Positions 1 through 64,000 of a DNA stretch of 64,000 nt are shown in pieces. The position numbers and the translations under genes are program-made. The first letter of the stretch is position 1. Each line of letters begins with the position of its first letter. Origin of the DNA: Oikopleura dioica (Eukaryota > Animalia > Chordata); assembly GCA_907165135.1 (NCBI GenBank), contig OU015567.1:15686001-15750000 (forward strand). Direction: 5' to 3'. The notes under the pieces are model-generated. The model was not told where the DNA came from. It worked only from the letters and a program-made list of their open reading frames with translations, and made no database searches.

Positions 1-770
1 TTTCAAAAAGCGAAATCGGCCCTTAACCCCCTGGCCCGGGCTTGGGGTCAAAAAAGACTCAATCGCGGCTGATCCCCACTTTTGAATCTTGATTTTCTCG
101 CTCTCGTTGTTGAAGAAAAAACACAGCTTTTCGGAACTCTAGAATTTCAACCCTTCTCTTTTGGATCAAAAAATGGATCGAATTTGGCAGCACATGACTG
201 TAACTGAACTACAGAGTCCCGAACTGTGTGCAACCACCCCCGCGCGCTACCTAGCCAAATCGACCCCGAAACTTGGTCGATCTGTCGCTAATTAGCGCGT
301 TTGATTTGGGGTCGGGCTTCGGATCCCTTCCTGCTCTCAAGATCACCTCCTCCAGCTTTCACCTGAAGCGTCACCATTGACGGTAAGTCTTATTTTCTTC
401 TATATCTTATTCAATTATTCATTAAAACCGACGATAAAATAACACTTCTTTTCTTAGTCTTTGGCCACCCTGGATCTGGTCTCTTGTTTGCCTTTGTCGC
501 AAATCAAAATTAACCAATCAAAATCTTTCATTTCATTTTTTGGCCAATCTGCTTCAATCAGCGAAATTTTGAAAAATTGGATCATTTTAACACTTTTCCC
601 TTTTTTCATCAAAAAATTTTTGAAGCAACATTTTTTTTTTGCTCTGAAATTTGACTCAAATTTTGAGTTTCACGAAGAGTCGAAAGAAAATTTCCCCAAA
701 AGCGACATTTTTAGGAACGATATCCGGGCTCGGCGCTTTGCGCCAGCGCGAGCTTTTTTTGATCCCTTTT

Positions 771-1384
771 AGCCTCAAATAGGACGGTCCTAGACCTCGA
801 CCTGCCCAACCGAGGAGAGACTGATGCCAAGAAGAAGCGCAAACGACGAAAGCACCGAAAGGTCACCAAAGGTAAGCATTTTTGTTTTGTTTGGAGGATT
901 GTTTGAGTTTTGTTTGAAACTTGTTTCATGTTGTTTCAACCTTGTTTTGGTTGTTTTAAATTTGTTTTGAACATGTTTCTTGTTGTTTTTGACAATTTAT
1001 GGAGCCTCAAATTTGTTTGAAACATGTATGAATACTGTTTCAACAGTTTGTTTCAAACTGTTTTGAGTAGTTTTAATCAAGTTTTTATTCAATTTCGGGC
1101 TTTCAAACTTGTTTCAAGCATATAAAAGCTTGTTTGAAACAAGTTTATTGCCGTTTGAAATTATTGTTTTTCATAAAAACTTGTTTTAAACATGTTTAAA
1201 GCTTGTTTGAGTCTGTTTAGAGCTTCTTAAGAATCAAAACCGTTGTTTGAATAATCCAAAACAAGATTTGTCGCACACAACTTTTGTTTGAAACCTGTTT
1301 TCAACAACACATTCTAAGATAAACAACTAACATTTGTTTTTAGCAACATCGGAAACTGAGAACGACGAAGTGAAGGAGTTTTAG
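771..1384 (+). CDS. Probable 3' exons of a small unknown protein with a basic NLS-like tail (..DAKKKRKRRKHRKVTKATSETENDEVKEF*)
   Basis: Exon ~771-871 bounded by TTTTAG and GTAAG, then a TGTTT-rich intron, then TTTTAG and a short last exon ending in TAG. Upstream exons could not be joined in frame. Confidence 0.35.
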
Positions 1385-3249
1385 ACGAGTTCATTTCTGC
1401 ACACATTCCCCAAATTATCTCTAATGCCTTCTAAACTGATATAATTCCCTTTCGACTAAGGTTCCCCTAGGGTTATTTCGTAAAGTTTAATGGCTGTAAA
1501 TAGCACGCTTTCCCAATAATTGTGAATAGATAAAAAAAACACCACCCGTGTGGACTTTGAACTCGTCTCGACGCTTTTCTGAGCTTTCTCTTTTTTTCCA
1601 TGCTCGGTTTTTCGCCCTCCCCACCCTTAATTTTCAACCCGAAATTTCGACCAATCAAAAAATAGTTCAAAAAACCCGGAAACCCAAGAAAATCGAGCAT
1701 GGAAAAGGAGCTAGCTTTCAAAAAGCCGGAAAACGAGAAAAAAAGGCTTTTTTGGACTCCTAACCAATCAAAACTGCGAAAAAACGAAGATGGAAAAATC
1801 CTCCTCTTTCAATTTTCACGTGATCAGATGCTGTACATGTTGTTTGAAAAAACTTGTTGCCTAGTTTTACACTCGTTTGCTTGGTTTTTGAGATTTGCTT
1901 AAGGGTATCTCTTTCTAACCGAAAAAAACGCAGTTATTTTACTTTTCCTCTGTACATACCTTAAAACTCGTCAATTTAAAATTTCGTTTTCAAAAATTGA
2001 AATGAAAATTTCAAATTTTCAATTAAAAAAAAACGTAATTTAAAAATTTTAATTTCAAAAAATTTCGAAAAATCGATTCCAAAGCGATGCGGAAGAGGTT
2101 TTTTGAATTTTGATTGTATACTAATATTTTTTGCGCCTAACAATTTTTATGACGACTCCAAGTCGAAATAAACTTTTACTTATTTGCGCTTTTGCGCTTT
2201 TGAGTTAATTCTTATAAACAACAAAAACTTTGCGTCTCTTTCTTATGCAGGAAACCAATCAAAGCAGGAAAACTTAAGGGTGTACCCTTAATTTAAAACT
2301 TAAATTTAACAAGCTTTTTTAGCTGAAAATGTCTTGAATAAAGACTTTTTTCATGGAAAGTTTTCGTATCTAGTCAATTTCCAAAAGGAACCTTATCGTT
2401 GTCGATACCCTTAAGTGTTGCTTAGTCGAAACCCTAAGAATTCACTTAAAATTAAAACTTTGTTGCCTTATTTTCTTTCATTGGATCAAATTTGGAAAAC
2501 TACTTTAGAAAAAAGCTTCTTTAAATGATGACACCCTTAATCTTCTATTACTGCCTACAGCCTTAGGAGGAAAATTTTCCAGGATTCTCATGAAAACTCA
2601 TGTTTCCAAGAATGATACCCTTAATTGAAAAACTAACTAAAAACTTATAAATGGCTAGTTTTGATGTTGATACCCTTAATTTTGGGCAAAATTAACGCAC
2701 AAAAACAAGGAGTTATATACACAGTGTAGTCCCTTAAAATTTAAGGAACGATGACACCCTTAAAATTGGAGTTTTTTACATCAAAAACCTTGAAAATTAG
2801 AGATGTGGATGAAAGAAGTCGAAATATAAACAGAGTACGATCTGATGACGTAATCAGGGGCCGCGTGGTCTTGCTCCGGATCTGATAAGCCCTCCTCTCC
2901 CGCCGAGTTCTGAGCTTGGCCGTTTACGCATCAACGCGCGATAAAGATAATGAGCCCCTAGCACTCCCGAGCCAGATTTTCCCGAAATTCAAAAAGCGTC
3001 ACTCTTTCTTTTTTCAACCTAAAAAATACTGGTCAAAACAGTAATTTTACTAAAATCACTTTCTTTTCTTTCCCGCGACCTTTTTTCTAGCGGCTTTTTC
3101 AAACGTGGAAATCGAAGCTTAGAAACCACAATGCCGCCTTTTTAACAGTATTTATTTAGAGCTAGAATAATGGCTAAGATAAATGATGATAAATTGAGGT
3201 TTTTAAAGGGTTAGGGTTAGGGTTAGGTTTATTATGAAACCCATATTTT

Positions 3250-3403
3250 TGGAGTGGTGTCTGGAACCGACGAAAAATTTCGACAAATTTTGCGTGGGCG
3301 GCTATTCGGCTGCTGATTGGCCGGTTTACTGGATCCAGGCTTCGGATTGGTTGAAAATTTCTACGCAAAATTTTCGAATTTTTGTCGGTTCCAGACACCT
3401 CCT
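3250..3403. mobile_element. Palindromic MITE family (GGTGTCTGGAACCGAC...GTCGGTTCCAGACACC) with CCAAT-rich core
   Basis: Terminal inverted repeats. Related copies at ~10555-10693, ~14960-15265, ~28684-28840 and ~47395-47550. Confidence 0.7.
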
Positions 3404-4084
3404 CATATTTTTAGACTAAAATTTTGGTCAAATTTTAGACCAATCAGATCCTCGGAGAGAATTTTGTCGAAAATCGTCGATTCTAGCGAAACTTAAATGG
3501 TTCGGATAAAATTTAGGGTTTGGGTTTCAAGAAACAGCGGAAATTTTAAGATACCTCTTTGGATGAAGACGCAAAAAATACGTGTTTTTTCAAAATACAT
3601 TTCCATTCCAGACCAAAATTAAAAACGTCTTCAGCTAGTTTTTCCTATTTTTCCACCTTTCACTAATTCTAGTTTTCGTTTTTTTTATCAAGCAGACGAA
3701 TTACGCATTGCGCAAGTTTTCAAGCTCTGTTTAGACTACTTCTGATAAAAAAAAAAAAACTCCAGCCTCCTTTTCAACCCTTTTTTGGACTGTTCTTTTT
3801 GTTTGTTTATTTCTGCTCCGTTCCAAAAAGTCGTCAGCTGTCGTCGCCAAGAAAATCGCTTCTTGTTGCTTTTGAATTTTTGTCAAGCCGGGGCAATCGC
3901 GTTTTTCCGAAAATGATGCTCTTACTGACAGCCTTGTCAAATCCCTTCAAAAGTGTTGTTTTTTCAAGCCGCCAATTTTTCAACTACAGGGAAAAAGTTC
4001 TACACGAAATTTTTTAAAATCACCGTGAAATCTAATTTTTCAATTCAAAAACAGATCTTTCAAATAATTTTTTTCTACAAGAAT

Positions 4085-4712
4085 TATCATAGTGACACCC
4101 TTATTTGTTGTCTTGATTATTTAAGAGTTCTCTTTTGAGAATAGCCGTTATATATCCTAACATATTGACACCCTTATTTTTAATGCTAAAAGATTAATTT
4201 TCAAATTGTATTTTGAAATAAAAAATAAGGGTATCACTACGCAAGTGATTTTTTTGAAAAATTCTGTTCTTTGTTGAAAACCTTCCCCTGAGAATAAAAT
4301 TGTGATACCCTTATTTCTTGTCTTGATTTTTAAGAGTTATCTTTTGAGAAAAGCCTTTATCTTTCATAACATAGTGACACCCTTATTCTGAATGCTAAAA
4401 GATAAAATTATAAATTGTATTTTGAAGTCAATAATAAGGGTATCACTTTTAAAATTTAATTGTCAAAAAGTTATATTCTCCGTTAAAAAATCTTTCCCAA
4501 TGAATAAAACTATGACACCCTTATTATAATAAGAGTTCGAAATCGCCTTTTCGAAATATAAAAAATAAGGGTCTCACTATGAAAGTGATTTTTTGATCAG
4601 TTATGCTCTTCGTTTGAAAAAGCTCCAGGAATAAAATTGCGACACCCTTATTTTATCATTCCCAAATAAAATTTGTCGTTTTATCTTTTGAAAAATTAAT
4701 AAGGGTATCGCT
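4085..4712. repeat. Cluster of GTGACACCCTTA/TAAGGGTATCAC inverted motifs arranged as ~210-bp degenerate tandem units
   Basis: The unit GTGA(C/T)ACCCTTATT..TTGTCTTGATT..AAGAGTT.TCTTTTGAGAA.AGCC recurs at ~4092 and ~4302, with weaker copies at ~4512 and ~4640. Confidence 0.65.
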
Positions 4713-5357
4713 TTGTTTAGAACAAATAAAAGTAATGTTATTTCTAATGCTGAGTTTTTTCGCTCTAAGACTTCTTCAAAGCGCCGCCAGAGTCTATACT
4801 TTTCCCGAAAAAGGTTGTTTTGAAAATGCGCGGAAAAGTTACGGAAGCTTCTTTCCAGATGTTTCGATGTTTTGGCGCGGTGGCGTGACCCCGAAAGAAG
4901 GGCGCTCAAAGTTTGACTTTGACACCGCGGCCGGCCACCTGATCCAAACGGCGTTTATTTCCCCCACATTGGGGTCGCCCGCTAAACCAGCTTTCCCAGA
5001 AACAGCTCAACAGAGCTCAAGCCTTCTAATAACAAGAAGATATCGCTTTTGCGCGCTGAAAAGAAGCTTTTCTTCAAAAAATTTAATCCTCGATATTAAT
5101 TGGTCAAAGTAGATTTTTGAGCAATTTTATTCGTCCAATATAAAAATATGAAAATGAGTTGCGTCAACAAATTCTAGCGCGTCACGTGTTCAAGAATTCG
5201 AAGCCACGGCGAACACGGCTGCTTGTCATTAGTCGACGAAAGGTTATCCGAAAAGAACTCAGCTTCTCAACTTTGAATGATTTTGCTTTTCCCAGACAAG
5301 GAAAATTAGGGTTAAATTTTCAAGCTTTTATTGGTTTTGGAGAAAGAATGTACAGAA

Positions 5358-7224
5358 TTATTTAAGGATTTTTATGTTCCAGCGGACATAAAAGTTGTTT
5401 CCTTTGAGTTTGACCATTCCATTTTGATCAGGCGTCAACTTCTTCGCCGAGTTGTAGCGCTTCCCATCTCCAGCGCGAATATCGTCCGCGTCGGCTTGAA
5501 AGTCGACGCGTTTTCCTAAAAAATAAAAATCTCAAATTCAAAAATCAATACCGTTGAAAAGAATCCACATTTTCCAGAAGCCGTCACCGCCGTAGTATTC
5601 GTTCCTCGATTGATGTCGGATTGTCCAGCCAGCTTCCGACACTTCTAAATTTTCGTCCCAACGAAACTTTATTTTGGATGAAAATCGCGTCGAAACAAAA
5701 ATCTTAAAAACTAATAAATGCGATATTCTCCAATTCCTTCAAATTAAACTCCGTCAGTCCTTCTGCCATTGCTTTCAGCACTCTTCGCACTGCTGCTTCG
5801 GAGTGGTTATCTCGGACAGAATAAGAGTCGTTGCCGTTGTAAAATCCAAATCCAATTTTCCAAAGATTGAACTCTTCTTTCGCAAGCGATACTATCATTG
5901 AAGTGATTTCTTTCTCGAGGGATTCGTTTGTCTTCTTCAGCTTTTCATTGTCTTCGATTTTCGCCAGATTCTCCTTGTTCAAATGCTCGTTGATAACTTC
6001 TGTCGTCTCCACCCGATTCTTTCCAAAAACCAAGTCCTTCGGTTGAATTCGATTTTGAAGCTGTTTTATCAAACTGACGATCGAGCGGTGATTCATCAAA
6101 GCTGCTGCGTTTGCTGCCCGTTCTCTGACGTCGATTTTGAGACATTCTTTGATCAGACTTTCCATCGCCGGGAAAACTACTTCTGCAGGTCTTCTTACAT
6201 TTTGAGCGATGTTGTTCATTGTTTGGAAGAGATTTCCAGTTGCGAAAGGGTGTCTTTATTGAGTTTAAGATTACAAGTCTTTTTGAGGAATTTCAAAAAA
6301 AAAACGAATCTTTTATACTGTTCCTGAAAGTGCAGACCATTTGAAAAACTACGCCCATCGCCCAAATATCGTGTTCAAAGGTTACATTTTCATTCCCTTG
6401 AGCTTGAAGACTCTCTGGAGGAAGATATTCCATCGACCCGGCCATTCCGGTATTCATGGTTCCGTCAGTGGGGCGAGAGACGTTGAAATCCGCGATTTTG
6501 ATCTGTTAATAATTTTCCAAGAAGTTATTATTTGGAATTTACCTCTTTCTTGTCGCCAGAAAGAAGAATGTTTTCCGGCTTGATGTCTCGGTGAGTTATA
6601 TTTTCGCCATGCAAGTAGTCTTCAAATCAGTTAGTCGCTTTATCAAAGGCATATTAACTTACTCATAGCAAGAACAATTTGCGCACAAATGCCAAGAGCA
6701 TCGTTTTCAACCCATTCTCCTTCGAATTCACCTCCCTCTGTGAAAATGATTAATAAAATGGCAAGGAGAATGAGCTTTTCTTTACCGTTCTCAAGTTTCT
6801 CTTCGATCAATTGGCCCAAATCACCTCCAGGAGGATATTCCAGAATCAGCCCATGGTATGGGAGATTGTTATAAGCAGAGAAAGAAAAGTTGTCATGAAG
6901 TTTGACGACATTTGGATGATCTTTTTTTCGGGTATATTACTATTTGTCTATTTCAGAGCCTACGGAAAACAAAGTTGCAAACCCTAACCTAGTCGTTGAA
7001 GAAGATCGACCTCCAGCTTTGCTTCTTGCTTCATTTTTTCTTCGAAGAGGCCGATTCCTTTCAGCATTTTTAGCTCATTCCCTATCAAAAGATTTCAGCA
7101 ATAATCTTCCTTTTTCATTTTTACCTTTTTGCTGATCCTTGACGAGCCAGTAGATTTTGCCATCTCTGGGCGGCTTCAGCTCTCTAACCGCCTTATATCT
7201 ATCGTTTATTACAGTTCCTTCCAT
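5358..7224 (-). CDS. Ser/Thr protein kinase (paralog 1) + coiled coil + conserved C-terminal module; multi-exon
   Basis: Spliced translation [138 protein letters not shown] introns plus GA-AG introns at 6254-6323 and 5667-5736. Confidence 0.9.
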
Positions 7225-10200
7225 CTGTTAAAAATAAACTGCTTCTTTGTTCTGAAATTGCCGTTTTTTGAAAATATGGAAGACTGAAAAATGACTCTGC
7301 CGGATAAAACGCGATGAGTCGCCGCGCGCTCTGACGCAAATCAAGAAAGATACCGAAAATCTCGGGCAGGAAATTGTTCAGATAGCCTATCTGAGATAGG
7401 CTTTTGGCCGAATTTCGAGGTCATACCACCATTCTGAAGCTTCTGAGGCTACAACAGATATTTATTCGAGTGGTCGTCATTTGCCCAATCTTGGGTTAAA
7501 GACGATCTGAAATTGAATTATAAATTAAAAATAACTTTTCTATCTTTCACAGAAAGGGACCCATCACTGTCCAAGTCCAGAAGTCCGGTCAATATATTTT
7601 GATAGCAAAGATTTACTCGATTAGTCCTCGATCAGAAAAAGACTGACAGAATCTCATTTTTAAAATATCGCTAAATAATTGATACAATTTAAAAAGACCC
7701 CCTTAATGAATCTCACAGAATAACCCTCGAAAAAATAGACTCTGAAAAAAAGTTCGCTTGTGTACTTATTCAGAAGCGAGGCGATTTAGAAAGAAGAGTT
7801 AGCTGCCCAGTTCGGGCGACTACGACTTTTAGAAAGAAAAAAGCAAATACAAAAGGGCAGTGTAATCTGACTTACATCTGTAAACCGCGAGCGAGGATTT
7901 CGGGGAAAGTTGAAACTGCCAGACCGCGGCGAGGAAGCTTAATTCTTGTTGCGGCGATGCTGGAATTGTCACGTGCAGAAAAAGCGGGATACCCAATGTG
8001 ATCGAGGAAATTCACTTTTTGACCTTGAGATATTTTTTCAATGAATAAGGGGGTCAAGCTCAAAGACCATTTTCTACTTTCGCTTTTGGGCGTAAATAAG
8101 AAAGTGACACCCTTAATTTTTTTCTGTCAAAAATAAGGTTATAACGCTCAAAAACAAATCTGAAGAATAAGGGTGTACCTGCGTTAATTTTTTAAAAATA
8201 TTGATTTATGCCCTTGACCCCCTTAATTCTCATCTCCCTCAGTTTTCAAAAAATTCTCTGCAGATTGGTCCACGCCTAAGGGTTCTTTTTTCTCCAACAT
8301 CTGAAAAGCCTTCCATTACTTATCGGGTAAATCGAGGACTACACACTTGATTTAAGGAGCTCACACCCTTTGGTCCCTGTTTGAAGGGCCTGGCGCACTT
8401 TATTTAGAAATGCCGCCGTTTTTTTTTTTTGATAAAAACGGGTTCAAAATCGAAAACGAAAGAAAGAGTTCTTTTCAAATCAAAAGAAGAAGGCGAAAAT
8501 CAACTCGTGAAAATGAGTGTTGTAATACGGCATCTTTCTCGAAAAAGCAGTTAACTGTAAATCCGGCAGCTCTTGCTATACACAGAGGGATGAGCCGCAG
8601 CAGAAGCCGACGTAGCTTTGGCGCAATAGTTTAACTCAAAGCAGCGAAAATCCAATCCAAACGCGGCGCAGACACGTTACCAATCCAAACTCAAAGCATC
8701 TGCACATTTTAACGCTCATCTGATTTTTACGCCGAAAATTCGCGACTTTGAAAAATAATTCAGATAAAAGTCATTTCCAATTTTAAAGTAAATAAAAATC
8801 ATAAATGCAAAATCTTAATTTTTTTGAATTTGTTTTTTGACTTTTGAGATTATATTTTTGATCAAAAAAAATGTATAATTTATTAATAATTATTAAAATA
8901 AAATTTATAAAATTATATATTTTTTTCAAAATATTTAATTAAAAAACAACTTATTAAAGATTTTTTTTTTAAATAATTGTAATTTATTTTTAAAATTTCT
9001 AAAAAACATAAAAATAAGGAGTGGGCGTTGAAAAAATGCAGGAGCGTAAAAGGGATGAAGCGGCGAAGCTCGAATTATGGCGAATTTAGTTTAGGACAGC
9101 TCCCGGGCTTAGAATTGAATCCACTGGCTTAGAAGGGATGACCTGGAACTACCAAGCCAAAATTTCAAAATTTCAAAATCTCAAAAATTTTGCAATTTGA
9201 AAACGAATGAAATTGCGTGGCAAAAAACTGTCCCAGGTGAAAGCAAAAAGAAAATATTTTTCGCGGAAAATAGCGTTTTCGATTCGATTTGGCGGCCGAA
9301 GCAAGCTCTAACTTTGGCACCTGCTGCGGCGACAAAGCAAGGGAGACACTCTAAAGATCATCAATTCCACTCGCAATCGTCAAAAATAACAACCGAGGAA
9401 AAATATCAGCACCTGCCAAAATTAGCTTCGCGGTAACTTCCTTGCTTTTTTTCAAAAGGTGCAAAAACTTAAGGAGCTCCACGACGATATTTTTAAAAAA
9501 TATTTTTTCTTTCCGGTAAATTTTATTTTCGCTAAAAAATAGCAGATGAACTTTCAAAAGGTGTAAATTTCTCATGAAATTATCATATTGACACCCTTAT
9601 TTTTTGATTTCTAATTTGACAACAAAATTTTTAAGGGAACCCGAGTCGATAAATAATTCAGTTGACTTTGAAACCATTAATAATGGTCCATTATTTTGCC
9701 TTATTATTTCGATTGAATATCAACTGGTGCTCCCTAAAATAATTAATGTCAAATCTAAAATAGAGAGCCAATGTTTCAATAAAAGTCGAAAAATAAGGGT
9801 CTCAATATGATAATTTTTGTTCAAAAGCCGACTTTTTCTTAGAAAGAAATCCTAGTTTATCGCTTTTTGACAATTTTTCTTTTAGAAAAATTACAGTTAG
9901 AAAATAGAACTTACGGCAAGCGTGAAAAAATGATGATTTCGAAGCTCATTATTTGGAATTTATTCGAAATATTATTTTAAAATCGATCAACTGAAACTAA
10001 ATTGGGGGCTTGGAAGGCCATTCAAATCGCAAAATTACTATTCGCGCGAAATGTTAGCGGTTCAATTTATAAAAATATTTTCAGAATAGATATTCTAAAG
10101 AGAGATTTCGCGGTTTCGAAACCGTTCGAAAAATTTTATTCTCGAAATTTTCAGCGATTTTTTCTGATTTTTGCGCTCATTGATCATGAACCGGCGATTC

Positions 10201-12052
10201 TCGTAATTTATCTGAAAATCGGCGTTATCTTTTTCCGTTTTTGTCGCTTTTGAAATCCGCGAAAACTGGCAGATCGAGGCACGTGATTCGAAAGATAAGA
10301 ACGGACCAGGTTACAAAAAATCATCGGATGCAGTTATGCCACCGCTGACGCCAGACAACTCATTTTTGGTGTTGACGGATTAGATGCTGGAAGATTTGAT
10401 GGTGATAATAGACGTAATGATAAAAATCGTCGCGTACGCCCAGCGAGTCAGAGGTTATCTCTGGAAATTTTTGCAATTACGGAATTCGCTTGAAAAGAAG
10501 CCGCAATTTACAGTTTTTATATCAATTTTTTGTAAAAAATAAGTTATTTTTCGACAATAAATTTCGACAAATTTTGCGTGGACGGCTACTCAGTTGCTGA
10601 TCGGTCGGTTAGCCGAATACAGGCTTCTGATTGGTTGAGAATTTCCTCGCAAAATTTGTCGAATTTTTTTTTTGTCGGTTCAAGACAACCCCCAATGGAA
10701 TGGTTTTTCAAGGGTTAACCCTTATTTATTTAAGATAAAAAGAAAACACAAGAAAGCTAAAATTGAAATTATAATAGTGACGCCCTTATTTTTTCAAATT
10801 AAAAGAACCCTTACCTTAACCCTAACCCTAACTTTGTTTATCATTCTGAGTTTAGATCGTGACACCCTTATTTATTAACCCTAAGAATATGCCTGATATT
10901 TAACCTTGATAGTATTTTTCCTTAAGGGGGAGGTCCACGAGAATCAGAATCTTAGAAACAAATTTCCCGAAAAACCCGATTGTGTAAGTATTTCTTCTGG
11001 AGATCCCTGTTTGTGATTATTTTTTCTACGAAGAAAAAGTGACAAGATTATTGGTAAGACGAAAAAAGTGTTGTGGCAGAATGAGATTATTTCTGGCCTG
11101 AAAAGCCGCAGAGCCTAGAATTACTCTTCCCTCACTTCCTGTAAATTATCCGCTTCGTGAATCGCGCAGAATATCGCAGAAAATTTCTTTTTTTTTTTGC
11201 TTTTTTCAAGAAGCAAAAAAGGTCAAAATTTCATATTGCAAAAAGAATAATTTTGTTTGTTAAAAAAGGTTCCAGAAATCAGTCAGCTGGACCCGCATCT
11301 GCCAAAAGCGGGAATTCGCGGCTCAGGGGAGAGAAAAATAACGAAATTTAATTTTCACCGCTCCGTTATTTTTCAATCCAACTTGAAATTATATTTACCA
11401 AAACAGATTTTATTTTTTTTTCGCTGCTTGTTGAACAATATTTTTTTGAAAAATTTCGCAAGAAAAAATTTAAACAGCCAATTTTTTTAATTTTAGAAAT
11501 TAAGGGTTCTCTTTGCAAATTTTATTCGGGAATTTCGCCAAAAAAACTCGAACTCTTACTTTCTTTTATTCAAAAATTAAGGGTATCTCTTAGTATTTTT
11601 TTTTGAAATTTTCAAAAAATAAAATCTATTTATTTTTTTTTCTAGTTAAAAATTAAGGGTGTCTCTTTGGATTATTTTTTGAGAATTTGTTAGAAAGGAA
11701 TTTTTTTGCTTTGAAAAAGTTAGGGTTTCTCTTTGAAAATCTAAAAAAAAACAATTAAAAGCAAGTAAAATTTTGTTTTCCTCCTTATTTTCCCTTTTCG
11801 CGGAAAAGTCTAAAAAAGTATTTTAGAAGCTGTGCTGAGCTAAAATTTCAGATGTGGCTCTGATCCACTTGATTTTCAAGTGCGCAGCGCGGAGAGAGAC
11901 GTAATCGCGCCCGACAGTAGAGCATCCTGTATTAAACGCATAAACTCGTTCACTCGATATTAAAGTTTCGTGACCTTCTAATTTCGGCTCAACTAGAGTT
12001 CAAAATCTGCCGGAAAAGCGGAAAGGAGAGCAGTCGGAAAACTGGGCTTTGC

Positions 12053-12232
12053 AACCTGTGTAAAAAACCTGAGTCAGGTTCAGAAGAACAAAAATGAAAA
12101 GCCGCGTAATGGCTATTTTTTAATCGAATCCGCAAAATATTGGCGAATCTGTTTTTCGGCTTCGTTTATTAAAAAGCTGCGGCTTTTCATTTTCGCTCCT
12201 GAGAGCCTGACTCAGGCTTTTTACACAGGTTT
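12053..12232. mobile_element. Abundant palindromic MITE family with TIR ~CAACCTGTGTAGAAAACCTGAGTCAGG (about 23 copies in the window)
   Basis: Other copies near 17030, 23362, 23490, 23595, 25150, 28884, 30180, 32122, 32345, 32492, 33230, 35275, 39118, 39375, 44077, 44800, 45730, 47100, 47977, 48283, 57982 and 63325. Many carry internal AAGCCGCnnnGCGGCTT hairpins. Confidence 0.85.
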
Positions 12233-12352
12233 TCAGTAAAAAAATGACTCAAATCTTTGTTTTAGTATTTTAAAGCCAGTTATAAACGAAAAGGAAGACC
12301 ACGTCCATTTTTCCCAATTTTGGTTGGTTGGGGATAAAGACGGAAAAACGTA

Positions 12353-12564
12353 CAGTAAAAACCGCTGGTCTGGGACACCCCTAGTCCACCCACGTGTCCC
12401 AAACTAGAAGTATTTTCACTTTTGCTCTCGCGCGCCACTTTTGCTTTCGGGGTAAAGCGGTAAGTTTAAAAACACCCCGTGGGCGCGTGCCTTTGATCGT
12501 TAATTCGCCCGGGTGTCCCAAACCAGAAGGATTTTTAGGTGTCCCAAACCAGCGGTTTTCACTG
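12353..12564. mobile_element. Tc1/mariner(pogo)-like MITE
   Basis: TA-flanked TIRs CAGTAAAAACCGCTGGTCTGGGACACC / GGTGTCCCAAACCAGCGGTTTTCACTG. Confidence 0.75.
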
Positions 12565-12718
12565 TAGCTAGGCCGCGTTTTCAAAATAACCAAGATCGTG
12601 CCAGGATAAGCCGAGGGAAGGAGTTTTTGGCGGATTATTACCGTCAAGGTGAAAACACGCAGCTGGAAAAATTTTGAGTTTTTGTAAGTTTATTTGAAAT
12701 AAGAAATTTACATGATGA

Positions 12719-13690
12719 TTATTTTCGTATTCTTATATTCCAGCGGACAAAAGACGAATCTCCTTTGTGTTTGACCATTCCGGTTGAATCTGGCGTCAAC
12801 TTTTTCGCCGAGTTGTAGCTCTTCCCATCATACAAGTCAATATCGTCCGCGTCGGCTTGAAAGTCGACGCGTTTTCTTAAAATAAAACTCTCAAATTCAA
12901 AAATCAATACCGTTGAAAGTAAGCCACAGTTTCCAGAATTGCCCGTCGCCGCCGTAGCTTTTGTCGCTTGATTGATGTCGTATTGTCCAGCCAGCTTCCG
13001 TCACTTCTAAATTTTTGAATTGATTAAATTTTATTCTGGATGAAAATCGCGTCCAAACAAAAATCAAAAAATAAAAATGCGATTTTATCCAATTCCTTCA
13101 AATTGAAATTATTTCCCAAGCCAGCTGCCATTGTTTTCAGAACTCGTCGCACTGCTGCTTCTTTGTGGCTGGATCGTTTATCGGGCAAGTCCTTGAAAAA
13201 CCAAGTCCATTGATTTCAGGATTTTCCCCAAAAGAAGAACGAAGATTTTCCATCTCAGCAGTCTTTTTCTTGTTTTCCTTTGAGTCAGTTTCAAGTTTTC
13301 CTACGTACAGGTTTTGGTGTTTTTTCTTCTTCTCTTCTTGTTTCGAAATTCCTTCAGTCGTTTTTGTTATTCTTTCAGTATTATTGTTATGTTTTTCTCT
13401 GAGCTGCTTGAGATCTGCGATTTCTTCTTTCATCTCTTTTAAAAAGCACTCGGTCGTTTTTCGGACATCTTCGATCTGAATATCACGCTCCTGATTCGCC
13501 AATTCTGTGGTTTCTTTGAACATCTCAAGATCAGCGACTCTTTTTCCAATTTTCTATTTTTCTTTTTCAACTCGTTTCTTTCTTGCTGCAGATCGAACGC
13601 AAGAAGTCGAAAGGTCTCATTGTCTTTTTCAAGCTGATCTATTCTCTTAAGAATCGGCTGGATCACAGAATTATTGATTTGGGAACTCAT
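12719..13690 (-). pseudogene. Paralog 4: coiled coil + same C-terminal module, no kinase domain visible; probably pseudogenised
   Basis: Coiled-coil ORFs 13439-13690 and 13137-13523 are followed by RSSHKEAAVRRVLKTMAAG..YGGDGQFWKLWLTFNG..KRVDFQADADDI..VRWNIRIRK*. Single-base frameshifts in homopolymers at ~13543 and ~13198. Both module splice acceptors read AA instead of AG. No HRD/DFN motifs seen upstream; further 5' exons may lie at 13690-14020. Confidence 0.75.
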
Positions 13691-15351
13691 TGCTGCATCG
13701 GTTGTTCCTTCGTTTTTGTAATCTCCAACGGTGCTTTAAAAGGGTCACCGTCTTATATCTTAACCCGTTGCCAAGTGCATCCCCGATGGTACAATCTAAC
13801 CTGAGGCTCGAAATTCAGCATTACTATTGGCGTTTTCATTGTATAAATTATACTGTATAATTTATACACCTTCCGCTCGGCAACGTCTTAATCTTGGTAC
13901 ACTCTTATCAATTCCGAAATTCTGATGGGACATCTCTTGTAGCTTTTTTATTAAGAAGTATTAATTTGGCGGAGACCCAATCTAAAAGAAATAACGGATC
14001 GATTATCTTCGTTTGACATTTTGAAAAATATTAGCGAGTTTGGCTGTTCTCTAGCTTTTGTGAGAGGCTAATAAAATAATGCCAAATATTATGGCCAACG
14101 AATGAGTTGGCTATAAAATTAACGTGAAACTCCATCTGTAGAAAACTACAAGAAACTTACAAGACCAAAAACACAGCTTCAAATTTACCAACAAAGCTCA
14201 AAATCGCCAGCTGATGAATTTGATCGTTTCCCCACCCAAAAGCGCCAGAGCCAATTTCGCGAAAGCGCTGGCTTCTTTGTTTCTAGCGCTGTTTTCCAGT
14301 GTTGTGCACTCTCCAAGACACCTGACCTGTTTTGACCTGCTGTTGTGCGTTAGAGAGACTTGCTCGCTTTAGAAGCTGTTTTGAACAAAAGAAAAAAGTT
14401 TGTGAAACTTTTAGTTACTGATGATGATCCTTTGATCGAAAAGCTTCTAATAAATATACATAAGTACAAAAGAAAAAAGGCTTTTTTGAAAACGCTTCTT
14501 TTTTAGTTTATTTTGAACAGTTTTTTTGACAGTCAGATTTTTTGTTTTGTTTTGTTTTGAAGTTTTGTTTGTTTGTTTTTTTTCGTTTGAGAGAGGAATA
14601 ACAGTATTTACAGTCGCTGCTGGCTATTTTCGTCGCTTTTAAAAAGAGTTCCTTTAGTGGATCGAAAATTATAAAATTAGAAAGTTTAGTTGTCTGACAA
14701 AGTCGATGAAAATCGCCGGCTAAGTCAAAAATCAACGGCTGTAAAATTGTTTATCGTTCCGAAGCGCCTTCTAACCACCTCAATGCATGATAAAACGCTT
14801 AACTGCTCCCACCCCAAAAATATCAGCAAGCGTTTTTGCTCGCAAAAGAGCCCAGGGAATTAGGCTATCGCACGATGAAAAACGGGGCTTTTTCATAACA
14901 GCGTTTTTTAGAAAAATTCGATAATAGAAGGGAAAGTTTACCTTGTTTAAAAATATCAGCTACAAAATTTGCGAAGGAGGCGAATCGACAGCTGATTGGC
15001 TTTTTCCAAATCAGCTCACTCAGCCAGCTCAGCTCACTCAGCTCAGCAAATTTGCAACTCTGCTTTTATGGTCTACAGGTGGCGCACTCTATTTATTCAG
15101 CCAATCAGAAGAGAACTAGCCACCAGCGCATTTTTATTGGCTAACTCTCTTCTGATTGGCTTGATATATGAATTGCGCCCTCTGGTGGCCATTATTGTTT
15201 AGTTTGGGAAACGAGCCAATCAGTTGTCGATTAGCCGCCTACGTAAATCTTGTCGCAGAAATTTTAGATACAGTAGAAGATACCCTTAATTATCGATAAT
15301 TATTTTAAGATAAGTTTCGAAAAATGTTTTCAGGCCAAAAATCACTTTTTA

Positions 15352-16161
15352 ACTGTTAGTGCCATCTTCACCGCCGTCTCAAACCGAGTCGAACGGTAAA
15401 CAGCCGGAGTCCAAAATAAGGGACACCAAGATAAGGGACTTTTGGCTCGAAACGCCGAAAATCTGCGCCCTGTTTTGTATGTTTCTAATGTTAAATTGAA
15501 CCAATTTAAGGGACTTTTTCGAAAATTCGGGACCGAAAAAGTCCCTTATTTTGGACTCCGGCTGTATGTATCTCTTGAAAATTCTAGAGTTTCGGGTACT
15601 TCCGGTCAAATTTACGAAATTCTAGTTTTCCACTGCCGTTTTTGATACAGAAATGGTACTATGGCATATAGCATATCAAAATGACCGCTAGGACGTGAGG
15701 AGTGCAGGGGTCTCAAAAAATAAGTACTTTTGCAAAGAAAAGTACCTAAAAATAATTATTTTGTGATTTTTAAGCACTAAAAATATCAAATTTCAAGAAA
15801 TTTTCGATTTAAATATAGTTTTCTTTGTAGATTTATTTATAAGAGATAAAACTTGATTATCCATCTGCTTTCTGCCCGAAAAAATCATTATTGATATTTT
15901 AAGTGCTAAAAATCACAAAATAATTATTTTTAGGTACTTTTCTTTGCAAAAGTACTTATTTTTTGAGACCCCTGCACTCCTCACGTCCTAGCGGTCATTT
16001 TGATATGCTATATGCCATAGTACCATTTCTGTATCAAAAACGGCAGTGGAAAACTAGAATTTCGTAAATTTGACCGGAAGTACCCGAAACTCTAGAATTT
16101 TCAAGAGATACATATACCGTTCGACTCGGTTTGAGACGGCGGTGAAGATGGCACTAACAGT
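15352..16161. mobile_element. Long near-perfect foldback element nested inside older inverted repeats (outer arms ~15305-15350 / ~16490-16533)
   Basis: Arms ACTGTTAGTGCCATCTTCACCGCCGTCTCAAACC... and its reverse complement. About 220 bp of further arm at 15566-15790 pairs with 15890-16113. Confidence 0.8.
15401..15565. mobile_element. Tc1/mariner-like MITE nested in the left arm of the foldback
   Basis: TIR CAGCCGGAGTCCAAAATAAGGGAC / GTCCCTTATTTTGGACTCCGGCTG; absent from the right arm. A second, partial copy starts at ~56997. Confidence 0.75.
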
Positions 16162-17264
16162 TACCGTCAACAATTTTCGAAAAATTTATTTTCCGAATTT
16201 TAAAATTTTGACCCCGGAAATGGATTCTACGGGCCAAAAAACGATTTTGAGGCTTCATTTTTGGGGGTCTATCTCGACTCTAACACCCCGAAAATCGCGT
16301 TTGAAAATTAGCTTTTTCGCCGAAAATGACGAAAATGACCTAATTTTGCTAAAATTTAAGATTTTTATTGGTCAAAAAGCGCCCGAACAAGTTTTTATGA
16401 TGGATGAAACTTCCAGGCATACCTAGAAGCCAAAATATGGCTGTTTTGAAATTTTCGATTTTTCGAAGGAAATTGTTGACGGGGGTCCTTAAAAGTGATT
16501 TTTGGCCTGAAAACATTTTTCGAAACTTATCTAAAGGATAAAAATGATTCGGAATCTCTATTTGTTAAATTTTGATCTAAAAAAGTAACTCTTTTAAAAT
16601 TTCTATATACAGTTGTTGACATTTTTCTCCACAGCAGCATTCGACCCTCTCAAAGTCTCGTTATTACACAAATCTTTGTTTAGGTTCTCTTTCGCTCTTT
16701 CTCTCTCCTGATTTTTTGAAAGAAACCGGCTAAGACGCAAACAGGAGTAATGCACTGACCCCGGTGAGAAAGAAACGCAAAACCACTCTCTGCTCGTTTT
16801 TGTAAGTCGCGGATTAAAACAGCAGGATTAAAGACAAAACTCAACGTGACTCACTTTCTAAGTTTTACTGTAATCGTCATGTTTTCTTTTGTTGAGAAAA
16901 TAAGAGAGAGAACCTGGCCTGACTGTTGAAGCGTTTTTTTGTTGTTGATGAACTTTTTGAAACAATGCTTTTCTTGAGCTCTGGATTATTTAAAAAAAGA
17001 GAAAATTGCGTTTGGGTCGGTGCTTGATGTAAAAACCTGAGTCAGGCTACCCCAGAAAGCTGACTCAGGTTTTCGGTCAGGTTCTCAGCCCACCGTTGGT
17101 TTTCTTGTTCAACCAGATCATAATATCGAGTTTGCCGTATTTTCCAGAAGATGGCGCTGTTTGATCGACCAATCAGAAGAAAGGAAAATCAAACAGCGCC
17201 ATTTTCAAAAAAATAGCTCGAAACAATAAAAAACATGGAAAAATGATTACTTTTCGTGTATTAA

Positions 17265-17946
17265 GGGTAGGGTCCCCGTACAGGCCCAAAGCAGCGAGAC
17301 TCTCTTCCGAACCTATCAATGCTAAGAAGGCGTGTAATGGCTCAAATGAAAGTTCAATCTTAGATCTTCTGATTAACACGAGCTTTTTTCGAAATTCCAA
17401 GAGAAAAGTCATGTGCGGTTCGCTCAAAGTTGTCGTCTCAGCGAAAAATCGCGAAAATAGCCAATATTCAGGGCGACTCTCCTCCAAAGTGAGCAATGAA
17501 AACCCACTCGATTCTTTTGTAGGGTAAAGTTTGGACCCTAATCTTGAAAATGACACGAGCTTTTTTCAATTGGTCAAAATTTTCTATGTTAAAAATTTTA
17601 AAGTACGAAGGTACCCATTTTCTGTCCCTTTGACTCCGTGAATTGCCTTGCGGGCATAGCCCAAAAGGCGCCGTTCTCATCGCATATAGATGTCCTGAAC
17701 GTAGGCTTTCCAAAAAGGTATCATATGACACCCTAACATAACGACCAAAAATTGTAAAAATTTTAAAATTTCCGCCTTTTAGCCAAAATGCACTAATTTT
17801 CGCCATTTTGAATTGCAATTTATGCGAAAATGGGTTGAGATAGAGATAATTCTCATAAGGAGTTTTTTGCTCAGAATTTCATAGAGATTCAGAAAAAGTG
17901 GTCAAAACCCGATTCTGAGACTTGACCCTGTACGGGGACCCTACCC
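17265..17946. mobile_element. Kolobok-like non-autonomous DNA transposon
   Basis: TTAA TSD at 17261-17264 and 17947-17950; TIR GGGTAGGGTCCCCGTACAGG / CCTGTACGGGGACCCTACCC. Purine-purine termini with a TTAA TSD are typical of Kolobok. Confidence 0.75.
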
Positions 17947-18447
17947 TTAAAGTCGCGCGCGGCTACTTTTTCAAAAGTTAAATTAAGGGACTCCCACCCT
18001 TAAAAATTACGGTAAAAATTCTTTGAAAATCCATTTATTTCATAATTAACTGATAAAATTTCTTGCTCTCATTTTTTAGAAAGCAATTATTGATGGGAGG
18101 CCCTTAATAATCTCCAGTAAGTAAGATGTATCTGTTATTTCCTCCGTATAACTCTCAGATCTCGATTGCGTCCTGAATTTCTCGCGCAAATTCTGAAAGA
18201 TGCGAACACGAATCTTTGAATTTCCGAATTTGTCAAAATTCAGCTTACGTGACACAGACAGTCCACTTTTTTCAAGTCCGCTCTTTTTTGAAAAGCGAAA
18301 AATCGATGAAAAAATATTCCAGAGCTTTCCTGTTCAGATGTCTTTATGCAGCGAGGGGAAGCTACACCCAGTGCTCGGCGTGACGCAGCAGCGGGAAAAT
18401 TGTCGGCAACGTTGGGTAACTGATTCCTAGAAACGACGATTACTTAA

Positions 18448-18841
18448 TATGGTGGTTTTATACTGAAAGTAATTGGAACACGGGAATCAATCTCGAATGT
18501 GTTTATTTACCCTGATAGGTGTGAGCAGAAAATAATAAAATATATATATTATATTTTATGTTATACCTGTGAAGTCAGGGAAAAGAATGATAAAATTATA
18601 GGGGTACAGTCGTTTTTATAGTGTAGGACACCACCCATCGGTGGCACGGACTTAGACTTGGTCGTATGAACTCGGCGTTGGCCATATCGCCAACGCTGGA
18701 AAAGAGAGGGGCGAGCTGTCAAGGTATGATGGAGTGAAAGCCTTGGCGTTGAGCGCGTCACGGCTCACTGAGCATAATTACGTTGACCACGCGCGCTAGA
18801 ATTCCATATTTCGGAGCGAAAACAGTAGGAAAACCACTACA
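18448..18841 (-). repeat. 3' LTR
   Basis: Identical to 22248-22641; preceded by the PPT on the minus strand. Confidence 0.92.
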
Positions 18842-21800
18842 TATTTTCCCCTTTTTATTTTTGAAGCGAAGCGTCCGTTGAGCGTAGAAATTTTTACTGT
18901 TCTTCAATTAAGTCCCAAACATTTTCTGGTAGAGAATTGTGCTGGATGGAGTTTTCGACTTGTAGAGATTCCGAATGTGAAGTTTCTGCATGATCGATTC
19001 GGTAAGTCGAGTAATTGTGAGCAAGATCATCTGTGAAAATTTTGATGTGAGTCCTCGCATATTCGAGCTGGTCGGAAAACGATTTTGAATCGGCTTCTAG
19101 AAATTTGAAAGCGATCCTTGAGGTGTAATATCGTTTTTCATAGATTGTTTGAAATTTTTTTCACCAATTCGATGCGAGTGTTTTTATCGACCAAAAGCTG
19201 ATAGAGAATTGCTGTCTCACTTATCCAGTTGAGCAAACTGTCATGATTTTCAAAAAGCAATTCCTGGAGGTGGTTGATATCAAAGTGAAAGTGATCTTTA
19301 AGGGACTTAGCTTCGTTTTTCAATTCTTGCAAAAAGTCGAGCAGCGATTGCAAGTGTCTTTTGAAATTGAATTCGGTAAGAAGTGAATTGGAATAGTGAT
19401 ATCAAAGAGAGCAGGAATGATAAAGCGTTGAATGAGTCGCTTTGGAGGAGCGTTGTTGAGCAGGAAGAAATCATTTTGAAGAAAGGTCATTTTCGCGTTT
19501 TTCTCTTCTAAAAATGAGTATTGAACCAACCAGTACTCCTTTCAGAACCATATTTTTTGAGGCTAAAATGCGCCATCGAGTGTATCTTCCGGACGTTGTG
19601 AAGTCATTCCGATGTCTTTTCTTGTGATTTTTCGTGACCAGTGAGGAGTAGTCAAAGTCGTGAGTTGGGCCTTTCGTGATGGATATTTTTCTGTCTACTT
19701 CTTTTCCCCTTTTTATTTTTGGGCGAATGATCTTCACGAGCAGGGGATCGTTAATGAGCGCCACTGTGATTCGAGCGGTTATCTGTGTTATGAGAACATA
19801 AATCCACAGAGGCCTGCATGAAAACTTCGTAATAACGATCTGGTTGAGCATTACCAGTAAGCTGGATTCCCATTTGAGCTTGATCGGGGAAGTTAAATTT
19901 TTCTTATGAGCCAATTTCTAGTTGTGCATTGAATCGCCGAAGTTGTGAGGAACCAATTAACCAATTGACATCGATGTCGTGTGAGCAGGGCTTTAGACTA
20001 CAGAGAGAGCGAGCAATCCAGTTATGAGTAAACGGTGGCTAGATAATGGGAACGCATATCTGAGCACCACCACGTCGTGAATCTGACGATTTGTGAGCGA
20101 GATAGTCGAGCAGCTATCTGTGAATCAGGTCGAGTTATGAGCAAAACTTCTAGACCATTAAAGGATTAGTCGAGCAGCTAATCACAGGACAACACTATCG
20201 TCGTGAGCGGAGACGATCTTTCCAAACGTTGTCGTGAGCTGAGTCATCTCTATCATTTGGCTTTTTATGATCTTTATGACTCGTTAACTTCTTTTCATTC
20301 TTCTGAGCAGGAATGATCTCATCTCTATCAACAAGGAGCGGTTGATCTTTATGAGAATTAATTTCAGACTTGTTCTTAACTTCGTCTTTTAGGACTTTCC
20401 CTTGTGATTCGGCCACGTCATCTTCCTTGATAATTTCTGTTCTGTTTAAGGCAGTCTTTCGTTTGAGCGGTCGAATCAGACTGATATGACGCCGATATTT
20501 TTCTTCGTAATTGGATATTTGATTGCAATCAGTTTGTGCATAATCGACAAGATATATAAAGACTTTTTCTAAGGGTTATTGAGCGAATATTATGTCCTTA
20601 TGAGCGAGCGACGAAGTTCTTTGAGCGGTAATATCAGATGCATATATCTCACGAGCAGGAGATTGTTCTGATTCCTTTTCATGATTGACGAAAAACCTTC
20701 TGAGCAGTTGCACTGGCTAATGATTTCTAGCGTGAGCAATGTGCAAGTTTCGTTTTCAATCGTCAACGTGCGATTATTGGAGAACAAGTTGATCACGAGA
20801 AAAGAGAGCTTGTGATATTTGAGTTAAAAGCTTCTCGTGAGTAGACAGGCATTGCGAGCAGTAGCCATAATTTGGATGTCCAGTTTTTTTTTAGCTTCTC
20901 AGAGCAGAGAAGGAATTCTTTGTGATCCATCTTTTTAACGAATTCTTATTAATAAGCCTTAATTTTGGAGCGATTTATCCAATATTCGTGAAGACATTTT
21001 ATCGAGCAAATAATCATTTCCACATAACTCGTTGTTATTATTGTTTTCTTCACCAGAGTCATTATAATATATCTCTTTTTTTTAACGTCTGATGAGTTGG
21101 GATCGTTAACAAGTATGGCTTCATTTCGGAGATTGAGCGAATTATCTCCGACTGTTATATTAGAGCGGGTCCATACCAACCATTATTGGACATGTGACTT
21201 TCTGAACGACGAGCAGGTTCAGCTTGACTTTGGTGATGAAGATAAAAGTGTGGCCTCAATGAGTGAGTCGAGCGTTCTCACAATTAAAAATTTGCACACT
21301 TTTGTGGCACATTTGACGGTTCTTGATGAAAGGTGCAAATAGAAGAGCGGAAACATCTGAGCGGATGCTTGTTCTACTGCAACCAAAATTGATGAGCAGC
21401 ATATTGGAGTCCATTAAGCAAGATATTTAAAACCAAATTTGTATTGCGCTCGTGATGAAATTTCCGTCATTTTTCTCATCATAAATTTTTTCGTCATTCG
21501 TTAATTTTTCGTCTCATAATTTTTGATATCTTTTTTTATATCATTAGATGCAATAAAGACGATTTTTCGAGCTTCGAGCAGAGCTGTGAATGTTTTGAGT
21601 TTGATTGATCATCAGCGGCGATAATATTCTGTTTTTCAGGATAGATCATTCTGTAGCACGCTGAGCAATATTTCGAAGATTGAGTAATAATTTTTCCCGT
21701 TTGAGCAGTTCCAAGAGCCAAGGTTGAGCTGTTACGAACCGTACACGAATTTCGCCATCTCTTTGGAATGAATAAGTATATTCAAATCTTAACTTTTCCC

Positions 21801-22247
21801 AGAAGGGTTATTACAATGAGGGAACTTTGATTTTCTTTTGTCAGGATTCGAAACATGACGACCTTGATGATTTCTTCTTAGATGAGCGATCATTTGATTG
21901 GTAATTTTCATGAAGTACACTTTGATTTTAAGTTGTCGTTTTCATGGATTTGATCATCAGTTTGATTTCCGGTTGAGGTCGGGGATTTTTGAAAGCAATG
22001 AGATTCCGTTTTTTCGAATTAAAAAAAATATCAACTTTTTCCGGAAGTAAAACTTTTTATCATATTTATCGAGAAAATCGGGTAAAATTGCCTAAGGATT
22101 CAAAACAATGCCCATTTTATCGAATAAATAAAGATATATAAGTATATATTCGCGGATCGTCATTGATAATTTCACGGGAAATTTATCTCTAGTTTCTCTT
22201 TTATATCTCTCTTGTTGGGCGTACCGATTATTTCAGTCACCAAAATA

Positions 22248-22641
22248 TATGGTGGTTTTATACTGAAAGTAATTGGAACACGGGAATCAATCTCGAATGT
22301 GTTTATTTACCCTGATAGGTGTGAGCAGAAAATAATAAAATATATATATTATATTTTATGTTATACCTGTGAAGTCAGGGAAAAGAATGATAAAATTATA
22401 GGGGTACAGTCGTTTTTATAGTGTAGGACACCACCCATCGGTGGCACGGACTTAGACTTGGTCGTATGAACTCGGCGTTGGCCATATCGCCAACGCTGGA
22501 AAAGAGAGGGGCGAGCTGTCAAGGTATGATGGAGTGAAAGCCTTGGCGTTGAGCGCGTCACGGCTCACTGAGCATAATTACGTTGACCACGCGCGCTAGA
22601 ATTCCATATTTCGGAGCGAAAACAGTAGGAAAACCACTACA
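22248..22641 (-). repeat. 5' LTR
   Basis: Starts TGTAGTGG and ends CCACCATA on the minus strand; followed by the PBS. Confidence 0.92.
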
Positions 22642-24719
22642 TTAAGGGTATCCATGGCATTAGGAAGTAAAATCAAAACTGTGACTGGCCAATAATTTTT
22701 AAGTGAAGACCCTTAATTAAGCCAAATTCAAATCAGCAACTCGGATTTTCTTTTAAATTTCTTTCAAAGTTATTATAGTGACACCCTTATTTCATTCCCC
22801 AAATCATAGTTGAAACAAACTCATAATTCAAATAAAACATCTTTCTCAAATTTAAGCGGGAAAAATAAAGGTGTCACTCAGTTTAACAAAGCTTGAAGAA
22901 AAATCTATAATATGAAGGGTATCCCCTTAGAGGGTAACCTCAGATTATGTATTTTCCCTCTAACTTTGACCCTTACTTATCCCCTTATTTGATTCGCTGT
23001 TTTTTTTTTCAGTAGCTCAAATAAATTACTCTTTCGTTGAACCTCGTTGAAATATAAAATATCAAAAATTGCTCAACTGCGTTTCATCTCTTTATTTGAT
23101 AAGTGATGAGTTTAGCGATGAAATTTATCGAATTTGCTCGCAGCCGGGCGCATTTCTCACAGCCCTGAAATTTGCGTTTTCGTTAGAGGGTTCTTCTAGC
23201 GCATTAAAATTTAGCTTTTTGCCGGCTTGTGAAAATAGCGATTTATCTTTTGAACTCTTCTTCGAAAGTTTGCACTTTTTAGATTTTCGTAATCTAATTT
23301 TTGGCTTTATAAAATCGGGGTTAAGATCTTTTCGATACCTTTTCTTAGAATCAGGGTTCGAAAACCTGTGTAAAAACCTGAGTCAGGGTCCGAGAAGAGC
23401 TTGTTTTCCGTCAGCACCCTGACTCAGGTTTTAGCACACATTTAAGAGCCCATATTCTAGCTTCTTACAGGTTCGAACCGTTCGACAGCTTATGTGAAAA
23501 CCTGAGTCAGGCCTTCATAAAAATCGTATGAATCCTGACTCAGGTTTCTACACAGGTTGTCGAGCCTCTAAGAAGCTAGAACCTGAAATCTAAAATCTGT
23601 GCTCAAAACCTGAGTCAGGGTGCTTTCAAAGCTGCGAAACTTCAATAAGGACCCTTACTCAGGTTTTGTACACAGGGTGCCGAACTCAGCAAAAACAGTA
23701 CTGCTTTAGAAAAAGGACTTTCCTTCACGAAGCAGAAAAACCGCAGTGTTCGACCGCGAAATCAGCAAAAAGTTCACCGCTCTCAAATTTTCCTTAACAA
23801 AAATATTTTTCTAAAAACTGGCGAATTCCGATCGGAAACATGGCTTTTTCCATTTTTCCGCTGGATTTTTTGTTTTTGTTAATTTTTAGAATTTGGTTGA
23901 ACCGCACGTTTAGTTTCAAACCGAGCTGAAATTTTGGAGAGGCCGAAAATTGGAATTGGCAAAACAGAAAAAGTGGGGAGTTAGTATTTTCGCGGCGGGA
24001 TTTGTTATAAGAACAGGATTTAGAAAATCGACGGTTACTGTTTTTGCTTGTTTCCAGAATGTTATTTTTCCTCGCAGATCAATCTATCGTCGTGACACCC
24101 TTATTTCTCCGAAAAAAGATGAGAGTATTTGTGTTTCTTTTATTTGGAGAAATCAGGGTGTCACTCTGGAAACAAGCAAGTAAATCGCACGCAATAACTT
24201 TAAACTGATTCTCGGTGCATAGTCTTTTGACACCCTTATTCACTTCAAGGTGACCGAAGACAGGATAAATAAGGGTGTCAATATGCTATCCCTATCGAAA
24301 AAACCCTAGATTTTCAGTTTGATAACTTAAATTTTGATTTTTCCGTGTGACAACATTATTTTCTCTGCTAAAAAACTATTTAAGAAAAAAAAATAAGGGT
24401 ATCACTTCACTAGTCAGTCTTTAGAAGCTTTTGTAGAAAAATATCATTTATTTCCGAAGACTGGCTAACGAAGTGATACCCTTATTTTTTCCATTTAAAA
24501 GTGTTCCATTGAAAATAAAGTGGAAAAAATAAGGGTGTCACAAGGAAAAATCTAAAGGGCTGATAACTGAATGAAAGATAAATTTCGAGTTAAGTAAAAA
24601 ATGAGATCATTCAAAAACCACGTAATCAAGCCCTTTAGGTTCTTTCCCGCTCGTCAAATTTTAGTAAGTCGCAGTTGAAATTCAACCCCCGAAATACGTA
24701 AAAGCCAAAATTCGTTACC

Positions 24720-27700
24720 TGGTATGAACAGTTCTCGATAATGCTTGATTTGAAGCTCCTGCGCGAGAGCTTGATTGATCGCTTCTTTTTCCTGGTCAGC
24801 GCCGTCGCTAGAATTTCAAATCAAGATTTAGCCGTTTTTTCAGAAAGAAAAAACATCTCGGACGAGAGACAGTTCGAAAGAAAAGCGACAGTTTTACACC
24901 TTTTCTGAAGGAATTATCATTTTGGATGAGACAGCCGAAGCAAAGAAATTCAAGCAAACAAACAACTTTTTAGAAATCAGGGAAAAAAGTTCAAATCTTG
25001 ACCAAAATTAATAAGCCGCTTGCGGCTTTCAATCTGCTTTTTAATACAAATTTTCATCTTTACAAAAAAGCCGCAATCGGCTTTTTCACAAATTTTCGTA
25101 TGTTGTAAAAACCGCGTGCGGCTTTTTCAGTTCATTTTATTTTTGATTCCGAAAACCTGTGTAGAAAACCTGAGTCAGGGCCTGAAAGATCTTCAGTGAA
25201 AAGCCGCGTAGCGGCTTTTAAAACGGAGCCGCGAAGCGGCTTCGCAAAAATTAGAAAAGAGATTGGAATACTTATTTTGCGAAGCCGCTTTGCGGCTTCG
25301 TTTCTAAAAGGCGCTACGCGGCTTTTCATGAGAATTATTTTAGACCCTAACTCTGGTTTTCTACACAGGTTGCCGAGCTTAGTTTCTTTATATTTTTTAA
25401 AAATCATTAAAATTGTAGTCATCTTTGTTCTGCTAAAATCAGCGAAATTCAACCCCAGTTTTCGTTTTTTCAAGCGTTGTTTTACAGAAGTACTTTGGTC
25501 CGTTGCGAAGTGAAGAGGTTAAAATTAGTTGACCGATAAAACGCGAAATAGAAAGCCGAAAAACGTTCTTTAGAAAAAGAATTATAATTATTCTGGTTAT
25601 TTTTACCTGCGAAGCTCGACGGGCGTATTGTTTATTCGACGGGGCAACTTGTCGACTTTTTATCGGTTCAAAAGAAAGTTGCTTTGTGGAACTTATCAAT
25701 TCGCCGCGGCGCGAATAATTCGCGCTTTCTACATCGCCTATCTTGTCCTTTTTCGTTAGAAAGACGCGTTTTTCTTTGTTTGCTTAAACTTTTGTTCTAA
25801 AGAAAAACACATTTTCAATTCGAGGAACTTAAGGGTATCACAAGCGAAATAATAACTTGTCAAAATTTTAAATCATAGAAGATGAACAATTATAAAACAA
25901 AAATAAGGGTGTGCACTTAAGAAATAAATGATTCCAAAAAGTCCTTTAGGGATGGTACACCCTTATTCCATTTTACTTTTTTTCACAAAAATTACTCAAA
26001 AACTTATTTTAAATAAAATTAGGGGCTTGCTCCTATAAAAATAACGCCAAAAATTAAGTTTAAAAATTAATGAGTAGATACCCTTAAAATTTTTGATTGG
26101 CAATCAAATTGATTGTGATAGCCAGGAAAAGCTAGAAACTCGTTTTTATTTAAATATTTTGCATAAAATATTTTTTCTTGAATTAAAAAGTTCATTTTCG
26201 GAGGGAAAAACTTAAGGGCATCCCTAGAAAAATGATGAAGCGTCCAAAGTTGACATAACCGTGAAAACTAAGAGCGCATCATTTGTAAAATTAATTTTGA
26301 GGAGCTCGAAAACTTTGTCTTCTTACGAGTTTATTCCGGATTCAAACGGCAATCGAAAATTGTTCAACTACGAAGAGCAATTAATTCGAAAGAAAACGTT
26401 TTTAATTATAATAATTTGTCTGTTCGTCAGTCCTCATCACTAATTGCTGCTTAGTAATTACGAGTTCCAGCTGATTAGGTAATTGAATTTGATTAAATGG
26501 CCAGGAAGCTAGCTTATTGTTCAATTAACCGGTATTTTTGATCGACAGATTAATTACGTGGGCGATAAACTAAATTCTGATTGGTCGAAAAATTTTAAAA
26601 AGTATTCTGATTGGCTCGAAATCTTGTAGTTTCGACAAATTGTAAAAACGGAGAAAATTCGCTTTTGAGCCAATCAGAATCCTGCATTTTGTTTTTGAAC
26701 CAATCAAAACCCAGATAGCCGCCAATGCATAGTATGAGCAATTTTTACAAAAATTCAGAGAAAATCTGACGTTTTTGCTTTTTAATTATTCTTAAAAATA
26801 ATTTAACAAAAATTATTACAGTTAATTCTTTTCAAAAAGAATTCCGGAGAACAGTCAATTTTGCTCAGCTTCTTTTTTAGTTGAGCTATTTTTATTGCTC
26901 CCTTGTTGGTATTCTCGAGATGCCTTTCTAAAAGCGCCCCAGAATGGCGATTGTCATTTGGCTTAAAATTCTGAACCGATTCCTTCGTGGCTGGAAAATG
27001 ACGCCGACAGATTCCTGCTGACTTTTGAGGCTGAATTTGGGGATCGAAAATCGATTACTTTGTATTTTTTGGGAGAGATCGAAAACCGCAGATAGGGCGA
27101 ATCAGGCATATAAATTTTGTTCGAAAACCCAAAGCGAACGCGAAGCGAAAGCGAAAAATTTTTCCAGCCAAAAAGCGAAGCGAAAGCGAAGCGAACGCCT
27201 ATCTTGCACAGCGAAGCGAAAGCGAATTCGCCAAGCGAAAAATTCGCCAAAAGCGAAAAATTCGCCAAAAGCGAAAATTCGACAAGAGTGAAAATTCGCA
27301 AAAAGCGAAAATTCGCCAAAAGCGAAAATTCGCCGAAAGCGAAAATTCGTTGAAAGCGAAAATTCGCCGAAATTGAAAGATAAATTTGAATAAAACGCGA
27401 TCTAATAAGATGAAAATTCGGCCCATTTTTCTAAGTTAGTTATATGACACAGTTTTGGAACGCCCAGAAGCTGAGCTTTCATTTGAGCCGTTTCCCGGTA
27501 CTAAAAAATTCGATTGAAGAGATCGAGTTCCGATTTCGGATCTTCCAGTCCCATGAATTGCCTTGACCCCTTCTTCATGGCTTCTTCTGGGCTTTCTAAA
27601 ACCGAGAATTTTTGAAGCCCTAAGTTAGGGCCCCTAATTAAGACTTTAATAGGCTGCCATTGATGATTGTAGCCCAGGCTCTGGCAGTCATTTTGAGCTC

Positions 27701-30700
27701 TAGAAAATAAGGGCGGGGGTGGGGTATCTAAATGCCTTCCAAAGTCATTTAATCGACGTTTATTCGTTCAAAACTGTTTATTATGTCGTTTGGGGTCAAA
27801 TGAGGTCACTCTAGGTCAAGAATAATTGAAAATTCAGAAAACTTTAATAAGTGACCCGACCTGACCTCAGATGACCCCAAATGACAATTTCAACAGTTTT
27901 AAATGAATAAAAATCAATAAAAAGACTTTTTGGAAAAAGTAATCAATTTCTGCCGAGTTCTCCGACTTCAAGAGCCCCTAGCTCCCCAGATACCCCACCC
28001 CCTCCCTTCTTTTCTAGAGCTCAAAACACAGCCAGAGTCTGGGCTAAATGGGTTTACATTCGAGTAAAGGTGGCAGCCTCTAAAAGTCTTAGTTCTTCAA
28101 AAATTCCCATTTCCGAAGTTGGCCAGATTTTGGGACTTCGGAGGAACCTAAATGCCATCAGATCACCCCCACCTATCAGTAGCCAAATGATCACCAACTT
28201 CTATGGGTTCTAAAACTTTATTAAACTCCTACCCTACTAAGCTTGACAAAAAGCTCAATCAAAGTGATTTCTCTATTAATAAAGCTTTGAAAGACAAAAA
28301 CGTAAGGTTCGGCGAAATATTGGCGAAAGCGAGAATTTGGCGAAATTTTGGCGAAAGCAAGGCCTTGGCGACAGCGAAATATTGGCGAAGATTTGCCAGA
28401 AGCGAAAATTTGGCGAAAGCGAGGCCTCGGCGAAAGCGAATTTTTGGCGAAAATCGGGGACAAAAAGCGAACATCAGGAGTGTCAATTTTCGATTCGCTT
28501 TCGCTTCGCTTTCGCTTTTGGCGAAAATCGCCAAGCGAATTTATATGCCTGGGGCGAATGAAAATGGGAAAAGAAAAGAGAGACGAGCTGGAGGGCTACT
28601 GATAAGGATGATAGAAATTTCGGTGAAATGAAGAGTCAAAGACATGGATGTCGCTAGAATTTAAAGCAGGAGCTCGTTTCTGGGGAGGTGTCTGGAACCG
28701 ACAAAAATATTTCGACAAATTTTGCGTGGAAATTTTAAACCAATCAGAAGCCTTGATTCGGCTAGCCGGCTAATCAGCAGCCGAGTAGCCGCCAACGCAA
28801 AATTTGTCGAAATTTTTTTGTCTGTTCCCGACGTCACCCCCTTATTTTTAGCCCATTTTGAATCCCAAATATGGGTTTGATTGGCAACCTGTGTAGAAAA
28901 CCTGAGTCAGGATTTAGCGAGAAACTAGATTGGAATAGCAATTTTCGAAGTGGAAACCTGAGGAGCGAACCTGAGTCAGGGTCCGAAATCGTCGCGGCTT
29001 TTTCTTAGCTCTTTCAGGACCCTGACTCAGGTCCCTGACTCAGGTTTTTTTTAAGCTTTTCGCTTTTAAAAAATAGGGTTTCCAATCTTAGTTATACCTG
29101 ACTCAGGTTTTCAACACAGGCTGCCAAGCCCAGTATATTAACCAGAATTCAGTGAACTAGATTATTCCAACTTTTTTGATCCCGATTAGCGAAAAGCATA
29201 GATCCAGTTTTGGAAAACGAGACATCCGGGGAGAGAATGCAAATGTTGACTCCAGCCGAGCTCTGAATAAACTGATCCTGCTTATTTTGGGCGTCTAAGC
29301 GACTTACTTGCAAGTTGGAAAGATTCGTCAGATTTGTCGGGGTGTGGTTCAGCACTAATCCAGAGTACGAGTACGTCCCTTCTGAGCCGCCAGTTGTCGA
29401 GTCCTTTTAGAAACAAAATTGTTAAAATTTCGGAAAATTCGTAAATTGTTCAAAAAGGCGCTTTATCTAAAGAGCTGGACATTCCGCCAGGGCGCGAACT
29501 TTTCAGATAAAATTTTTCAAGCCTTGAGAACTACTCACTCAAACGAAAGCTAGAAAATACTGCATATTTTAGATAAAAAAGAATTTTGACTCAAAAGAAC
29601 CTCAAATATTTACTGAATTAAATTTTAACAAACTAAAAATAATAAACAATTAATTCGATCTTAGGAATTAATTGAATTCTTTTTTGACCAATCAGAAGAT
29701 GAAAATCATGATTTTCACGAGAGCCAATCAAAATTCGTTTCGATAATAAGAGCGAATTTTGATTGGCTCTTGTGGACCCTAATAAACGATCAAAAAGCTA
29801 CGGCACGTTGGTTTTTTTAGTATTTCTGACTTCTGATTGGCCAATTAATCCCATATAGAGGCCCCAGTAGCGCTAACCCTAACCCTAACAGAAAAACCTT
29901 TTCAAGCTGGGCTTACCTTTAGCGGCACGATTCCGGATATTTTGTGGTATTCGGATTGATATGAAATGCGCGGCTTGCTAGATACAGTCACGGTCCTCCC
30001 TTTATTCGGAATTTCGAATGAACATTCCTTCCCCTCTAAATCCTCACTTCTAATCTCTTCTCCCTTTTAATTATTTCGCTAATTAAACCTTCCCTTTCTT
30101 AGACACGTTTTCCAATTTCTAACTTTTCAATTAAAGAAAAACTCTGAAAATCAACTGTATTTCCCGTGTGAGCCCCGCAAGCTGTGCAGAAAACCTGAGT
30201 CAGGTTTGAAGAGCTAAAAATTTATGAAAAGCCGCGTAGCGGCTTTTTCAAAGAAGAAACCGCGAAGCGGCTTTGCTATAATAATGCCGCTACGTGGCTA
30301 TTCATTTTAGCCCTTTCAGACCCTGACTCAGGTTGCCGAGCCGAATTTCCCTCTGCCGCAAAATATTTTCCTGTTACCGAGTTTCCGGAAGGAAGCTAAG
30401 TTCCTGCCTGTTCCACGGTCCTTTTGATTATCAATATTTGACCTCAGAATCGTAATTTCTCCTCTCATTCGGTTAACCACGGAACAGCTCAAACTCGACC
30501 GCCGAGGCACGTGGCCATTTGTGGCCAAAGTCGCCTAATTCTCTCTTTTTTCTTTTTGTTGAATTAGAATACTTTCGCCGCCAAAAATTTTGTCAGACGC
30601 GTTTGCGATCAATCGCCTTTCCCGAACTCGCGTAATTTTTGTAATCGTCCTTATCTGATGCCGAATTGAGCGCTGTTCGCTCAGGATTTTAGAAATTCGA

Positions 30701-31121
30701 AAATCGGCAATTTTTCGAAAAAAAATGATTCAAAAACGTGTCTAAAAATAGGGACTGCGGAAACTGAGATTTCCCGAGAAAAAAGCCGCGCGCGGTTTTT
30801 CGACTCAAAAATGAGCTTTTTTGAGGTGCCGCGCGCGGCTTTTTTGGACAAATTCTCCACATTCTTCTTCTTCTTATTTTTGAAATTCCGTTCCTGGACC
30901 ACTGTCGGATTCGAGTAATTCAGCTGTTCTTGGAACGTCGGAAGGCGTTTTCTGAAATAATTCAAAATTATTTGATTGATAAGCTTGATTTGAAGCGGAT
31001 TGAGTAACAACAGTTCTTTGGGCTTTCCGGAGACGGACGCGAATTGTATTAGGCCAGAAGTGGTCACTGCTAACTCAATTCTAGCGTTCATTAACTGACG
31101 CAACTCTTTTTGCATCATCAT
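24720..31121 (-). CDS. Probable multi-exon gene of unknown function with MITE-filled introns (boundaries uncertain)
   Basis: GC-richer open segments, most with AG/GT boundaries, at ~24720-24808, ~25607-25760, ~26900-27045, ~29150-29405, ~29917-30036, ~30860-30952 and ~31000-31121 (e.g. ..SANYSRRGELISSTKQLSFEPIKSRQVAPSNKQYARRASQ|GT). Confidence 0.4.
27103..28551. mobile_element. hAT-like non-autonomous transposon with GCGAAA subterminal arrays
   Basis: 8-bp TSD GGGCGAAT; TIR CAGGCATATAAATT / AATTTATATGCCTG; dozens of GCGAA motifs at both ends. Confidence 0.88.
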
Positions 31122-34046
31122 TATTCCACAAGCCAGTTTTTTTCCACCAAAGAAGCGGGGGTGAATAAGAATTCTGAATTTTTATTGATCTAAAAATTCT
31201 GATTTCTGATTGGTCAGAAAATCATAACAGCGCCATCTTCTTGATTTGTTTTTCCACAAAGAAGATTTTCTCAGAAAAATGGGTTTTATGGAAAATTTTC
31301 TTGAAAAAAAATTGGCCAATAAGAAACGGAATTTTTTGGGAAAATATAAGATCGGATTTTTGGGAATTTCAAAATTCAAAAATGTTTCTTTTTCTTCGAT
31401 TTTTTTGACGGAACTTTTAGCTCAACTAATCCCGATTTGCAAAATACTGTCAGAAAAGTTCCGCTGTATTCAAAATAGCCAGCACTGCTGATTTGGTACA
31501 ATTAATGTGAGCGCAAAATAATTATCCGCCCGATTTTTTGAAAAATAAAGAATTTATTCGACCCCACCTTGATTTTTTTAAAATGAATTGTTTCAAAAAT
31601 GCTCTTTTGTTTTGAGTTTTTAGAAAGGACTTAGAAAAATGAACATTTCCGAAAAATGGAAAAAAAAAGAAAAAGATGTTCCGCGTAATCCGGTTCCTAG
31701 ATAACCGCTAAGGACGTTTTTAGAGCTTTTTTTTTGAGCACGTTTTTGGGGAAGTTAAAAATAAGGGAATAACCGTCTTTATTGCTAGATAAGCTGACCA
31801 CCCCCTTCGCGAAATTTATCAAATGAAGTCACTTTTTTTAAAAATATTTTGAATTTCGAAAAAACGCCCCTCAAGAAATGTATTTTTTGGTGACAAGTCC
31901 TTGGAGGTATGACGCTGCGGCGAAAACGGATAGCTTATCCATTGACGGCCGTTTGCAAATATTTTATAAAAGTGAAGGGGCGAGCCCAGTTTCCAAACAA
32001 CATTAGCAAGGAGATGAGCTGCTCGCTCCCCTCCCCAAGTAGCTACTTATCGCTACCACTGCCATCTCCACTAGGGCACGAAAAAATACGGACTTTGCTG
32101 GTTTTTTCTTGTTTTAAGAGCTCGGCGACCTGTGCACAAAACCTGAGTCAGGGTACGAATAAAGAAGTTGGCTTTTCCAAAATTTTTAAACAATATTGAA
32201 ATTAGCCGCTTTGCGGCTTCGTTTTCAAAAAGCCGCAAGGCGGCTTTAATTGATATTCTATTTGTACCCTGACTCAGGTTTTCTTCACAGGTTGCGGAAC
32301 TTAGCTTTTAAGCTGGCATTGCTTTACCCTCACCTTCTAGATTGGGCAACGTGTGTAAGAAACCTGAGTCAGGGTCAAAAAATATCGAAGCGGTTTTTTA
32401 TTGGAGATCTTTTCAACCGTGACTCAGGTTTCTTACACAGGTTGCCGAACTTAGAAATTATGGTGATGGTAAAGTAAGTTAAAAAAAGCTTAAACCTGTG
32501 TAGAAAATCTGAGTCAGGGTAAGAAAAGAGCATTTATTAAAGCCGCCTTGCGGTTTTTTTTAAAACGAAGCCGCAAAGCGGCTAATTTTAATATTCTTCT
32601 TAAAATTTCCTTTTTCGTACCCTGACTCAGGTTTTCTGCACAGGTTGCCGAGCCTAGCATAATCTTTCTCCCTGAAAGTCTCACTTTTTTCACACTTCTT
32701 TCGCCTGAAAGAATAAAACCAAAAGCCCCTTAATCATGCGACCTCTAATCATTTGAACTTATAAATCGAAAGTCAAGTCCCTTGATCATTAATAAATGCT
32801 GGCGTAAATACTCGACCCTCGTCGCCTCATTTCAAGAATGCGCCAAAACATCAATCATTAGTAATGATTCATTACACAGTGGATTAGAAACCTCAAGACA
32901 TTTTTGAATTGAACTTTTTTCGCCGCGGAAAAGAATTAAAAAGGCCAAATATTTTAAAAATTAATAAATTATAATCCGAATTGAAGTCGTCAGCCTTGTA
33001 AGAAATAAATACCAGCTACGTAATCGATTATTTGAGTATTTGGGATCAGCCAAAGCAGGGAGAACTTTGGGACGGGTAACAGGACATTTACGGGACTTGA
33101 TTTCAAATAAAACGAAAAAAATGAAAAAAGGGGTGGCCATTTTAACGGATTTTCTATTAAGAAAACTGGTTTTTGACTCGAAAATCCGTTAAAAAAGCGG
33201 TTTTATAGAAAATTTTGGTGGGAACTGAGCTCAGCAACTTATGTAGAAAACCTGAGTCAGGGTCTGAAGAGCTGAAATGAAGAACTGCGTAGCGGCATTC
33301 AAAATTAAAGCCGCAAAGCGGCTTCGCAATAAATCCATTTCTATCTATTTTATGGTTTCTTGCAAAGCCGCTTCGCGGCTTTGTTCTGAAAAAGCCGCGA
33401 TGCGGCTTTTCATTTGAGGTCTTTCAGACCCTGACTCAGGTTTTCTTCTCGACCCTATTTTAAATTTTTTTCGAAAAATAATTGGCCGTCTCCAGAAAAA
33501 GAAAAAAAGGAGGTTGAAAAGCGATCCGCCAGTTTGAAAGCGATAGAGAGTAAAATTACTTACGAAAATGGTGCCGGTAATTGATTTCTTGAGCTGTGTG
33601 GAGCTCAGATTCGGGAGAAAGTTGATGCCGCCGAGTTGACTCTGATTGCAGGATTTTCTATGTCTTTCTAGGGTTGATTCCAATGTACAAGGGAAATACT
33701 TTTCAGTGGGAGTGATACTTTCATTGATCGTGTTATTTTAGAATTTACTTTTTTGAGGGAAAAAAAAAACCAAATTTTTTTTACGAAGAAAATCGTAAAA
33801 ATCGTTGATGGCGGCTATTCATGCTCTTATTTGACCCCAAGGCCTGATCAGACTTCTGATTGGCTAAGATAAATTTTGCATTATTTTCCCTTTTTTCGAG
33901 ATATAAATCCAATTTGGCCGAGTTTTGAATAATCCAAATTCAAAATTACAAATTCAAAATATTCAAGTGCTCTCAAAATCATCAAGAAATTAGAAACTTC
34001 CGTAAAATTCCCTTTTCCGAAATTTCCCCGAAAAATCTGACCTTAA

Positions 34047-34633
34047 CCCCTGCCCGCATGAAAAATTTGTCAACCCTGCCCGCATATCGACCTACGCGTA
34101 GGTCGGGCCTTTTTGGGGTCTTTTAGTCGGGATAAAATTTTCCAAAAGACATGGATGGAAAGATTAAAGGCTGAGCTTTCTCCTGGACAGGATCAAATGT
34201 CAAATGTCAGATGTCAAATGTCAACAAATGTCATCTTTTCAAAAGTACTCATTTTTGATAAAAAGAATAAGTCGTCAGCGCTCCAAATCTCGTCTAAAAT
34301 AAATTTAAATATTTTCATGCAGTCATAAATACAGTAAAAATTTAGAATTCCGAACTTATATTATCTACTGAGCATTAATTTGATCAAATAGATCTTGCCG
34401 AGAACAGTTGAATCAAAGTTGGGTTTTGTCATGTTGACCCGAGATCAAAATTTCGCTCAATTGCTAAAATCTTAAATCTTTGAATAAATTTTATTTTGAC
34501 CTTAGATCCTGATTCTCCATTAAAAAGTAGCCCGATATGTAGGGGTCAGCTTTATAGAAAATATTTACCAATCGCGAGATAATCGCGTTTAAAAGTCAAT
34601 TTACCTACGCGTAGGTCGATATGCGGGCAGGGG
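34047..34633. mobile_element. piggyBac-like MITE
   Basis: TTAA TSD; TIR CCCCTGCCCGCAT / ATGCGGGCAGGGG; subterminal palindrome ACCTACGCGTAGGT near both ends. Confidence 0.82.
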
Positions 34634-36329
34634 TTAAATTTCCCAAATTCCAACAACCAATCTTATCAAAAAACGACTGTAACTTAAATTCTAGCGCTAG
34701 CTGTCATTTTTTGTCATTTCTCATGTTTTTTTTCCCGAATTTCTCGTCTCCAATCGAGTTTGTTTTAAAATTTAAAAACAGGTGCTTGTCAGAAAAGTTC
34801 ACAGAAAATTTTAAAGCAACTGTATTTCTCAAAAACCTGGACGATATTTTGAGAAATTACCTTTCTCAAGTACGTTTGGGACCCTTTTTTCGAGAGTCCT
34901 TTTGGCTAATTCGCCGCTTTGGTCTCTAATTCGTCGCGGAAACTGGATGAACGTCTTGAACTCTTGAAACCAATTTTGGTTTTTAATCTCGCGCCTTATC
35001 CAAGCGCGGTGGAGTTAGCTCATCCTTTAAATTTCCCCATTAATCTCGATTCCTCCCGACTTTGCGGCTCTTTCAGCTTTAACGACTACCCTTTTTCTTC
35101 TCCTGTTTTCCTCACATGCAAAAATACTACCCAACTCCCCTCGCAGCAGCAGGGGAAAAAAGCTGATAACAAAAGTGCTTTGGGGGAATACTTACGAAAA
35201 AAAATGATAAGAAAAAAATTCGGAAAAATATTATTTCTTATAAACTATTTTTCTTGGCTCGACAACCTGTCTAGAAAACCTAAGTCAGGTTCTGAAAAAG
35301 TTAAGACGAAAAGCCGCATAGCGGCTTTAAAAAAAGAAGCCGCAAAACTTAAAAATAGATGAGATCACAAAATTTGCAAGGCCGCTTCGCGGCTTCGTTT
35401 ATAAAAAAGCCGCTTTGCGATTTTTCTTTTTAGCTCTTTCAGGGCCTAACTCAGGTTTTTCACTCAGGTCGCCGAGCCCTGAATCATTTCCTACTGATTA
35501 TTTTTCTCAAAACTTTTCACGGTTGTTTCCTAAATTTACGCCTCCACGTCGTTTTTCCCTTAAATTTCTCGCGTTGGAAATCTCCCGGACTTGACTGTCA
35601 GCTCGTTGGAACAAACGTGTCCGTTCCGCCGTCCTGACAAAGGTCGGAAATGTCCTCCCACGAGATTCTCCAGCGTTTTTTTATCAGCCCAGATTCAACC
35701 TTTCTTTTTTTGGCTGTTGCTCGTTTTTTCTCGTTTGCGTACTTTTTCGTTTCGATAAAGGAATTAGTGTCACGTTTCTAAAGATAAAAAAAGACCCGTT
35801 TTTGGTTTAAAAAAAGAACGGTGACGAAATAAGATATTTTTTGGACTCAAAAAAGACGCGAAAATGTTATCGCCAAAAAGCCACATGGGAAAATAGGCGA
35901 TAAGAAAAAGCCAATTTTCGTAACTTGACTTCGATTTTCTAAAGATAATGTCGTTTTCAGCCACTTTAGTTCGGTAATTTCTTCACTTTCTATTTTTTTC
36001 TATTTTGCCCTAATCTAAGAAAATCCTCAAGTGGGGATTCTGAGGATCGAGCAAAGTGCCAAAGCGCGAAACAAGTTTTTAACTGGACCAACGAGGAACA
36101 TCTTATTTTACTTAGTAATCGGGGTTTGAGCAGTTAATGTCCACTGAAAATCAAATTGTAAGTAATGACTGGTATTTTTGGAGAAAAGAAGGTCAAAAAT
36201 GAAATTCGAACCGACCCCGGCGAAGTGGAAAATATTTGCTTTGGACATGAAAATAGACGCTGTATCGCATTTTTTCAGCATTTTTCTGAAAAATCACCGG
36301 GTAGAGAAGTTTGAAGAAAAGTAGGGAAA

Positions 36330-38111
36330 ATGTCGATGATCGATACGGTCATTAATGAGCGATACAAAGTGATAGAAGAGATCAAACCGCCTAGAGATGG
36401 GAAAATTTACTTGCTCGTGGAGGACTTGAAAGAAAGTAAGTAGAAACGCAAACAGTATCTAACTCTTACAATTATTGAAGAAGACGAATACGGCGATAAT
36501 TTTAAAAGAATGCTGAAAGGAATATTTCTTTTTGGGGAAAAAGAGCGCGAAGAGGCAGGGCTAGAAGTTGATCTTCTCAAGCAACTTGTTAAGGTTCCTA
36601 ATAATATTGCTTTTACCAGTACATTTATGTTGGTAAATAAAAGTGAACCGACAGAAAGACCACCCAAATGTTATAAAGCTCTATGACGATTTTGAGTTTA
36701 CAAGTCCGGAGAATTATCAATATCACGCGATGATTCTCGAATATATGGAAGATGGGAATTTGGCTGATTATTGCAAGAAAAAACTTGAAGAAGATTCAGA
36801 CGGAGAGGAAGAATTTGCGCTGACTGTTTCAGCTCAATTGGTTTGCGCGTTAGGTAAGTCGTGATAAACGAAAAAGAAAGAAATTATAAAGAAATGATGC
36901 ATAATAAGTCGTTTGTCATATTCAAATTTTTCAGATCACATTCACGATCAAAACATTATCCACAGAGATGTCAAGCCGGAGAATGTAATGCTGGATTACA
37001 AAACGGTATCAAATCGTCATTTTAGGCTAAGCTAGCAGATTTCAACATCTCTCGTGCAGCTGAAGGAACAGTGACAACTAACGTCGCTGGAACACCTGAT
37101 TATTTACCCCCGGAAGCGATTAAAAATCCTGAAAGTGAGAAACTTTGCTTTCGAAGAGACATGTGGGGCCTCGGAATCATTTTTCAAATGCTTTGCACTT
37201 TTAGGATCAGCTCAAAATAAAGATAATGATTTTCTTCTTTGAAAAATATATTTCAACTGAGAAAAGGCATCCCTTCGCCGGCAAAAATTCGTTTGAGACA
37301 ATGATGAACATCGTTAACAATAAACGAACACCAGCTGAAGTAGCTTTTCCGTCGATGGAGAGTCTTATCAAGCAATGCCTCGTCCCGGAAATCAGCGAAA
37401 GAGTCGAAAGTGCATCCGCGCTGATGAAACATCCGTCTCTTTACAGCCTGATCGAGCAGCTCAACAATGGAATTGAACCCCATGATTTGGAATTTGGAAA
37501 AAATCGAGTAGAAACTTTGGAGATTGTCAATGAATATTTAAAAGATGAAAGCGATGAACTCAAGGAGGAAAAATCATCTCTACAAGATCGACTCGAAAAT
37601 CTGTGGAAAATTGGGATTGGCCATTACTACGGTTTGGACAGTGACGACGTGCGAGATGAACACTCAGAGACTGATGTTCGAAGCATTCTAAAGGCAATCG
37701 ACAACGGCGGCGTGCGAAAGATAAATTTGAAGGAATTGGATAAAATCGCATTTTTTTAGTTTTTTGATTTTTTTTTCGATGCTATTTTCATCCAAAATAA
37801 AGTTTGTAAACGACAAAAATTTAGAAGTGTCAGAAGCTGGCTGGACAATCCGACATCAAACGTGGCACGAAGACTACGGCGGCGACGGCTTCTGGAAAAT
37901 GTGGATTCTTTTCAACGGTATTGATTGTTGAATTTGAGATTTTTATTTTTTAGGAAAACGCGTCGACTTTCAAGCCGACGCGGACGATATTGGCTATGGA
38001 ACTGGGAACAGCTACAACTCGGCGAAGAAGTTGACGCCGGATTCACAAGGAATGGTTAAACTCAAAGGAGACTCTGCTTTTGTCCGCTGGAATATTACAA
38101 TCAGAACATGA
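36330..38111 (+). CDS. Ser/Thr protein kinase (paralog 2) + coiled coil + conserved C-terminal module
   Basis: MSMIDTVINERYKVIEEIKPPRDGKIYLLV..RMLK..DHPNVIKLYD..MILEYMEDGNL..HRDVKPENVML..AKLADFNISR..GTPDYLPPE..DMWGLGIIF..RHPF..VRWNITIRT*. GA-AG introns at 37205-37266 and 37733-37802. Confidence 0.9.
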
Positions 38112-38287
38112 CTTTGTAATACCTTTGGACTGTACATAAATTAATTATAATTGATTCAAATATAGTTAAAAAATCCTAGTAATTGCAAATTACTGCAAGC
38201 AAAATGAAAAAATAATCGAAGAAAAAAATAATTTTGATTACGATCAATCTCAAAAAAAATTAATTGCCAATACTACTCGTCATTTAA

Positions 38288-38772
38288 CCCTTTGGGCGCA
38301 CGTGGCGTTTTTAAACGCCACGAGGACTTTGGCGGGGCATTTCTCTTAAAATTTCTCGACGGATAGATAAAATTTTTATTTTTCTGAAAAGTTCGGACAT
38401 TTTTCTATAAACTGATCATTTAAAACTATGATTTTTACGAGAAGAACTTGTTCTAAAATCGAAAAGAAAAAGTCTGACTCGTCCAAAATAGGCGTTACTC
38501 ACGCGCTTTTCCCTTCAAAGAGGGAAAACAGAGGGAGAGCGCGCGGCGCCGTCCTGTTTTTGGTCAATCTTCAGTGGCTATTTACAGTTATTTCCGACGG
38601 AGATAAAAGATAAAATTGGCATCAATGGATAGCCCAAACGATTTTCTATCAATAAGTTTTTTCAAAGTAAGAGAAATGAATTAAGAAATGCTTCAAAATC
38701 GAGAAAAACTTCGTGGCGTTTTAAAACGCCACGCGTTTGCCAACGCACAGGGCCAGGCTCGCGCCCAATGAG
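38288..38772. mobile_element. piggyBac-like MITE
   Basis: TTAA on both sides; imperfect TIR CCCTTTGGGCGC / GCGCCCAATGAG; subterminal palindromes CGTGGCGTTTT(T/A)AAACGCCACG at both ends. Confidence 0.7.
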
Positions 38773-40288
38773 TTAAAATTTTCTTTGAAAATCCTTAGAT
38801 AAGTTTCGACGCCCTCTGGAATGGTCGGCAGCGTTCTGGTGATTGTCGAAATGTCGATCGGGTAGCGGAAGGGCGGCGGGTTCTTGAGCGGGCTACTCTG
38901 GGCGATCTAAATATTTGAATTGAAATACTCGAAGCACGACTGGGAATGTGCTCTGTTGATTTTCTGTTTATGGCGCGGCACTCGTAGTTGCGATAATACT
39001 CCTTCAAACTTGTACCGAAGCTACCAGCGTTTTGCGCCAATGAGAGTTTGACGAGCCAAGCCAGCCCAGTTTATTAAGGACTGTAGTTGGGAAAAATAAA
39101 GAAAGTACATCCTGGGCTCGGAGCCCTGTGAAGAAAACCTGAGTCAGGCTATGAAAGAGCAGAAAGAGCGTAGCGGCTTCGCATATACTGTATATTATAC
39201 AGTATATCATATACTGTATATGGTATACTCCAATTAGAATTAGGTAGGCGAAACCACTTTGTGGCTAAGTTTATTAAAAATTCGCTTGCGGCTTTTTCTT
39301 AGCTCTTTCAGTGCCTGACTCAGGTTTTTTTCACAGGTTGCCGAGCCCGGATTTACCTCTGATTCCGAGCTTCGCACCCTGTGTACAAAACCTGAGTCAA
39401 GATTCTTAAAGAATCCTTGCTTTCAAATTAAGCCGCAACGCGGCTATTCATTGGTGTTTTTTCCGACCCTGACTCAGCTTTTCTACTCAGGTGGTCGAGC
39501 TCCGTCCCGGAGAAAGTCCGGCTCAAGAATGTTTTTTTTTTAATTTTGCGGCTAAAAAGTTCATGCGCTTGTTTCTCGAGAACCAGTTACCTGGTTTCAT
39601 CGACAAATTTTCGTTTTCTCCTGAGCACCGCTCTTTAAATTTTCATCCGGCGTTTGAAAAAAAAACGAAGCTCGCTTAGCTCATCGTTTTTGTCATTTTG
39701 CTACGTAGAAGCACTTGTATTTTTGCGCCAAAATCCGGGCTCAGGTGATACATACAAGGGCCAGACTCAACTCGTTTTATAATATTTATCAAACAGGGGG
39801 GAACTTACAACAACCATGGTTTAGGCTTATGACTCGCAGGTTTAAGGGCGTGGGTCTTGTTAAACTAGATTTGCGATTTGATTTTTGGAGAGAACTTAAC
39901 ATATTGATGCCCTTATTTTTTATATTTCAAGTTAATTTTTTTTTTCAAAAAGTGTTTTTTCTGTGATTTTAAGGGTGTCAAAGTGTTAATTTTCGAAAAT
40001 AAATTAAATTTAACAATACAGAATTCAATCTTAGTTTTTAAGTAACCATTCATCTGTCTTTTTTTCTGTTTTTATTTTTTCATATCATCTCTATTAATTA
40101 AATTATATTGATAATAAAATTCTAGGAAAAAATAATAATATTCTATTTTTTCAGATTCTTCCAGTTTGACTCGGCGCCTCTTTTCCCCGCTCTCCTCCGC
40201 TTGGTCCTCCGCGCGATCAAATAAGCGCCCGCTGGAAATTTGTCTTTCCATTTTTCACTGCCAGAAAAAAAAAGAGAAAAAAGCTGAA

Positions 40289-43200
40289 ATGTCTCGAATA
40301 ATCGGGCGAACTTTGCGAATTCGGCAGATTTTTTTGAAAGAGCTTCGCCAAAACATAAATCAGCGGAGAAATTTGGGTTTGGCGGCGAATATCGGCGAGT
40401 TTGGAGAAAGAGACGCCTTTATCACCGAAGGGCTGCCTTCTAGAGATGTTCAAGTGGAAGAATTTGCGGCTTATGTGGTCAAGACTCAGACGGATAATGT
40501 CGGAATCGCTTTTCCAGCCACTTTGCAGGGCGGAGCATATGGATTCGGAAAGGTAAGATTTCAAAAATAGTAGTAAATCGCTTTTCCAAAAGTATTTGTA
40601 TTACAAACTTTTGAGTCGATTAAAGGTTTCCCCTTTGATAACCAAAATTAAATTCCTTTAAATTTATGCTTCATTCTGAGTTAAATTTCGCTTCAAAACA
40701 TTAAGGGTATCCCTTGCAAATCAGCGAAAAGATAAATAATTTATCAAAAACTCATTTTTACGATGATAAAACATATCTTAGCGACACCCTTAATATTTTT
40801 ATTCTGAGGATTGCAAGAAGAAATGGTTTTTGCTACTTTAGGCTAAAAATATTAAGGGTATCACCTGGATATGAGTTCTTATTGTGGAAATAAGTTTTTG
40901 AGAAACGATTTATCTTTTCGATGATAAGCTAGAGATACCCTTATTTTTTTAAGTGAAAATTAGCTCAAAATGATGATCGATCTTCTAGGAATCCAAAAAT
41001 ACCCTATAAAGGACCTCCCCACGTTAAAATCTTGGAAGGAAAGCGCTCTGAATGACATAACAGACTGAGTTCAGGTCGGCCGGTTAGATCAGAGCATGAT
41101 CGTAGTGCCCAGCTTCCGCACGCTTCCCGACGGAAAGCTGCTGCAATCGCCGAAGGAAGCCAAATATATTTACAAAATGAAGATAATCTTCGCCAGTCCA
41201 AACTACCCTCTGTACTTTGCGGTTCCGATAGAATTCGGGTTCAACCAGAACACGCTTTTTCATAATCATATATAATACGACATTTCAAAAATATCCTACA
41301 TTAAGGGTATCACTCTTCTCGAACAACTTTTTGCTTTAATCAAAATTAAGGGTATCCCCCGCGTTGTCCTTCCGAATTAGATTTCAGATGAAAAACGCTG
41401 GGGATACCCTTAATTTTTGAATCTCAAAACTATACTCCCTTATTTTTCATTTTTTTAATTATTTCATTTTGTGAACCCTTGAAAAGAGCCTGTCGGAGCA
41501 GTCTACCAGACAGGTATTTCCTTACACCGACCATATCCTTACACCGACCAAATCCTTACACCGACCAATTCCTTACACCGACCAAATTCTGAAAATGGTC
41601 GGTGTAAGGATTTTGGTCGGTGTAAGGAAAATGGAAATGAAATTTTTTCAAAAGCGAAAAATAAAGGTCTTCCCAAAAAAATATCTTACTCTACCCCCAT
41701 TGAGCACTTTTTTTTTAAACATTGAAATATTATATTCTGACTCATAACTAGGGGAAATCACTAATAATTCGACTTTTTTCTGGGCTTAGTAGGGTGAGCA
41801 TATAATACAGTTTTAGAAAGCTCAGGAGCTGGAGATCATTTTCATTTTTGAGAGGGGGGATGATTTCGTACCCTGAGGGCATTTAGGTACCTCTGAAGTC
41901 CCGAAATCTGGCCAATTTCGGAAATGGAAATTTTTGAAGCCCTAACTAAGCTTTTGAAAGGCTGCCTACTAGCCTAGATTGTAGCCTAGGCCCTGGCGGT
42001 CATTGGCGAGCCCAAGAAAACCTGGGAGGGGGTGAGTCCAGGGTTTGAAATCTGAAAATTTTGCGTGAGCACGAGCACGCGTGAGCACGACTGTGCTCTA
42101 TAAATTATAGACTATAATCGGTGAGCATGAGCACGCGTGAGCACGAGGGGCCCAGAATTCTGTGAGCATGAGCACGCGTGAGCATGCTCATCGAGCTCAC
42201 TCACGTGCTCGTGAGCTCGTCAGATTTCAAACCCTGGGTGAGTCTGGGGGGAGCTAGAGGCTCTTGAAGTTGGGGAACTCGACAGGAAATGAGCACTTTT
42301 TCCCAAAAAGTACATGATTTGTGTCACACATGCCGCATGTGTAGGGAAACTCGATGAAAATTGAGCTTCTTTTCTGGGCTTAGTGGGGGGACATATAATA
42401 CAGTTTTAGAAAGCCCAGAAGCTGGGGATCATTTTGACTATCATTTTTCATCGAGTTTCCCTACGCATGTGACATGCGTTACAAAAACTATTTATAGATG
42501 TTTATTCTTTTAAAAATCTTAAAGATGTCATTTCGGGTCATTTGAGGTCAGATCGGTTCCCTTATCGGAATTTTCTAAATTTCTCATATTTCTTTACCAA
42601 GAGTGACCTCAGATGACCCCAAATGACATCTTTAAGATTTTTAAATGAATAAACATCTATAAATGGTCTTTGTAATGCATTTGTGACACAAGTCATGTAC
42701 TTTTTTGGATAGTGCTCATTTCCTGTCGAGTTCCCCAACTTCAAGAGCCCCTAGTACCAAATCCTTACACCGACCACTTTCAGAATTTGGTCGGTGTAAG
42801 GATTTTGGTCGGTGTAAGGAATTGGTCGGTGTAAGGATATGGTCGGTGTAAGGACATACCACCAGACATTCAACGAATTCGAAAAAGAAATGTTCGACTC
42901 TTCAAACATCGTCCCAATCGAAGGAAAAGAAGAAGAACTCGCCCAATTGATCGAAAACGACATTACGAGTAATTTGACTAACAAGCTGGAAAGATTCGAC
43001 ACTCGGTAATTAAATTATAAAATCCGAACACCGCAGATAAGTCCAGAAGTAGCTCCGTTCTAGCTCGATTCTCGCGCTCCCAGGGGCGATAACGCTTTTT
43101 ACTATGAAAGTCGACCGCCTAATGATAAGGGTACTTCTTCGTTGAGGTGAGAGAGCTCACTTTCCTTATCACGGACGATGGGCCATCGTCGATGGCTTTC

Positions 43201-44736
43201 TCCATTAATATTATTATCATATTTTAACATAATCTTCACTTTTAACCCTTACGCACGGCGAATTCCAGCAAGGGGCTTTTTTCGTCAGTAGCTTTTCTGT
43301 CATAAAAATACTTGAAGAATATACGCTTCAAAAAATGGATAGTGTTGTAGCCAATCAGAAGCTTATTTTCTATTTTCTACAGCGGTATCTCTTGATAATG
43401 AATACTTTCATCCAGCTTATTATGTGTCGAGCGTTTTCCTTTTGAAATTCCAAAAGGATAACTCGGATTTTTGTTATCTCGAGTACATTTAGTAGGTAAA
43501 TTTACTGAAAATTTTCATCTAGCTCTCCGATTGGCTGATTTTTAAAAAATTCTTATTGAAAATCGACCAATCAGGGTTAGGATGAAAATTTTCGTTATAA
43601 AAGCAACCTTCTGTAGAAAACTCAAAAAGGCACAGTGAAATGATTTTCTAGAGCAACAATCGCCTTCTTCGAAAACTTTAGCTCAACATCTAGTCACTTG
43701 TAATCCACCCTTAGAGACACTCTGTCAACAAGAGTGCTTCTCGAGAAAGCTACTAATTCCTTTTTGTATCGAAAAAAAAAATACAAGAAAAAGAAACAAT
43801 CAATTACATCAAAAATGAAAAGCGAAAAAAACGTGCTTGATTCTGCTTCCTTCGAATTAAGTTTCAGCTCCAAAGTGTTTGTTTTGGAGCTTGCTTACAC
43901 TTTTCTTTTCCCCGGAATCAAAATATAAAACACTCGAATTGTAATTGCTTCCAATTAACAGATAAATGAAAAAGAAACATGAACTGAAATGTTCGATTGT
44001 ATTTTGAACATAAGTGCTTTCCGCTTAAGTTTAATTATAATCAATTTCTTGGGAAAATAAAGCTTTCAGATTTAGGCTCGGCAACCTGTGTGGAAACCTA
44101 AGTCAGGCTCACACAGGTTGCCGCGCTCAGCTTGGTCAAATTAGAAGAAGATTTTTGATTGGCGAAAGCTTTTTTTCTTTTGAAAAATGTCTCCACAAAG
44201 TGGTTTTTTTTTCACACAAAAAATTCTTTTTGGAAATATTTTTCAAAAAACGAAAAGCTTTCGCCAATCAAAAGTCGAGATTTTACCATCATCAAAAATA
44301 TTTTTCAGTTGGGAGCCGAACTACCGAGGAATGCCAATGGAGCCCCAAGGAATCGACGAAAACATCGAATTTTTCATCCCCGTCCTGAAAGAACTCGAAC
44401 AAGTGCTCTGGAAATACGGAATCAAAATGAGCATCACGCGCGACGAGATTCTGTACAACAAAGTAGGAAAGCAAGAAAAGAACTTTTCAATTTTGGTTTT
44501 AGGTGACGCTTTATTTGCTGGCTCCACCAATTTCGAGCAAAAGCAGAAAAGTGGCGATAAGAACGTTTCGGATCAGCAAACGATCTCCGCATCTTGATTT
44601 GCTCCGAGAAATCAAAAAGATTGGAATCCCGATTTCCCAAAAGTGGCTCCCCAAAATGAACGAACTTGAACATATCGACATGGAAATGGCCAATAATTAT
44701 TATACTAAGGAACGGAGGATTCAGATTGTGGATTAA
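40289..44736 (+). CDS. Multi-exon gene of unknown function; Arg-rich N-terminus resembling a mitochondrial presequence; one exon interrupted by a transposon
   Basis: Exons MSRIIGRTLRIRQIFLKELRQ..GAYGFGK|GT (40289-40551), ~40989-41250, PVGAVYQT/FNEFEKEMFD..ERFDTR (41486-43005, split by an insertion), WEPNYRGMPMEPQGIDENIEFF..LYNK|GT (44309-44462), VTLYLL..RIQIVD* (44503-44736). Not all phases reconcile. Confidence 0.55.
41513..42860. mobile_element. Non-autonomous TIR transposon with CCTTACACCGACCA terminal arrays (GG termini, 8-bp TSD; Merlin/Mutator-foldback-like)
   Basis: TSD ACCAGACA at 41505-41512 and 42861-42868; arrays of 17-18 bp repeats inverted at both ends. Confidence 0.85.
42039..42236. 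mobile_element. hAT-like MITE with GTGAGCA(C/T)GAGCACGC repeats, nested in the previous element
   Basis: 8-bp TSD GGTGAGTC; TIR CAGGGTTTGAAATCTGA / TCAGATTTCAAACCCTG. Confidence 0.88.
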
Positions 44737-45259
44737 ATTTAGACAAAAATAGTCAGGGACTCTTATTATCTTACAAAAGCGTCCGAAAACGGGAATCATG
44801 ACCCTGACTCAGGTTTCTACATAGTACAAGTATTGGAGCATAGCTCTGGTCTGGAAGCCCTGTGTAAAAAACCCTGAGTCAGGCTCTGAAAGGTCTCTAA
44901 TTGACCTTAGGCGGCTTCTTATTAGAGACCTTTAAGACCCTGACTCAGGTTTTAAACAGTGGTTTCGGAGGCCCCGCTCTAAGCTCTGCTACTATAGAAA
45001 CCTTAGTCAGGGTCATCATTCCTGTTTTCGGACGCTTCTGTTAAAAAATAAGAGTCCGAAAAAATCCCTGACCCTGTGTCTGACCCATATTATTATTTAC
45101 TAAGACCCTGATTTGATAGCACAGGGCCTGAGTGATTGAAAGTGGTCCTGAGTATTCTTTGATTTTGTTCCTGAAACTCGCTCTTCTGGGAAAATAAAAA
45201 CGTTGTGGAACATCCGCCCAGTTATAATTTAAGACACATGTCGCTCTGATCATACAAAT

Positions 45260-48200
45260 CAGAGCTGATCTAAATATTTACGCCAAGTTTTTCGGCCACT
45301 ACTTTTTCGACCACAAACGCAAACATAACGATGTGTAAAACTTGTTTACTCTGACTCACGGAACTGGTTCTGCGTCTTGCTCTACATTTTTGAGTTTAGA
45401 ACTCGAAGTTCGGATTCTTTCGAAAGATAAGACCGTCAACCCCGTTTTCGGACGAGCACTCTAGGGCTAGTCTGCCAGTCAAGCTCTTTGGTCTAAGACC
45501 TTGACTTCCAGATTCGCCCTTGAATTGATTCCTCGGAAAAAAGGTTGAGGGCCTCATCTTGACGGTCTCTTATTTTTTATCTTGATAACGAAAATTCGCC
45601 TCGGTTCTAAAACAGGACAACGACTTGGAATGAAATAATGATTCATGAATCAGCATTACTCTTTTTTCGGTTGAGTTTAACATAGTGACACCCTTATTTT
45701 ATTACAACAAAACGAGGGTGCTGGGCCCGGCGATCTGAGTCAGTGTCTGAAAGAGCTAAAATAAATAGCCGCGTAGGTTCGCGGCTTCGATTCTTAAAAA
45801 GCCGCTAAGCGGCTTTTCATTTTAGCTCTTTCAGGCTCTCACTCAGGTTTTCTACCTTGATTGCCGAGCCCAGTAAGTGTGTCTCAAAATAAGTTTTGAG
45901 GAAAATAAAATATGGAGTTTTTCAATTTAGCATACTGTTGCATATTTTTGTACTGTTAGATTATTCCTATGAATCCTCGAAAAGCGTCTAATCGATATCG
46001 GGGAAGAAAGAATGGAAATTCTGAAAGTGCTCCAGACGCGGGACAAAAAGTACCGAACAAAAGTGTCCGACTTCCGCGGTTTCTCGCAGAATCAGCGCAA
46101 AATCCAAGACGAGCTAGAATGGCTCGCCCTTACGACAACCGACCATCGAGACGATACCGTTTTACTTATCGAGTAAGTGTCTTATCAGCTTCCAAGCTCG
46201 GGCGGGGCTCAATTTTGGGTAATTTCGCCTCTTGAGTTGAGGGTCAATTCTGAATTCAGCATTTCTATTTTTGGCTAGGGCACAGATCGCCGACCGGATT
46301 TAATTGACGATCTTTTATGTTAAGTTAGCATTGTGACCCCCTTATTTTATCTTCTCAAAATTACAATCCCAATTCATTCCCTAGGTAAGCCAGAAAGCTG
46401 ATTATTTAAGGGAGTAGACATCAATATCCAGATTTTCGCTTTGAGTTTTTTCCTTTTTTATAACAAAGTGACACCCTTATCTTTTGTTCAAAAAGTAATA
46501 AAGAACCTAATTATGGGCTCTATATTTTTTCGATATCGATTCGAAGAAATCTAATCGAAAATCTGCTCATTGATGTCTACCCCTTAAATAATCCGGCCTA
46601 TTTGACCTAAGGAATGCATTGAGATCAAATTCAAATTTCGGAAAAAAAAAGAAATTTTTATCAACCCCCGTTTAATTTCGAACCAAAATCTCCTCTCCCG
46701 TCTTTCTAATCGATGGTACTATGCATATCACCTTTCCAAGACTAAAATTACAATAGTCTTCTCTCATATCGCGGTTTCCAAAACACAGTTGTCGACAGTT
46801 CTACTATCTCCGCGCTCTTGTGACGTGCAGAATAGAACACGGTCAACGAAATAAGAAACTGTTTCTTTTTTTTTCCAAAAAGGAATAATACAGCAGTCGA
46901 ACTGAATGATAAGCATTAATTGTTTACGAGACGGAGGAAAATTTTGTGGTCGAGGAAAAGAAAAAACTATCTAGATTTTTTTGTTTTTGCGAGTTTTAAA
47001 TAAAACGTGCTCAGACAGATTTTTGATAAACAGAAATAGTCTTCTGAGCACGTTTTACATCTTTGTCCATCCTTATATAAGGCAAAGCATTGCAAGTTGC
47101 AGCCTGTGTAGAAAACCTGAGTCAGGTTCTGAAGCCGCAAAGCTTCTCAAAAAGCTGCTTTTTGAACCCTCACTCAGGTTTTCTACGCAGTTTGCTCAGC
47201 CAAGATATCAGGGTGTGAAGGGGTTCTATTTGAGACACAAAGTTTTGAAAGTCTCATTTTTGCTTTTCAAAACTTTATTTCCGAAAATGTAGAAAACAGA
47301 TCGATCAGTTTATTTGTTTTCTACATTTTCTTATAAAAATCCGACGATTTCGGTATCGATCAGTTTCTTTTTGGACATGAATGGTACCGAAAACGGGTGG
47401 TCTTAGTAATTGACAAAATAATTTCGAGAAATTTTGCGTGGGCGGCTAATCGGGTGCTGATTGGCCGGTTTGCCGAATCCAGGCTTTTGAGTGGTTGAAA
47501 ATTTCACACAAAATTTGTCAAATTTTTGTCGCTACCAGACACATCTCCCCGAACTTCTTTTTACGGATGACATGTTCATGCTACAATAAGTATCTACACG
47601 TAGAACTGCGTCTTATTCACTTATGTAACACGTATTTTCAGCGCGGAAAGTACGATGTCGCGGGAGCAGGCAATGTCTGTCAAAAAGTTTGACAATGGCC
47701 TCCGCGAGCTTTGCGTTCACACCGTCGACATGCAGATGTATTATCCGATTAGGGAAGATTTTACGAAGCATTTTTCGAATACCTTCGTCCTCACTCAAAA
47801 ACAGAAGTCTTTGGTCTCGTTTCAGGAGAATAGAATCTCACCTGCAATTACTCTCAAGTTCCGGGCTTCCCTTCTTTTTAAATTTTTATATTTTTTATAG
47901 TATTTTATTAAAAATATTTCAAACAAGAGATATATAACTCAGAAACCCTTAATTTTCAAAAATATTTTCCTCTTAGCTCGGAAACCTGTGTAAAAAACCT
48001 GAGTCAGGGTCCTAAAAGAGCATTTTTTAAGCTTTTCAGGATCCTGAATCAGGTTTTCTGCACAGGCTGCCGAGCCTAGATGAAAATAATTTTGGAAATT
48101 AAGGGTATAGACAAGGTAGATTCTCCCTACTTCAAAAAATGCATTTCCAATGGAATGGCCGACCTTTACTTAATTTTCTTCTGTGTAAATTAAGTTAAGG

Positions 48201-51200
48201 CTGGCCATTTCTACGGAAGTGCATTTTTTTAAGAAGGTAGAATCTACCTAGTCAATACCCTTAATTTTCCCTATTTTACTTTGGGCTTGGCAGCCTGTGT
48301 ACAAAACCTGAGTCAGGGTCCTGAATTTATAAAAAAAGCCGAATTCAGTTATTAAAACTGGTTTTCAGCTTCCTAAATCAGAATCCTGACTCAGGTTTTC
48401 TACACAGGTTCCCAAGCCCAGAGTAGAAATAAGGGAAAATTAAGGGTATCGACTAGGTAGATTCTACCTTCTTGAAAAAATGCACTTCCGTAGAAATGGC
48501 CGACCTTAACTTAATTTTCTTCTGTGTTTGAAATGAACTGCCTTTATCCGTTCAAAAAGTACAGGTGGGGAAGCCTCTCTAAAGCAACATTTTGACGCGA
48601 GTGGAAATATGGTTGGCCCGAGCCAATGTTATTTCAGTGTGATAGAGCCGCGCATTGCCCTCGATAACAACGAAGTGGTGCAGGTGCGTTTATGTAAAAT
48701 TTATTAACGCGTTTTTTCCATTGACTTTAATAATGGCCATTTATTTTAACTCCAAACGTAGATTCAATTTATTTTAAGAAAAATGCTCCCGAGAACCCTA
48801 ATTAAGTTTTATTCCGTTGGAATAGTAAAATAATTTAATTCCAGAAATAATTCTCAAAAATGTGCATTAAAACCCGACTTTTTTAGTAGAAACATCATTA
48901 ATCGGGTTGTTATTTCAAGGTTATCATAGTGACACCCTTATCTCATTTCACCAAATCAAAGTTCAAACACTAATCTAGTACCTCTGGAAGCTGAAATTCC
49001 AAATTCTGGTTATAATTTTTGACAAAATTTTCAATCAAAATTGCCCTTTTTTGCTAAAACTTTGTCAAAATGGCGAATTTTGAGTGAAAATTTTGTGAAA
49101 TTTTTTTCCAAAATTAAAATTTGTGATTTTCGAGGAACTAGATAAAGACGATTTTCAATAAGGATTTCTGAGTGAAATTCTTACCCCCCTTTTTTATTAG
49201 CTCATTTGAAAGAGCGTAAAAAGTTATGCCAGATTCCACCGAAAAAGGGTGAAATTTTTGAACTTATGACGTCATAGCACGTGATTGAAGTTCCAAAAGT
49301 ACCTTTTCTTCCGGACATCGGCATTTCCGACTACTCTAAGGTAAGCAGGCATGCGATACATGAAAATGATCGTCTTCTCGAGCTTTAAGGTTGGAACTTT
49401 CTTTTGGTGAAATAAAATAAGGGTGTCACTATGTTAACTTTCATATAAAAATCGCATATTTTGATCCGTACCCCCATATTTTTAACAGTATTTTTTTTGA
49501 AAAAGGTACTTGAATTTCGCGGATCAGCATTTTAGAAGTCAAAAAAATGTGAATCTCATTGAGCTTTTTTCGCGAAATTGAATCAACGCGCAAAATTGAA
49601 TCACTAAAACACAAACGTTTAGATCTTGCGCGAGCGAAATCCCTTCGTCAATTTCGTCACGGCCGCGAAAATGCCCATCAACCCTCAGCCAAAAGGCGAG
49701 ATTAACGAATTCCAGCGACTCCGGTTAGAATCAGTCGGCGTCGATTATACCGAAGTCGAGGAGAATTACAAAATGCTGGCCGAGCTTCTCATTGATCTCA
49801 AACTGCCAGACATGGAGCGGGTCAGTTTTTTGAACAAAAATGGACTCAGCATTGATCACGTGAAACACTCGATGAACCAGTTCAAGCAGCTTCAACTTGG
49901 CAAGAATATTCCAATGGAAAGAAATGATATTCGTAAGTTCAAAATGAGATCTCTTTCTAGAGCTTGCTTTCAATAGCAGGGTTTCTGATTGGTAGAGCCG
50001 AAATTTGCGGCTCGACCAATAAGAATGCTTGATGGGAAAAGTCGTTATTCAAAAAATCTTCTGTAGATATGACGAATATGAGTCATTTTCCGATTTTCCC
50101 CATCAAGCATTCTCATTGGTCGAGCCGCGAATTTCGTTTTAGCCAATCAGAAACCCTGTTTTTGAAGGAAATCTCTCAAAAAGTCATTATATTTTTGCCG
50201 AGGCGAAAAATACCATCATTCTCAGAGCTGACTGACCGAGTCAATTTGTTATGTAATAGCTCTGCTGCGGAGGACCTCCGCCTGCTGGAAGACCTGATCC
50301 TGGGAGAGCTCAAAAGTCTAGAAAAGACTTTTTCGACTCCGGAAAAGAAATACCGAAATCTGTTTTGAAGAAATACTTTCATGTATAATAATTTTGAAAT
50401 TTAAATGATATTACCACGTGGCTCTCGGAGGACCTTTCTGGAGGACACAGTAAGCTGGAAGAAATATCTGGTGGAAGAGACCAAACATTGATGTTATTTT
50501 ATTTGACCTTTTTTGGTCATGTGATTTTGGAGGACCCCTTCTTTTGGAGGACTTATTCTTCTGGAAGACCAATACTCTTACTGGAAGAATTTTTAAAAAT
50601 ATTTTTGAAAATTTTGTCGCAATTTTTTAAATAAAAAGTCTATTTTCGCCTTCTTATCTATCCCCACTTGACACCTTCGACGTCATATGATATGACTCAT
50701 ATCGTTATGATTATTCAATTTATTTAATTCATTTTAAATGTTCTTTTCATTTTGTGAAAAGTCTTCCAGGAAATCAGGTCTTCCACCCGGTAAATCCTCC
50801 AGCATTAGGGTCCTCCGAGGTCCTCCGAGATCACGTGGATAAAATGTTCATTGTATTATATAATCTTCTTAAAGAATTATAAAGAATAAATTATTTATTG
50901 GTCTTCCAGCAAAGTGGATCTTCCATTGGAGGAGTCCTCCGGAACAGAAGGGTCCTCCAAGGTCACGTGGTCAAAAAATGACCGAAAAATTCTAGATGTT
51001 AGACTTTATGCCAATGATTATTCGTCTTCCAGCAAAGAGGTCTTCCAGCAAAAAGGTCTTCCAGTAGAAAAAGTCCTCCAGGGGTCCTCCAAGATGTCAC
51101 GTGGTCGAAAAAGCCTAATTGATAAGAGTTATCATAGGTTCAACCTTCGGTCTAAGTATTGTGGTCGGAGGACCTTTCTGTGAGAACCCAGTCAAACTCG

Positions 51201-51751
51201 CTCCGCCCACGCAATTCGTTTGGACAAAATTTGCATTGTAAAATGTCCAAACGATTTGACAGCCTAGGGGGTCGGTCAGTCAGGAATGATAATCGCGGTA
51301 ATGATCTCTTTTCATCGGAAACAGTCGTTATTTTGAGTATTTCTCAAGAATTAACCGTATGTTTCTAGTTGGAATCAACGAATCAATGTCCCTGCCGCTT
51401 CGTCTATCAGACATGCTCATGTACCGATTCATCCTGGAAAACTGCGACGAAAGCGAATTCGACTTTCTCGAACGAATGAAAGTCTTCTCTCCCGTCAAAA
51501 AGCGCGTCAGAATCGATGGCGAACTCGAATTAACCCAACTTTTCAACGCGAGCTGGACAGCTCCGATGAGAAAACCGCTAGATTTCTATTTGCACATGGT
51601 TCTCCGGCGAATCATTCACCGCCAAAGCCGGCAGAAGATGAAGGACCGGATCAGAAGAGAGAAGGGAACCGAGAAGAACGAAATCGACCCCCATTTGCTC
51701 AAAATCTTGAGAAAGCATTTAATGTCTGCCCAGGTTTCAACGAATACATGA
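45260..51751 (+). CDS. Multi-exon gene of unknown function (5' end uncertain)
   Basis: Coding-like exons ADLNIYAKFFGHYFFDHKRKHND (~45262-45332), NSKFGFFRKIRPSTPF.. (~45400-45542), MSREQAMSVKKFDNGLRELCV.. (~47640-47860), ..ASGNMVGPSQCYFSVIEPRIALDNNEVVQ|GT (~48565-48683), ILRERNPFVNF..RNDI|GT (49623-49932), ~50200-50345, and last exon VGINESMSLPL..QVSTNT* (51369-51751). Confidence 0.5.
46410..46583. mobile_element. Short TTAA|GG-ended (Kolobok-like) MITE
   Basis: TTAA-GGGAGTAGACATCAAT ... ATTGATGTCTACCCC-TTAA. Similar TTAAGGG..CCCTTAA units at ~40700-40792, ~41347-41413 and ~48099-48264. Confidence 0.65.
49978..50158. mobile_element. Intronic hairpin MITE
   Basis: Arms CAGGGTTTCTGATTGG..GCGGCTCGACCAAT..GAATGCTTGATGGGAAAA and reverse complement. 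Confidence 0.65.
50400..51125. repeat. Degenerate foldback built of GGAGGACC/CTGGAAGA motifs (left) and their reverse complements (right)
   Basis: Motif polarity flips around ~50690; CACGTG/CATGTG companions on both sides. Confidence 0.55.
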
Positions 51752-52623
51752 GTCCTTTCTCCTTTCTGACGAGTCAATCTTTGAGTGTCGTTTTGTTTAC
51801 GCACCGTTTGATTCTTGTTTTTCAAACACTTGCATATCGCACTTTTCACTTTTTCAAAAACATTGAAATTAGCAGTTTATCACTCAATACTTTGTTCGAG
51901 CCATAACTGTACAAATGACAGTCTTAATAACAGCTTGATCTGTTTTCACAAAATATTTTTGTCGTCTTATTTTTGTCATGTTTAAATGCAGTCAAAATAT
52001 TACTGGCTTACTGGAAGATTACTGTGCAAACTCAACAGCAGTGAAAGTTGAATAGGAATTAAAATTTTCTAAAAACATTAAGGGGGTAATCAACGTATAA
52101 GAGCTTTTTTGCACTGAAGTTTTCTTTGATTTTACCTTGTGACAACCTTATTCTAATATCCAACAGTAAAATATCAACCTTAAACTCCTTCCCTAAACAT
52201 CTTGAATCTGAGATTTATCGTCCTCTACCCCCTTAATTTAACAAAGAAAAAACAGTAACAGTTCCAATTTGCCCCTCAAACCAGCAATAGAAGCAATTTT
52301 CCATTGATAAGCTAAAATTCGTTACGGCTATCTTTGTGTTTATCCTCCAAAGTTCAAAGAGTTCTAAATAATTCCGCTGCTTCCGGGCTGCTCTATCCAG
52401 TAATCTCCCTGTAGCGTCGTACTACTATTTTGACTTTTGCTTTTCTCTTATTGTTCAAAACCAAAATTGTTGACGTTCCAACCAGAATCAGATAGAAACC
52501 AGAACCGCAGAAGATAAGGCCGAAGACAATTATCGAAAACTCAAAAAAAAAACGGATTGATAGGTTGTTTGCATTTTTAGCCAGCTCAGTTCATTTTGGC
52601 AGAAAAAATAAAAATATAAAAAA

Positions 52624-54830
52624 ATGAGCAGTTTTGGCATTCTTGGGCTGATTGCGTTGTTAAATGGCCTGCAAATTATTTGCCAAACACGAGGTAACTT
52701 GCATTTCGCGCATTGTTCACCGCGTGGCGAATTTATATAGATTCGTAAATTGTCATGCGATTCGCTGAGCGGGCTTATTTTTACAGTTACGCGTGATAAC
52801 GATCGCTTTATGCTCGAAATGGACCAATAAGAATAATATTTTTTATTGAATCTTCATTTCAGCCAATAAAAAGAGATTTTGCGAGCTTTGACGAATCAAA
52901 ATTCGCAAAAATCCAATAACTCATTTTTATTGGCCACTCGCCTAGCCAATCAGAAATCAATCTCCCGCCGAAATTTCTTTCTAGCCAATCAGAAGTGATT
53001 TTCTGGCTTTGACCAATCAAAGCTTTTAGAATTAAAACTCGAAATTGTTGATTGGTCGAGTTCAAAAATTGCAGTTTCTTATTGGCTAGCAAAAGAAATC
53101 TTCGAAAGTGGCAGTTTTTCTCGTCGATTTTTGAACTTTTTCATTACGAATTTATTTATTGTTTTAGGGTATAGGAGTATATTGCCAAAACGTCCAAAAC
53201 GACGTGTCATTTTTGCAAAAAGGTTCAATGTGGCGTAACATACATCTGCGACCAGCAATGGCTGGTTTTGAAGAACCGCGAGGAGTAGTTCCTTCGTTGG
53301 GAGTGATCACTCATCGACCGCAGATCATTTCAACTCAAATTTGTAATTCCTGTTTTTTGGCTAAATAGCTTTTTGGAGCAAATACAAGTTTTTTTTTCTA
53401 CTTTCAAGGACGTGGAATTCTTGTTAATTTACTAGTAGAATTTGGATTATAGTCGTAGCTAAATTTTTCGAATCGAAAAGACTTAAGTTGATTTGACCAA
53501 TTTAGCAATTAAGGGTTAAGGATATAGCCTTGAATATTGAACTTTCGTAGCGCCGAAACCTTGCTACGAATTCATTTGTTTTTCAAAGTATCCCTACCTA
53601 AAATCCATCGTAGATTTCGAAAATGTCCTTACTTTTAGTACTTTCTAGGGTGTTAGTACCTAAAAATCGACTTTTAAATCAAATAGACCGTCGTTTTCCG
53701 AAAATTTCCATTAAAAAGGTAAATCTGGATTGATGATATGAAAGATTGAAGCCTTCTCTCCAATCTAGCGGAGGATTTTGTAAAAATATTGAAAATTACG
53801 GCTTCTAGGAACTGGTTTTGATTGTACTTCGAAATGGAGAGTTGCGCGCGCAGCCAATGAGAGCGAGGGGAAAATCTCACTCAGCCATCGCTCACCCAAT
53901 TTTACACGAGAAATATTGTCGACAGCTTGGACGAAAGCGAACTGAGATTTTCCCCTCGCTCTCATTGGCTGCGCGCGCCACTCTCCATTTCGAAGTACAA
54001 TCAAAAACCAGTTCCTAGAAGCCGTAATTTTCAATATTTTTACAAAATCCTCCGCTAGATTGGAGAGAAGGCTTCAATCTTTCATATCATCAATCCAGAT
54101 TTACCTTTTAATGGAAATTTTCGGAGAACGACGGTCTATTTGATTTAAAAGTCGATTTTTAGGTACTAACACCCTAGAAAGTACTAAAAAGAAGGACATT
54201 TTCGAAATCTACGATGGATTTTAGGTAGGGATACTTTGAAAAACAAATGAATTCGTAGCAAGGTTTCGGCGCTACGAAAGTTCAATATTCAAGGCTATAT
54301 CCTTAAGCGAATCGACTTGACTCAGAATTTCTTTTAGTCGAATGAGTTAAAGAATTAGTCAACAAAAAAATTTTTAGTCAAAAATATATTTCTAGCCGAC
54401 ATTTGATTTTGCGATTTTGAATATTTTGACCAAACTCGGATTTTTTGACTAAAATCTAAACAATTTTTTGACTAAAAATTTTGATTCTTATGGACTAAAA
54501 TTCAAGTTAATTTATTGTATCTTTTAGACGACTAAAGACTTACAAAGATTATCTACTTGACATTTTGGAAAAGCTTTCGGCTCAAAATTAAGAGAATTTT
54601 GATTTTCAGCTAGGATCCAAGAAGCAGGGATCTCAAGGACGTGGAAGGGAGTGTAGAAAAACCAAGGCTGAGGTCGGCATCTCTTCCCGAGCAAGAAGGA
54701 CCGCAAGAGCATGTGTGCCCAGGGACACACCGCCCAGACGTGGATTAAGGGGATTACACCAGAATCACGACCGAGTCTTGACATAATCAAGCACAATCCG
54801 CGCTGACCCCATGATTAAACGGACAACCCG
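52624..54830 (+). CDS. Possible small secreted-protein gene (signal-peptide-like first exon); downstream exons unresolved
   Basis: MSSFGILGLIALLNGLQIICQTR|GTAAC at 52624-52693; GC-richer exon-like blocks at ~53168-53300 and ~54610-54830. Confidence 0.25.
53520..54302. mobile_element. Kolobok-like foldback MITE (~360-bp arms), copy 1
   Basis: TTAA TSD; termini GGATATAGCCTTGAATATTG / CAATATTCAAGGCTATATCC; near-perfect palindrome with a ~60-bp spacer. Confidence 0.9.
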
Positions 54831-55617
54831 GCAAGTTACTTGCTAATTTCGAAGTTCGAAGACCAAAATTATTGAAGCAATTTGGATTTTGGTCAAATTC
54901 AGAATCATGATTTTTTTTGTCTTTAAAGAATCTCTAGAATACCAAAATCATTAAAGAAAAAATTAATTTTCTCAGTCAACCAATCTAATTGCTGATCTTG
55001 AAAATTGGTCTCATCCAGATTGAGCAATCTTATTTCAAATAAGTTATTTGTCGAAAAAAGAGTGGTCGCCATTCTTATAAATTGGCCAATCAGATTTACG
55101 TATGGTAAATTTAGTTGAAATAAAGTCGAGTTTCGTAATAAAAAAAAAAATCCGTAAAAAAAAGCTGCACAGAAATAGACAAGACCGAAAAATGAGCTCT
55201 TCTCATATTTCTGGGTTAACTTTGTCATGTGAAAATGAACTTTTAATTCTTGCGCAACAACTGGTTTTTAGAAATTCAATCAAAAGAGGGAAACCCTCTT
55301 CTTTTGAATTTTCAAATGAGTTTTATTAAGCAAAGCAATATTAAAAAAGCAATGAAGAACGATGGGAACGGGAAAACTATACAGTGGTCAATGAAAAAAT
55401 TGTATTCGTCTTTCATCGATCCTAAGAAATGCTCTACATTTCGCAAAAACCACTGTCAATTTTTCTTTTACGTAAAATTCATCCATTCGATATTTCAATC
55501 TTTTTTAAATAACATGTGTGAGCATTCGTCATATTTGTTAATCCGATAGAAATCAATCGATTCGTCTGCAGCAACAATTAAACTGACTTATAGCGAGCTT
55601 ATATAGCGACTCATAGA

Positions 55618-55963
55618 ATGTGTAGCGGTGATGAGATAGTAAAGAAAGCAATTATATTCTTCTATTTCTATCTGTAAGTAAAATTAATCAATAATCTGAA
55701 CCAAGTGTTTTCTTAGAATTTGTTTTATTGCCTCGATTATTGTTCGAGAATTCATCAAAATTGTTGAGTACGACTGGAAAAAAAGAACGCTTCAGGATTT
55801 TATCGTTGACAATCCAGTACTTTCAGAAGAGTCGATTATGGCCTTTGTCGCTTCAATTATTGCGCTTTTTATGCATAAATACTGTCGAGAAGATCAAATA
55901 ACAATTGACGAAACCGGAGATGCTCAAGGAACTGATTCGGATTGGATCGGAGGAGTTGTTTAA
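55618..55963 (+). CDS. Possible small membrane protein (or pseudogene)
   Basis: Open frame EFCFIASIIVREFIKIVEYDW..IMAFVASIIALFMHKYC..GGVV* after a short GT-AG intron; splice phase not reconciled. Confidence 0.25.
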
Positions 55964-56387
55964 AAATATGCGATCTTATTCCAATAAAAATTCATTCGAA
56001 TACAAATCAGAAGTGTTTTTATTTGAAATATTTTCGAATAACGAGATTGTCGGTAATATTAGTATTTTAAATATTATAAATTTATTCGCAAAAAATAATG
56101 CAATCCACAAAAGTCGGTTGACTTTCTTCATCTGTATCGTCATCATCCTCATTGCTGCTTTTTGTAAATTGACGGCAAATCTTATTGAAGAAATACATGG
56201 TTGATGATAATTAAACTTAAAATTAATTGTAAGCTTGCAAATTAGCCTCAAGAGCATCGACGGAAATTTGTAAATACTCATGCGGATGCGGAAATTGTTA
56301 AACTTATTTTATCCAAATCAGTTTTCGAAATAGAACCGCCTTAATAAAAAAGCCTAACCGAAATAGGCTATACAAAAAAGACCATGC

Positions 56388-56990
56388 TCATTCCCTAAAA
56401 TTTCTTGTGTTGCTTCCCTTTTTTCGATTATTACCTGTGTGTGCGACGAAATATACAATAATACGTATAATTTCATCGTAGATAAAGATTCCAGGTCCAC
56501 CATCCCAGATATATAGGTAAATCCAGAAAAATGTTAAGAAATTAGTTGTCCTTATAAGCCATTGAAGTGGAAATGTGAGGAATACACCAATTCGTTCTCT
56601 ATAATGAGGCAATGATATTGCCGTCCCCAATACCACGAAAAAGCAACAAACAACAGTCAGAAAAACCGGAAAAACTGAGAATGGCATCATCGGCAACATT
56701 TTCGAATTCGCTTACTTGAAAATCAAATTGATATGTCTGCGATCTCGATGATGCCATTCCCACGTCGTACATTAAAAAATATTCTTTGAGCATCCGGAAA
56801 TAATAAGGCATTCGGTCCAAAAAACAAAGCCGCTTTTGCCAACAGCTCGTTTTTATCTTTTATTCTCGAATGATAGTTTGCGTGCTTCTTTATATGAGCT
56901 TTTCTGAATTCCCTTCTTGAATTTCATTGTTCACAATAGGCGCTTCTCTTCTCGTCTCTGTATCTTGTAGGAAGATTCTCCTACGAGCAT
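56388..56990 (-). CDS. Possible multi-pass membrane protein fragment
   Basis: Hydrophobic ORF 56388-56699 (VFPVFLTVVCCFFVVLGTAISL..FLTFFWIYLYIW) preceded by ORF 56599-56820 and a GTAAG donor; phase unresolved. Confidence 0.3.
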
Positions 56991-58242
56991 AAAGTACAGC
57001 CGGAGTCCAAAATAAGGGACACCAAGGGACTTTTTGACGAAAAATGCCGAGAATCTGCGCCTCAAAAAAATCTCATTTAAGGTACTTTTTCAGACGAGAC
57101 ATTTTTTTATTCAATCGACAGCAGATAAAGGAAATCAGTTGCTTGTTTTTTTAGATTTTTCGAGAAATGAAGTGATTTGTGATTGAGAATACTTTATCGC
57201 TTTAGAAAGACTTTCTTAATTCTGAATTTGACTGAAAGATAGGAAATTTTGCCCGCAAAGTTCAGCCCTGCATCTGATTCAAGTCGATAAGAGGGTTGAA
57301 AAATTAGTGTTTATGTAAAAAAGTTAAAACTGGAAGATGCGTGTCGCTTAATTCGCCTGTAATTACCCTGTAAATTCATAAGAAGCATGTTTGATAATCT
57401 CAAATCAGCATTTATGTAGCCATTACTTGTAATTACGATAAGTTTTACCAAAATCACATGTTGATTTTATCCCGTATCTTCTTTGCGAAGCAGAAAAACC
57501 GCGGTTTCAAGCATTTTTTTGAGGAAAAAAGTTCAAGTCTAAAGAAAAGAAAGAAAAAGAGGAAAGAAAACGGTGAGAGTTCTTCTAAATGGAGCCGCAT
57601 TCAAAGTGCAGAGAAAAATTTTTGCGGCGTCTGGAGCGGAATCGCGCCAAGAATAAGGCCTTTAGATTTGGTCAGACTTTTATGGCAGGAATTCAAGAGC
57701 TCTTACAAAGAAAAACCTGCATTACAAAACATATTCGTCTTATTTCTTTAGATCTTCAGATCTTTCTGAACACTTTGATTGGTGATTTAAGACAGTGAAA
57801 CCTTTATTTACAGTTCGAGTCAAAATTTTTAATAAGGGTGGGGAGTCCAACTGAGGACCTCATTATTGCCAATACTTCTGCGAGTTTTTCTTTGAAAATA
57901 AACATAGTGACACCCTTACTTTACTTGGTGATTTAAGGGAGTGATACCCTTATTTTAAGTTTGCGTCAAAGCTGTGCGTGACAACCTGTTTAAAAAACAT
58001 GAGTCGGAGTGAAAAACTTAAAATGTAGATTTCTTTTTATAATTTTGGCTTTTTTAAACCCTGACTTAGGTTTTCTACACAGGTTTTCACCCCCAATTTT
58101 GACTCGAACTTTGAATAAAGGTATCGCTCTCTAAAATCAACAAGTAAAATAAGGGTATCTCTATGTTAATTTTCAAAGAAAAATTTGCATAAAAATTGGC
58201 TATAATGACGTCCCCGCCCTTAATAAAATTGCCTGTTATTAA

Positions 58243-59028
58243 GGATATAGCCTTGAATATTGAACTTTCGTAGCGCCGAATCCCTGTTACGAATTCATTC
58301 ATTTTTCAAATTAACCCTACCTAAAATTCATCGTTGATTTCGAAAATGACCTTATTTGTAGTACTTTCTATGGTGTTTGTACCTAAAAATCGCCTTTAAA
58401 ATAAAACAGACCGTCGTTCTCTGAAAATTTCCATTAAAAAGGTAAATCTGGATTGATGATATGAAAGATTGAAGCCTTATCTCCAATCAAGCGGTGGATT
58501 TTGAAAAAATATTGAAGATTATGGCTTCTACTAACTGGTTTATGATTGTACTTCGAAATAGAGAGTGGCGCGCGCTGCCAATCAGAGCGAGGGGAGAATC
58601 TCAGTTAGATTTCGTCCTTGGCTGTCGACAAAATTTCTCGCGTAAAATAGGATGAGCGATGGCTGAGTGAGATTTTCCCCTCGCTCTCATTGGCTGCGCG
58701 CGCCACTCTCCTTTTCGAAGTACAATCAAAAACCAGTTCCTAGAAGCCGTAATCTTCAATATTTTTACAAAATCCACCGCTAGATTGGAGATAAGGCTTC
58801 AATCTTTCATATCATCAATCCAGATTTACCTTTTTAATGGAAATTTTCAGAGAACGACGGTCTGTTTTATTTTGAAGGCGATTTTTAGGTACAAACACCA
58901 TAGAAAGTACTAAAAATAAGGGTTTTTTCGAAATCTACGCTGCATTTTAGGTAGGGTTTCTTTGAAAAATGAATAAATTCGTAGCAGGGATTCGGCGCTA
59001 CGAAAGTTCAATATTCAAGGCTATATCC
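58243..59028. mobile_element. Kolobok-like foldback MITE, copy 2 (spacer in opposite orientation)
   Basis: Same termini and TTAA TSD as 53520-54302. Confidence 0.9.
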
Positions 59029-59745
59029 TTAAGCAAAAATCATCGTTGCACGTTTTAAGTTTCCTAAACGATTGAAAAATAAAATGACGGGTCTGGTCGG
59101 CCACAATCCTAAACAATGGAAAACGAGCTAAATGAATAGAATTACATCACTCGATTCCGGAAATGCTTGTTTTTCTTTTGAGGTTTTCTTTCTTAATTGA
59201 ACTTCAAATACAGTAATTTCAGCAAAAGAAGAAAAAGCGCTAGAATTCCGCTGCGCGAAGAATAAAAAAAAGGTGTCAGCTTTGGATTATTTTTTGTTTA
59301 TCATTTTCAGGGTACGCGGAGCATTCTTTTCAAAACAAGCTAATTGATAATTGCAAATGCTTGTTATCTGTAATTCTGTATTGAGTCCATTTCTAATGCG
59401 AGAACGCCACTTGCGAGTTGCGACATCATCTTATCTTAGAGTCAAAAAGCAGGAACTGGCTTTTTGAGGGATCGCCCAAGAAAACGTCAAATAAATCATC
59501 GAAATATTTCGACGCTTTTGCATTTCTCAAGACGAGCTAGAACGCTGCAAACTTTGATTTCGGAAGCGATAACGGGTTAAATCAACAAAAAAGCGCGAAA
59601 TTTACGAAAATCGCGGAGCAGAATTTGGCCGCTGATATTTGAAAAAAAGAGCGATACGGAAATCGTAAAAACCGGAAAGTATTTGCATCGGGTCATTTTT
59701 ACGGGCGTTTCGGAACCACGAAGTACTCAGAGCTACAGTTAGTTC

Positions 59746-60612
59746 CAGGGTTCAAAATCACCTCACCTAAAGGTGCACCTTGTTCAATTCAGGTGAGGTG
59801 CAAATTGTCACCTCACCCACCTCACCTAAAATTATTCAGATTTAAGCTTTTTTAGGTGCACCTAAAAGGTGCACCTTTTTTGAAATCATCACCTCACCCA
59901 CCTCACCTAAAACTTTCGAGATTTGGGCCTTTTCTAAGTGCACCTAAAGGTGCACCTTTTTTGTAATCATCACCTCACCTCACCTCACCTAGGAATGTTT
60001 TGATTTTAGGTGCACCTTTTTCTCGGTGAGTGTTTTGCTGACAGTTTAAAATCCAAACTTGGCTGTTGATTTCGAATCCTTTGGTAATACCCGGCATTTT
60101 TTACTGGGCAACCCGCAGATATTTCAACGGGTTACTCGCGCGGAGAGCCTTTTCACGGGCTACCCGCGCTACTAGTTTTATCTTTTCCGCGGAGTAGCTC
60201 GCGATTACCCGCAACCCTTTTGCGAGTTGGTCAGACGAGACCCGGTTTGTACCGAACCGGGTGGCGCAGGGCGGCGCAAGGCGGCGCTATTCAGTACCCC
60301 CCAAAATCCGTGCCCGCACTTGATCAGTTATCACCTAAATTTCACCCACCTCACCTAAAAAACTTCAAAAATCCGTCTTTTAAGGTGCACCCTTTTTCAG
60401 ACTATCACCTCACCCACCTCACCTAAAATTTTTCAAAAATTGGCTTTTTTAGGTGCACCTAAAAGGTGCACCTTTTTCAAATCTATCACCTCACCCACCT
60501 CACCTAAAATTTTTGAGATTTGGGACTTTTTTAGGTGCACCTAAAGGTGCACCTTTTATGTAATCATCACCTCACCTCACCTCACCTAAAAACTAGGTGA
60601 TTTTGAACCCTG
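59746..60612. mobile_element. hAT-like non-autonomous transposon with CACCT/AGGTGCACCT ~60-bp repeat arrays
   Basis: 8-bp TSD GTTAGTTC; TIR CAGGGTTCAAAATCACCT / AGGTGATTTTGAACCCTG. Confidence 0.9.
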
Positions 60613-60640
60613 GTTAGTTCTAGAGAACTTCGAATTTGCC

Positions 60641-62789
<2,149 letters not shown>

Positions 62790-62812
62790 CGATTCGAAAA
62801 TAATATTGTATA

Positions 62813-62947
62813 CAATGGTGTGTGGAGTTGCTGCACCCCTGACCCGCACTTTTTCTATTTTTTTCTTCTAGAAGTAGCAAAAGTGAGTGCTGCGTTTCTG
62901 CACCTTTTACCCGCAATCTAGGGGTGCAGCAACTCCACACACCACTG
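62813..62947. mobile_element. Tc1/mariner-like MITE just after the kinase 3 stop codon
   Basis: TA-flanked TIR CA(A/G)TGGTGTGTGGAGTTGCTGCACCCC and reverse complement. Confidence 0.78.
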
Positions 62948-64000
62948 TATATTATGATTGAAAAATAAATCTGAATAAAAGCGAAAAAAATTGTTGTCAT
63001 ATACTCTCTTCCCAAAAAAATTGATACCTTAAAATTTTTATTCTTGCTTATATATAAAAAATCTCTCGAATAATGGTAATTACGCTTGAAACTCTTTGGC
63101 CGAGTATTTCAGTCTCAAAATGGAACTCTTGTGGCTCTCGGATGAGCCGGATGAACCGCCAACCGCAGGAGCTTACTATTCGCCAAAGTGCCGCTTTTTT
63201 GTTCAGAATCCGAGTTTATGAAGTAACCTCTCGCCACAGATTATACCCGCTCAAAACCCACCCTCTTTCCCGTTTTTATCCTGCCAATTTTTGACAAAGA
63301 AAACAGTTTGAAACCTGACCTCAGAAGCCTGTGTAAAAACCTGAGTCAGGATTTGAAAGGACAAAGGAAAAGCCGCAAAGCGGCTTTTCTCATTCGAAAC
63401 CGCTCTGTATAAGAGCCATTTTGTTGTAATAATTTTGGCAAAGCCGCTTCGCGGCCTCGATTAAAAAAGCCGCTGCGCGGCTTTTCATTTTAGTTCTTTC
63501 AGAACCTGACTCAGGATCTCCACACAGGTTTTCGAGCCAAATTTGAAACAGTCTTTCCAAAACCGTTTTTTTAGAAACAAACAAGTTCGATTTTCGAGCC
63601 GATTCTAGTTTCCAGAGGTGTGCTGATCCAGTTGACCCAGGCCTTCTAAATTCGTCTCAGTTGCTCGCTTCGCAGTGTTAACGCGCCCGTGTCCCGTAAT
63701 TACGTCTCCTCCAAATCTACGCGAAATTGGTAGCTCCCTTAAGCATCCCTTGACTCAGCCCTCTTTCCCAGCATTTTTTTCAAGCTTCAATTTACAAATT
63801 CTTCAAAAAAATGCAAAAAAAAAAGTTCAAAAAAAATTCCGAAAATTTCAAAAATTTTCATTTTTTGACAAAAAAAGTCGTAAAAATCACGTTCTAGCGA
63901 GTTATGAAGAAAAAACAGAAAAGATTATTTTTGCTCAGATTACTGCGATAAAGCTGACGTATCTTATCGCCTTCTGTAAAACTTGACTTATCTACCCTTT

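Follow-up and report, generated by a model that had tools for sequence, protein, structure and literature searches.

Hypervariable loops on a homogenised C-terminal module: a candidate intracellular recognition family with predicted kinase domains in Oikopleura dioica

The Oikopleura dioica DNA analysed here, a stretch of 64,000 nucleotides (hereafter the window), holds four members of a family of about 40 loci, mostly unannotated and 22 of them clustered near one chromosome end, in which a C-terminal module carries short loops under diversifying selection on a frame homogenised by exchange between copies. By analogy, loop diversity on such a frame would be a pattern typical of pathogen-recognition proteins, and we give an even chance to the reading that this is a lineage-specific intracellular recognition family locked in an arms race against rapidly changing foreign ligands, such as viral, retroelement or parasite proteins.

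A preliminary description of the window had reported four loci ending in the same module, and these are present, with ∼81-85% identity over 390-500 nt; a stretch said to be identical in all four is so over 36 nt, and the variable patches that were quoted are all found in the sequence at their places. A kinase linked upstream through a coiled coil had been proposed as well, which is correct for genes A, C and D and fails for copy B, which has no kinase. The features are as follows.

5358..7224, minus strand: gene A, intact kinase–coiled coil–module gene; template-guided spliced model without stops
6070..7224, minus strand: gene A predicted Ser/Thr kinase domain, with catalytic Lys, HRD..N loop, DFN and PPE, without a glycine-rich loop
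5854..6069, minus strand: gene A linker and predicted coiled coil, from the sequence and a helix in the model of paralogue P0013
5737..5853, minus strand: gene A module exon-1 part, with GFG motif, variable patch and helix; shares the ancestry of the kinase (rho 0.70)
5806..5823, minus strand: gene A N-terminal variable patch, module sites 11, 12, 15 and 16
5667..5736, minus strand: gene A module intron 1, GA-AG, 70 nt, with a weak terminal stem; spliced junction in contigs of run X4
5552..5666, minus strand: gene A module exon 2, strands 1-4; selected codons 5663-5658 and 5606-5601
5516..5551, minus strand: gene A module intron 2, GT-AG, 36 nt, core of the homogenised tract
5358..5515, minus strand: gene A module exon 3, strands 5-8 and stop; selected codons 5480-5472 and 5402-5394
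12719..13701, minus strand: copy B, kinase-less coiled coil–module, broken; module part 12719-13200
36330..38111, plus strand: gene C, kinase–coiled coil–module; kinase exon borders approximate
60641..62789, plus strand: gene D, kinase–long coiled coil–module

The model of gene A comprises ∼482 aa in nine exons, with two GA-AG introns among its eight, and the donor of module intron 1 was set at 5736 from RNA-like contigs of paralogues. The module introns lie at 37733-37802 (GA-AG) and 37918-37953 in gene C, at 62407-62477 (GA-AG) and 62596-62631 in gene D, and at 13095-13029 and 12910-12877 in copy B, the lesions of which are frameshifts, a 7-nt deletion and changed acceptors of both module introns. 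No signal peptide or membrane segment was found in the spliced gene models.

Chromosomes 2 and 1 of the O. dioica OKI2018_I69 assembly (PMC8008620), here C5 and C4, measure 16,158,756 and 14,533,022 bases in an assembly of 64,281,565 bases and 19 contigs, and the protein matches of the family carry OKI2018_I69.chr2 names. A DNA search of the genome found ∼22 module copies at C5:15.55-15.86 Mb, on both strands and 0.3-0.6 Mb from the chromosome end, and a profile search added at least 17 further diverged loci on C1, C2, C4 and C5, several of which adjoin the same kinase C-lobe (the surrounding sequence was read for one of these dispersed loci). The cluster is of the birth-and-death type. Among its 19 full-length modules (beyond C5:15.75 Mb, 1.5 kb was read around each), 17 have an open frame, the frameshifted ones being copy B and the copy at 15.847 Mb, and 14 have a kinase upstream; the five kinase-less copies (at 15.591, 15.653, 15.655 and 15.813 Mb, and copy B) instead start with a distinct type of coiled-coil N-terminus. 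The remaining copies have stops or insertions or are partial. One module copy is interrupted by a ∼10 kb insertion (C5:15778852-15788401) and another by one of ∼0.65 kb (C5:15821874-15822986), and the kinase GA-AG intron of the copy at 15.582 Mb holds an insertion of 2.1 kb. Three equal-scoring isolated matches to kinase residues 1-55, alternating in orientation, lie at C5:15553031-15557365 (L031-L032) and are, judging from their sequence, putative amplified 5' gene fragments. Other repeats in the window are a pair of 396-nt LTR-like direct repeats, 100% identical, flanking a decayed interior (18447-18842 and 22247-22642), a ∼790-nt repeat pair matching in both orientations (91% and 88%), which could be a palindromic or foldback element (53516-54311 and 58239-59037), and a ∼220-nt MITE-like element with inverted ends and more than 10 copies, including 12023-12234, 25150-25385, 33223-33450, 35254-35482 and 63296-63540.

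The concern that the module might be an untranscribed repeat is answered by run X4, which bears a guessed DNA label but behaves as RNA (depth drops in introns, and contig 14 skips two kinase introns) and in which splicing of the family is seen: in three contigs the end of module exon 1 is followed straight away by exon 2, so that intron 1 is GA-AG. Such introns were already known in O. dioica (PMC7072748), where ∼11% of introns are non-canonical (PMC8008620). Since the X4 contigs mostly derive from paralogues, expression is established for the family and not for gene A. Two database proteins, P0003 from a marine catalogue and P0013 (annotated as g4538), are spliced modules and lack intron 2. 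In another sample (X11), three reads of poly(A) RNA at window 5668-5701 run from intron 1, of which they carry the 3' half, into a relative's exon 2, possibly reflecting intron retention; in L010 (C5:15812859-15813353) and in L046 both module introns are in frame and stop-free, so that an unspliced transcript would still have an open frame. The module is missing from three of the four annotated relatives retrieved, namely the official OKI2018_I69 models g8377, g8398 and g8373 (P0011, P0012 and P0014): g8377 and g8398, the latter with an unrelated N-terminal region fused to it, stop close to the intron of the kinase that in most copies is GA-AG, and g8373 exits at a GT within the coiled coil.

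Near-identity of the module introns among the four loci was borne out, with pairwise identities of 84-90% for intron 1 and 91-100% for intron 2. Intron 1 is better conserved than silent sites both within and between lineages (between lineages, p 0.23 vs 0.41-0.47 at silent sites, comparing the GA-AG introns of L046-L048, L050 and L054 with window 5667-5736, minus strand, and its equivalents), and because this conservation extends between lineages, conversion within a lineage cannot explain it; in the distant paralogue L051 the intron diverges. Its ends form a stem, with 93% of cells paired and three pairs changed on both sides, although the covariation is inflated by the kinship of the copies and single-sequence z-scores are merely -0.4 to -2.2. 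The simplest guess is that the stem serves GA-AG splicing. Long-range pairing of intron 1 with the start of exon 3 showed no compensatory change. An origin as an introner or MITE-derived intron family was rejected, all 21 matches to intron 1 sitting in module copies of the cluster.

An AlphaFold2 model of the module (from paralogue P0013) shows a helix followed by eight strands (pLDDT 83, pTM 0.76), a predicted eight-stranded antiparallel β-sandwich. The MATH/TRAF domains of SPOP, USP7 and SIAH are its best structural matches, at moderate scores, which supports for the predicted fold the MATH/TRAF likeness suspected earlier from the strand pattern. Compared with MATH/TRAF proteins (SPOP, the N-terminal domain of USP7, SIAH and TRAFs), however, the module is shorter (∼95 vs ∼135 residues), is 7-10% identical, varies in inter-strand loops and not obviously in the canonical peptide groove and, unlike them, is fused to a kinase. 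Pfam MATH/TRAF models and PDB MATH sequences gave no match at E values up to 10, and searches of Pfam, PDB sequences and the ESM Atlas gave no usable match, the queries being single exons or database proteins. No relative outside Oikopleura was found in a deep protein search, which is weak evidence because the query was a 41-aa exon; the bacterial matches P0001 and P0002 and the match P0008 were rejected as repeat artefacts. Module residues ∼57-85 (alignment positions 78-105) form a hairpin motif resembling the ricin-type β-trefoil repeat of ThreeFoil, a likeness that is probably convergent; a β-trefoil was dismissed, as there is a single 28-residue hairpin scoring 7 bits per repeat against ThreeFoil and the predicted fold is a sandwich.

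The N-terminal domain is, from its sequence, predicted to be a Ser/Thr protein kinase: the Pfam Pkinase model scores 140 bits for paralogue P0012 and 99 bits for P0013 (cut-off 31.7), and the catalytic Lys, HRD..N, the metal-binding Asp (as DFN) and (P/A)PE are present in A, C and D, as in Ser/Thr protein kinases. In contrast to these, the three lack the GxGxxG glycine-rich loop and have DFN in place of DFG; the nearest solved kinases are NEK1, PDK1, DCLK1 and SLK, each at ∼82 bits, none of them a clear orthologue. A single-sequence model of the coil plus module of P0013, which is poor (pLDDT 52), contains a long helix (H23-56).

How far the module has been homogenised depends on the part considered. 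The scaffold had been called invariant, which is nearly true of the 11 codons after intron 2 (four-fold silent distance 0.056) and not of the rest, which varies. The kinases had been described as far more diverged than the module; among A, C and D this applies to silent sites (0.67-0.70 vs 0.15-0.21), but at the protein level they are merely slightly more so (0.37-0.46 vs 0.30-0.36). In the kinase, four-fold silent distance reaches 0.53, against 0.40, 0.24 and 0.16 in module exons 1, 2 and 3, and the kinase GA-AG intron has a distance of 0.48 vs 0.13 and 0.075 for the module introns. Pairwise kinase distance tracks that of exon 1 (rho 0.70, p 2e-6) and is uncorrelated (rho 0.00) with that of the tract that begins with intron 1 and runs through to the stop; the tract tree is rejected by the kinase data (AU p 1e-4), and the kinase tree is accepted by exon 1 (AU p 0.24) and weakly rejected by the tract (p 0.03). 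The exchanged unit is thus the last ∼380 nt, beginning at the end of exon 1, and these silent distances, correlations and AU tests uphold the proposed homogenised scaffold and show it to be decoupled from the kinases. Genes C and D, for example, share 95 identical nt around intron 2, with 68% of silent sites differing between their kinases. The PHI test is significant for all sites (p 0.001) and not for silent sites alone (p 0.73), which makes fine-scale mosaicism within the tract likely, not proven. We infer gene conversion as the mechanism, although repeated recent exon replacement would give the same picture.

Selection was tested on 17 intact modules (129 codons) with our own implementation of the site models. 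M8 against M8a gave 2dL 132.6, the selected class taking up 16% of sites at omega 3.8, and 14 codons exceeded 0.95 (module sites 11, 12, 15, 16, 41, 42, 60, 61, 91-93 and 117-119). Each module exon is positive on its own, and the kinase control gives 2dL 0, the kinases being under purifying selection. A model with silent-rate classes remains positive (2dL 32.6, omega 3.3, a statistic without calibration by simulation). Neutral simulations in which rates vary by segment and the trees are mosaic yield M1a-M2a statistics of 26-227 against the observed 151, so that the comparisons M1a/M2a, M7/M8 and M8a/M8 alone prove nothing here. When variable columns were picked in eight copies and measured in the other nine, variation was 0.64, 0.60 and 0.48 at codon positions 1, 2 and 3, with pN-pS of +0.21, a value reached by none of 200 such simulations (maximum 0.098); these were modelled without multi-nucleotide mutations, which should not spare third positions. 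The excess of first- and second-position change noticed at the patches is therefore above chance, and site models, silent-rate-aware, per-exon and cross-validated tests all support diversifying selection on short loops, with the exception of the QN/ST/SQ/QD patch, which is not a significantly selected site. Trp, Tyr and His make up 25% of residues at selected sites vs 9% elsewhere, and at least 10 of the 14 selected sites differ in any pair of copies.

The loops also vary in other samples. In DNA run X3, the sole contig over 5757-5883 among the matches listed has 21 differences from gene A in 201 nt, and module codons 8, 11, 15 and 16 are among those affected. It shares a 30-nt overlap with a second contig, which matches the unique coiled-coil region of A without a difference; the kinase contigs of this run differ from A by 0-4%. 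From its sequence, the divergent contig is probably an allele of A, a recent duplicate being the alternative, and the N-terminal variable patch thus differs in probable alleles from other samples. Marine metagenome contigs L046-L054, evidently from another Oikopleura lineage to judge by their sequence, hold the same module, one with a kinase upstream. Variation among their modules falls in the same patches, and in the tree these modules make up a clade of their own (support 0.94-0.99), as expected under concerted evolution. The Okinawa lineage split from others ∼25 Mya (PMC11067885).

Under the favoured reading of recognition of foreign ligands, the coiled coil would oligomerise the protein, as in TRAFs, and the four variable loops would, from strand order alone, form one binding face at the pole opposite it. 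Ligand binding might cluster and activate the kinase or carry it onto a target, the kinase-less copies might be partner sensors or decoys, and gene conversion would keep the frame uniform and reshuffle loop variants, for which broken copies may remain sequence donors. O. dioica is solitary and dioecious, so allorecognition is the less likely purpose.

It is unlikely, though worth weighing, that the family instead serves germ-line or reproductive conflict, its proteins recognising fast-evolving endogenous partners (drive elements, toxin-antidote partners or gamete proteins) in testis or ovary. The positive selection, tandem amplification and conversion observed here are just as characteristic of genes involved in drive or reproduction, and the low RNA depth of the family would fit a restricted tissue. 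However, the modelled proteins have no signal peptide or membrane anchor and so are not gamete surface proteins, and the cluster lies on autosomal chr2, not on a sex chromosome (PMC8008620).

Substrate targeting with no enemy involved, each kinase paralogue having gained its own SPOP- or USP7-like docking to a host substrate in bursts of selection after duplication, seems rather improbable. MATH domains are peptide-docking modules and the purifying selection on the kinases would suit it, but fixed host substrates predict stable orthologues and the copies instead group by lineage; moreover, the module has been swapped between unrelated kinases, probable alleles differ at the same selected sites and many copies are broken. 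Very improbable, and largely refuted, is the view that no selection acts and that relaxed loops escaping conversion keep an older divergence mistaken by site models: the neutral simulations do match the M1a-M2a statistic, but they vary third positions at least as much as first and second ones, and the silent-rate-aware test stays positive. Programmed or somatic diversification, in which the conserved introns and a repeated CG-rich motif would direct cassette exchange or templated mutagenesis, has the least to commend it: introns better conserved than silent sites (intron 1 also between lineages), an 8-nt motif that occurs 25 times in 224 kb, 23 times within a module, and broken kinase-less and partial copies would suit it, but variable columns show no adenine bias (A 24-39%), no template-like copy or linked reverse transcriptase was found, 8 of 19 introns carry mutations in the motif with no compensating change and a stem for GA-AG splicing can account for the intron constraint. 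A diversity-generating retroelement was likewise rejected, all four bases being common at variable columns and no A-rich template copy being present.

The recognition reading has close parallels. Like teleost NLR-B30.2 (PMC4852459) and finTRIM/btr/trim35 genes (PMC3137616), this is a clustered multigene family with a C-terminal β-sandwich (here a predicted one), positively selected hypervariable loops and conversion of the C-terminal domain across groups, the tree of which disagrees with that of the effector domain; unlike them, it is tunicate, its effector is a predicted Ser/Thr kinase and its predicted sandwich has MATH/TRAF domains as best matches. NACHT, LRR, RING and B-box had no match in Pfam and structure searches, and B30.2/SPRY was not among the structural matches listed for the module. 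Nematode and plant MATH-BTB and F-box adaptors, proposed detectors of foreign proteins (PMC4334554), have likewise expanded by birth and death and show positive selection in the substrate-binding domain alone, but MATH-BTB adaptors couple to cullin ubiquitin ligases via BTB, where the output here would be a kinase, and differ from this family in that its scaffold is homogenised down to the introns. The family belongs to none of the three. Neither a description of it nor the combination of kinase, coiled coil and MATH-like sandwich was found, the former in literature searches and the latter in the domain libraries and literature searched.

We tentatively put forward, with the odds somewhat against it, a bolder possibility: the ∼40 genes would encode an undescribed class of chordate intracellular immune receptor that couples a kinase directly to an antibody-like variable domain derived from MATH, works with kinase-less partners and has its repertoire shuffled by conversion. 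The immune gene set of O. dioica is stripped-down, with one TLR (PMC8609888) and one TNF-family gene (PMC12843592), and a ∼40-locus family largely invisible in protein databases bears the evolutionary signature of variable receptors. The family lends itself to a direct test, as 14 codons are pinpointed, loop variants exist in nature and the animal can be kept in the laboratory. The bolder possibility, if true, would mean that kinase–MATH-like receptors stand in for the conventional sensors that are scarce in O. dioica.
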